A DNA stretch of 64,000 bases from Lingula anatina (GCA_051362555.1 CM120649.1:7812001-7876000); one strand, 5' to 3'. Counted from the stretch's first letter, positions 1-64,000 are shown. Made by a program: numbers and translations. The notes: generated by a model from the sequence alone, not told the origin.

Positions 1-2
1 CT

Positions 3-1739
3 TCCCCACAGCAATGGCACTATGTAAGAAGTGAAGACAACCCTGCAGATCACGCATCAAGAGGTTTATCAGTGGAGAAGTTGAGAGACTCCACCTGGTT
101 TACAGGACCAAGATTTCTTTGGAATCCTGATTTAGAGATGGCTGACATGCCCCACAATGATGTACAGTTACCAGAAATGGACCCAGAGATCAAAATGTCT
201 TCTGTAAGGAGTACACAGACAGTAGAAAAGAAATCCATGATAGGAAGACTCGAGAAATTTTCAGATTGGTCTAGAGCAGTCAGAGCAATTGCAAGGCTCA
301 AAAGAAGAGCAAGAGGTATCAAAAATGCAAGTCTCACTTCAGAAGAGGAAAGGCAAGAAACGACCACATTCTTGATAAAATTAGCTCAAGAACAGAAGTT
401 CGAGGGAAAACCTCCTAGTTCAACATTGAACCCCTTTAAAGACAATAAAGGAGTAATTCGTGTGGGAGGAAGGCTAGGACAATCAAGTTTTGCCTTTTCT
501 GTTCAGCATCCAGTAATATTACCCAAGGATAGCTATGTTCCAAAATTGATTGTATCTCATTTTCATAAACGCATTGGTCATATGGGCCGTGGTATGACTC
601 TAAATGAAGTCAGAGCCAATGGATTTTGGATCCTTGCTGGAGGGAAGTTGACATCTGAAATTATTCACAGATGTGTTACATGCAGGAAAATGAGAAAACC
701 AGTGGAAGAGCAGAAAATGGCAGATTTGCCTTCTGATCGTGTGGAAGCATCAAATGGACATGATGCTTCTGATCGTGTGGAAGCATCATGTCCATTTGAA
801 TATAGTGCCATGGATTGCTTTGGTCCTTTCATTGTGAAACAGAATAGGAAGGAGTTCAAACGCTATGGTCTGTTATTTACCTGTTTATGTTCTAGAGCAG
901 TGCATGTTGAAATGCTGGACGACATGTCATCAGATGCGTTTATAAATGCTCTTAGATGTTTCATTTCTATTAGAGGAAAAGTTCGCCAGATCAGATCAGA
1001 TCAAGGGAGCAATTTTGTAGGTGCAAAGAATGAATTCACAGCTGCATTAAAGGAAATGGATGCTCAGAAGGTAGCTTGTTACCTAGCCAATCAAGATTGT
1101 GATTTTCTTATGAATGCACCTCATTCTAGTCATGTTGGTGGAGTATGGGAGCGACAGATTCGTACTATAAGGAATGTATTAGCAGGAGTGATTAATCTCT
1201 GCCCAGGTAGATTGGATGATTCATCTTTACGCACACTGTTTTATGAAGCAATGGCAATCGTAAACAGCCGTCCTCTATCAATAGCCAATATCAATGATCC
1301 TGAGTGTGCAGAGCCCCTGACACCTAATCACATTCTTACAATGAAATCCAGTGTGCCACTACCACCCCCAGGAAATTTTGTTTCTCGGGACATGTATCTC
1401 AGGAAAAGATGGAGAAGAGTTCAGTTTCTCACACAACAGTTCTGGAGCAGATGGAGGAAAGAGTATCTTCAGAATCTTAACAAGAGACAGTGCTGGACAA
1501 GATGTAAGAGAAATATCACAGTGGGAGATATTGTTCTTGTTGTGGAACCTAATGTATCGCGAAACAGTTGGCCACTAGGCAAAGTGGTTGAATGTATTCC
1601 CAGCAAGGATAAATTAGTGCGCAAGGCCAAGATTTGTGTAGGAACTGATGACTTAAATTCACTGGGAAAACGCGAAACCAAGCCAGTTATTTTAGAAAGA
1701 CCAATTCAGAAGTTAGTGCTTTTGATTGAAAGTTGTTAG
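3..1739 (+). CDS. BEL/Pao retrotransposon pol, C-terminal part (RNase H tail, integrase zinc finger, DDE core, C-terminal domain); 5' end outside window
   Basis: Frame is open from position 3 (WHYVRSEDNPADHASRG, Pao RNase H tail). HHCC motif H-x4-H...CVTC, core motifs MDCFGP, IRSDQGSNF and GGVWER, then WSRWRKEYL and WPLGKV...RPIQKL, all typical of BEL/Pao integrase. Confidence 0.95.
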   Translation, partial: SPQQWHYVRSEDNPADHASRGLSVEKLRDSTWFTGPRFLWNPDLEMADMPHNDVQLPEMDPEIKMSSVRSTQTVEKKSMIGRLEKFSDWSRAVRAIARLKRRARGIKNASLTSEEERQETTTFLIKLAQEQKFEGKPPSSTLNPFKDNKGVIRVGGRLGQSSFAFSVQHPVILPKDSYVPKLIVSHFHKRIGHMGRGMTLNEVRANGFWILAGGKLTSEIIHRCVTCRKMRKPVEEQKMADLPSDRVEASNGHDASDRVEASCPFEYSAMDCFGPFIVKQNRKEFKRYGLLFTCLCSRAVHVEMLDDMSSDAFINALRCFISIRGKVRQIRSDQGSNFVGAKNEFTAALKEMDAQKVACYLANQDCDFLMNAPHSSHVGGVWERQIRTIRNVLAGVINLCPGRLDDSSLRTLFYEAMAIVNSRPLSIANINDPECAEPLTPNHILTMKSSVPLPPPGNFVSRDMYLRKRWRRVQFLTQQFWSRWRKEYLQNLNKRQCWTRCKRNITVGDIVLVVEPNVSRNSWPLGKVVECIPSKDKLVRKAKICVGTDDLNSLGKRETKPVILERPIQKLVLLIESC

Positions 1740-2297
1740 TACTCTCTGAATGTAATTAGGACTGTAAGTGAGTGAGTTGCTCAATGGCTAACTGTTTAAA
1801 ACTTGGAGTAAAGTTTGAATGTTGATGTTGTGAGTTTTATTGTTTAAGGTAGGATATAAATTTTTTGGATTCATTCCCACTGTTTGAGTTGGTAACTTGG
1901 ATCATGAATCCTTTAAAAAATGTCATTTCATTTTTAGTTCTCAGTCTTCACGGTGACTTGGAAAATAGACAAAGCTAGTTTCACAATAGGTCTAGGGCGT
2001 GAACGGTGAGTTATGGGTGTAAGAAAGTATGTTAGTGTACTATATTAAGGTGACATGTGGATTTACCTTAAGCAACAAGTTATAAAGGAAATTAAGGTAG
2101 AACATATAACCTTTACATGCAGCGGTTAATGTATTGATAGCAAATAGTGTTTATTTTGTGTTTATCATTTACTCCTTGATCTTTGGATCCAGTTTTACAT
2201 TGGAAATGATTTTTTTTTTTTTTTTTTTTTTGTATTATATTTAATTTAATGCACTCTTAATGTTGTTAAAAATCTTAGATAGATTTTGGGGGGGGTG

Positions 2298-2993
2298 TGT
2301 AACTGCAGCCAGTAATGTTAGTTAGTGATTGCGATAGATGCTCTCACAAGATTGCGACGGAAGTATGCATTTTTTTTTGTTTGCGTTTATTTTACTACGC
2401 GGGAAAATAAGTTCTGCACGAAGATAGCTTACTTAACTTATCTTTTACACTTTGTGATTGTGTTTCTTTAAATTATTATTGTCTTTTGGTTTTCATTATT
2501 TACATTTTTGCAGTAAAACATATATATATATTTTTACATTGTTAAAACGCAGTCATTTTTGTTCTTCCGGTACTATTTTTTTGTTATAAGATGTCCGAAA
2601 CCATGTGGTTTCATGCAAAAGAGCGCTTCACATTTAACAGATATTTCTTAAGTCAAGGTAATTTATTCTATCTTTTTTATTATATAACAATAGTTAAAGG
2701 CTAATAATTTAAAATGCAAAAGTAACAATAATGTCCAAACCTAGAAGTAAGTCTTATAACTTAAGTGTGTAAGCGAAAGCGTGTAAGCGAAAGCCCTTAT
2801 TAGAAAAACTGTATAACAAGTTAATGAGTATACTTAGATTGTAACGCAACGAAAGGTAAAATAATAACGAACGAAGTCTAAGTACTATATTTGTTTATTA
2901 CAGGATTACAGTAAAGGGTATAGACATCAACGTTTTCACTGTTAAACTAATGGAGATCATGACTTGTATTTACGGAAGAATAAAAAGAATACA
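2298..2993 (+). mobile_element. 3' LTR of the BEL/Pao element, preceded by a polypurine tract (G-run ~2288-2295)
   Basis: Begins TGTA just after ttttgggggggg and ends TACA, with AATAAA at ~2979. Host TPR-gene sequence resumes immediately after 2993. Confidence 0.8.
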
Positions 2994-5010
2994 ACTGCAA
3001 TATGAGCCTCCGTTATAATTTCGGGGTGTTTGGGACTAAGCAGTTTAACCTGTTCCAGTGACACTGATTTGTAAATATGTAGAGCATCCTGATGGAGAAA
3101 AATGTGGCAAAAAATGTTTGCGATCATTACCAAGTTGTCTATACTTTCCAGTTTTTTAGATGCCTCTTGGGTTTCAAAATTTTTAATAACTAAAGCATCA
3201 GTTTGTTTAATATTTGGTAACATCACGGATTAAAGATTTGCATCAGTAGCGCTCATATATATCATTTCAAGCTTTTTAAGAGCTTGTATATAATAACTGC
3301 AATAGGCATCTTGAATTTCAAAATATAATTGCCATATTCCCGGGCATTGTATTCTGCATATTCCCTTAGTAAAGGGTGGACATCATAGGTGTTACCATCT
3401 GTACTAATGAGCGATTTGTTGGCAAGAATATCAAGGATATGTTCGCAATTATTTTGATCTAATCTTACAATAGCAGAGACCTCTTCCAGATTAAAAGTAA
3501 CGGGGAATGTATGAAGTCCAACAAACACCTTTCTCGCCTCCGGTTTTAATGTTTCATAAGAAATATCAAAGCAAGTTATGATTTTATTTTGGCATGCTGG
3601 GAATGGAAAGAGTGGGTAGCATCTTCTGAGTTTTAATTTTCTCCAATACTGCGTCCGTTTGTTTTTTGTCAAGCAGTCCAGCTAGCAATTTTAATGCCAG
3701 GGGGTTGTAGCCACACATTTCTGCCATTTCATCTAAGTTCGCTAACTCGCTGTCCGTGAGACTGGTTGATTTTCGTTCCCATAGGACGTCACGCGAGGAG
3801 CTTTTATCAAGTTTATCAATGTCTAACACAACTATTTTATGTGTTGTGAAATCAAATCTTTCACGACTGGCACATAACAAACTGATATGTTTTGTTGAAT
3901 CCATTACGTCTTTCAAAAATTCACTAAACTCCTTCCTATTTGAACTTAAAAAAGACTCATTATTATCTAGGATAAATGGGGTGTCAGTAGTCAAACTAGA
4001 CAAAGTCTGTTTGAATATGTTTTGGTAATCAGAGTATAAATCTTTCAAATGACATGCTGGGTGATAATGTCGGACAAGCGATAACTTGATAGAGTTAAGA
4101 TCTGTCACTTGTCTCATATCAATGTGCAGCACGTTTTGCATGCTTTCTCCAACCTTGACTGCTATGCTGGTCTTACCGATACCCCCCATCCCGGTCAGGA
4201 GAATGAGTGGAACTTTATCCCCGATATGTTGCTGTATCGTGGTAATGATGTCGTCACCCCCCCTTTAGCTCTGTGTTTATTCTTGGTAACGTCGTGGAGA
4301 GCAGGTGGCAAGGGGCTTCTGAAATCAGATTTTATTTAAAAATGAAATTTTAATAACACTTTGCTTCCAATTTACTTTTGTTTGGAAATATTTTAAGAGT
4401 ACGGATACCGTAAAGATTATACAGACCTGAATATTTAAAATGATAAAAAATCATTTTAGTTTTTCTTTTGTAAAGTTTAATCATCATATTTAAATGTACT
4501 AAATCTGAAAATATACAGCTCAATTGCCACTGAAATTTTATTAGAATTTGGGATGTTTTAAACATTATTAAAATAATTACTTTTCGCCAGTGTTTTTATA
4601 GATGTGACTTAATCTTTGTTTGTTTGTTTTTTATAACGCTGTGTTTGCATAAACATGTGTTTCTTGTGCTTGCCAGTGTGTGTGTCAGTGCACACGTGTA
4701 TTCGTGTTAAAGTATCAGTTATCAGTTATCATTGTAAAGAAGTGAAATATTTAATATGTGTGGGGTAACATACCTGAAGCATCCAATGGCTGAATCAGCA
4801 ACTTGTCGTAGTCGGCACTAGTAAACAGTGGCGACAGAGACAGCAGAATAGCTTTCAGATCAGCGAACTGGGTCTTGAAGTCTGCGTCTGAGAGACCTCC
4901 TGTTCCGTGGGTGTACTTATTGCGGTATCCCTTCACCCTGCCGATGTTGGCCTCAGTTGATGCGTCCGTGGCAGGGGGAGTGTCCCACTTTGCCCGAGGA
5001 TGCAAGTTTT
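2994..5010 (-). pseudogene. Decayed paralog of the HEPN-NB-ARC-TPR gene: partial HEPN exon 5010-4774, intron, exon 2 from 4318 to the LTR junction
   Basis: Near-colinear with 26290-24460: GRVKGYRNKYTHGTGG, GMGGIGKTS, FILDNNE, GYNPLAL, YDVHPLLRE. Same phase-1 intron position. Frameshifts at ~4257 (G7 run giving TGA), ~3585 and ~3320. 5' part replaced by Tc1 sequence, 3' part cut by the LTR. Confidence 0.9.
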
Positions 5011-5014
5011 TCAA

Positions 5015-5535
5015 TTGGGTTCATATGGAGAGTTTGCAGACCAGGGCAGTTGCTGAACTCAAGTTTTAAAGAAAAACAGTGATTCTGCGGTCTCGATGTG
5101 TGGTTGCTTAGTCATTTTGGTACACAAAGTTGTTCCTGAAGATGACTCTTACCAATCGAAGCATTGTTTGCTGTAGAATGTCTCTGTAGGAATCCTGGAC
5201 GAGGTTGCCCCCCCAAAAAAAACCAACTGGTTCTGGGCACCGACATGAAATACTCCCCAAACAGAGACGTTACCATCCCCTACTTGCACCCTAGGATGTA
5301 CACAAGCATCGTTTTATGCCCCTCGTACACGTCGGTGGACACGGATTCGACCATCAACCCTAAAAAATCCATATCTGGCCTCATCACTGAAAACGACGTG
5401 ATTCTAGTGTTTTGGCTGCAAATACACGTTGTCCTGAAGATGACATTGCCCATTGCAGACGTCGCTGTATATTACCTACTGTTAACAGTGGTTTCTCTAC
5501 TGGCCTTAATGCAAAATAACCGGCTTGCAGTTGTG
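5015..5535 (-). mobile_element. Tc1/mariner transposase remnant
   Basis: Translates (with stops and frameshifts) to LQAGYFALRPVEKPLLT...RRLQWA...HVVFSDEARY...VSVWGVF...YRDILQQ...FVYQND*ATTH, the Tc1 KPLL/FSDE/WG/QDNA-H motifs. Confidence 0.85.
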
Positions 5536-5646
5536 AAGTTATTGTGTTTATTATTTTAGTAAAGCTAATTTGTTGTTTAATTTTTATGAGCAATTACCGT
5601 ATGTGCCTGCATTCTTGTATAATGTAAATGAAGTGCGGGACTGTTA

Positions 5647-5833
5647 TTAAGTGGGGGCCGTAGCAATAGTCCGAAGGTTCAATAGTCCGAAGGTTCATTG
5701 GTCCGAATATTCACTATAGAACCTTCGGACCAATGAGCCCTTGATTAAAAAATCGATGAAAATGTTACCACTTTTCGGACCAATGAACCTTCGGACCAAT
5801 GAGCCTTCGGACTATCGAGACGCCCCCATTAAG
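5647..5833. mobile_element. MITE with inverted arrays of 15-bp subterminal repeats
   Basis: Left arm (gtccgaaggttcaat)n, right arm (ttcggaccaatgaac)n; GGGGG/CCCCC ends flanked by TTAA. Confidence 0.6.
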
Positions 5834-5940
5834 TGCGAGATTCCGGAGAACATGAACTGATGCAACACGTGAGTGTGGACAGTGTGTAACACTTTTGCAG
5901 TACAAAAATTGTACTTTATTAACTGTACTTTGTGAGGCCA

Positions 5941-6140
5941 CACTATCAGGATGATCGTTCAACAGATAAGGACTCGGAAAACGGTGACATTGCGTCTTCA
6001 AAATCCCATACTATCAGGAGGATCGTTCAACAGATAAAGGACAAGGAAAACGGTGACATTGCGTCTTCAAAACCCCACGCTATCAGGAGGATCGTTCAAC
6101 AGATAAGGGCATGGAAAACGGTGACATTGCGTCTTCAAAT
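5941..6140. repeat. ~69-bp tandem repeat, 3 copies
   Basis: ctatcagga.gatcgttcaacagataa...aaaacggtgacattgcgtcttcaaa occurs three times. Confidence 0.9.
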
Positions 6141-8029
6141 CTTAACTGTCTACGAATCTGTTAGAATTTATCTGTATTTGACAAATGGTAAAGTTTATGC
6201 AACATGATAGTATTAGTTAGTGTAGGTAGTGTATGTTCGTTGTTTGTACATATGTAATATATTATATTCATAGTTGAATTCATTGTTGTTTGTGTTTTTT
6301 TATGTTCGGGCTGTTTTGGTCCGTAATACAGTAAAATCTTGTTCACGAGGGACCTGAATTTAAAGTAGTTAGATAGATATTAAATATTTTGTACAAAATT
6401 TATTCGCCAAAATAATATTTCATATTAACCTGTATAATCCTGTATTTGCCATACAAATAATATCATTTAGATAACGAATATGTTTTATTGGCTCTGATGT
6501 AGGTATTCCTATTAATATTTTTTTCATGAAATGGCAAACCTTATAGGCCTACATTTTGTTTGGACAAATTCCCAGAAAATGTATGATTTGGTAACAAAGT
6601 ATACATAGAATAGGCCTACAGTAGTTCAGTATAATAATGTACCAGTCTTTTATTTAGCATAAAACATAGTCTAATTGTGACAGTAACGCATGTTCCTTGT
6701 TGGGGTTGTACCAATATATTTGTACCAAGACGCTTCGTTTTCCTTCCGACGTTTTTCTGGATAAGAGCTTAGCTGTCTGTTTATTTCTATATCTCTATGA
6801 TCAAGTTGAGGTGATAATATACACAGCCTTTGACATAAATGAATATCGAGCACTGTTTATCAGCCACGGCAAGAGTACTCATCTGCACTGTCTCTGATCC
6901 AGACGCAGTGTGACAGGGGCGATGACAAATAAAAAGTTAAAAGGGTCACATGACTCAAGTCACGTGGGAAATTTTGTAAGGAAACTTTTTCAATCACTTG
7001 AAAGGAAAAAATCTCTCTGGTGAAACTTATTTTCACCCTTGATAAATGGATTTGGGTGTTTAAAGAGGACTAAGTGACCTTTTTATATAATAACCAAAAT
7101 AAATATGCGTGTTTTGTAATACACCGTGACCTACATATTACTTGACTTCGATAAGGATATCGTTTGTTCAAGGTCATCTTATTCTCGTGATCTAAATGAC
7201 ACCCTTAATCAGCAGATCGTTTCAATTTCGCCCCCCCCCCTACATTATCATTTGGTATATTGCCATGGGACTCACTCCGGACCTGACTTTATCTCTCTTT
7301 TCTACAGTGCTCTGGATTGCTTGTTATTGCTTCTTATTGAACTTATCTGAGGACAATCAAAACGTTTAAAACATAAAATGACAGATAGATGGATTTTATC
7401 AATATTGCAAAAATTAATCATATTCACCCTCCCCTGTCAAACCCCGGTAGCTAGCCATCTTTACACAGTTTGAAAAGAGCACGCTTTACGGAGCGAGAGT
7501 CTCGCCATATCTGGAAGTGGAGTAAATGGAAATTAATCGCGAAAATTAAAAAAAAAAAAGATCGACTTGTGCATGGGTTTTGATCTCTGGCTTTTTCCAA
7601 AAAAGTTACAGATGTATGGCGAGTGTCAGGAAAGGAAGATCAAAAGTTGGCAAACCTAGCGAAAAATATCGTTTACCCCGAGATATTTCGTTAAATATGA
7701 AATTTGTTGCCGAATTAATCTTTTCTGTACCTTTAACAGAAACCTGACATAAAGCAAGAAGAAATGTAATCGTCAGTCGGCTGCCATTTGTTTACGGTAC
7801 AGCAGCACATGGCGCACGTTGTAAACTACTTTGGGACACGTGACGTATCTCACACCGTTCATATCTCGGACATTTGTCTTTGGAATACAGATGGCAGTAG
7901 TATATCTACATGTATTTAATTTTATTTGAATTATAAATTAGCATATTTTAAAATATTGGAAAATTTTACTGTCATTTGGCGTGGGCCACCATTAAAGACA
8001 GGCCTACCCAACTACCAGACTTGGCACAT

Positions 8030-8230
8030 AAGGATCCTGAATTAACCGGTATATCGGACCACACTACCCGTTTTCAAGGTGTGTGTCAGATCACATTTCG
8101 CAGTATCATACCCCAGAGCAAACTTTGTAGGACGACCGCGGGCTCATCCTGTCGGCGTTCTGTCTGATACTCCGAAATGCGATCTGACACACACCTTGAA
8201 AACGGGCAGTGTACTAGGTTCAGCATCCTT
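8030..8230. mobile_element. Palindromic MITE; partial copies at ~8995-9140 and ~12725-12818
   Basis: ~47-bp inverted arms cactacccgttttcaaggtgtgtgtcagatc... / ...gatctgacacacaccttgaaaacgggcagtg; the same sequence recurs at the other two sites. Confidence 0.75.
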
Positions 8231-9429
8231 AAAATCAAATAAAAAGAAAATCATGTTCTGTATTACTTAATGTATTAATAATATAAGAGCATTTCCCCTT
8301 AATGCACGGTTTCTAATTTCTATTTAGGGTGGGTAATATTTAACAATAACATAATGTCCGTTTAAATTATACAGACAAATTACCCAGACGTTAGAAAACA
8401 GTGCTCACCTATCTAAATTTTAGAAAGTAAAACAGCCAAGATATTTAACCAACTTTGGTCATAAAAAGTTATGGAAAGGGTAAACTTTTAGCAATCCTTT
8501 TTTTGTTTTATTTGCTGTGTTTTTACTTCAAAGCAATGCTTTTAATGGATTATACAGAACGAAGTTATTTAGGACGAAGGCACGGCGCATAATTCAATAG
8601 ACTCTGTGTGATAGAATTGTTAAATCAAGCACCGACTCTCGCAAGGCCCCCAGTTTATACCTGTATCCGAACGACTGATAACCTGAGGTTTATTGGGGAT
8701 CACGTTGGAGATATAGTCACCGTACAGACGTGATTATGCACAGATGTCAGTTTACACGAGGAAACACTGCAGATAATTTATAACAAGCGTCGTCTTTATC
8801 GAAACATCTGAATCAAATGATGTATTAATGAAATGTTTACCGACTGTCTGGTAAGGTCGATCATTTAATTTTTGATTTGGTGACACTCCGCACGTAGGTC
8901 AACTCTTTTGGGGTTCCTTGGAAGTTACAAGTATCAATAAATTGTGATTAAATGATGCTTGACGTTTAAAAAAAGACGTTCGGCGTAGCTTCTTTTCGGA
9001 GTATCATACCCCAGAATAAATTTTGTAGGACGACCGCGGGCTCATCCTGTCGGTGTTCTGACTGATATTCCGAAATGCGATCTGACACACACCTTGAAAA
9101 CGGGTAGTGTGGTCCGATGTACTGGTTAATTCAGGATTCTTATTCTTTATTGTGCTTTATTTATATATTTTTTCATATTACTTCTTCCGCTTATTTTGAA
9201 ATAAATGTGTTCATGTCTTAATTTAGTTTGCAGTTCAGCGATAAAAATGTTAGTGGGCTAGGAACAAAAGATTATTCAATAAGTTATTACTGCATGTTTT
9301 CTTTATTTTTTTATTTTTATTTTCTCTACTTTCCTGTTACCCCTTCTTCGTGTATAGAACCATGGAGAAGAAAGGACAGGATAGTTCTGAATATATAAAT
9401 TTCGAATATATTTGTTTTATAAGCAAGGC

Positions 9430-9880
9430 AGCAAAGTTACTTACTTGTCAGTCTACAACACTGTGGAACAATTTCCCACATAAGAATCCGTCTGTGAAAA
9501 CTGCTAGGCGTTGGTTACATGCCCAGAGAGTGTACAGCAGGGTAGCAAGACTGAAACCTCTTATATCGTTACAAAACAGGCAACGTAGAGGCCAACAGGA
9601 TCTGGAACTGGACAGTCCATGACAATTGGTCCTATATAGTTTTTCTGATGAGTGTCGCTTTGGTCTGACCGCTGATGACAGACGGGTACGATGCTGGCGA
9701 ACTGCTGGTTAAGCATTTGAACCACATGTGCTGAATTTTCGAACCCGGAGCAGCATATTCATCATGCTGTGGGGCTGTTACAGCATCCATGGCGTGGGTG
9801 AATTGGAAGTGGTTGGTAGAATCATGACTTACCAGAAATATATAGATGTTTTGGAGTCAGACTTGCTACCATCTATTACT
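9430..9880 (+). mobile_element. Second Tc1/mariner transposase remnant
   Basis: PSVKTARRWLH...SRVARLKPLIS...RR, then FSDECRFGL...RVRCWR...IMLWGC...GELEVV...YIDVLE, with frameshifts and stops. Confidence 0.85.
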
Positions 9881-10443
9881 TTGTGATTGTTCTCAGCGAC
9901 GCCAATCTAGGGCGTTATGGGATAGGCCCAAAGAGTTTTACAAATGTCTTAATGTCGGGCGATAAAGTGAACACGTTTGCCATCTTCATTGGTTCACTTG
10001 GTGACCGGGCACAAAGGTTGGCAGCTTGATATTAATATGGGGTGTAGATTACTGTGTCATTGATAGTTTTCATTTTGTTGTTAAGTTTATGAAAATCCGT
10101 TGAGAATAAATAAATGCGGAATGTAGGTAATACTGAATACATTCATAATTTCAAAGATTATACTTTCATGATGTAAGGATCGCAAAGATATATATAATTA
10201 TGAGATGATGAACCAGGATGGGTGCACCTCCATGGGTGGATTCCACAAATGATTACATTTCCTTGTTATCTTATTTATTTAGACAAAATACATTATTTAT
10301 TTTGCAATTTTCCAGGTGAACGAAGCAGCTACCCTCAGGACATGCCTTTGTCTGTATGGACACAAAAGACCTGCCTCAGTTGTTACAACAAATCTTTACA
10401 TCCACCATGTTATCCACGCTGTGATGATTGCCTCAAATATTAC

Positions 10444-10444
10444 A

Positions 10445-10492
<48 letters not shown>
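10444..10492. repeat. (TAT)n microsatellite
   Basis: Seen directly in the sequence. Confidence 0.95.
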
Positions 10493-12345
10493 GCCCTCCA
10501 TCACTACTGGATCATTATCGTTTCTGTGATAACTGTTCACATGCTGAAAGCAGGCTTGTCTTGACTTTATGTGTGAAGAAATGCACCTCGGAGACATCTT
10601 GTGTCAAATGTAGCAGTACACGTTTAGCTTATTTATTGTTGCAGTATTCAGTGTTGAAAATAGTTGCGTGGAACTTCAGCTGCTGAGCACAGAGGGTTTG
10701 GATTAAAAATGATTTCAGGAAATTTCATCAGATGGTGGCCAGGTTTGATTACTTGTCATCAGCATCCCATATCGTGATCTTATTTAAGATCACCAGAAAC
10801 TTGATCAATATAAATTTAAATCTTGTATCTAAAAAGTAAATTGTTAGAGCAACTTCAGTCAAGCCTGTGATGTGTATTTATGATCCTTGATTTGTTGTAA
10901 AAACTAACACTTTTGAAAACCAAGGAAATTTTTAAATTATGATAATTTATTAGACAATGAAGAATTGTTAAGGAATGGGAAAGTTTTCTATTATTGTACT
11001 TTGCATGCCAATGCAAGTATTAAAAAAGTAATAAATATAATTGAAAATCGCCTTTGTTAAGACAATTCCAATATGTGGCACGCAGGCAGGTGGTTAGAAC
11101 AAAGGAAAGTGTTTTAGGAGGGTCCCATGGGGGCAGGACCACAATAAATAAAACTTTTTTCATATCTCACTGATTTATATCTCAATTTATTTATTCATAT
11201 CTCAGTGACTGCGTTTCATGAAGGGCAAAGAATATGGTGGGAATGCTTCATGGATCACACTCATTAATATGAATGTTTCACGCATCTCGGGAATTAAAAA
11301 TATACCTTTACAGATCATGGAAATACCCAGTGGGACCCTCTTTTAGTACTGGGAGCTAAGATCTAATTAACGGATATTAGATATTAGCTGGGAGTTAGAA
11401 AACTGTAGAGAGAGGTGTTGGTTTCAGAGAGATGAAGTGTACAAATAATCAATGATAATTTATTCAATAAACGAAATAAGTAATTTCATAGTGTGACGAA
11501 GTTGTCTTTATTTTCTATCGTATTTTCTTCTATGTTATTTATTAACTATTTCCAGTTGTTTCCCGCGCTTCTTCTATTCATTTCTCTTTCTACTTATTTC
11601 AATCTCTAGGGGCTTTCTCCCCGTTTACAGCACACGTAGGGCTCCGTGTAAGTATCGTAAGAGCATGTCAATCAACTCGTGGACAAAATTACAGAATCAA
11701 CTCAATTCCTCTACAAAATACTACGACTATCATTCCTGTCACTCCGGCACTAAGGTCCTAAGTTCTCAACCAAGCGTTACCTGACACATACCTGTACAGT
11801 ATTATTCCCTTGAAGTTGGCGCCGGTATAAGGATACGGCTACAGAAATGGAGACGTTCAGGAGATGTTTTGAACAATGAAAATGTCGCTATTTAATGTTA
11901 AGGCTGTAAGCTGTAACCATTTTCGTTTCTTGGTAGAAACAAAGTCTTTGACCCCATATAACAAGACTTCACCGTGCTACGTATCCCACATGACGTCATG
12001 ACACAATATGACGTCACCACACAGTCAGTGTATTTTCTGAATTAATTACCCCGCCGGAGCGAGCCTGGACCCGTAGGTTCCTATAATAATTATATTAGTG
12101 CATGCATGGATACATGTAAGAGATAGCCAACTACTTACTTCTACCATACCCAGTAATTATCTGTGCCAGAAGTAAACGTGCCCATACTTTACCCTCTATC
12201 CACTACCAGGGCCGCAATTATTATTTTGTGAACATTTTCGCTGTACAGAGGATAACCGTGAATTTAACCAGAGACATATCTGTGGCCCTGATAGAGGGTA
12301 ACTTTACTCAGTGGCACGAACGTGAGCCCTGTAGGTTCCAATAAT

Positions 12346-12724
12346 AACTAGAAAAGCACTCAGAGAGCACAGACCTGCGCCAAGGCAGCAAAGTCTCCAT
12401 CCAATGCCGCTTCACCCCCAAGTTTTCGATATTTTTTTATTATTGATTGATCATTGATCCGGATCACCACCAAAAACTAATCATCTGTTCCTTGGCCCAC
12501 TTCTGACAGTTCCTGAAATGTTCACCAAAATCGGTCCATAACTTAGTTTTTTATTATTGATTATCGATCCAGTTCCCCACCAAAAACTAATCATCTCTTC
12601 CTTGGCCCACTTCTGATAGTTCCTAAAAATTTCATCAAAATCGGTCCATAACTTTTTGAGTTATGTTGATGACAGACAGACAAACAAACAGGGGTAAAAA
12701 CATAACCTCCTTGGCGGAGGTAAT
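12346..12724 (+). mobile_element. Short non-autonomous Helentron/HINE-like element
   Basis: 5' end aactagaaaagcactcagagagcacagacctgcgccaagg, two ~120-bp internal repeats, (ACAG)n/(ACAA)n tract, and 3' hairpin acctcc-ttggc-ggaggt related to the 5' end. Confidence 0.65.
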
Positions 12725-13270
12725 TACAGGCCTACCCAACTACCAGACTCTGCACCGAATGATCCTGAATTCACCGGTAGATCAGACCACACTACCCGTT
12801 TTCAAGGTGTGTGTCAGTGCACGGATGCAGAAAGGAGGCAGCCAACTACTCCGTCCTACCACGCCAAATAATCTGTGCCCATAGTTAAATCAAGTTTCAT
12901 TGTTCAAAAAGACGGCTGTTCCGGGGCCTCTCGTTGTTTATCACCTGAAAAAGTTTTCCAACATTGCTCGAATTCTCTCTATTAGATATCATCAATGCTC
13001 TTTGTCTATTAAATGGATGTTATATCCGCTTGATGGCTTTTAAGATTTTAAATGTCGCCATTAAGTAGAGTAGTTAGCGCGTGGATGTATTTTATCATTT
13101 AATTTGCATTTCAGACAAGATCTGGGTGTCAGGATATCTCTCAGGATGTCGCATGCAAGGTAGGCCTACATGCGTGTATTGCACTTCTCTTTACATTTTA
13201 GACTGCGCCAAGCAAGCAAATGTCTGACGAAAGAACTATTTAGTTGCTAAGTGGTCCGTGTGAGGTGTTA

Positions 13271-13405
13271 ATGGACAGCAATATGCACCTAACGCGGGTA
13301 AACGTCTTTCATACTGTGGTCGTGGTATTCTGTATATTGGTGTTGGTATTTGTCTTTACGTGGAGTCCTGGCCTGGAAGTTGTGAGCAAAGATGGAGGTA
13401 CAGGT

Positions 13406-13476
<71 letters not shown>

Positions 13477-15688
13477 TCTCTTTCTCTTCTCTCTATCTGT
13501 TTCTCTCTGACACACACACGTGCTATCTCTCTCTCCCCCTCACGCACACACACACCTCTGATTCTCTCTCTCTTTAACATGACAAGCTAAACACAGGTGT
13601 CAACGTCAATAACATTAACGTAAAACATTAAAACAGGTCCTGTGGTTTTCGTTCAATGGCCTTCTTTACTTACAACTTACCTTAAAAATTGAAACATTGT
13701 CCTTATGAGAACAGGGTCCCGTATCTCGAAAGCTTCGCTTATGGCGAGCGTGCGCAAGCATGGCGATTCCGCGCTATCCCATATCTCGAAAGCTTCGCAA
13801 ATCGCGGCCGTGCGCTAATAGCGAAATCAGCATTAGTTTCGAGGCTATTATTTGCGGCGATACAAACTAGTCGCAAAGGCCTCTGCGTATGCATAATTCG
13901 TCATTTTAATGTGTCTTTCATGTAATTAAACATGGCGGCAAGTTTGGGTTGCTAGTCATAATAGCATATAACAAAAGCTATAACAAAAACATGGAAGCTT
14001 ATAATAGATTGAATCACTCGGTACCTCTGATAGGAAAACTTGCGGTAAATATTTACGTGAAGAATGCTAAAGTCATGTTTTATGATGCATAAACATTTGA
14101 AAATTAAACATTTCATACATCATTTTATATTTTCTGATGAATATAATTCATCTGTGTAGTCTACTGATAATAAGCATATATTTAAAAGTGTCATTTTCTA
14201 CACAAAATGAAAAAGCAGAGACAAAGCATTCGGTCGCACCGTGACCTTCCTCAATGTCTATAACTCTATTACTATGAGACAGAACACTACTCACAAATGC
14301 GTCAATAATTGTGTCAGTCCAAGCTTCGCTAATTGAATTGTTTTTTGAAATTTTATTGGTGTCCAACACTTCAAATATCAGTATTTGTAATTATGATATT
14401 CCTATAAATAAAAACAGCCTCTTGATTAGCGTCATGGTGAAAAAATTACATTTTGTGTAATTATGTTATGACGTCATTACTTTATGCGGCAATCGAATTT
14501 TAGTAGAGTTTGAGGTTATAATTGCGTTGCGTTTGCTAAGGCTTAGAGATAGCCGGTGGGGAATCGCCATGCTCGCATCCGTGCGCAACATAGCGAAGCT
14601 TTCGAGATACGGGGCCCAGATCTATTTCCTTGTTTTCAGAAAACACGATCTCCATGAGGAAGGCAATGCAGGCCAACAACCTAAATAGTGGTCGGGTATG
14701 CTTCAAATGATATTTTATTAATGAAGATTAAGTCATATAATTATTTTATAAAATGCAAATTTCCTTCAAACCCGTGTACTACTACGAAAATAACATTTTC
14801 AGTTTTTTTTTTTTTTTTTTTTTTCATTTTCAGTACTTTTCGTGGGCGGAAGTGCCTCTCAGTTGGCAAAATATAATGAAAGCAAGGAGAAAAATTCTAT
14901 AGGACGCATGTCCAAAAAACACCAAGTTAGCACTTGCCACAAACGCAAGCAGTATTCTGGCTGGTCGTCCATTTTTGTGGGTAGACGACAGACACAGTCT
15001 GATATACTGTGAAATACCAAAAGTGGGCTGTACGAACTTTAAACGTTTGATGTATGGGCTCACGGCAAACGCAGATATTACAGAATACAAAGACATTGGG
15101 GCGTATGAAGTGCACTATAAATATCAGAAGTTTTTGGTGCCCCTGTCTGACTTTTCCGAATTTGGAATCAAGTTCCGTCTTGCAAACTATCTGAAAGTTG
15201 TTCTTGTGAGGCATCCCTTTGAAAGACTAGTGTCTGCTTACAGGAACAAATTAGAGAAACTCAGCGCTTTTTCACGTCAAATTGGGGCCTATATCAAACC
15301 TTTCATGAGATCCCCGGGGATGAAGAGCGCGCCGCAAGAAGGGGACGGAATTTCATTTGCTGCGTTCGTCAAATACATTAATGTCTATTCTCAGCTTTCT
15401 ACTAAACCGTTCAACCCGCACTGGAGAACTTATAACGAGTTGTGTAATCCATGTGACGTCAAATATGACGTCATTGTGCGATACGAAACTATCCAACATG
15501 ATGTCAGCATGTTGCTTAAACTGTTGCGCGTGGCTGTGAAGTTCAAGTACCCTGATGGTGACATGTCATCTGTGTCGTCTGCAGGAGTTTGGAGGTCCTA
15601 TTTCGCCAACGTGCCCTCTTCAGATCTCAACGAACTGAAGGGAATTTACAAACTAGACGCTAAATTGTTCAACTACACTTTCAATTAA
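13271..15688 (+). CDS. Carbohydrate sulfotransferase (Sulfotransfer_2; CHST8-14/HNK-1ST-like), exons 13271-13403, 14640-14695, 14834-15688; in-frame TAG at 14900-14902
   Basis: Exon 1 encodes a type II signal anchor (VFHTVVVVFCILVLVFVFTW). GT-AG junctions keep frame (phase 1, then 0). 5'-PSB motif YCEIPKVGCTNFKR, 3'-PB motif VRHPFERLVSAY, HW...LCNPC..KYD, and Y..D..LFNY end. Confidence 0.85.
13409..13575. repeat. Compound (CT)n/(CA)n microsatellite
   Basis: Seen directly, just downstream of the exon 1 donor. Confidence 0.95.
13714..14617. mobile_element. Non-autonomous TIR element in sulfotransferase intron 1 (PIF/Harbinger-like ends)
   Basis: gggtcccgtatctcgaaagcttcgct ... agcgaagctttcgagatacggggccc terminal inverted repeats. 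Confidence 0.7.
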
Positions 15689-17161
15689 GATCTAATGCAG
15701 CTTACAAATTTAAAAAAGAAGAGTTTTAAAAAAGGAAGTGAGATCAGATCGATCTTTTTACTAGGCCTACTACATACAGTAGAGCTTTTTCACCGCATTC
15801 AAACCTATACATTATTTATGTCTCCTCATTAACCCAACCCGACTGCCAGTTTTACACGTCCCTTCAAACAGTCAAAAGGTGCTTACGTTTCCTGTAAGCT
15901 AACCATAATGTAAAACCTTTTGTGATCTTATGCCGTCACCGATTATATAGCAGAAATGACAAGAGGAAAGTTCAAATATTCAGAGCATCTGTCTGGTAGG
16001 CCTATGTGTATAAAAATCGCATCGGTTGTTTAACCTTAGAGTTTAAAATCCTGCGGGTGTGCGCAGGAGAATGCATCCACTTTCGTCGCTATTTAGATTC
16101 TCTAGAATACCTGGCGACCAATATTTGCACCCTCGACATCTAGGGAACAACCACGTGGGTGTCATATTGTGTCATCAAGCACCACCAACACAATATGACA
16201 CCAGACGCGGAGTGAGGTAGACAAAAGTTAACTTTTCAAACAATCTATTCTTCTATTAGATGTTCTTTCTGTTTTTTGTTGTTTATGGCACGTTTAAAGT
16301 GAAATAGGACTTTGGAGTTCAAAACTATCCTCATATTGTTTACAATGAAGATTTTTTTATCCTTCTCTGAATTTTATTTTCTAATCTCTCTAAATCATTT
16401 AACGGAAAAGAATGCACGGAAAGCTCGTTTGAAAGGTGGGGCAAATGATTTTACTGCTAAATACGCGGTAAAAAGAAGTCGACCGCTTCATTGATGAAGT
16501 GTTTTTGGCCTCACTGATGAAGTATCTTCGTCTATCCTTTGCCATTCAAAAGATCACGCTACAATTTGTCTATGATTTCGTTTCAAATTTTGTTTGTTCT
16601 TTAAAATGGCCATTATGTTATTTTCGAGTCCCCCGTATATTTTACAACTTATGCACCAGCATAAGCGAAACACCTGTTGTCAATCAATGAAAAAATCATT
16701 TTCATACAATGCATTTTTTATTATCATATTTTACAATTTATAACACCTTGTACACAATGGCAAAATATACCATTTAGTAGTAATACAAGATGATTTGCAC
16801 CAAGGGATTGTACATATAATGTCACAGATGTATTTTAAATGCTAAATATTACTAATAACTAGTAACTTACAGCATTAAATAAGACAATCACATTTACTGA
16901 ACATGACGACAACACATATTCGTAAAGGTAAATTACAAACATCAGAAACGTTATACAGTATTAATAAAATACAGTCTTCAAAATACATAAACGGCCTCTG
17001 CAACATGCAACGATACATGTTCTTTAGGTAAAATACAATAGTACTAGTGGATAACCTTATTTCGCATCAGATACCTCATCGATATGGTAAAAACACACGA
17101 CATGATATACTGGCTTCTGATAATCACGACATCTATTGTACAAGTTATTACATGGCTTTGA

Positions 17162-17388
17162 CTAGGTTCCCATAACCCCATCGTACTAGCAGTTTCGATC
17201 TAATTCAGAAGAGATTCTCGCTAAATTGCACTCAGTTTAAGCGGCTTAAATGTCTGGCTACTGAAGCTGCTAGGAGGTAATCAACTTTTGTGCATATTTT
17301 ACCTCATATATAAAATGCAATTTAGCAAGAATCCCCTCGGAAACAGAATAAGTCTGCTAGTACGATAGGGTTATTGGAATGGGCCCTT
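17162..17388. mobile_element. MITE; related copy at ~54420-54815
   Basis: Inverted ends cccataaccccatcgtactagcag / ctgctagtacgatagggttattgg. Internal atgtctggc-tactgaagctgcta is shared in reverse with ~54490-54520. Confidence 0.6.
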
Positions 17389-18396
17389 AGACCCCAGTAG
17401 ACCATTACTTTAAATAAAAGAAACCTTGATATCTACACTAGTATAAAATAGTTAATAAAACAATACAAACGATGCATTATTAACTGGCTCCACACTAAGT
17501 ATGCTGGCTACACATAAAACAATTTTCATTTGGATGATATAGGAATGTATAAGGGACACTTGTTATGATTTTATACAGATATCTCATCTAGAATACGAGA
17601 AAAAGTTTATCACAATTCATGTGATACATTTCTTTTTCACTCTGCTATTCCTTATATAATGGAATGTAACAAATGTATTTTAAAAATATCCTCAAAGTTT
17701 ACACATAAAATATTTGCAATGGATACACTTGGATTTTGATAAACAATGCACGTTTACATCCCAACATAAAACTAATTGTTAAAACTGTTATTTTATAAAT
17801 TGTGTCTGCAAAATGCCACTGTACACGGACTACAAATGAAACAGTTCTTAATGCGATAACATACAATGTATATAAAGTACTATACATGTACTTGCAGAAT
17901 GATGATACTTTGTCAGACATTTCTCCTATAGCACGCTTACTATCTATCATAAATTACGTGATACATTTGCCCCTTACTAGAGAACACAAAAAACCGAAAA
18001 CCCATAAAGAACGGTGATAAACAGCCATGGATGCGCTGGGAAAATAATTGAGACCAAAATTCTCATATTCACTTGACGTTTGAGAAATATCAATTACATT
18101 CACATAGTCTATGAATAACTCGGCTTTAACCCCCTTGCATTTAATATCAGCAATGTGTGTGTGTGTGTGTGTGTTTTTGTCTGTGTGCGTGTGTGTGTGT
18201 GAGAGAGAGAGAGAGAGACTGTACAGGCATGTCGACTGTAGATTTTGTCACGCACTAAGATCTTTTGCAATATAGACAGAATATTTTACTAGCAAAAGAG
18301 AAGTTTTAAAAAGTGATCGAGGATTTATGGGAACTCTACTTAGATAATGATGTGGCCAGTGTTTAACTGGTTGAGGTAAATATTGTCGCTTTTCAG

Positions 18397-19525
18397 CCTG
18401 GGTCCCGACTACACGCACGATTTTCAGGACGTACGTTTTTTAGGTTCCTCTCGTCTGGCTGGGCCGTAGCGAGATCGCAGGAAAGGAATCAAGTAATTGG
18501 TGATTGCAAGGAGTTCGCAAGAAGAAAGTACATGGAAAGTACGTGAGAAGCACAGTCTCCGCGCGTCAGAAGTACCTGCTGCGCCTGACGGGCTTTCGCA
18601 CGTGTCCCGCGCGCCCCGTTCGTGCTAAGTACAAGCATCGTGCACTATGTACGTAATCCGTACTAAGAGCACGGGCAACGCAAGGAGTACGCAAGTAAGT
18701 ATATGTCAAAGGCCTGGACCAAATCTAGTCCTGTGCATTTTAATTGTTTAAACAACATAAAGAATGGGCCCAGCCAGGGCGTAATAAACATGGGGTCTGG
18801 GCTTTTTATGCATGGGACTAGATTTGATCCGGGCCTTTGACATATACGTACGGCAGTCTTGCTGACTTCCTACGGTTGTTGTTCGTCCTTTGCACGACAG
18901 TCTTGCGTGTTGAGATGTTTTTGGGAGGGTATAAAAACAGTGAATGTTTGAGATCATTATATCCGCAACAGTGTTCAAAGATGGTGAGCCAAAGCATGCC
19001 TGGCTTGTCTCCGGTCCCCCTATCCCCACCCTGCTTTTTGTTGTCTTTTTAAGCATTTTTAAAACTAGAAATTCAAGGCAGAAATGATGCTTTTTCGTGA
19101 ACGATCCTCCTTTTAAACTCACGATCCGTGCGCATGAAGTGCCTACTACTTACTCAACATGCACGAAGCCCGTGAGGTCCACACGGTGGGCGAGTGGTAG
19201 TGCGAAGTGAGCACAGAGTGAGCAAGAAATAAGTACTTTTACCGTGCTTCTTAACCACGTGCATCCCACTCACCAATCGCAGTGGAAAAGAATTTCCTCA
19301 CGTGTCCCGTACTACAGGCGCACGACAGGCGAACGTGTTCCATTTTTTTATTTCGTAGACCGCACACAGCGGCTGTTGTTCATGTCAAACAAGTTCTGCG
19401 TGCTGTCTGCGCCCTCTCAAAGTTGCACGATGGACGTGCTCCTCCCGCACAAAATCTCTGTTTTCCATAATTTTTTGGCCGTAAACCAGAAGTAGCAGTT
19501 CGCGCGTTGGATAAGGACCCAGGCT
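18397..19525. mobile_element. GC-rich ~1.1-kb TIR element just downstream of the TPR gene stop
   Basis: gcctgggtcc...cgcacga / tcgcgcg...ggacccaggc inverted ends and an abrupt GC/CpG shift; no recognisable ORF. Confidence 0.55.
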
Positions 19526-19593
19526 TAAATTGCCCTTTATATCGTTGTCTCTTACAGAAATAGAAGTAGAATGATTTTAGAAATGGAGTCTTA

Positions 19594-22500
19594 CTATTGA
19601 GGAGAACAGTTTTCATACTTTGTTCTGATGACAATTTTGGCTAAATCTTCTATAATATTGACTATCCTAATGATAGCGGGGTGTTTGGGACCAAGTATCT
19701 CCAATCTCAATTTAAGACATTTTTTGTGATAATCAAGTGACTCTTTATACTCACCCATGGTCTGCAGTACACTGCCGATATTGTTGTAGGAGCTGGTATT
19801 GGGGTGTTTGGGACCAAGTATTTCCAATCTCAATTCAAGACATTTTTTTTATAATCAAGTGACTCTTTATACTCACCCATGGTCCGCAGTACACTACCGA
19901 TATTGTTGTAGGAGGTGGCGGTATTGGGGTGTTTGGGACCAAGTATCTCCTCTGTCAATGCAAGACATTTTTTTTGTGATAATCAAGTGACTCTTTATAC
20001 TTACCCATGGTCTGCAGCACATTACCGATATTGTTGTAGGAGCTGGCGGTATTGGGGTGTTTGGGACCAAGTATTTCATTTGTCAATGCAAGACAATTTT
20101 TGTGATAATCAAGAGAGTCTTTATACTTACCCATGGTCTGCAGCACATTACCGATATTGTTGTAGGAGCTGGCGGTATTGGGGTGTTTGGGACCAAGTAT
20201 CTCCAATCTCAATTCAAGACAATTTTTGTGATAATCAAGTGACTCTTTACACTCACCCATAGACCACAGTACAATACCGATATTGTTGTAGGAGGCGGCG
20301 GTATTGGGGTGTTGAGACCAAGTATTTCATTTGTCAATGCAAGACATTTTTTGTGATAATCAAGTGACTCTTTATACTTACCCATGGTCTGCAGCACATT
20401 ACCGATATTGTTGTAGGAGCTGGCGGTATTGGGGTGTTTGGGACCAAGTATCTCCAATCTCAATTAAAGACATTTTTGTGATAATCAAGTGACTCTTTAT
20501 ACTCACCCATGGCCTGCAGTACACTACCGATATTGTTGTAGGAGGTGGCGGTATCGGGGTGTTTGGGACCAAGTATCTCCTTTGTCAATGCAAGACATTT
20601 TTTGTGATAATCAAGTGATTCTTTATACTCACCCATGGCCTGCAGCACACTACCGATATTGTTGTAGGAAGTGGCGGTATTGGGGTGTTTGGGACCAAGT
20701 ATCTCCAATCTCAATTCAAGACATTTTTGGTGATAATCAAGTGACTCTTTATACTCAACCATGGCCTGCAGTACACTACCGATATTTTTGTAGGAGGTGG
20801 CGGTATTGGGGTGTTTGGGACCAAGTATCTCCACTGTCAATGCAAGACATTTTTTGTGATAATCAAGTGATTCTTTATACTCACCCATGGCCTGCAGCAC
20901 ACTACCGATATTGTTGTAAGACCAGGCGGTATTGGGATGTTTGGGACCGAGTATCTCTTCTCTCAATGCAAGCCATTTTTTGTGATAATCAAGTGACTCT
21001 TTATACTCACCCATGGCCTGCAGCACACTACCGATATTGTTGTAGGAGGTGGCGGTATTGGGGTGTTTGGGACCAAGTATCTCCAATCTCAATTCAAGAC
21101 ATTTTTTGTGATAATCAAGTGACTCTTTATACTCACCCATGGTCTGCAGCACACTACCGATATTGTTGTAGGAGGTGGCGGTTTTGGGGTGTTTGGGACC
21201 AAGTATCTCCAATCTCAATTCAAGACATTTTTTGTAATAATCAAGTGACTCTTTATACTCACCCATGGTCTGCAGCACACTACCGATATTGATGTAGGAG
21301 GTGGCGGTATTGGGGTGTTTGGGACCAAGTATTTCCTTTGTCATTGCAAGACATTTTTTGTGATAATCAAGTGACTCTTTATACTCACCCATGTCCTGCA
21401 GCACATTACCGATATTGTTGTAGGAGCTGACGGTATCAGGGTGTTTAGGACCAAGTATCTCCAATCTCAATTCAAGACATTTTTTGTAATAATCAAGTGA
21501 CTCTTTATACTCACCCATGGCCTGCAGCACATTACCGATACTGTTGTAAGAGCTGGTGGTATCGGGATGTTTGGGACCGAGTATCTCCACTGTCAATGCA
21601 AGACATTTTTTGTGATAATCAAGTGATTCTTTATACTCACCCATGGCCTGCAGCACACTACCGATATTGTTGTAGGAGCTAACGGTAGTAGGGTGTTTAG
21701 GACCAAGTATCTCCAATCTCAATTCAAGACATTTTTTGTAATAATCAAGTGACTCTTTATACTCACCCATGGCCTGCAGCACAAAACCGATATTGATGTA
21801 GGAGGTGGCGGTATTGGGGTGTTTGGGACCAAGTATTTCCTTTGTCATTGCAAGACATTTTTTGTGATAATCAAGTGACTCTTTATACTCACCCATGTCC
21901 TGCAGCAAACTACCGATATTGTTGTAGGAGCTGACGGTATCAGGGTGTTTAGGACCAAGTATCTCCAATCTCAATTCAAGACATTTTTTGTGATAATCAA
22001 GTGACTCTTTATACTCACCCATGGTCTGCAGCACACTACCGATATTGTTGTAAGAGCTGGTGGTATCGGGATGTTTGGGACCGAGTATCTCCACTGTCAA
22101 TGCAAGACATTTTTTGTGATAATCAAGTGATTCTTTATACTCACCCATGGCCTGCAGCACACTACCGATATTGTTGTAGGAGCTAACGGTATTAGGGTGT
22201 TTGGGACCAAGTATTTCCTTTGTCATTGCAAGACATTTTTTGTGATAATCAAGTGACTCTTTATACTCACCCATGTCCTGCAGCACACTACCGATATTGT
22301 TGTAGGAGCTGACGGTATCAGGGTGTTTAGGACCAAGTATCTCCAATCTCAATTCAAGACATTTTTTGTGATAATCAAGTGACTCTTTATACTCACCCAT
22401 GGTCTGCAGCACACTACCGATATTGTTGTAAGAGCTGGTGGTATCGGGATGTTTGGGACCGAGTATCTCCACTGTCAATGCAAGACATTTTTTGTGATAA

Positions 22501-25500
22501 TCAAGTGATTCTTTATACTCACCCATGTCCTGCAGCACACTACCGATATTGTTGTAGGAGGTGGCGGTTTTGGGGTGTTTAGGACCAAGTATCTCCAATC
22601 TCAATTCAAGACATTTTTTGTAATAATCAAGTGACTCTTTATACTCACCCATGGTCTGCAGCACACTACCGATATTGATGTAGGAGGTGGCGGTATTGGG
22701 GTGTTTGGGACCAAGTATCTCCAATCTCAATTCAAGACATTTTTTGTAATAATCAAGTGAGTCTTTATACTCACCCATGGCCTGCAGTACATTACCGATA
22801 CTGTTGTAAGAGCTGGCTGTATTGGGGTGTTTGGGACCGAGTATCTCCAATCTCAATTCAAGACATTTTTTGTAATAATCAAGTGACTCTTTATACTCAC
22901 CCATGGCCTGCAGCACATTACCGATACTGTTGTAAGAGCTGGTGGTATCGGGATGTTTGGGACCGAGTATCTCCACTGTCAATGCAAGACATTTTTTGTG
23001 ATAATCAAGTGATTCTTTATACTCACCCATGGCCTGCAGCACACTACCGATATTGTTGTAGGAGCTAACGGTATTAGGGTGTTTAGGACCAAGTATCTCC
23101 AATCTCAATTCAAGACATTTTTTGTAATAATCAAGTGACTCTTTATACTCACCCATGGCCTGCAGCACACTACCGATATTGTTGTAGGAGCTGGCGGTTT
23201 TGGGGTGTTTGGGACCAAGTATCTCCAATCTCAATTCAAGACATTTGTTGTAATAATCAAGTGACTCTTTATACTCACCCATGGTCTGCAGCACACTACC
23301 GTTATTGATGTAGGAGGTGGCGGTATTGGGGTGTTTGGAACCAAGTATTTCCTTTGTCATTGCAAGACATTTTTTATGATAATCAAGTGACTCTTTATAC
23401 TCACCCATGTCCTGCAGCACACTACCGATATTGTTGTAGGAGCTGACGGTATCAGGGTGTTTAGGACCAAGTATTTCCAATCTCAATTCAAGACATTTTT
23501 GGTGATAATCAAGTGACTCTTTATACTCACCCATGTCCGGCAGTACATTACCGATATTGTTGTAGGAGCTGGCGGTTTTGGGGTGTTTGGGACCAAGTAT
23601 CTCCACTGTCAATGCAAGACATTTTTTGTGATAATCAAGTGATTCTTTATACTCACCCATGTCGTGCAGCACACTACCGATATTGTTGTAAGACCAGGCG
23701 GTATTGGGATGTTTGGGACCGAGTATCTCTTCTCTCAATGCAAGACATTTTTCGTGATAATCAAGTGACTCTTTATACTCACCCATGTCACGCAGTACAG
23801 TACCGATATGGTTGTAGGAGCAGGCGGTATTTGGGTGTTTAGGACCAAGTATCTCCACTGTCAATGCAAGACATTTTTTGTGATAATCAAGTGATTCTTT
23901 ATACTCACCCATGGCCTGCAGCACATTACCGATACTGTTGTAAGAGCTGGCGGTATCGGGATGTTTGGGACCGAGTATCTCTTCTCTCAATGCAAGACAT
24001 TTTTCGTGATAATCAAGTGACTCTTTATACTCACCCATGGCCTGCAGCACATTACCGATACTGTTGTAAGAGCTGGCGGTATCGGGATGTTTGGGACCGA
24101 GTATCTCTTCTCTCAATGCAAGACATTTTTCGTGATAATCAAGTGATTCTTTATACTCACCCATTGCCTGCAGCACACTACCGATATTGTTGTAGATGCT
24201 GGTGGTATTGTGGTGCTTGAGACCAAGTATCTCCTCTCTCAATGCAAGACTTTTTTTGAAATAATCAAGTGACTCTTTATATTTACCCATGGCATAAAGT
24301 ACACTACCGATATTGTTGTAGGAGGCGGCGGTATTGGGGTGTTGAGGACCAAGTATTTCATTTGTCAATTCAAGACATTTTTTGTGATAATCAAGTGACT
24401 CTTTATATTTACCCATGGCATAAAGTACACTACCGATATTGTTGTAGGAGTAGGCGGTATCGGTGTGTTTGAGACCTAAAAGTTTAACCAGCTCATGTGA
24501 CACTGATTTGTAAATATGTAGAGCCTCCTGGTGGAGAAAAATGCTGTAAAAAATGTTTGCTATCGTTGCTAAATTGTTTACACTTTCCAGTTTTTTAGAT
24601 GCATCTTGGGTTTTGAAATTCTTAATATATAAAGCAGCCGTTTGTTTTACATGTGGTAGCATCAGGGATAAAAAAGTTGCATCTGTCGCACCAACATGTC
24701 TCATTTTAAACCTTTTGAGAGCTTTTATATAGTAACTGCAATAGGCATCTCGAATTTCAAAAATATAATTGCCATGTTTCAGGGCCTTGCATTCTGCATA
24801 TTCCCTTAGTAAAGGGTGGACATCATAGGTGTTACCATCTGTAGTAATGAGCGATTTGTTGGCAAGAATATCAAGGATATGTTCACATTTATTTTGATCT
24901 AATCTTACAATAGCAGAGGCCTCTTCCAGATTAAAAGCAACGGGGAATGTGTGAAGTGCAACAAACACCTTTCTCGCCTCCGGTTTTAATGTTTCATAAG
25001 AAATATCAAAGCAAGTTTTGATTTCTTTTGGCATGCTTGGAATGGAAAGAGTGGGTAGCATCTTCTGAGTTTTAATTTTCTCCAATACTGCTTCTGTTTG
25101 TTTTTTGTCAAGCAGTCCAGCTAGCAATTTTAAGGCAAGGGGGTTATAGCCACACATTTCTGCCATTTCATCTAAGTTCGCTAACTCGGTGTCCGTGGGA
25201 CTGGTTGATTTTCGTACCCACAGGACGTCACGCGAGGAGCTTTTATCAAGTTTATCAATGTCTAACACAACTATTTTATGTGTTGTGAAATCAAATCTTT
25301 CACGACTGGCGCATAACAAACTGATATGTTTTGTTGAATCCATTACATCTTTCAAAAATTCACTAAACTCCTTCCTATTTGAACTTAAAAAAGACTCATT
25401 ATTATCTAGGATAAATAGGGTGTCAGTAGTCAAACTAGACAAAGTCTGTTTGAATATGTTTTGGTAATCAGAGTATAAGTCTTTCAAATGACGTGTTGGG

Positions 25501-26637
25501 TGATAATGTTGGACAAGCGATAACTTGACAGAGTTAAGATCTGTCACTTGTTTCATATCAATGTACAGTACATTTTGCATGCTTTGTCCGACCTTAACTG
25601 CTATGCTGGTCTTACCGATACCCCCCATCCCGGTCAGGAGAATGAGTGGAACTTTATCTCTGATATGTTGCTGTATCGTGGTAATGATGCCATCACGACC
25701 CTTCAGATCTGTGTTTATTCTAGGTAACATCCTGGAGAGCAGCTGGCAAGGGGTTTCTGTAAAGGTTTCTGGACATTAAAATCTAAAAATAGGAAACTGT
25801 AAACACATTTTTCACCTTGTGTTGGCCATATTTAACACTTTTATATATGAAAATATACAGCTGGAGTGTCAGAATCTTTTAACATTAGAATGTTATAAGA
25901 CTATGGAATCATTATCTCTGCCATTGGTTTTGCCTGTGCTTTTATAAATGTGACTCAACGGTGTGTGTGTGTGTGTGTGTGTAGTGTGTTTGTGTGTGTG
26001 TTTTTATTAGCTCTGGTTGTATTGATGTGAAATATTGAATATTTTGCAGAAATCTACCTGAAGCGTCCAACGGCTGAATCAGCAAATTGTCGTAGTCGTC
26101 ACTAGTATTCGATGTCGACAGAGACCGCAGAATAGCTTTCAGATCATCAAACTGGGTCTTGAAGTCTGCGTCTGAGAGACCTCCTGTTCCGTGAGCGTGC
26201 TTATTGCGGTATCCCTTCACCCTGCCGATTTTGGCCTCTGTAGAAGTGTCCGTGTCTGGAGCATTGTCCCATTTTGCATGAGGATTCAAGTTTGTGATAT
26301 TTCTTAATAAGATTACAGTCAGGGTTATATCCAAGTCGTGCAATGTCACAGGAGGGGCAGGGTTCCCAGGGGGATAGAGGATATCCATTTGACTTCGATT
26401 CAGAATGTTTCTTCTCTTCACTCCCCTCGTCTTTAAACTGAGTAATGTATGTTTCACATTTTTGTCATTTAGGACATCAGATATCACGTCATTACTTGAT
26501 GGCCCATACAGCCCTGGATATTGTGCTTGTAACTGGTTACTGAGAACACCCCGAAGTACTAGGGTAGCACGTTCCAGTAGCAGGTCCATGCGGAAACGGT
26601 TTTCCTTCTCTTTTCTAGGAATTTCCCCAGTGGCCAT
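19594..26637 (-). CDS. NLR-like STAND protein: DZIP3-like HEPN + NB-ARC + ~38 TPR repeats; coding exons 26637-26058 and 25756-19594 (frameshifts in the distal repeats; open to 20460 as assembled)
   Basis: Exon 1 has DLDITLTVILLRN...W...D.STEAKIGRVKGYRNKHAH (HEPN_DZIP3-like). Donor CAG|GTAGAT and acceptor TTACAG|AA are both phase 1 and are conserved in the paralog. Walker A GMGGIGKTS, Walker B FILDN, GxP GYNPLAL, MHD-equivalent VHPLL, then 42-aa TPRs. About 1958 aa as assembled, about 2247 aa if the indels are corrected. Confidence 0.9.
19680..24480 (-). repeat. Coding tandem array, 126-bp unit, ~38 copies (42-aa kinesin-light-chain-type TPR)
   Basis: Unit TxxSYNNIGSVLQxMGEYKESLDYHKKCLxLxxEILGPKHPx counted 32 times in the long ORF and 6 more times in the frameshifted tail. 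Confidence 0.97.
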
Positions 26638-27840
26638 TTCTGGTCAAGATTACTGCAAAGAGTCAAGAGAGGAGTTATAGGGTTCGTCAACATATTTCCA
26701 TTATCTCGTAATTACTTACGATAAGACAAATGCGATAGAGGTAATACAATTGTCATCATTGCAAAGATATTTGTTTTTCATCTACATATGACTGTAGTGT
26801 AACACTTTATATCATAAAGAGTCCTCGGTGTATGGTGTAGTGTTCACAAATATAACGTGTAGTGTTCACAAATATAATTCCCAGACATGTAAATTAGAGT
26901 CGATTGCTTGTGCACTCGACTCGTTTTATGGCCTTACCTGAAGTCATGTAACTTAAGTGGACGTGTGCAATTTGAATAATTAAAATTAGTATGTACCGCC
27001 AAATACTGCAGCACAGAATCCACCTAAAGATAAGAAATAAGTATAAAAGACGTATAGAATTAATATCGGGGGACAGACTGAAGAATACTCGAAGGAGACC
27101 GCTCGACGGAGCTATGGGAGACGGCCTAGAGCTTGGAGGCTTCACGTATAGAACATGTAGTTAGAGATCGTCAACCAATAAACCATTAAACTGGTCATTA
27201 TGTGGACTTGAGTTTTCTTTGCGCGACCTCACGTAAATCTGACACGAACCGTGGAATTTTGAATTGCGTTATCCACTGAGTAAGTCTAAAACGTAATGTC
27301 CTATTTCGAGCCCACGCTTGAATTAAGCGTACAAAAATTATATAAGTTTAGGACATTCATCTCATATGTATATGTCAAGGTACATAACAATGGCATATAT
27401 GTTTAATGTGTCAGCGTGTACTGTGGGCGATAAAGGTTTATAATTTTCCTGTTTTAAAAGTCTTATACTCTATTTGATAAATATAAGAAGGGATTAATAC
27501 AAAAAAAGCATTCACCTCTATGGGTATTCTAGCACAATTGTTTTTATATGATCTTATTTCCGCATATTTGTTCCATTATCATATTGCCAACATTTGCGTT
27601 TCAAATATACTATACAAATACCGGCTTAGCAGGCTCGTGAAAGTTAATGATCCATGCAAATTCACTGCTTTTAAGTAAGTGAAGAAAAATCAGTCATGGA
27701 GCAAACAACACTTGCTGGCTTCAGCAGGGAAAGTTGATTCTATCCAAAGAGAAAATGATGGAGCAATGTATGCAGAGCATAAGCGTAATAAGTAGAAAAC
27801 ATTGAAAAACAAACATTGCTTGATGAGTTTTCTAGAATTT

Positions 27841-30054
27841 AACAAGGCAGCAAAGCTGTCAAATGTACAGACAAAAAAAAAAAAAAACAGAAAATAAAGA
27901 TGCAAATAAGTGAAAAATTAAATTTTCACAAAAAACTGTTAAATTGCCAGAAAAATTTACCAAACAGACTGCATTGCCTATTGAAGCTGTATGTTAGACC
28001 CATGTTTCTTTCCTGTAAGTTTGAGAACAGTAAGTGACATGATTTCCCTTAAATGGTCATCATAGGAGCAGTGCCCAAAATAGGGGTTTCTTCAAATTTT
28101 GATGCAACATTACATAATGTTGAACAGCATGATGACAATCAAATGTTATTAATAAAATATTAGTAACATGGACATTCAGAAAATGTGACAAGCAAAAGTC
28201 TTCAGGATCATGGAACTTAAAAGTCACACCTTGTACATGCCAATATGTGAAAAATTAAATTTTCACAAAAAACTGTTAAACTGCCAAAAAAAAGAAAAAA
28301 AAAATACCAAACAGACTGCATGGCCTACTGAAGCTGTATTTTAGTCCCAGGTTTCTTTCCTGTAAGTTTGAGAACAGTAAGTGACATGATTTTCCTTAAA
28401 TGGTCATCATGGAAGCAGTGCCCAAAAAAGGGGTTTCTTCAAATTTTGATGCAATATTACATAATGTTTAACAGCTTAATGACCATCAATTTTTAATTAT
28501 AAAATATTTGTATCACAGATATTCAGAAAATGTGACTAGCAAAGGTCTTCAGGCCCATGGAACTTCAAAGTCACATATTGAAAATGCCAAAATGTAAACA
28601 AGACAGCACTGTTCTGAAATGGGTTTCTTTCCATTTTTAACACTTTTTTAACATAAAACAAAATAAACATTTTACTGCCATTTTTATATGACCAACTAAG
28701 AAAATTGATGAGATGGGAAAACTATCAATAGAACAGTGTTAAATGTCCAATTTCCTCCATTCTGAGATTCTGAACATAGTGGATGATTGAATCTGACAAA
28801 CTGCAATGATATGAGTTTATTTCCATTTTTGACACTTTATTACACAATACATGATAACAAGTTTACCATGTTTTTTACATAATCAACTAACAATGTTGTA
28901 AAGATGCAGGAAATATCAAACAAACACTTTTAGGCATCTTATTAGTTAAATAATGAGACTGTTAACATGCCTAATAATTGAATCTGAAGACATGTGAAAA
29001 AACAGTATAACTTCTAAAATAATGGCCCGATTATGCTGATTTTCGAACTCATCCTGCGTTTTAGTAAGATTGACCACTCCTGTGAGTATAATTACAATTG
29101 GCCAATCTGTTTTTCTTATATTGTGTTATCAGTGTTGCATTTATATTGAAAATAGTGAAAAAACAGTATAAATTCCCTAAAAATGGCCCAATCATGCTGT
29201 TTTTCAAACTTGACCTGCGTATTATGAATATTCATCAGTTCTGTAAGTTTCAAGTCAAAAGGTAAAATGGTTTTCTACTTATCGTGTTATCGGTGCTGCA
29301 TATATGCTGAAAAAAGTGAAAAAACAGCATAAATTCCCTTAAAGTGACCCAATCATGCTGATTTTCGAACTCGACCTGCGTATTATGAATATTCATCAGT
29401 TCTGTAAGTTTCAAGTCAAAAGGTAAAATGGTTTTCTACTTATCGTGTTATCGGTGCTGCATATATGCTGAAAAAAGTGAAAAAACAGCATAAATTCCCT
29501 TAAAGTGACCCAATCATGCTGATTTTCGAACTCGACCTGCGTATTATGAATATTCATCAGTTCTGTAAGTTTCAAGTCAAAAGGTAAAATGGTTTTCCAC
29601 TTATCGTGTTATCGGTGCTGCATATATGCTGAAAAAAGTGAAAAAACAGCATAAATTCCCTAAAAGTGACCCGATCGTGCTGATTTTCGAACTTGACCTG
29701 CGTATTATGAATATTCATCAGTTCTGTAAGTTTCAAGTCAAAAGGTAAAATGGTTTTCCACTTATCGTGTTATCGGTGCTGCATATATGCTGAAAAAAGT
29801 GAAAAAACAGCATAAATTCCCTAAAAGTGACCCGATCATGCTGATTTTCGAACTTGACCTGCGTATTATGAATATTCATCAGTTTTGCAAGTTTCAAGTC
29901 AAAAGGTAAAATGGTTTTCCACTTATCGTGTTATCGGTAAAAGTGCACGGCGACGACGGCGACGACGGCGACGACGGCGCCGACGGCGACGACGGCGACG
30001 ACAGACGCAGATGATGGCTATATGTACAGACACATCTGTGTCTGTACATAAAAA
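27841..30054 (+). mobile_element. Helentron/HINE-like non-autonomous element with internal ~350-bp and 161-bp tandem repeats
   Basis: 5' aacaaggcagcaaagctgtcaaatgtacagac, 161-bp unit ~6 times (28990-29940), (CGACGACGG)n tract, 3' hairpin atgtacagacac-atct-gtgtctgtacat; second copy at 43464-46141. Confidence 0.75.
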
Positions 30055-30186
30055 GTTGAAATCCAAAACCTACTACTCCACCATTTAAACAGAAGTGTTC
30101 TCTCTATTCAGATCAATGCAATTCAATAGCGTGTGTGTCATACATGAACAACTGGTATCAATTTGATGGTGAATAATTTCAATTGG

Positions 30187-30191
<5 letters not shown>

Positions 30192-30249
<58 letters not shown>
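30192..30249. repeat. (TA)n microsatellite
   Basis: Seen directly in the sequence. Confidence 0.95.
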
Positions 30250-30252
<3 letters not shown>

Positions 30253-31029
30253 TCTTCCTATTTTTTGCATTAAAAGACGTGATATTTTGTTTGAACAAAT
30301 TCCCAGAAAATTTAACGACGGAATTTATACATGGTCAAGACTGTGTTTGATTGGATAAGCAGCGGTCGCTCTAAAATATATAACCAAACTACGTTTTTCT
30401 GTGGGTGGCGTTCATGTATTCCAGTTCACGTAGAGAGAAGCAAGAACTACTTGTACTTGTCCTGTTGATATCAACGAGTTACTTGCTGGAAAAAATTCCA
30501 CGAAGCTTGAAGTTGCAAAATCGTGCACGTGCTTATTTTCAGTCACCTTGTTTTCTAACAACTTTCTGCATCGACCGACAGCGCGACCAAGTACGACACA
30601 GGAGAAAAATAATGCCAATCCTTAAAACGTTGTCATAATTATGCGATTTTTGCATGAATGCAGTCTGTTATGCCCATATTTAATTATTGTTTGGTGTTTC
30701 ATGGTAAGTGCTGCAATTAAAACAATGTTTTAGGGTCCCTAAAAGACCTTTAAAATTTTTGCATATGTGTGTGTGTGTGCTTGTGTGTGTCTTTGTGTGT
30801 GTGTCTCTCTCTCTGTGCTTTTAATTAAGTTTTATGATTGGACAGTGCGTCTTTAACACAATCATTTTCCCCGTACGCATTTTAGTCCTGCATAACGTAG
30901 TGTGGCTGTTTGAAATTGACTGCCAGTTTCTTCTGACAATTGTGGAAGAATTGAATTGTGGAAGAAATTCTCTCACGCCGGAGACAAAATCCTTTTATTT
31001 TCATTATTTTAGTTGCATCACAAGATTAA

Positions 31030-31981
31030 TATGGGCGGCCCACAGGGCAAAAATTCATGACGATGTTGGACATGTCCAAAAGATTCTACGAATAGCCTGC
31101 GAACAGCAAGGCCTCAAGCGTAACTTGCTCCCCTCGCAAGGAGTTAGCAAGAGAGACGCGCGTTGTGCAAGACGCACGTCGCAAGCAATGAAGAAGCAAG
31201 TGCTCTCACAACTAACGAACAAAGTCGAGAGCACACCGGGAATGCGTCGCACGTGCGTCATCCCCCGGCTGGTGTATAAAAGGCGTGCTGAGGACGCACG
31301 CTCATATCTTTACAAAGAACATCGACTGTGTAACGTGTACAACAATTTTCAAAATTTTCTAATTTTTGCTCAATTTAGTATCTAATATGCCTCCAAGGGG
31401 CAAAAGAAAGAACCTTACATAGTAGAAAAGGGAGGAGGAAGAAGAAAGAAAAGGAGAACAGGAAGCAAAACTGACGCACGCCGTCAGTACGTCAACACGT
31501 CAACGTGCCAGGAAAGTGTGAAGCAAAACTGACGCAAAAGGGCACTACTTTCGCCGTGCGGTCATCGCTCCTTGCAATTAGCGCCCGTGCTTGAAAGGAC
31601 ATCTCATGTGGCCCTTGCGACTCGCAAGGCAGATTTTCTTCTACCTCTACGACCTCCACGGCCTCCGCAACACCCAAAATTCGCAGGGGACGTACATGTA
31701 AGATCCTGAAATTCGTGCGTCCGGTTGTGACCGAGGTTTACAGGATCGACGAAAATAGACGATTGACGAGAATAGTTAGACGATCGACGAAAATAGCGAG
31801 AGAATTGGTTTTGGTACACCGTAGATGAGAAATGTTTGACAATTGAAATGACGAGAATAGATGTTGAATTTATGATAGGTTAAGATAGGTTTAAACTTGA
31901 AACTGAATCGATGGGAAGGCAGTGAATCGACGAAACATAACTGAATCGACGTCATAAATTTTGCCCTTTTGGCCGCCCATA
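31030..31981. mobile_element. ~950-bp non-autonomous DNA transposon with ~32-bp TIRs
   Basis: tatgggcggcccacagggcaaaaattcatgacg versus the reverse complement of the right end, tatgggcggccaaaagggcaaaatttatgacg. Confidence 0.75.
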
Positions 31982-33073
31982 GATTCACATGCCATATTTA
32001 TAATATTCCCCACGTCTCAGATCATTTTTGGTACTAAATTAAACACCTATTACATGTTTTCTCTATGAGAATAAGTGTGTTTTAGTTGCCCTAACGCTGT
32101 GCTGTAAATACTGTGTCAATACACAAACACGACAATACCTGCACGCGAACTTATTGATCTTATAGTTGTTTGTCAGTGCGCTTAGATACACGTAGCAGCG
32201 CCTACCAAATAATAGTGAAAGAAGGAAGTATACATTTTAAGCAAGGAGCCTGATTACAAATCTAGAAAAAATCTACACTGCATCTTCAAGTGTCTTTAAC
32301 CCTTTTAATGTGATAATAGCTAGACTATATCATGAACATATAGCATGTATATTGAACTTACCGTAAGTTGAATTAGATCGAAATATACTTGTGCCGAGCG
32401 GCTTAGGCCTACTTCTTGACCTAATGGCGTTTTCTCGAAAAGAGTTGTACTTCTGTCTGTGTACTTCTATATCTCTAAAATCTAGTTGAACTAAGAATAT
32501 AAACAGTGTTTGACATAGATGAATTGTCCAGCACTGTTAATCAGCAGCAGTAAGCGTATTTATGTGCACTCTGTCTGATATCCACACGAAGTATGAAAGG
32601 GAGGATGACGTCATCTGGGAATTTTTGAAGGGAAACTTTTTCAGTAACTTGAAAGGAAAAACTCTCGAAATTTGGAAACAAACTGCAATTGTCAACCCTT
32701 TTGAATGGATATGGTTGTTTCAAGAGGACTAAGTGGCCTCTTTTTTTATATGATAACCAAAATAAACGTTGTTTGCAATACACAATATCCTAAATATAAC
32801 TTGACCTCAATAAGGTCATGGTGTGTTCAAGGTCATCGTATTCTCGTCAACAAAATGACATCCCTTCTCATATCAGCACAGCACAGCGTTTCTCCTACAT
32901 TGTCGTTAAGTATAATGTCACAGGACATTCAGACCTGTTATCCCTTTCTTTTTTGCTCTGTGCTGGACTGTAGTAGCTAACAGAAACCTGACATAAATCA
33001 AGGAGAAGTTATTGTCAATGGACTGCCATTTGTTTACTATTACGGTCCAACAGCATATGACGTGCGTTGTAAA

Positions 33074-33454
33074 CCCCCCGTTACACTTATTCAGAATCAG
33101 CAGGAATCAAGCAGAATGAGCCTAAATGAAAAATTTCCAAAATTCGCACCAGATGTTTTGCTCTTTCCACTGGAATGGTAACTGATCAGAATGTTTTGAA
33201 TGTTGCCAGAATGCCGTGAGAATATTTAAAGTGCAGTCATAGATAACATGCTATTCAAATGCCATTCAATAATTTTCCACTTGGAATGCACTTCGAAAGA
33301 TTTTAACTTTCGGGCCGACCACAAGAATGGGTAAAAATAGGCCTATTTGGAATGCGCTCTGAATTTTTATAATGCTCTTCGAATATCCAGGAACGCACAA
33401 AGAATTGTCTTTCCGACGCCATTCTTGCTCATTCCGCCTCTAGTGTGACGGGAG
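33074..33454. mobile_element. MITE
   Basis: cccccgttacact ... agtgtgacgggag inverted ends, with many internal gaatg/cattc motifs. Confidence 0.5.
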
Positions 33455-33620
33455 TACATGTATAAACGAACGGCACACATACCCGGTACATCAAGGGACC
33501 AAAGTAACAAGTCTTACCAGTCACCCGAACGACAGTTTCAGGCTTTGCGTTTCTTTTTTCGATGTGATACGTATCATTAACTTAAAATGTTTCGTGAATA
33601 TCTAGCTTGTTCGGTTAGGA

Positions 33621-33651
<31 letters not shown>

Positions 33652-36600
33652 ACCCCCACCCCACCCCCGGGCCCATACTTATTTAATCCCAAGGTTGGAA
33701 AGTACTGTAGGTAGTCTGGCTCGGGAGAAATGCCACTATCTCCACATCTGGTTTCTATCAGTTTTCTTCAGAGCTTGGGACAAATATATAAAGCTCCTCA
33801 GGTTGGGAAATCAGGAGGGGGTGGGGGTGGGGTAAAAAATTGTTGACAGGCGTGTCTTCTCAATATGGAAACTTCTAATTTTGGTAATTTCATTTTAAAC
33901 ACTTACAAACATAATGAATTCTCTTTTTCGTTTTAATGTAATTTTTCACACATTTCTGTAATTATCGCCTGAATTTAAATACTAATGCGAAATGCCACAC
34001 TTTGATTTCCTAGAATAACGAGAGAAAGAGAGAGACGAAGAGAGAGATAGAGAGCCGAAGAGAGAGAGAGCGAGAGAGGGGAGTTTAAGGGCCTTTTAAA
34101 TTGTACATGATCCTGCGCCCCCTCTCCCTTTGTTGGGAAAATTACGGCTTCTCAGACCAGGGAATCTTTTGCTTTCCTCCTTTTTTTTCGTTTAACTTTT
34201 ACATATTAAAGTGAAAACGTTTCCTTTTCATATAAATGTAATTCTTCACACATTTCTTTCAATGGCCCGAACTAGAGGGGCTTGTTATATATTCGGACTA
34301 CACTCACGTCGGGCTCTCAGAAGTGTCCATGGACGTCCGTAGAAAATTTTTCAGGGGGGGGGGGGGGGGGTCAAAGTCACTATTCTATATCCCCTTACCC
34401 TGTGATGGTCCCCATGAAGGAATAGTTTTTCAAATAAATAGATTTTTCATCATTTTCGCCACATCAAGATCATAAGCGACATAAAAGATTCCACTGTTGT
34501 CGGATTTCTGCAGCTGCTGGTATTTTATCTTTTATGTCAAACAAAGTACTAGAACCATATGCTACCTTGCATGTGCAGGTTATATATAAACACAAATGTA
34601 CACGAAGATACGGCCAATAGGATATGCAAGAACAATTTGGCGAGAGTTTGCACAGAGAAATGTCCTAACTCTGATATTGTCAGAGAGGGCTCCGTCAGTT
34701 AAAATCTTTTAAGAGATTTTAACAAAAAATCAAGCTCTTAGGGAAAAAAAACCTAGACTAACTTTGAAATATATATAATATTATTATGATAACAGAGAAA
34801 AGAAATGCGTGTGCATGATAATGTAAAAAGCAACGCTGTCAAATACTGGATAAAACTAAAGATAAGTTTATTATACATCTCTTGGACTGTCATTGGCTAT
34901 GTGTACATTTCTCCAAGTGAATATTTTCATATCGATATACATATTAATTGTATAAATTTTACGTATTATTCTCAGCATCTTTAATAATGTTAATGTAATA
35001 CACACACTGTTACCATGGATCCCAAATGGATGCTGTAAATCAACCAATGAGATATGTAGTCACATCTGAATTTTCCCAATATGCAACACTAATTGCCCTG
35101 GAAGTTAGTAACACTTCCACTAATTGGTTGAGCTACTGCATTAACAACTAATCAAATAAGCAAGCACTTGAACACTTAAGACAACCGTTTTCCCCAACTT
35201 TCATCTGGAAATAAAGCTACGGCACATGTTCTGATTATGCTAGATAACTTTTACGACAAACAAGTAACATTTACATGGTTTTCTTTAAGAAAACTTTTCA
35301 ATCACCAGAACAGAAATGTCAAAATTTCATCGAAATTAACAATAGAGAAGAATAATCCAAAGCCTTATTTTCTATTACCTACAGTTTTCCCATCAGTTGT
35401 CCAATTCCCACAATACCGGTAGAATAATATCTAACTGGCTGTTATTTTACCGAAGTAATTCAAGTGTGTTGTCAAGGTCAAAAATACATTCTAGCAAGGT
35501 TTCCATGGCATGACTGGACCTTTCACATTGCAATACAGAAGAGCCTTTTCTTAGTACAGCAGCATTTATTTAGTCAAAACAATAGCTTTCACCTTGTGAC
35601 TCACACATATCCGGCACATCAAATATTACCTCTATATTGGCAAACTAGCATAAGAGCTGGCACGTGTAATGAGAAGTGCCACAATGAAATAAGAGTCCAA
35701 CTGGTATTCAAAATGGCAGCAGTACTGGTTTACCTTGAACACATTTCATCAAACAGAATCCATCTACATCAAATATTAAATTGACAATATGAATCAATGG
35801 GGTACTTGAAGTGTGTACGACAATCTTATATTTATTAATTCACCTTCTTCTCTCAAATGAATCTTCAAGAACAGGTTTCTGTAACAGGTGACACAACACA
35901 ATGTTGACAAGACGGGAACTGTTCATTGTCACAGCTCACACACGAAACAGCAACTTTCACAAATCACTTGAAGGAAATAATAAGTAAACATTGGTGTGCT
36001 ATTCATTTAAAAGGCAGAAAAAAATGAATAAGCAAATACAAAATAATTAAGACTTAGTTCCTCTTAACATTAATTCTTACAGAAATACTTCAAAAACCTT
36101 ACTCCGAAGCCTACCATAACTTATCTTGTTTACATCTACCAGACTACTTTCTTTTTCCTTGAGATGAACCTTTAATACCACGTAAAACTGCCTAGCAACT
36201 GTACAGTAGTTTCTATGGCGATTCATCCAGTTGCTATGGAAATTCAATTCAATCTCCTATGTACATTTTCTTTCATCAGTTATTTATAAGATACAAGACT
36301 ATGTTCTCTATCAAATCTAAATTCCCTGCCCCACGTAAAGCAAGCTATCTAATTCGCCTTTCTCTCTCCTTGTGGAATCATATAACACAGAAAACTTTAC
36401 AATTGGGTCTACAAGAGCCATAAGATTAGTTAACTTGATACTTAATACAGTTATGATAAAACTGTACACTTCATATTACCATACACATAACTGTTTAGTT
36501 TTAAATTATTGGGAAGAATAAGCTATCACTTTTCATCCTGGAAGAAATTATTTCTGTGCCCTCTTCTGCTATTGGTCCATACATGTAGCTTGTCCTCTAC

Positions 36601-36878
36601 CTCTGCCACTACAATTGTATGTTCTACCGAGCGCAGCTAATCACCACAATTTCCTCTTCCCATGATTCCACAGTACGCAAATTATCATGTCCACCCTGAT
36701 TGGCCATAAAATTTTCATTAATTTCTTTACACCTTTACACCCCTTCTCAAGCGTGCTCTTTATTTATCACTGTCCAGTGCTTCTCAATCTGTCCTTTCTT
36801 CCCTTCATCCTTCCCTCAATCCTGATGACTACATAATGGCTTAAAAAGTGTCTAATGCATCGCACTCCAATCTCCGCA

Positions 36879-39800
36879 TCATAACTTTTCTTTCGATGGC
36901 ACCCAAATCATGGGGCCCGACTGGTCGCGAATGACCTCCTTGACCTTTGCATAGATGTCATCTGGCGTGTCCCCGCTGACCACAGCTGAAAACAATATGG
37001 GGGAGATTCAAGTGAAACTTAACATCAATATTCTAAAGAAGCATGGGTATACCAGCATCATCAGATGATACCTTTTTTGCTTTGGCTGGGACATTTTCTT
37101 GGACATGCATATTCATCTTAAAGAACCAAGGTTAGCACAAAAATTATTTTAAGATTAAAACTATTCCTACAATGCTCCGATACAAAACAACATAATCAAT
37201 GAAAAATCTGAGGTTTGAAAATCATTCCCAGTTTTTTCAATTCCACTACTTCTGTAATAAACATTTCTTTGATTACTTCATTTTGTTTTAAATTTACCTG
37301 TGATTTTTTCCACCAAACTCTTGCTCTAAACTCAACTTACCTGTGAAATACTCTCCAAACTCTTGCTCTAATCTCAATGCTTTTTCAAAACTTTTCTTGG
37401 CCTGCTCTTCTGTCATTCTCTTGTTCCACTCCCTGCAAAAAATTAATCATTATCTCACAAATGTGATTACTTCTACATTCTAACAACCACACAAACACTC
37501 ACATTCATAGCCAACACTGCCAGCATTTATATTACAGATTTTGCATTACTTGGTATAGTAAACAATAGAATAAAACTACTTCCATTATTTACATTATACA
37601 TTGTTCAGTTCTTGGTTTTTAATTAATAAAGATGGCTATTGGGTAGAGTAGACCTACTGTTAGTACTTACATTATAGATTCTGCACTTCTTGGTTTAATA
37701 AAGATGGCTATAGGGTAGAGTTGAGCAACCTGGAGTCTCTTAATAGCATTTCCACTAACATCTAATATACAATGCTTGCCCTGAAATCAGGAAATAATTT
37801 GGTAACTTCAGTCTGGATACTATGACAGGTGTCATATCACTCCTCTTTCAACCTCACCCCCCCCCCCCCCCCCCTTTGATAAAAAACTTATGGTAATGAC
37901 TTGATTTTTTCAATCAGAAAAATAATGAATTTTAAAAATACTGTATTTTTAAGTCACAAATCCTTGAATAAGAACATACTCAGTGGTAACAACAAAACTA
38001 AAAAGCACGCTTCAAGTTCTATCTGCATAGTATAAGCACCACACATGCTACAACAAAGAAATATATATTTTAATGGATCTAAAATCATGACTCTGAAACA
38101 AAAGTAATTTTTCCCACTGAAAAGATTGCTTCATTATCCTAATTCATTATGGGCAATAACTACCTTTTCTGCGACCTCCCTGACTGAGGCAACACTTGTG
38201 CCGTACAGATGCTCGTTGTACTGCCCCGCTTCGATGAACAGGTGGTCCTGAATGTCCTTCTCCATCTGCTCTCGAGAGTCCACGAAGTGGTAGTCACGCC
38301 CGTCCACCTCGTAGTCTCTGCGCGGACGTGTCGTGTCTGCAAACGATGACAGTCATCAGTAGCTGTTAAACAGTTGGCTGCATCTTTGATTTTGCTGTTT
38401 TGCTACATGTTTTATTTTATTTGTATTATATTGTATTAAGTAGTATTGTGATGATGTATTTGTTTGTGTATAATTTGCTTGTGTTCTCTTTTGTAATACA
38501 ATGTTACTTTATAATGCAGTGGTATAATGGCAAATGTTGCATGATGTTAAAAGCTATGTTGTATTAGTTGTACATTAATTAAACTTTGCTGTCTTACCTT
38601 CAATCAAATGTTGTAGAGCACTGATTTTTTTTCACTATGTTGTTTTCCTCTGTATGAAGTTGTCTACTCTTATATGCCAAACCATGTTGAAAACGTTGCA
38701 CATTGTATAATATTTTACTACTTTGTATTATGTTGTTGGCATTGACTGAACATGGTATTCTCGTGTATAACGCAGTAAACTATTGACTGTTATACATGCT
38801 ATAGCATTTGACTGACAGTTGACTTACGAGGTACACAGCTGCCAAACTTGTCCGGGTACTCTGATATCAGGTCGTCATTAATTCTGTCCTTCAGCGGGCC
38901 CAGCAAAATGATAGGGCGCGTCACCTTCACTGGAAGACGGAATTCACACAGACATTATTCAGTTGTCAGTATATTATGCTAGCAATCTTTACAGTACAAT
39001 GTGCCTGCTTGAGCATATCATTTCTTAAAGCCATATAATTTTTACACCAACTAAACCAAGAATTTGTTGCAAAAAAAAAAAAATAAATATCTAACATTTA
39101 CTTAAGACAACTCACTTTCTTGCTGCAATACTGGTTTATACAATGTGTTAGGTGTGACAGTGTCTGTAAGAATGTGTTAGGTGTGACAGTATTTGTAAGA
39201 ACGTGTTAGGTGTGACAGTATTTGTAAGAATGTGTTAGGTGTGACAGGGTTGTAGTGGACCAGCTATTTACTCACATTCTTGCTGTATCACTGGTTCATA
39301 GGTGAGCACTGGTTCATCCCCTCCTGTAACAACAGAAATGGCGGCATTACTTCATTGTCAACTTTCTCTCGCAAAGAACAAAAGAGCTTAATAGGTGAAA
39401 TTATTAAAAGAAATTAAAACTGATAATGTGAAAATTTACTCATGTTTTATAAACAGTGAAACAGTTTAATACATTTAATGAAATTAAGAACATTTTTTTC
39501 TTGACAATGAAGTGGATTACACTTAGTGTATTTATTTCATAAGTAAATGCTAAGAATAAATACGTTTACTGCAATCCTCATAGTGCCTTTCCTCAAATCA
39601 AATTATATCTTTGAACAAAAAAATCAATTTCATAATCACATATTCTGTTTTAACATCATATCAGCTCTTATTACAATCAGTGCACTCTATTTCTGTCATA
39701 TATCATTTAGAAACAAAAATAGGAGAAAGGTATCACAGCCAGTTTGTCCAGCTCTCATCTTTTACATAATTCATGTGGTACTGAGAAAGGAAAAAGAAAA

Positions 39801-42800
39801 CAAATACTCTTAACAAAATCTTAACCTGAAACTTTCAGGTCTTGAAAAGCCGAGCTGAGCAGTATGGAGTTGACAGCGTGGAATGCAAGTTATAAGTACC
39901 ACTAAGGAGATTTTTGTCAAATGAAAACAAGATGGTCTAAAAATCTATAAATCCTACATAATTCTGTTTGGAAATCACCCGAAAAGGAGTATCACAAATT
40001 GAATGTGAGGAAATATAAACTTTTATTAACTTTTTTCTTTCTTTTTAATGCAACCACAGAAAGGCCCCTTAATGCCCAAAATGTTGTTACACCAGACCAT
40101 ATGATACTTGTCTTTGTAACATGCATATACAACTGCAATTTTGACTTTACTTACTGAAAAACCCTGAATAATATAATAAATATCCTATTTCAGATGTGTT
40201 TAAAATATGATGCTTAGTCCCCAAACCCATGATACAGATGTTAATACTGAAGCTAGACTACAGTATTTATTCTACACTGAACAGTTAATCCATGCTACAG
40301 TAATTGATATTTTAAATGGGCAGAGTTTGTGTAATACAGATCTAGGACAAAACAAATACTGGAAACGTCTATTTGAAAACAGCTATGTAAAATAAAAGTC
40401 AAGATACTACATATTACATGCTTCACCTCTAATAACCTTTGATAAGTCTGGCCAGAATAAATGTTGGAGAAAAGACAGTATAACCCTGCTAGTTAAACAT
40501 TTAATTATATTTTCTACAGCCCCCCTCCCCCCCCCCCAAAAAAAAAAATAAATAAATAAATAAAATAAATAAATAAATAAATAATTTCTCCATCAAGTAT
40601 TAACAAAAGAATAACCCCAGACAGGTTGTGTATATACCAATTGTAAATGTATATAATTTATGCCCAGATTAACATCCAGCTATACATATACAGTATATAG
40701 TATTTAGCCAGATCAACACCCAGCTATACATATACAGTATATAATATTTAGCCAGATCAACACCCAGCTATACATATACAGTATATAATATTTAGCTAGA
40801 TCAACACCCAGCTATACATATACAGTATATAATATTTAGCCAGATCAACACCCAGCTATACATATACAGTATATAATATTTAGCCAGATCAACACCCAGC
40901 TATACATATACAGTATATAATATTTAGCCAGATCAACACCCAGCTATACTTATATAGAGAACTGAAATGACAGAGAATTTACTTTTAGTGCCCATGAAAT
41001 TACAAAGAAAGGATCGTGTTCTTTGTGTGCATATGTGCTACATATCTGTCAGCACCCACATACACCTTTGTATATGATTGCATATGTGGTACTTAACTAA
41101 CTTGTATTTGTGTATTAGGCTTATTGGCGTTCATTCATTTGTATGATATCATCATTTCCTTAAAGGGCATAAAAGCCAGTCCCTGTCATTTTCAGCTTCC
41201 TATACCACTTGCCAACCCGTCATCCACTGAAGCAGCCATTGGGAGCCATTGCTTAAGGGAATACTTATCTAACAACTTGGTGGAAATAAAACACAAATTT
41301 TTCACTGCTCTATGTCCAATATTATAATTCAAAGCTAATTTTATCTGCATAATGGACATCAACATTACAGCAGTAAATTTTACCTGACAATGTGTAGATT
41401 TCACAAAATGAGTTATTCCACCATGTTGAAGACAGTGTTGAGAAGAGGAATAGCCTATAGGTGAGATATTGGTCAGCATACAACCCAATTTCCTTTCAAA
41501 TTTATCAGTTTGTGTGGACAAATATTTCCCTAAATGTTGACTACAATATATTTTCAAATTCATTTTGGAAAAAAAAATCAAGATAGCTTCTTGTAAATCA
41601 GTGCCACCTATGGATAAACTGAAGGTTGGGTGTATGCTGCCCTCTAGAGTGCATTTAGGGGACTAATTCTACATGTTCTATAGGTTTACTTACTGTTGGA
41701 ATCATTATCACCCTCCGTTTCTACAGAAACAAATTCAAACATGGTCACGTTAAACTGTACTGACATATAGGGTATGTGGCAAACAAATGACATACAGCAA
41801 CAGTGACAATATCATCCACAAGGACAACATTGGTACAAGCTATGACAATCTTTGGTTTTCCTTGTCATCCTTATTTTTGAATCACTCTTGTGTCATTTGG
41901 ATATAAATTTTATACCAATCTTCAAAGCATTTAAATGTTGCATATTGAAAGAAGCAACCTTTTTGAATACAACATTTCATTCAAGACTGTTCTCTTGACA
42001 AATACATTAAGCACAGTACAGGGGCTCTGTCAGTGTAAATCAACCAAGGAGCACAGAGTGAAGTACTGGAACAATACCAGTGCCAAAAATGAAATAGAAT
42101 ATCAGAAAATTTCATACAATTTCAAACATAATTATCTGACTATCTCAAGACAAATTTTTTTCAGAAATCTATTTTTCTTCATTCTTTATACATTTTTAAA
42201 TATCATAAAGAGATAATTGTTTTGGCAATAAAAATATCCAATTTTGTTTCAATTTGATGAACTCAGATCATGCCATATCCACAGTGGAAAGGTCTACCTT
42301 GACAAGAGCCCTTGCTACTGTGCAGAGTGTTGGATTAACATGCGATAAACGGGCAGCTCGTTGCTCCAGGTCACATGCTTTCTACAACACCAAGTTGGTT
42401 CATGCGTTGATCAAGATGTTAAGACGAGACTACAGTAACTGCTAACTGAGCCAGCTAGGCCACATGCATTCTGACTGATATAGCAGCTCAGGGGGGGTTA
42501 ATAATAATGATAACAACCTCTTAACGTATTTTGAATTGGAATATCCGCTTCTGCATGTGGCCCATATAAATGTGAAGGTCATGAGGTGAAGGTCATTAAA
42601 GGTCAAGAATATATGAAATTAAAGAAAAATAAATCTTAATCAGAGAAAGAGAACCAAGTCTGCTTTCTTGTGCTCAAGCAATCTCTATACACAACAAAAT
42701 TAAAAGTACATTTTTCAAAGAATAAAAAGACAAAAACAATACATATCAAACCTTCCAAATTTAACACAAAGATAAATGGTGCTCAACATAAATTAAACAA

Positions 42801-45800
42801 AAAGTATTAACAAAAGGATCAAATAAGCTCATAGCTCTGCTCTATAATATACAGAAGCAAAATATGAATAAAAGGCTTCTCGTGTTGTAGCAATATGAAT
42901 GGACATGTCAGGTCTTTTGCCAGTACAAGTTACAAATGAAATCTAAACAGCAGCCAATGACAAACGTGCTTTCAAACTGAATCAAGACACACTGTGCCAA
43001 AGCAGCAAGATCTATAAAAGCCAACTTCCTCAAATGGTCTTATCTTGAAGTATAACACCCTCTATAGGAGGATAAAACTTACGTTCATCCACAGTGACAT
43101 CTTCCATGCTTGTGCCACTCTTGTCTTTGCTCTTCATGAATGGGAACTTCTTGGTGAAGGAGAAATTCTTCTTCTTCTGTTTGTCTGCTGCTGTGCCACC
43201 AACAGCCTAGTAGGACAGAGGGGAAGTTATTTTGAACTGTGAAACTAGATGGCAAACCTGACAAATATACAGACATCACCTGCTGGGATGGAGGGAAAGT
43301 TATTTTGAACTGTGAATCTCACTAGTGGGCCAGATTAAGTCTTAAAGTGCACATTCAAACCAGTACTGATCTGACGTGGTCTTAAAGATTAACCAAACAG
43401 CCTTAAACCGCACTGGCTCAGGTTTTAAGATAAAAACTGATATAAATCACAGTGAGTAAAAAAAACAAGGCAGCAAAGCTGTCAAATGTACAGACAAAAA
43501 ACAGGAAATAACTATGCACAAAATAGGCTACTGTCAATTCTGATGCAAAAATACATTATATCAAACTGCAAATTCAACATCAAATTTTAATTATCCTCAA
43601 CAGGTAATACCAATGTAATTAAAATATGTGACAAGTTTACACTTTGAAAATGTATAACTTCCAGAAAAAGAAGTTCCTTAGACTGCTTTTCCAACTCAGA
43701 CTGCATTTTAGTCCAGTATTTCTTTTTTGAAAGTTTGGCAATCATAAGTAACATGGTTTTCCCATAATGGTCATCATGGCAGCAGCACCCAAAATTGTGT
43801 TTTCTTCTATTCTGATGCAATATTACATAATGGTTAACAGCATAATAACTCAATTTTAATAATAAAATATACGTATCATGGATTTTCAGAAAATGTGACT
43901 AGCATGGGTCTTCAAGCCCGTGGAACTTCAAAGTCACACCTTGAAAATGCCAATATGTGAAAAATTAAATTTTCACAAAATAACTGTTTAACTGGCAGCA
44001 AGAATTACCAAACAGACTGTATTTCCTATTGAAGCTGTATTTTAGTCCCATGTTTCTTTCCTGTAAGTTTGAGAACAGTAAATGACATGGTTTTTCTTAA
44101 ATGGTCATCATGGGAGCAGTGCCCAAAATAGTTTTTTTTTTCAAATTTTGATGCAATATTACATAATGTTTAACAGCATAATGACCATCAACTTTAATAA
44201 TAAAATATTAGTATTATGGATATTCAGAAAATGTGACTAGCAAAGGTCTTCAGGCCCATGGAACTTCAAAGTCACAACTTGAAAATGCCAAAATGTAAAC
44301 GAGACAGCACTGTTCTGAAATGTTTTTTTTTTTCCATTTTTAACAATTTTTAACATAAAACAAAATTATCAGTTTTCTGCCGTTTTTATATGATAAACTA
44401 AGAAAATTGATGAGATGGGAAAAATATCAACAGAGCAGTGTTAAATGTCCAATCTCTTCCATTCTGAGATTCTGAACATAGTGAATGATTGAATCTGACA
44501 AACTGCAATGATATGAGTTTATTTCCATTTTTGAAACTTTATTACACAATACACGATAACAAGTTTACCATCATTTTTACATAATCAACTAATAATGTTG
44601 TAAAATTGCAGGAAATGCCAAACAAACACTTTTACCTATCTTATTAGTTCAATAATGAAACTGTTTACATGCCTAAGAATTAAATCTGAGGAAATGTGAA
44701 AAAACTGCATTTCTTTAAAATAATGGCCCGATTATGCTGATTTTTTAACTCAACCTGCGTTTTAGCAGGAATGACAACTCCTGTGAGTTTAATGACAATT
44801 GGCCTATCTGTTTTTCTTATATTGTGTTTACAGTGTTGCATATATGCTGAAAAGTGAAAAAAAAAGCATAACTACTAAAATAGTGGCCCGATCATGCCGA
44901 TTTTCGAACTTGACCTGCATTTTATGAATATTCATCAGCTCTGTAAATATACAGCCAAAAAGTAAAACTGCCTTCCACTTATCGTGTTTACAATGAAAGT
45001 GCATGGCGCCGGCGACAGCGACAGTGACGGCCACGATGGCGACGACAGACGCAGGTGATGGCAATATGTACAGACACATCTGTACATATTAACTGTACTG
45101 TTTGAGAACAGTAAGTGACATGGTTTTTCTTATATGGTCATCATGGGAGCAGTGCCCAAAATAGGTTTTTTTCAAATTTTGATGCAATATTACATAATGT
45201 TTAACAGCATAATGATCATCAATTTTTAATAATAAAATATTAGTATCATGGACAAATAGTAAACGTGACTAACAAAGGTTTTTAGGCCGATGGAACTTCA
45301 AAGTCACACCTTCAAAATGCCAAAATGTAAACAAGACTGCACTGTTCTGAAATGGGTTTATTTCCATTTTTAACACTTTTTTAACATAAAACAAAATTAA
45401 TAGGTTACTGCCATTTTTATAAGATCAACTAAGAAAATTGATGAGATGTGAAAAATATCAATAGAACAGTGTTAAATGTCCAATTTCTTCCATTCTGAGA
45501 TTCTGAACATAGTGAATGATTGAATCTGACAAACTGCAATGATATGAGTTTATTTCCATTTTTGACACTTTATTATACAATACACGATAACAAGTTTACC
45601 ATCATTTTTACATAATCAACTAACAATGTTGTAAAGATGCAGGAAATGTCAAACAAACACTTTTACGTATCTTATTACTTAAATAATAAGGCTATTAACA
45701 TGCCTAAGAATTAAATCTGAGGAAATCTGAGGAAATGTGAAAAACAGCATAACTTCTAAAATAATGCCCCGATTATGCTGATTTTCGAACTTGACCTGTG

Positions 45801-47890
45801 TTTTAGTAAGATTGATTATTCCTGTGAGTGTCATGACAACAGGCCTAACGGTTTTCCTTAAAATGTGTTTACAAGGTTGCATATATGCTGAAAAGTGAAA
45901 AAACAGCATAACTTCTACAATAATGGCCCGATCATGCTGATTTTCGAACTTGACCTGCGTTTTATGAATATTCATCAGCTCTGTAAATATAAAGCCAAAA
46001 AGTAAAACTGCCTTCCACTTATCGTGTTTACAAGGAAAGTGCACGGCGACGGCATCGGCATCGGCATCGCCATCGGCGACGGCGACGACAGACGCAGGTG
46101 ATGGCAATATGTACAGACACATCTGTGTCTGTACATAAAAACCTATAATTGATATCAAATTGGTACTGACAAAGATGTGATGTGCACCAGTTCATTATCA
46201 CTTGTCTCTGTCTCCTTGGTAACCTTACCTTAGAGTCCACTCCCTTTCCTTTGAAGTCCACCCTCTTCACCTTGGCTCTCTCTTTCCTCTCAACTCTGGA
46301 AAACATAGTCAAACCATTTACACCTGACAAAACTGTCTGGTCAGTTATTTCAGATACAAATGCAACAAGCAATGAGTTTTTTTAATGCGAGTAAATAATG
46401 GATGTTTCTTTACAACAATAATTATGTTATATAGTCAGATCATATTCAGAATCAGGACCAACTGATAAAACATTTTTTACATATTACCTGACATGTCTAC
46501 AGACCTAGAAGGATAAAGCCCCTTGAAAATATTATGCCTAGTCCCTCCCTACCTCCTCCTGCTGGGTATGATGCCCAGTCCCTCCCTACCTCCTCCTGCT
46601 GGGTATGATGCCCAGTCCCCTCCCTACCTCCTCCTGCTGGGTATGATGCCCAGTCCCTCCCTACCTCCTCCTGCTGGGTATGATGCCCAGTCCCTCCCTA
46701 CCTCCTCCTGCTGGGTATGATGCCCAGTCCCCTCCCTACCTCCTCCTGCTGGGTATGATGCCCAGTCCCCTCCCTACCTCCTCCTGCTGGGTATGATGTC
46801 CAGTCCCCTCCCTACCTCCTCCTGCTGGGTATGATGCCCAGTCCCCTCCCTACCTCCTCCTGCTGGGTATGATGCCCAGTCCCCTCCCTACCTCCTCCTG
46901 CTGGGTATGATGCCCAGTCCCCTCCCTACCTTCTCCTGCTGGGTATGCTGCCCAGTCCCTCCCTACCTTCTCCTGCTGGGTATGATGCCCAGTCCCTCCC
47001 TACCTTCTCCTGCTGGGTATTATGCCCAGTCCCTCCCTACCTCCTCCTGCTGGGTATGATGCCCAGTCCCTCCCTACCTCCTCTTGCTGGGTATGATGCC
47101 CAGTCCCTCCCTACCTCCTCCTGCTGGGTATGATGCCCAGTCCCTCCCTACCTCCTGCTGGGTATGATGCCTAGTCCCTCCCTACCTTCTTCTGCTGGGT
47201 ATGATGCCCAGTCCCTCCCTACCTCCTCTTGCTGGGTATGATGCCCAGTCCCTCCCTATCTCCTCCTGCTGGGTATGATGCCCAGTCCCTCCCTACCTTC
47301 TCCTGCTGGGTATGATGCCCAGTCCCTCCCTACCTTCTCCTGCTGGGTATGATGCCCAGTCCCTCCCTATCTCCTCCTGCTGGGTATGATGCCCAGTCCC
47401 TTCCTACCTCCTCCTGCTGGGTATGATCCCCAGTCCCTCCCTACCTTCTCCTGCTGGGTATGATGCCCAGTCCTTCCTCCTTCCCGTCTGGCAGGATCCT
47501 CTTGGCCTGCCACCACTCGTCATCGCTGGCATTGGTGACGTGGAGAATGTCTCCATACCTGAACTCCAGACCCTCCCGCGGCAGACCACTGTCCTTAGAA
47601 GGGTCGTAATCAAAGAGGGCCCTGGATGAAAAAATTAAGATAAAATCATTAATACTGCATATTTTTTAAAGCTGCATGTCTGAAAACAACCCTGTATTTT
47701 CACTGATCATTCAAAAGTGTTGTTCCTGGAGGAGCACAGTCAGCAAGAGGGTCCAAGGAGGAAGTTATCCAAGATAACTAGGATACCAATGACTGCTCTT
47801 ATTTTTAAGGTGGAAAATTTTATTTGCTGTAATGCTAAGCAGATCTCAGAAGTCTCCTTGAGTGAAGACATTGTACATGCAGTGATTTTT

Positions 47891-47926
<36 letters not shown>

Positions 47927-50900
47927 TGTGCATGTGTGTATGTGAAACAGCCCAATCCTGCAATAAAATTTATCTGCATTCCTACTCATTGCTAGCTATA
48001 TAGCAAGATAGACTCCTGGGTATTTACAGAAGAAATTGTGGAATGTCCAGAAAGTGGTGGGTGGGTGGGGAAGCGTGTCTGTTTCCTGGTGTGGTAAGGC
48101 ATATTTTTAGAATAACCAGTCATGGGTGGTCCAATTCTTACTGGACATCTTTAGTTCATTATATACCATATCACTACATAAACAGCATAGGGGAGAATTG
48201 CTCTGGGTTTATCTATATTCAAGGAGTTATGTTTCACAATGAAACTTCACCATTGTTGGTATTAATAGATAGCTGCACTGCACTTAGGATATGACCTCTG
48301 TACTTTGAACTGCCTTCTTTTTTGTTTCTAATTTTCCCCAAAAATGAAATGCTGAATGTTGTGATATACCTATCTGAGCATTCTACTAAATACCTTACAA
48401 AAACGTTTCAAGGATGAAAGTTTTAGAAGTATCACCAAATGGAAAACACTTGCTTCGAGCCCCACTTACCTCACATAGAGCGTCCTCTTTTGTGTAGTTT
48501 TTAAACTGCTCTGACTTGTGTTCAACATTTGCTCACGAATTTCATGAATTTTGGCCTCAAATCTGTTATAATCTGAAAATAAGGGGAAAAGAAGATGCTT
48601 TAATTTCATGGTACTAATTTCAACATCTATCCTTTTATTCTCAAAACAACATTTTAATTGTATTTCCAAATTTTTAAAAATTTTATTTTGGGCTAATATC
48701 AATATTTTTCTTCTTATTATCATTGGAAAGTCACTTTTTTCATAGTTGTGCATTAAATATTCATTCAAACTTTTTTGAAATTTTTGCTGCCACTTAGTCA
48801 CAAAGTAAACTTTAGTGAGCTTTTGAAAATAATAAAGCCTTGAAAAAGAACAATATTTCAGAAAGAGAAAGTTTTAAGTTTGAAGAAAACGTGAGCAAAC
48901 GTCCCCAATTCAGGGACTCATTTTCTCACCTTCAGGTTTATACTGTGCGACAATTTCCACTGTGTCCCCAGCATGCTTCAGTGCGGCTGCTGCCTGCTCA
49001 TGTGTGGCGTCCCTCAAGTCAACACCATTAACCTGAAGATAATCACAAATATCATACTAAACTTCATCATACTTCTGCAAAACTATTACATTTGGAGATA
49101 AATAGTTTGAATAACCACAAAAATTAAATTATAATTTATATATAATAACTATTGCAATAATAAAAAGAAATCTATTGCTACATTAGATATGTATGAGTAG
49201 AAGATATATTTTTTTGGGAAAATGTTACATGGTGTTAAGAAAAGTGGCACTAAATAAAGAAAACTTCATTTTAATATAAATATTTATTTTTCTCTTTATA
49301 ACTAGTGGTTAACTGGTGTAGTCCGCCAGTCCCTGCAATATGGCCTTCTTGCCATTCAGCTCTGGAATCATCTAACCACAAAATGATTAACAACCAGCAA
49401 ATCGCATCTACTTTAGCTGAATGGCAGATAATACCAGCATAGCCTGACCTTCACAACACGGAGAGAAAATGTTCAGAAAAGAGGGCATTCCTATCTCTCC
49501 AACACATGTTGATTTTCCGACCTTAATTCTCGTTCCCATGGTGACTAGGATGCTCATTAGAGACTCCATGCAGAAAATGGTGATAATTTCTTTGTTATTT
49601 TCTAAGAATTTTCTCCAGGCATGTACTTATCACCAGCTTACATTTTCGTCTCAAAAACGCTTCTATTTTCTTCAGCTATTATGACTCAGTGTGGATTGAA
49701 TTGAATTGAATTCTTTTCAACTGTGAAATACATGCCTGTGAGCGCAAAGATAACAGGGGACTTGTTTATTGAGTAAGCTAAATTAAATGATAATGATGGT
49801 ACTTTTCTCCTGGAATATACATAATATGGCTCTTAAAAAAAAGAGATTTCAGTATTTCATTTCAGAATATTTCAGGTGAATGACTCGAGAGAGAGGGAGA
49901 GGGAGACAGACCATTTGCCTTAATATTAGACAATAGACCATCAAGCTGAAAAAGAATCTTATGAAGAAAGCATATAGTTGAACAGGCTGCAATTGGCATT
50001 GTTGCCTTGCAATAAATAAATACTATGAAAAGGCACAAGCCAATTTTTGGAGTCCTCAGAAATGTGGTCCAAGCGGAGTAAATGAGTATGTTATTTCCAA
50101 TATGCATACAAATGCAAGTTTTGAACAGGAGATAATAACCTCATTACTTCAGAGGATTCACATCAACCACCAAACTAATATAAGACTATGACTAAAGTAT
50201 CCTAATAGTACAACCATATTACCTCAATCCCAAACCATTTACACACCCTTCAAGCTCCTGTGCACCAAGGACATCCAACTCTTTTCTCTACTCTGGTGCT
50301 TTTGAGAGATACCCACATAAAGCCAGCTAAATGGCAACGCAATTCAATTTCCTTTCCCCTGGTCGCCATTAAAACCCAGCAACCAGGCGCAGACTACAAC
50401 TGAAATGATGTTCTCCGATCCTATCAACACTTCGGACATGTAGTAACAGTGTATGTACCATCTGGTCAGTCCTGTTCTCTAATTTCCTCCAGGAATATCT
50501 GCTCACTTCACTGTGGCACACTTGTACATGTATAGATAATAAAGGTATCACTGATCGAGCTGAGAGATAGCACTGAGAAACTTAACTCTGGCCAAATTCC
50601 AATAGGATCCAGTGATTCTTTTTTTAACTAGATCATAAAAACAAATCCAAAAACTTGTACACAAAATCTATGAGACAAATTGTTTATATCGCATCAAATA
50701 GTATGCTTCTATGAGCAGCTTGAAATTTAGATCCTTTAAAGTCACATTAACTCGAGTTATATTAGACAATGTGAAATGCCATAATCTGTGATCTTTATTT
50801 GTTACCATGCCTTGCATTGTGATGAACAAATGATATTTAGTTTTAGCTTAAAGATGCATACAAAGTCAATTTTTTGTCACAAAAACCAACCAAATGCCAG

Positions 50901-52385
50901 TATATAGTTTCAAGTAGTATAACTAAGAGAATTACCAAAAGGCATTGTTTAATTTTACCCAAAAATGATGTTTGAACAGATTTTTCTGCTGGCATTCTAA
51001 GCTGTATGTCAATGGGGCAGGAAAGTAGGTCACGGAAGTAGGTTAAATTTACAACCATAAATTTAAAGAAAGGAGCAGTCTAAAGGTCTTTTATGGCTAA
51101 TCGAGTGATCTATTCAGTTTATGCCTTGGCATGTCAAATTTATTTGAGTCATATAAGAATCTAGTAGAAGTGGTTTACATGTGTTACTGGGAATCCACTA
51201 TCCACCAATGCTCGGTTAGTATGTACCTTTAATAGTTGTATCAGTCAAAAAAAAAAAAGTTTATCTTATCTTAAGGGCTATGATTCACATATAATCTATT
51301 TCAATTTTCGCACCTTACTTACATCAATATTCAGACCAGGCCATCTTCATCAGGAGAAAGCAAAACCATATCCCACGTACTGTATTTTTCAGTTAATTGT
51401 TATCATCCTCATCACCCTCCACATAATTTGTAATAGACACACCAAATGACCAATTATTTAGCCTCAATCCGTCTATGTGTTCTCTCCTAGCTGTGGTCTA
51501 TATCCTAACAATATACTCACATCCAATGTCAGCTTGTACTGATGTCCTCTGGAGAATACCTACAGTAATACTGTCTCTGCTGCAACATCAGCTAATAACA
51601 CTATCACCTTCAGCAAATACAGCAATGACAATATCATCAGATCTTTTCACAGTAATATAATCACATTCCTTTTAAATACAAAATTCTTCCAAGTCACTTC
51701 CTTGTCTGTTGCTGAAATTGTGATTAAGATTCTATCTGGAAACCAAGTGGATGTATAACAAGAGGGTCAGATAAAGATTTCAGAATATCCTACAACATTG
51801 TCTTCCCCAACCCTCACGATATTGAAGTCTCCTGGCTATGGCTCACATACACACGAGTTGGAAGCCCCACCATATTGCCACTGAGCTAAAAGAGAATACA
51901 GCAGATCAGAATTTCCAATGATCAACACTGTTGTAAAGCAGACAGTCGTTGCTCAATCTCTGCAGCTTACGTACACCATCTTTAAATCACTGCCCGTAGT
52001 AAATATGCTGCTCTGGCTGTGGTGAATGTTCAGCCAATAATCCTCTCTCTCTCTCACACAGAGGGCATTCCCCAACAATACATCAGCTCTGCTCCGACTT
52101 TAGCTGCAATACGCATATCTACCAAACTCAGACGTTGAGAAGCACAATAAAATATCCCTGATTATCCTTCCTTTTTTTCCTCCCTACAAGAAATCCATAC
52201 CAATCCCAGTATTTCCTGTGTATCAATCAGCATCAAGGTCATATTGGAGAGGATCTTAGCCCAGATCTCTATCGCCTCTTCTAACAGGCTGGAGTAACAT
52301 AGCAGGCTGAATTGATTGACCCTTGCCTACTAGTGTGTCAGTCTTCACAGCTCTGTTGGACAGGATTCTAATTTCTCGTCAGGGA

Positions 52386-52435
<50 letters not shown>

Positions 52436-53557
52436 TGTGTGTGTGTTTGTGTGTGTGTGTGCAGGCACACGTGTACATGTGTGTATGTATTCATGTGTGT
52501 GTGTGTGTGGAGGGAGAGAGAGAGAGAAAGGGAGGGAAGGAAGGAGGGGAGAAATAAACTGAGGAAGAGGATGGGGGGAGGCAGGGCAGAAACTGTTTTT
52601 CCTCAATATTAGACAATCAGCCATCATGCTGATGAAGAGTGCTGTCCCCATCCTAATCAGAATCCAGAGGTACAAGGCCTAAAATGGTCTTAGAAAGCAG
52701 ATAGTTGTGCCTTGCCACAGGTAACAAAAACCATGAAAAAGCATAGGCCAATTTTTTTTTTTTTTTTTTTTTTTGAAATGAAGTCTAATCTGAGCGACTC
52801 GGTACATATTTCCAGTTATCATACAAGTGCAAGGGGCACTGACATCAACCAACAAAACTCATTAGGCAGGAAATATACATGTGTATTAAAGAAAGGAAAA
52901 TCTTCTCATCTTTCCTCTGTTGTTCTCGGATGCCTCAGAACCAGAGACAATACATCTAAGTGAACACGGCCATTGCTGTCTTCCCATGTGGTGAACAGAA
53001 ATTAATGTGATGTTTCCATGGCAACCAAGCTAGCGATCAATACAAAGCCAGTTAATGTGCTTACTCTGTCTTCTGCTGCAATAGATCAGATCACTAGCTA
53101 TAGAAATATCTGGAAGACATCTCTCTTCCTCGTTCACAAAAAATAACTGAGAACTCCTCTTAATTCAGCTAAAACCCAACTTCATTCATTTGTTTGTCTA
53201 TTTACATTTGGACATAAAACTACAGAGTGACTTCAGAAATTGAAACACCTCCAAAACTATTCCTCCTTGTTCCGTGTGAGACACAATAGCTGAACTCTGG
53301 AGGAGAACTCCATTTCAATGGAGAATTAGTTTGTGAAACACATACAGAAACTGGAGAGTTCAGTGGGTCTCCTGTCTTTCACCCTGTCTCATGTACTTAC
53401 AGAAATGAGCTGGTCACCTCTCTTGAGCTCTCCGCTGAGGTCTGCAGGTCCCCCCGCCAGGATGAACGACACGTAGATCCCCTCGCCATCTTCTCCGCCC
53501 ACGATGTTGAAACCCAGGCCAGACGATCCTTTCTTTAGGGTCACCTTCCTCGGCTCT
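36879..53557 (-). CDS. dlg1: Discs large MAGUK (DLG1-like), PDZ3-SH3-HOOK-GK part; exons 53557-53401, 49032-48930, 48572-48470, 47621-47445, 46295-46229, 43206-43083, 41720-41694, 39323-39276, 38929-38828, 38336-38164, 37780-37671, 37432-37341, 36985-36879
   Basis: Spliced translation: [71 protein letters not shown]...-YNRFEAKIH...[14 protein letters not shown]...ASDDEWWQA...[15 protein letters not shown]...[49 protein letters not shown]...[17 protein letters not shown]...IWVPSKEKL*. All junctions are GT-AG and phase-consistent. The N-terminal PDZ1-2 exons were not found in the window. Confidence 0.96.
39144..39250. repeat. ~29-bp minisatellite, 4 copies, intronic
   Basis: tgtgttaggtgtgacagtatttgtaagaa repeated. 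Confidence 0.9.
40665..40950. repeat. 44-bp minisatellite, ~6.5 copies
   Basis: cagatcaacacccagctatacatatacagtatataatatttagc repeated. Confidence 0.95.
43464..46141 (+). mobile_element. Second, partly tandem-duplicated copy of the HINE-like element, in a DLG intron
   Basis: Same 5' end and 3' hairpin as 27841-30054; an extra internal 3' end with a shortened hairpin at ~45000-45087. Confidence 0.75.
46540..47477 (-). repeat. 37/38-bp minisatellite, 25 units, derived from the DLG SH3 exon end plus splice donor
   Basis: Minus-strand unit GGACTGGGCATCATACCCAGCAGGAGGAG|GTAGGGAG; the first unit is the real exon end (GLGIIPSRR). Confidence 0.95.
52386..52550. repeat. (GT)n/(GA)n microsatellite
   Basis: Seen directly in the sequence. 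Confidence 0.95.
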
Positions 53558-55431
53558 CTGAAGTGAGAAAAAAAATAACAGTTTATCCCATGGTGTTAAC
53601 TTTTTCTTTCCAAACATTTGCTGTCAGTGTACAACAATTTGATACCGTACATTAATTAATAAGGTCAATTTTCCACATGATTTTCTTTTTTTCTTGTACT
53701 TCTTTTTTCTGATTTATTCCCCAGTATATACAGAGAACAAATGTGTTAGTTGAGAACACATTGCGTTCCGGTTGTGCCTCACCTTCCTGGCATAACAACA
53801 TCCCTATATATTGAAACTTCAATATGAGGCAAGTTTCAATTTAACTCTGGCGTTCAGTGTGAAAACTAGAATTCTGAGAGGACAAACATGTCATTTTGCT
53901 GGCCAAAAAAAGCCTTCGGCTTACTGTTCAAACATAACTATAAACTGTGCCCAATACACAATACAGAAGTCACTGCAACATTCCCACCATTCATAATTCA
54001 AGGACAATCATACACTAACAAACTACTTGCAAAGGGGCCAAACTAATTACTCCCCAGGTAAATTTTACTTCTGGCTTTTTTATACTACTTAATGTGTACT
54101 GCACAATTCCATTATTTTTTCAGTGTCATAGCTTTTAACTTTCTCAGTCAATGGTCCTGAAAAGAGTCATGTTTACTTTTAATAACTTGTTGACATCTGT
54201 GTAACCCCCGGGGTAGAAAGCTGTACATGTGTATGTAAACCACAAACGTGCAAACAGTGCCATATACGACTGCTGTAGAAACTGTGGGATTAATGTACAA
54301 CTAGAGCATATACACATACAATGCAGGGGTGAATACAAATACAATCAATCCACTATTACAAAGTCCCTGCTCCAAATACCAAGAGATGAGATGTATAAGT
54401 CTAAGTCTAGATGCAGACTTAGGGACCATTCTCAAATCCTATCGCAATAACTGTCTGTCTAAAGCTGCTACGGGGTAATTAGTTATTGTTTAGCAGCTTC
54501 AGTACGTACGCCAGACATCAAAGACCCCATTTCCAGAGATTAGATCGATCTACTTTAGATCGACCTAACTCCCTGGGGGTTCACGCTAAATAGCTGTCAG
54601 CCGGGCGGACACGAAAGTTAATTACCCCCTTACAGCTTGTAGTAGGCGGGACAGACATTTAAGCCAGATTATCTGACAGTAATCTAGTGAGACTCCCCGC
54701 AGGGATAGATCGATCTAAAATCTCTGGGAATAGAGCCTAAGCCACTTCAGCTGAAAGTGAGAAACCCCTTGGAGCTGGATCGATTCTGTTAGATCCATTT
54801 AGGTATGGGAACCCAGTTTTAAACACCAGCTTCGTTCCTTTTTATGTTTCACCATATTGCTTGTGAAGTAACAATTTCTCCTTTATTCTTAATGCTGTGC
54901 AAGAGCAAAAACACCAGCAACATGTCTACAGGGCTGGTCCAGAATTAGCAGGAAAGAATTGCATAAACACTGCACAACTAATATGATCTCTAGTGTCTGA
55001 CAGCTCATAAACTCCCTCCAGAGATCTCTCCATTATACATTCATTAAAATATATTGATTTTTGTCTCAGAACCTTCATTGCTCATCCTGAATTACCCAAC
55101 TTTTCACAGGGTTACATATCTGACGCAACTTAATCAATGCAGTTGCATAAAAACATTCAGGAAATATTCATCATAAAACCTGTTCAATCAATACCAAATT
55201 GTTTTGCATAAATGCCATATACATCAAGCGGTAACTTTTCAGACTTTCCTGGACCCCTGGAACTCGGACCAAATCGGTTCTTGTTCCCAATGACAGAAAC
55301 AGTACATTTTCCCAAAATGTAGCAAGTGCTTACACATCTAGAAACAAGTGCAATATTCTTTCTTTTACAACCCTTGATTTCCTTTGAGTTATAGTATTAT
55401 AAAATGTTCATTTTTGATGTTACAGTTAAGG

Positions 55432-55599
55432 CAGGCCCGTAGCCAGGGGGGTTCAGGGGGTTCGAAAGAACCACCCCTTTTGCTGGGAAAAAGTCCACTC
55501 TGGGTAAAATTTGATTTAGGTACATGAAATTTTTATGGGAAAAGGTCCACTTTTTCAGAAAAAGAACCCCCCCCTTTGAAATTGCTGGCTACGGGCCTG
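55432..55599. mobile_element. 168-bp MITE with 15-bp perfect TIRs and 5-bp flanking direct repeat TAAGG
   Basis: taagg|caggcccgtagccag ... ctggctacgggcctg|taagg. Confidence 0.85.
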
Positions 55600-58500
55600 T
55601 AAGGTCAACCTTTCTTCTATAAAATGTGGGGGGTTGAAAGAGAGGGGGGCTAGGAGGAAGGGAGAGGATACAGAGTGGTTTCCACAGTATATCAGCATTC
55701 TAAAAGATAAAGCTAAAAGTGGAGTGTTGACTTAGTTTGAAATTACAAATCTGCACTCAATGAAGCAGTTTATCAGCAAACATTCCTGGGCTGACCACCA
55801 GATCACAGATCACTCCACTGTGGGGCTATCTCTGTGGTACAGGACGCCTCAAGTATGCACAGTGAGGCAGTTTAGAAAGTCAGCTCACATAAATGATACT
55901 TAACATAGAATTAAGATAAAGTGCTTACATCACAAACAGAATCAGCATGTTTAATCTGAAAACTAATGTCTGTAAAAACAGCCTCCCTTACCAAATGAAG
56001 TCAACCAAATAAAATCCAATCCAGTCTTGAGATAAATAAGACTTTGCTATCAACAATACCAAATCTATCTTAATTAGGGGTATTAAAACAACAATTCAAA
56101 TCACCGATTACAAGCTGTATCAAAACATATGAACATTTAATCCGGATTCACATATCTTGAACAAATTACCACTAGGGGGAGGTAATCCTCTACCAAGATA
56201 GACCACAAACTGAGCTGCTGGAGTTCACAATTAAATGCACCATCTCAAAGTGAAGAGTTAAGTCAATGTTGGGAAGTGCCTTGGCAAACAGATCAGGCTC
56301 CCCCCACTACACCTGTAATCCAAGGAGAACACAACTTTGACACGCCACGCCTGCACGTATATTGATAACTGCTATTTTTCAGAAATCTCAGCCACTTTCT
56401 TCACATAAATGTTTTGTTTCTTCTGCTACTCTACATTTTCTATAATGAATTTTTTTTTCACTTGGGAACAGAATTTTAAGAATCTGGCATTTCAGATAAA
56501 TATTTCCAGATAAATAAAGAACTGAAGAAAAATCAATCAATAAAGAATAATCAATTTTGTTAAATTATTGTTGGATCCCAATACCAGCAGGCATTCAAGT
56601 TGTTGAAACAGATGGAAACATAATCTCTACCTCATAAAATATCTGTCACCCATTTCTAGGACTATAAAATATGTGAACACAAGTCCTAGACATCCACACA
56701 CTGCAGGGAGTACTGGTACATTTCTGGCACATATATTTCAAAAGAGAACGAACAAGTTTGTCACAAAGGTGAATTTTCATCGATCCCTTCATCCCAATCA
56801 CTGTTTCCTCAATCTCAGCAAACAATTCCAAATAACAGCGGATTAGGTTCCCAGTGTCAATATTTGCTGAGAGTGTTAGCCAATTAAGGCTTCATTCAAG
56901 TTATGTCTGGAGGATGTTATCCTTAAAATAGATATAATCAAATTGAGTCGGATCAGCTCCAGTGTGTACACACCTGTTGGCATACACATTGACAGGTGAT
57001 TGGCTGTTACGTATAAAGGCGCATTTATACTTAACTTGTGAGAGTTAAGCTTAGAGAAGACATATCCTCGTGCTCGTACCCACACAGACAAAATATTGCC
57101 TTTTCAAGACAAGAGTCTCATTCTCAAAGAAATCATCACTCTACATACTTAAATTCAACTCTGCAGGAAGTCTTGCTGAATACAGTCAGACTCATGTACC
57201 TCCTCTTCTTTCCAATATACTCTTATAATCAGTTTTTCTGTATTCTACACAATCTTAGGAGGAGACATGTTAATCTGATTGCATTCAGCGAGAGTCCCCG
57301 CGTAGCTGGATCAATTAACACAGAACGATACATTCATTTGGAATGGACCCATAGAACTATAATCAACACACCCCCCCTCTTCATTCATAAATTACTCATT
57401 CTTTAAATTTATCTGTTTTATCCAAATGGAAGTCTAAAAACTACAGTTTGAACTGATTGCCTCTACAAAGTCAATACACAGACTATGATTTAACCTATGC
57501 AAAAAAGTGCAATAGCATTAAATTATTGCAACTAGAGATGTTTTTGGTAGACATCAAGAACAGTCACATTTCATTTCCCGTTCCCAATGGTTGCTTTAGA
57601 GATCCTTCTTTATGTGACTATAAAAATGCCTGAAATGTTTATCACAAAGATCTACAGCAAAAATGCCCTTGAATTCTGGCTAGCAACTTTTTATTTACCC
57701 TAGGTAGTTTTACCCCCTTCTTTCTTTCTTTCTTTTTTGTCTTGAAAAAAATTCAACATTCTGCAAGACTGCCTTATCTTTATTATAAACATTTTCTTCC
57801 ATTTCAATAAAATGGTCTTTAACTCTCCATTTAGTTTTAACTTATCAGATTTCCTTTTCAGGACCCTTATCTTAACTATTTCAAAGAAAATTACTCCTAT
57901 TTGCATAGCCTCACTATAATAATCATTATAACCTACTTAATCTGAAGGAGAAAATTAACACTCGCTTCGCCAGCAATTTCATGGGGGACAGCACTGTGGT
58001 ATTTTCTACATAAATCCTTAAAGAACTAAATCCCTTATATAATGTATCATTTTGACAACCATGGGAGATATTGATATTATTGTACAATATCTACCTACTA
58101 TGATATGTATTTATCCCTAAATGCTGTATTGACACTTTGCTCCACCTTAAAAATTAATCAACATAATTATATAACAGAATATACTTTCAACTTATCAAAT
58201 TTTCAAATTTCTCTTGCCCATATATCCTCAGCTGATGTTTTCACTTGCTTTGTATTATTAGGTGAGAACAGTTTTCTTTTGAGGACAACAGCTCAATTTT
58301 TTTGACATGTTAAGAGTGAAAAATGAAAAAACCTACCACTAAATACCCCCAAAATATTCCCACCTCTACAAGCCAGTGCACAATGTTATGGCAATATTTA
58401 CCTGTTAAAATACTGATAGTCATACAGGTCCTTCCTTGGTTTACGATACATACTGCCTTGGTCCTGTTTTGGAGGCTTCATTGGAGATATGTTTACAAAT

Positions 58501-61500
58501 ATCCTTCAAGTTTTCAGCGTGTCTCTCTTTCAACTGTGAGACTTTCAAACGTCAGCGTGTCTCTCTTTCAACTGTGAGACTTTCAAACGAAGTGGTAGCA
58601 GTACTCCAACTTCAAGCACTACTCCTAGAAATAATCACTATCAATAATATCCGATATCTTGCCTGGCGAGACAGAATTTCTCCACTGATTATCCACAACA
58701 ATGTTTCACATTAATATATCTCGGAGCTTGTATACCAAGCAATGTTTACACTTCCTGGATATCTCTCAGAGACAACTACCAATGTTTCACTCCAGTAAGT
58801 AGTTTACCTTCTCAGTATTTCTCAGAGTTATCATAAATCTTAGTGATCAACGGCTTGTAGTATCTCCTTCCAACTACCCAGTGTTGTTTCAGCTTCTGGT
58901 GATACGGGACATTACATCTTATAAAAACCAGCTCACCTCCAAGAAGCCTGTAACATGCAGTAATATTGCTGCTGTTTCTATATCCCTCTCAGCCCAATGG
59001 TATAACAGTATAAGGTCACAAACTGGTCAGTTCTGCTCATGGACGTGTATTTTGCCCCCTCCGTAGGGATACAAAGTTGGTAAGTACTGATGGTAAAATC
59101 ACCGGTCACTAGTTGCTCGACGTAAATAACCACCAGACCACTTCTAATCAATGGTGATTACATGGAGCCAAAGCCAGACGAGATCAATAAGGATTACATG
59201 GTCCCATTACCAACGTTACTAACCCTAGCTTCCCTCTGATATTGGAATTGATTGCAATAATGAGCTGAGAAACGGACTGTGAAGATATCCTGCTCTGGCA
59301 AGCACAGCTATGTATGCAACAATCAATAAATGACGTTTTTTTCTTTTTTTTTTTCTTTCTGCGGCTTTGCTAAATACCAGGCAAGACAGACAACCAGATA
59401 CTAGAACGCTATAAGATTTACAGGAAGTAGTTTTCCTGGAATTCCAGGTAATTTGCTTGGAATCTCTGAGACTGCAGAGCACCAATTGTTCCTGGTCTTC
59501 AGCTGGCATGTGCTGCTACCTTTCCATGCTACTGTGAATCAGGCACAGCTGGAAAACCCTGGTCTGGAATTCCTCAAATAAAACTAGCTCCTAAAAACCC
59601 AGAATACCAACAGCTGTCAATCTTAACAACTCCTCGAGTACTGGGAACGGTTATTCCTGGAATACTGCTACTTCTAGGAAGACAGGTGGAAAAACAAAAC
59701 CTCAAAACTGAATAACACAACAGTAATCTTCTTCCACAGATGTAACAGTCCTGAGTAAACAACTACCAGAAATGTACACACTTTGGCAAGAACGCAACGA
59801 GAAGGCGCTGTCCCACAAATGAATTCCTGGGAACAATATGACAGTGAAGTTTTAGGTTCAAACTTCCACCAGGTACCTCAGTGCAGCCACACTGAAGTAT
59901 CAGCTGTTACGATTTCTGGATCTGAGAGAAGACCACAGCTTGTTAGTACAGTCCTCCTCCAGTTGGTTTTCCTTTCATCACACCATCCTCTGTCATCTAC
60001 CCACTGAGATTAATTAATTAATATATTAACTAATTAACCAGGTTAGACAAAGCTTTGATGTAAGCCACTTAGTGAGAAGAAAAATAACATCACCACCAAA
60101 TGTCTCTTTGCCAAATGTGCCTCTTTCTTGACCTCCACATATATACTAGTACTGCAAATGAGTGCTGATAAGTGTTGAGGTATATATGCTGTGGTATTTT
60201 CACAATGACAAGACCTAATCACCTATGCACAGGTGCTACCTGCAGAGTATGTTCAGTTCCTGCCTGAGCTGTGACCTTATTAGGTCTATGACCTCACTTA
60301 ATATGGTTTACTGGAAAACTTCCACAGAGTAATGAAAATGTCAATGTTTTATCTAACAAAGCAAAGACAATCCACTCAATGGTAAGAGCTGATGAGCTGT
60401 GTGATATTTGATCTCTTTCTTGTGGGTCAAATATTCCTTTCTTTATTAGTGACCCCAATCTTGTGTCCAGGTCAGAGAGTTCAATGACAGCAGCATCTCC
60501 TCGGTATGGACATCTGGCCTCGGTGACACCTCTCAGTGTGACTGTCACAAATGAGAAATGTCACATCTGTCACCTGTCTGCAGAGGTCACCTGTGTGAGG
60601 ACGTCCTGATGACTGAATGATTAAGTACTCTTTAAGTGTGTCACTGCCTCAGTGAAGAGCTAAAGCAAGCTGACTTAATTCCTGACCGCACAGCTTTCTG
60701 TGACAACATCCACAGCTCAGAGATCAGTAACTGGAGACTTTAGCTATTAGTGCTCCAGACTTTTACAACTGTGTCAACGTTGTCATTCACTCAGCAGTAG
60801 CAAGATAATGTCTGGTGATAAAATCCTCACATTTAATCGCGTAGGTCCACCAGGAATTCACGCAGCATTAACAAACAACCCGCTTTTCATGAAGGATTTT
60901 TTTCCACTGCACAACAGCCAGGTAGCACTGTGCATGTGTGTATATCTGCTAGCCGTTCTAACGGTGACATCAATTCAAATACGTGTGACAGCTCAGTCAA
61001 ATCTAGTGAGGACACCAAGATAATGGGGGTCAAGGCGGTGAATGACAGTCTGTAGGTGGTAGATGCGGGTGTTATCTGTCTTCTCTTATAAGTGGTGTGT
61101 TAAACACTTCACTGTTGACACTTCTCCACTATTCAAGAGGAAGATTACGCTGACTGTGGAGATACTGTTGCCAAGGTTAGGTAGTAGCTATTATGTGTCG
61201 GCTTGGTTTAATTTTTCTACTGAAATTTGACTAAATGCATTGGCTTTTCCTGCTGCACAGCACCTTCTTCCTTACTTTTGTACACCACCTCAACTTTTAC
61301 TCCTAAACAGTACAGTCCGTTGCAACTGAACACTTCTAAACTTTTGTTTTTCACGCATCAGCAACTGGTCACTTCTTTATTGAGCTTTCACACTCTGGAA
61401 CTTTTTAACTGGATGTACGACTGAAATTGAGGATCGCTGATTATGGAGAAAACTGTCAATCCCTTAAGCAATTTACATTAACCAGCAACTCCAATATTTT

Positions 61501-63214
61501 TCTTTGAGTCTTAGACTGCTATAGCATTCAGGCAGCAGTCTACGCTTTATATATCACAATATCTTTGCTGTGACTAATTCAAATCTCCTTTTTGCAAAAA
61601 TGTCACACCTAATAATTGATAATCAATAGCAATTATGATATGCTGTTATCCTGATGACGGGTGGCCAAATGACATCTGATAAATCTGGCAACTTGAGCAG
61701 AACACAAATCGGAGTTGTCATACAACACTCTGTCACAGCGGGTATTTCAGTGCCACTGACCTTACTAAACCTTGAGTACTTTTATTTCAGTTTTCTTCTG
61801 GGTACTTTAGATAGCAGTAGCAGTCCTGGGTAAGAAAGACGAGGGCCACTGTGCTGTGAAGAGATCACAACATATCAGGTGCCAAACCTCAGTTCACCTT
61901 AACCAATCCTAAACCAAGGCACTGCCCTTCCTAGCAGACAGAATTTCACAGCTTTTGTTTGGCCTATTCATGTGCCAGCAAAGAAAAGCTGAAGATGCTC
62001 CGATAAGAAAAAATTAATTGATTTTTTTTATGTGCCAGTTTGTATATATCTCTCCTTGCCTGGGTTCTGTCTCTCTGTCACTGGAAGAATATACTGGTGT
62101 CACCTTGTAGTGTTACCTGATTGTCACCTGTCAGGTAAATGTCCTCTACCCTCCCCCTGCAGTCTATATATAGACACAAACACAGGGAAACACAGGGAGA
62201 TACAGAGCTCAATATCTGACAAGAGAAGTTCTGTCTATCCACTAACACTTGTAGAACATCACACAATATGCTCCTTGTCCCTCAGAGGTGAAAAACATAC
62301 AAATCAGGCTATCAGGAAATACCTTCCTTCAAACAGTGGTTTATCTCTCCTGTTTTAACTGCACGGTTAAATATATATCCTGGGTGACTGTAAGTAGTTA
62401 TCAACCCCAAAGTTTGAGGTTTGTATACCAGAGCTTGGTATCAATATGCCAATATCTCTCCAATGGGAAATAATTACCAGCAATTTTCACCTCGTAATAC
62501 TCCGCCCGGATATTGATCAGTGTCACGATTTTCTTGCTAATAAGGTCACTTAGCTGCTTACGGTCAGATCTGATTGATCTAAGGGTCAATGTGTGTCCAC
62601 TAATATGGCTGAAATACTGACCACAATGAAGCACAAGGATCCAGTCAATTTTATACTGACCAATGTGGTCATTTCTTGTTCAAAGTACTGACCACAAGGA
62701 CACAGCTGTGTAAAATCAAGGTAAAATCAATGTTCAAATGAAGCCCACAGACTCTGTGTCCAGATACAGGTCAGATGACGTCCAAAATCACTGTCCATAA
62801 TCACTGTCCATAAAGACCCAACTGTCCCCCCTGTTCACTTAATATCCTGTAGTCACTTAATGTCCACCAATGGTCAAATAGCCATGCTGTAACCCTGCCT
62901 ATAAAATGTCCCCCTGGGTGGGTCAAACGATACCCCAGTCAGACTGGTGAGAGCGGGTATATAAGCCTGGTACGGCTACACTGGTGACGTAACGCCCCTC
63001 TGGTCAGTTATCAAAACATTTCCGCCTGCTGGTTTAAGTCACTCTCTGTAACGGTTAGTCAAGTGAATGACCTGCTAATCCATGGTCATTCAGTGCCCAG
63101 GTTAATAGATTTCTCTGCTGCATGCACTCCCTGTCTGACGTGCCTTCAGCATATAAGCTATTGTGTTCCTTTGTCAGCTTTTGTTTAAATGTAGCTGTGG
63201 GGCCGGTGTGTAAT

Positions 63215-63422
63215 CGTGGACCCTAACAGGAAACCCTGAATCCTTACACTGGAATCCTGGACCCTAACACGGATTTCTGAATCCTGGACCCTAACACTAA
63301 ATCCTGAATCCTAAGACTGGAATCCTGGAGTCTTACACGGAATCCTGGATCCTAACACGGATTTCTGAATCCTGGACCCTAACACAAAATCCTGGATCCT
63401 AACACTGGAATCCTGCACCCTT
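63215..63422. repeat. Degenerate minisatellite (gaatcctggaccctaacac-like)
   Basis: Recurrent gaatcctg / ccctaacac units. Confidence 0.8.
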
Positions 63423-64000
63423 AAATAATACAAGTGTGAGGAAAGCAGACTTTATCCACTATCTACACCTGATTGTGAGATACAGTGTTCTTATACTCTA
63501 CAGGTTGATCTTGCTCTCTGGGACCACTCTCTCTCTGTCCAATATGTCAGTATACTCAGTATATGTCAGTGTATAAACAAATGGACTGTCCTCTCTAATA
63601 CTGGTCACAGTGTCTGGCCAGCAGCAGGGGAGTTAATCCACGACAGCGTACTCTACGACCCTGGGGTCACAGCTGGTGAACAGTCAGTTCAATTCACGGA
63701 TATCACCTACGTCTGAAAGTTCTTCCTCTTAGTAGTTTTATAATACGTCCTCTTCGCTGTGTAACTCCTCATAACTTCAGTCACATAAATCAGTGATAAT
63801 CACTAGGGAAGCACATACACTGTATACAGCCCTCTCTGGGGGGTTGCTGACACGTTGTATACATGTGCGACGTACACCACCTCGTCTTTCTGGCACGAGC
63901 CAAACTAACGACTCACTTTCCGTGTTCGACTCGCCCGCACCCTCTAATACCCTGTGCTACACAAAGCTATCATAACAATCCCTGAACAGCCAACAATTGA

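What the first reader, a model, noticed from the sequence alone, without database searches (positions are those of the whole stretch)
19594..26637. Animal NLR-like receptor with a predicted HEPN RNase effector: HEPN-NB-ARC-TPR(38)
Seen: the ORF track lists 25942-26637 and 20460-25730 separately, but a 301-bp phase-1 GT-AG intron (26057-25757) joins them, and the paralog has the same junction. An upstream acceptor (26652) followed by an in-frame TAA supports ATG 26637 as the start. The N-terminal domain has an intact R-x4-H motif (RNKHAH, 26208-26191). Established: RxxxxH HEPN domains are dimer-activated RNases (Cas13, Csm6, RNase L/Ire1 KEN, toxins), and effector-STAND-repeat is the NLR plan shared with fungal heterokaryon-incompatibility NLRs and bacterial Avs. 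Inference: ligand binding by the TPRs oligomerises the ATPase and switches on an RNase, giving an innate-immune or allorecognition system unlike vertebrate death-fold NACHT-LRR proteins. DZIP3-like HEPN fusions are known computationally in invertebrates, so the novelty lies in the function and this exact architecture.
Basis: partly seen in the sequence, partly recalled or inferred. Interest (0 to 1): 0.9.

Follow-up and report, generated by a model that had tools for sequence, protein, structure and literature searches.

The report
Brachiopod HEPN–NB-ARC–TPR immune receptor gene
This is a two-coding-exon lamp-shell (Lingula) gene that joins a predicted RNA-cutting HEPN domain to a nucleotide-binding switch domain and 31 variable sensor repeats, likely an immune receptor that would destroy RNA when triggered; the same layout is already catalogued in corals, and our literature searches found no test of its activity.

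Summary
The gene is real. Exon 1 (26637-26058) is a HEPN_DZIP3 domain (E 3e-31) with RNKHAH. The 301-bp GT-AG intron is crossed by RNA reads of this family. Exon 2 is an NB-ARC-type STAND with all motifs, then 42-residue TPRs. All close relatives are Lingula anatina proteins: a lineage-specific family of at least 14 models.

Two corrections. (1) 'TPR(38)' holds only as DNA: the frame ends at 20460 (1958 aa, 31 full repeats). The last 7 units and the cap carry clustered indels and stops, probably real decay. (2) The architecture is not new: coral tables list HEPN/NB-ARC/TPR (Noel 2023).

Added here: repeat variation concentrates at ligand-groove positions, as in fungal NLRs. The same HEPN module also heads Lingula Roc-COR, RIG-I-like helicase and GTPase proteins, and one case breaks exactly at this exon junction. 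Best reading: a ligand-gated RNase receptor (0.6). Oligomerisation, RNase activity and ligand are all inferred.

The parts
26638..26654 (-). Splice acceptor AG (26654-26653) and 15-nt 5' UTR piece with in-frame TAA and TGA before the ATG; the upstream non-coding exon was not located
   Evidence: Sequence; family RNA depth falls to zero above about 26663
26058..26637 (-). Coding exon 1: whole DZIP3-like HEPN domain (193 codons + 1 nt)
   Evidence: Pfam PF18738 E 3.3e-31; AF2 model pLDDT 87.5, all-helical
26191..26208 (-). R-x4-H motif RNKHAH (R144, N145, H149)
   Evidence: R and N invariant in 17 of 17 Lingula HEPNs, H in 16 of 17
25757..26057 (-). 301-bp phase-1 GT-AG intron with a (CA)n tract
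   Evidence: joint 25756/26058 in RNA reads; same junction in RefSeq paralogs
24804..25756 (-). NB-ARC/AP-ATPase-type STAND module: Walker A 25631-25608, Walker B 25418-25401, sensor CASRE 25313-25299, GxP motif 25151-25131, winged-helix HP motif 24827-24804
   Evidence: NB-ARC E 6.6e-7; best solved relative AfsR E 3.7e-6; motif conservation in 13 of 13 Lingula rows
24465..24803 (-). Helical linker between winged helix and first TPR
   Evidence: Translation; no separate Pfam family assigned
20460..24464 (-). Translated TPR array: 31 complete 42-aa units (27 distinct) plus a partial 32nd, ending at TGA 20462-20460
   Evidence: mean pairwise DNA identity 89.6%
19594..20480 (-). Untranslated, decayed end of the array: units 32-38 and the former capping helix, with indels near 20475, 20315, 19970, 19850, 19795 and 19635 and two stops in the former frame
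   Evidence: comparison with the C-terminus of paralog P0001
3017..5014 (-). Pseudogene paralog: 3' part of the HEPN exon (motif RNKYTH), intron, STAND region with frameshifts and a stop, no TPR array
   Evidence: 91.6% DNA identity over 1305 bp; lesions; HEPN_DZIP3 E 5e-14

Best explanation
This is a Lingula gene for a HEPN–STAND–TPR protein that is likely an intracellular NLR-like immune receptor, whose variable TPR groove would bind a foreign or damage ligand and whose HEPN domains would then cut RNA. Steps: (1) shown: spliced two-coding-exon gene, intact R-x4-H, complete STAND motifs, 31 translated repeats varying mainly at groove positions, family expression that differs strongly between samples; (2) inferred from STAND proteins in general: a closed ADP-bound monomer opens on ligand binding, exchanges nucleotide and oligomerises; (3) inferred from Csm6, AbiF and RNase L-type HEPNs: clustering pairs two R-x4-H motifs into one active site; (4) inferred: cleavage of viral and/or host RNA, translation arrest or cell death. 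The family evolves by birth and death, repeat expansion and trimming, and re-use of the HEPN exon on other sensors.
For: HEPN_DZIP3 E 3.3e-31. R144/N145 invariant in 17 of 17 and H149 in 16 of 17 Lingula HEPNs that are only 43-95% identical. Best structural matches of the model in both searches are the HEPN RNases Csm6 and AbiF (weak scores). Walker A, Walker B Asp, sensor Arg, GxP Pro and winged-helix His present in 13 of 13 aligned Lingula STANDs. Groove positions (TPR 2, 5, 6, 9, 12, 13 per PMC1261162): minimum changes N:S 21:2 against 31:16 elsewhere, Fisher p 0.039; entropy 1.14 against 0.34 bits, p 0.0013, the pattern reported for fungal NB-ARC/TPR NLRs (PMC4986451). Lingula STANDs form one clade, 13 rows, SH-aLRT 99. 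In run X6 all 565 laid reads have the orientation expected of minus-strand RNA, exon depth about 5-67, intron about 1; 18 reads are 99%+ alike. The same HEPN heads proteins with Roc-COR, RIG-I-like helicase and IIGP GTPase domains (family names recalled from accessions). Related STANDs elsewhere carry HEPN_DZIP3, DUF4559, DED or CARD.
Against: No activity, ligand or oligomer is shown, and no paper testing RNase activity of a DZIP3-type HEPN was found. Fold matches are weak: Foldseek E 0.49 or worse, VIA Z 7.0 with rmsd 4.6-5.3, a level the tool says may mean only a common helical arrangement. The groove signal weakens without the first two units (16:3 against 24:14, p 0.13), and repeats are not independent. 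This copy has lost its capping helix and sits 15 kb from a dead paralog. Most laid reads are under 95% alike (410 of 565 in X6), so expression of this locus itself is only probable; at 92% likeness no joint was listed and run X1 had no exon coverage. One paralog, P0003, lacks the motif histidine.
Confidence: 0.6

Rival explanations
1. This copy is a dying member of the family: once a receptor, now drifting towards a pseudogene after a stop cut off seven repeats and the cap.
For: Five indel events in the last 7 of 38 units and none in the first 31; a stop in the former frame in unit 32 and another in the tail; neighbouring pseudogene; few near-identical reads in most runs.
Against: 1958 open codons with every motif intact; non-groove repeat positions show a deficit of amino-acid change (p 0.02-0.06); paralog models with 724-1285 aa show that fewer repeats are usual, and P0002 also ends mid-repeat; 18 reads at 99%+ and low intron coverage on the sense strand in X6.
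Confidence: 0.17
2. The protein is a sensor, but its HEPN is an RNA-binding or adaptor module without nuclease activity, and signalling runs through partner proteins.
For: No DZIP3-type HEPN activity test was found in the library; PMC10236652 calls the domain 'RNA-binding'; P0003 lacks the histidine.
Against: R and N are invariant in 17 of 17 and H present in 16 of 17 diverged copies, which a purely adaptor role would not need; 194 of 202 pearl-oyster copies keep Rx4-6H (PMC9646362).
Confidence: 0.13
3. The lesions in the last seven units are assembly errors, and the true protein has 38 repeats and a cap. The function would be the same as in the best explanation.
For: Several indels lie in or beside homopolymer runs, the usual long-read error; no DNA reads or genome were available to check.
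Against: 45 similar homopolymer sites in units 1-31 have no indel; lesions cluster at the unique-sequence end (p about 2e-4 if uniform); substitutions also give two stops in the former frame and hit positions invariant in all 31 translated units.
Confidence: 0.2
4. An allorecognition receptor in the manner of fungal heterokaryon-incompatibility NLRs.
For: Same effector/NB-ARC/TPR plan, highly conserved repeats and groove variation as fungal NLRs; het-z is an NB-ARC+TPR NLR (PMC13449251).
Against: Lingula is solitary and not known to fuse (own knowledge); the co-use of this HEPN with RIG-I-like helicase and IIGP GTPase domains points to pathogen defence. No allele data.
Confidence: 0.07

Closest known systems
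Coral DZIP3-like HEPN / NB-ARC / TPR proteins (orthogroup OG0000193, Noel et al. 2023, PMC10236652, Additional file 17)
   Same: Identical three-part architecture: 15 of the first 30 of 53 rows seen.
   Different: The Lingula STANDs form their own clade; its place beside cnidarian or bacterial STANDs is unresolved (supports 83-86). Orthology was not tested. A 31-unit near-identical array is longer than in any Lingula paralog model retrieved (724-1285 aa).
HEPN-NACHT(-LRR/TPR/WD40) proteins of pearl oyster and anthozoans (PMC9646362, PMC8260672)
   Same: Same N-terminal HEPN family, Rx4H with Asn after Arg, lineage expansion, putative RNase role already proposed.
   Different: NACHT rather than NB-ARC-type ATPase.
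Fungal NB-ARC/TPR NLRs with highly conserved repeats (Podospora Pa_2_10340, het-z; PMC4986451, PMC13449251)
   Same: Effector-NB-ARC-TPR plan, 85%+ repeat identity, variable sites on the concave face.
   Different: Effectors there are sesB-like, patatin, PNP-UDP or HET domains; here a HEPN, in an animal.
Bacterial STAND-TPR proteins: AfsR (solved) and Avs anti-phage receptors (Avs recalled, not tested)
   Same: AfsR is the best solved sequence relative of the STAND module, E 3.7e-6 over 287 residues. Avs share the logic of TPR sensing, oligomerisation and enzyme effector (own knowledge).
   Different: About 25% identity only; AfsR is a transcription activator; no evidence of transfer from bacteria.
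HEPN RNases Csm6, AbiF, RNase L/Ire1 KEN
   Same: R-x4-6-H motif; Csm6 and AbiF rank first in both fold searches.
   Different: Weak structural scores; activation there is by cyclic oligoadenylate, RNA antitoxin or kinase dimerisation (own knowledge), here by an inferred STAND switch.

Membership tests
DZIP3/hRUL138-like HEPN (PF18738) | Profile match above the curated cut-off | tested here: met
   108.4 bits against cut-off 27, profile positions 6-138 of 144
DZIP3/hRUL138-like HEPN (PF18738) | R-x4-6-H motif, Asn after Arg | tested here: met
   RNKHAH; conserved in the family
Active HEPN RNases (Csm6, AbiF, KEN) | HEPN helical fold by structure comparison | tested here: inconclusive
   Top ranks are Csm6 and AbiF, but Foldseek E 0.49 or worse and Z 7.0, rmsd 4.6-5.3
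Active HEPN RNases (Csm6, AbiF, KEN) | Dimeric composite active site and RNA cleavage | not testable with these tools
   Needs biochemistry
NB-ARC / AP-ATPase STAND | NB-ARC profile match and Walker A, Walker B, sensor Arg, GxP and winged-helix His | tested here: met
   PF00931 29.3 bits against cut-off 23.5; motifs; AfsR alignment across the module. The residue after the winged-helix His is Pro in 13 of 13 Lingula rows and 17 of 44 other non-bacterial-side rows: a family trait
NB-ARC / AP-ATPase STAND | Nucleotide-dependent oligomerisation | not testable with these tools
   Inferred from the class
NLR in the strict sense (NACHT or NB-ARC plus LRR) | C-terminal leucine-rich repeats | tested here: not met
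   Repeats are TPR_10/TPR_12; 'NLR-like' is the correct label
NLR-like receptors with highly conserved repeats (fungal definition) | Repeats over 85% identical across 100+ residues | tested here: met
   Mean pairwise DNA identity 89.6% over 31 units; definition in PMC4986451
NLR-like receptors with highly conserved repeats (fungal definition) | Diversifying selection at concave-face sites | tested here: inconclusive
   Variation is enriched at groove sites (p 0.0013); N:S excess p 0.039 with all units, p 0.13 without the first two; no allele data
NLR-like receptors with highly conserved repeats (fungal definition) | Repeat-number polymorphism between individuals | not testable with these tools
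   One haplotype only; no genome or DNA runs held
Coral orthogroup OG0000193 | Shared ancestry of the STAND module (orthology) | tested here: inconclusive
   OG0000193 sequences were not fetched; the tree with database hits leaves the Lingula clade unplaced

The most novel reading that the evidence does not exclude
Lingula uses one HEPN exon as a plug-in RNase executioner on at least four unrelated sensors (STAND-TPR, Roc-COR, RIG-I-like helicase, IIGP GTPase). This gene is then an animal counterpart of bacterial Avs receptors: a single protein that senses through a recombining, fungal-style variable TPR groove and kills RNA directly, with no death-fold adaptor or caspase.
Probability: 0.4. 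Interest if true: 0.75.

Novelty: new member of a known kind. Interest (0 to 1): 0.42.

Why it matters
HEPN-STAND proteins are among the most expanded receptor-like families in corals and bivalves, yet our searches found no test of their activity. This gene offers a clean test case: the effector is one exon, the motif is intact, and the sensor has near-identical repeats with a few variable groove sites. If it is a ligand-gated RNase, invertebrates have an RNase L-like or Avs-like arm of innate immunity built into the receptor. The architecture itself is not a discovery.

Tried and rejected
Own genome: none held, so family size rests on RefSeq models from capped searches. Run search: no RNA holder listed; only same-species runs. 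First read lay at 92% likeness: no joint listed across the intron; the heavy coverage at 26850-27400 has many loose ends and looks like a repeat transcribed elsewhere. Single-sequence fold: pLDDT 42.9, discarded. HEPN homodimer prediction: no verdict, score 0.00, no evidence either way. Foldseek: 0 matches at E 0.001. Transfer of the STAND from bacteria, suggested by the word-index searches where all non-Lingula hits with a name were bacterial: rejected as unproven, because the full HMMER search ranked cnidarian proteins higher (Dendronephthya, Actinia, Oculina) and the tree leaves the clade unplaced (71 rows: 13 Lingula plus a subset of hits, 2 short rows dropped, P0012 and P0031 left out). 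The family-wide entropy test (51 units, p 0.0006) used a pattern that fixes some structural positions, so it is inflated and not relied on. Earlier scan findings: none. Gerdol et al. 2018 on Lingula immunity is not held and may describe this family; supplementary files 13-17 of PMC10236652 were not searched.

Full report
Observation. The minus strand carries two long frames, 25942-26643 and 20460-25775. A 301-bp GT..AG intron at 26057-25757, phase 1, joins them into one frame of 1958 codons. An acceptor AG just above 26652 is followed by in-frame TAA and TGA, then ATG 26637; most paralog proteins begin at the equivalent methionine. Pfam gives HEPN_DZIP3 for exon 1 (E 3.3e-31), and NB-ARC (E 6.6e-7) and 32 TPR_10 stretches for exon 2. 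RNKHAH lies at 26208-26191.

Splicing and expression. No genome and no RNA holder were listed, but same-species RNA runs were. At 92% likeness, four runs gave thin exon coverage and no listed joint. At 82%, the joint 25756/26058 (skip 301, CT..AC) appeared in 3 of 4 runs (X6 4 reads, X7 1, X9 1, X5 0), with three near-by joints from diverged copies. In X6 all 565 reads had the orientation expected of minus-strand RNA, with depth about 5-67 in exons and about 1 in the intron; 18 were 99%+ alike, 137 were 95-99%, 410 were lower. X5, of the same study and read to the same depth, gave 2 reads. So the family is spliced as predicted and its expression differs strongly between samples; expression of this very locus is probable, not proven.

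Correction on the repeats. The DNA array has 38 units of 126 bp, but the frame ends at TGA 20462-20460 in unit 32, leaving 31 complete 42-aa units. Units 1-31 have no indel; units 32, 33, 36 and 37 have five, and the tail has another. Unit 32 also has a stop in the former frame, and the tail, compared with paralog P0001, has a frameshift and a stop in the former capping helix. Clustering of five events in the last 7 of 38 units has p about 2e-4 if uniform, and 45 homopolymer sites in units 1-31 are clean. I read this as a real truncation followed by decay (about 0.8), with assembly error as the rival.

Identity and family. All 9 hits of the HEPN search are Lingula anatina RefSeq models, 46-82% identical. 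The STAND searches add more: 14 Lingula models in all, 12 with the HEPN, 11 of these with TPRs. Those from the same sub-clade show the same junction. A full HMMER search found only 6 proteins below E 1e-30, all Lingula; the next are at most 34% identical. Of 20 of these looked up, 3 carry names, all cnidarian. Of the top 20 scanned, 2 carry HEPN_DZIP3, 2 DUF4559 (the CXorf38-type HEPN, recalled), 1 DED and 1 CARD; home-made profiles found 4 and 9 of 144 with the two HEPN types. The Lingula STANDs form one clade (SH-aLRT 99) whose outside position is unresolved. A pseudogene copy lies at 3017-5014.

Effector. R144 and N145 are invariant in 17 of 17 Lingula HEPNs and H149 is present in 16. The AF2 model (17 sequences, pLDDT 87.5) matches Csm6 and AbiF first in both searches, weakly. 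The same HEPN heads four other Lingula models: Roc-COR (P0006), RIG-I-like helicase (P0007), IIGP GTPase (P0008) and another helicase (P0009) (names recalled from Pfam accessions). P0006 is 95% identical to the HEPN of the STAND-TPR protein P0005, sister to it in the tree (95/93), and identity ends at residue 195, the position of this gene's exon junction. That is the signature of exon shuffling, subject to the RefSeq model being right; genomic boundaries of those genes could not be checked. A survey of lophotrochozoan RIG-I-like receptors has no occurrence of HEPN or DZIP3 in its main text (PMC8998645, passages).

Switch. Walker A, Walker B Asp, sensor Arg, GxP Pro and the winged-helix His are present here and in 13 of 13 aligned Lingula rows. 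The best solved relative is AfsR; ESM Atlas neighbours are NB-ARC/AAA_22 clusters from bacteria and cnidarians.

Sensor. The 31 units average 89.6% DNA identity, with higher identity at lags 4, 7 and 11, as block duplication would give. The ligand-contact positions 2, 5, 6, 9, 12, 13 of the TPR (PMC1261162, passages; register set by the TPR consensus, recalled) are all variable: entropy 1.14 against 0.34 bits (p 0.0013); minimum changes N:S 21:2 against 31:16 (p 0.039), falling to 16:3 against 24:14 (p 0.13) without the first two units. Fungal NB-ARC/TPR NLRs show the same pattern (PMC4986451, passages), and such repeats are reported in NLR-like proteins of animals too (PMC13449251, passages and section 12).

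Mechanism. Most likely (0.6): ligand binding in the TPR groove opens the STAND, nucleotide exchange drives oligomerisation, HEPN domains pair and cut RNA, giving antiviral RNA destruction or cell arrest. Anatomy, motifs, splicing and repeat variation are shown; every dynamic step is inferred from the classes. Rivals: dying copy (0.17), non-catalytic adaptor HEPN (0.13), allorecognition (0.07); the assembly-error rival (0.2) concerns length only.

What is known. DZIP3-type HEPN fused to TPR, NACHT, DEATH and others in animals is in Table 1 of PMC3710099 (passages). HEPN-NACHT expansions with Rx4H and a proposed RNase role are in PMC9646362 (passages) and PMC8260672 (passages). The exact HEPN/NB-ARC/TPR architecture is listed for Acropora and Pocillopora in PMC10236652 (passages and Additional file 17; 15 of the first 30 of 53 rows of OG0000193). 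Searches found no description of the Lingula family and no activity test; PMC8195603 and PMC11508797 (passages) did not describe it. Gerdol 2018 was not available.

Verdict. A real, probably functional member of a known but untested kind. New details are the Lingula expansion, the shuffled HEPN exon, groove-focused repeat variation and the trimmed array. Interest 0.42.

Noticed in passing
P0006, P0007, P0008, P0009 (Lingula anatina RefSeq models): The same HEPN module heads Roc-COR, RIG-I-like helicase, IIGP GTPase and another helicase protein. A HEPN-RIG-I-like fusion with an intact R-x5-H would couple dsRNA sensing directly to an RNase; HEPN is not mentioned in the main text of PMC8998645.
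   Followed up: partly
window 3017-5014, minus strand: Pseudogene paralog: 5' half of the HEPN exon missing, frameshifts near 4260, 3590 and 3320, a stop near 3585, ends before the TPR array.
   Followed up: yes
window 3-1739, plus strand: Integrase end of an LTR retrotransposon (rve, Integrase_H2C2, DUF5641; Bel/Pao type, recalled), open for 578 codons at the window edge.
   Followed up: no
window 14903-15688, plus strand: Sulfotransferase_2 exon (E 1.7e-48) lying between the two HEPN-STAND copies.
   Followed up: no
window 38137-38352 and 47444-47665, minus strand: Guanylate kinase and SH3 exons, likely one MAGUK-type gene upstream on the same strand.
   Followed up: no
window 9254-9619, plus strand: Tc1/mariner-type transposase HTH fragment (E 3.9e-6, below the curated cut-off).
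   Followed up: no
window 26850-27400: Heavily covered in all four RNA runs with many loose ends and differences; looks like a dispersed repeat transcribed elsewhere, just upstream of the gene.
   Followed up: partly
window 27900-29940 and 43680-46140: Related dispersed and tandem repeats of about 160 bp units, 85-91% alike; also a 37-bp minisatellite at 46530-47477.
   Followed up: no
runs X5 and X6 (same study): 2 against 565 family reads at equal sequencing depth: strong tissue, condition or individual dependence, cause not known.
   Followed up: no
P0054, P0065 and 7 more hits: Related STAND proteins carry a DUF4559-type domain, 7 of 9 with an RN-x-W-A-H motif, in the same effector slot; P0160 (HEPN_DZIP3) and P0188 (DUF4559-like) are sisters in the STAND tree, suggesting effector swapping outside Lingula too.
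   Followed up: partly
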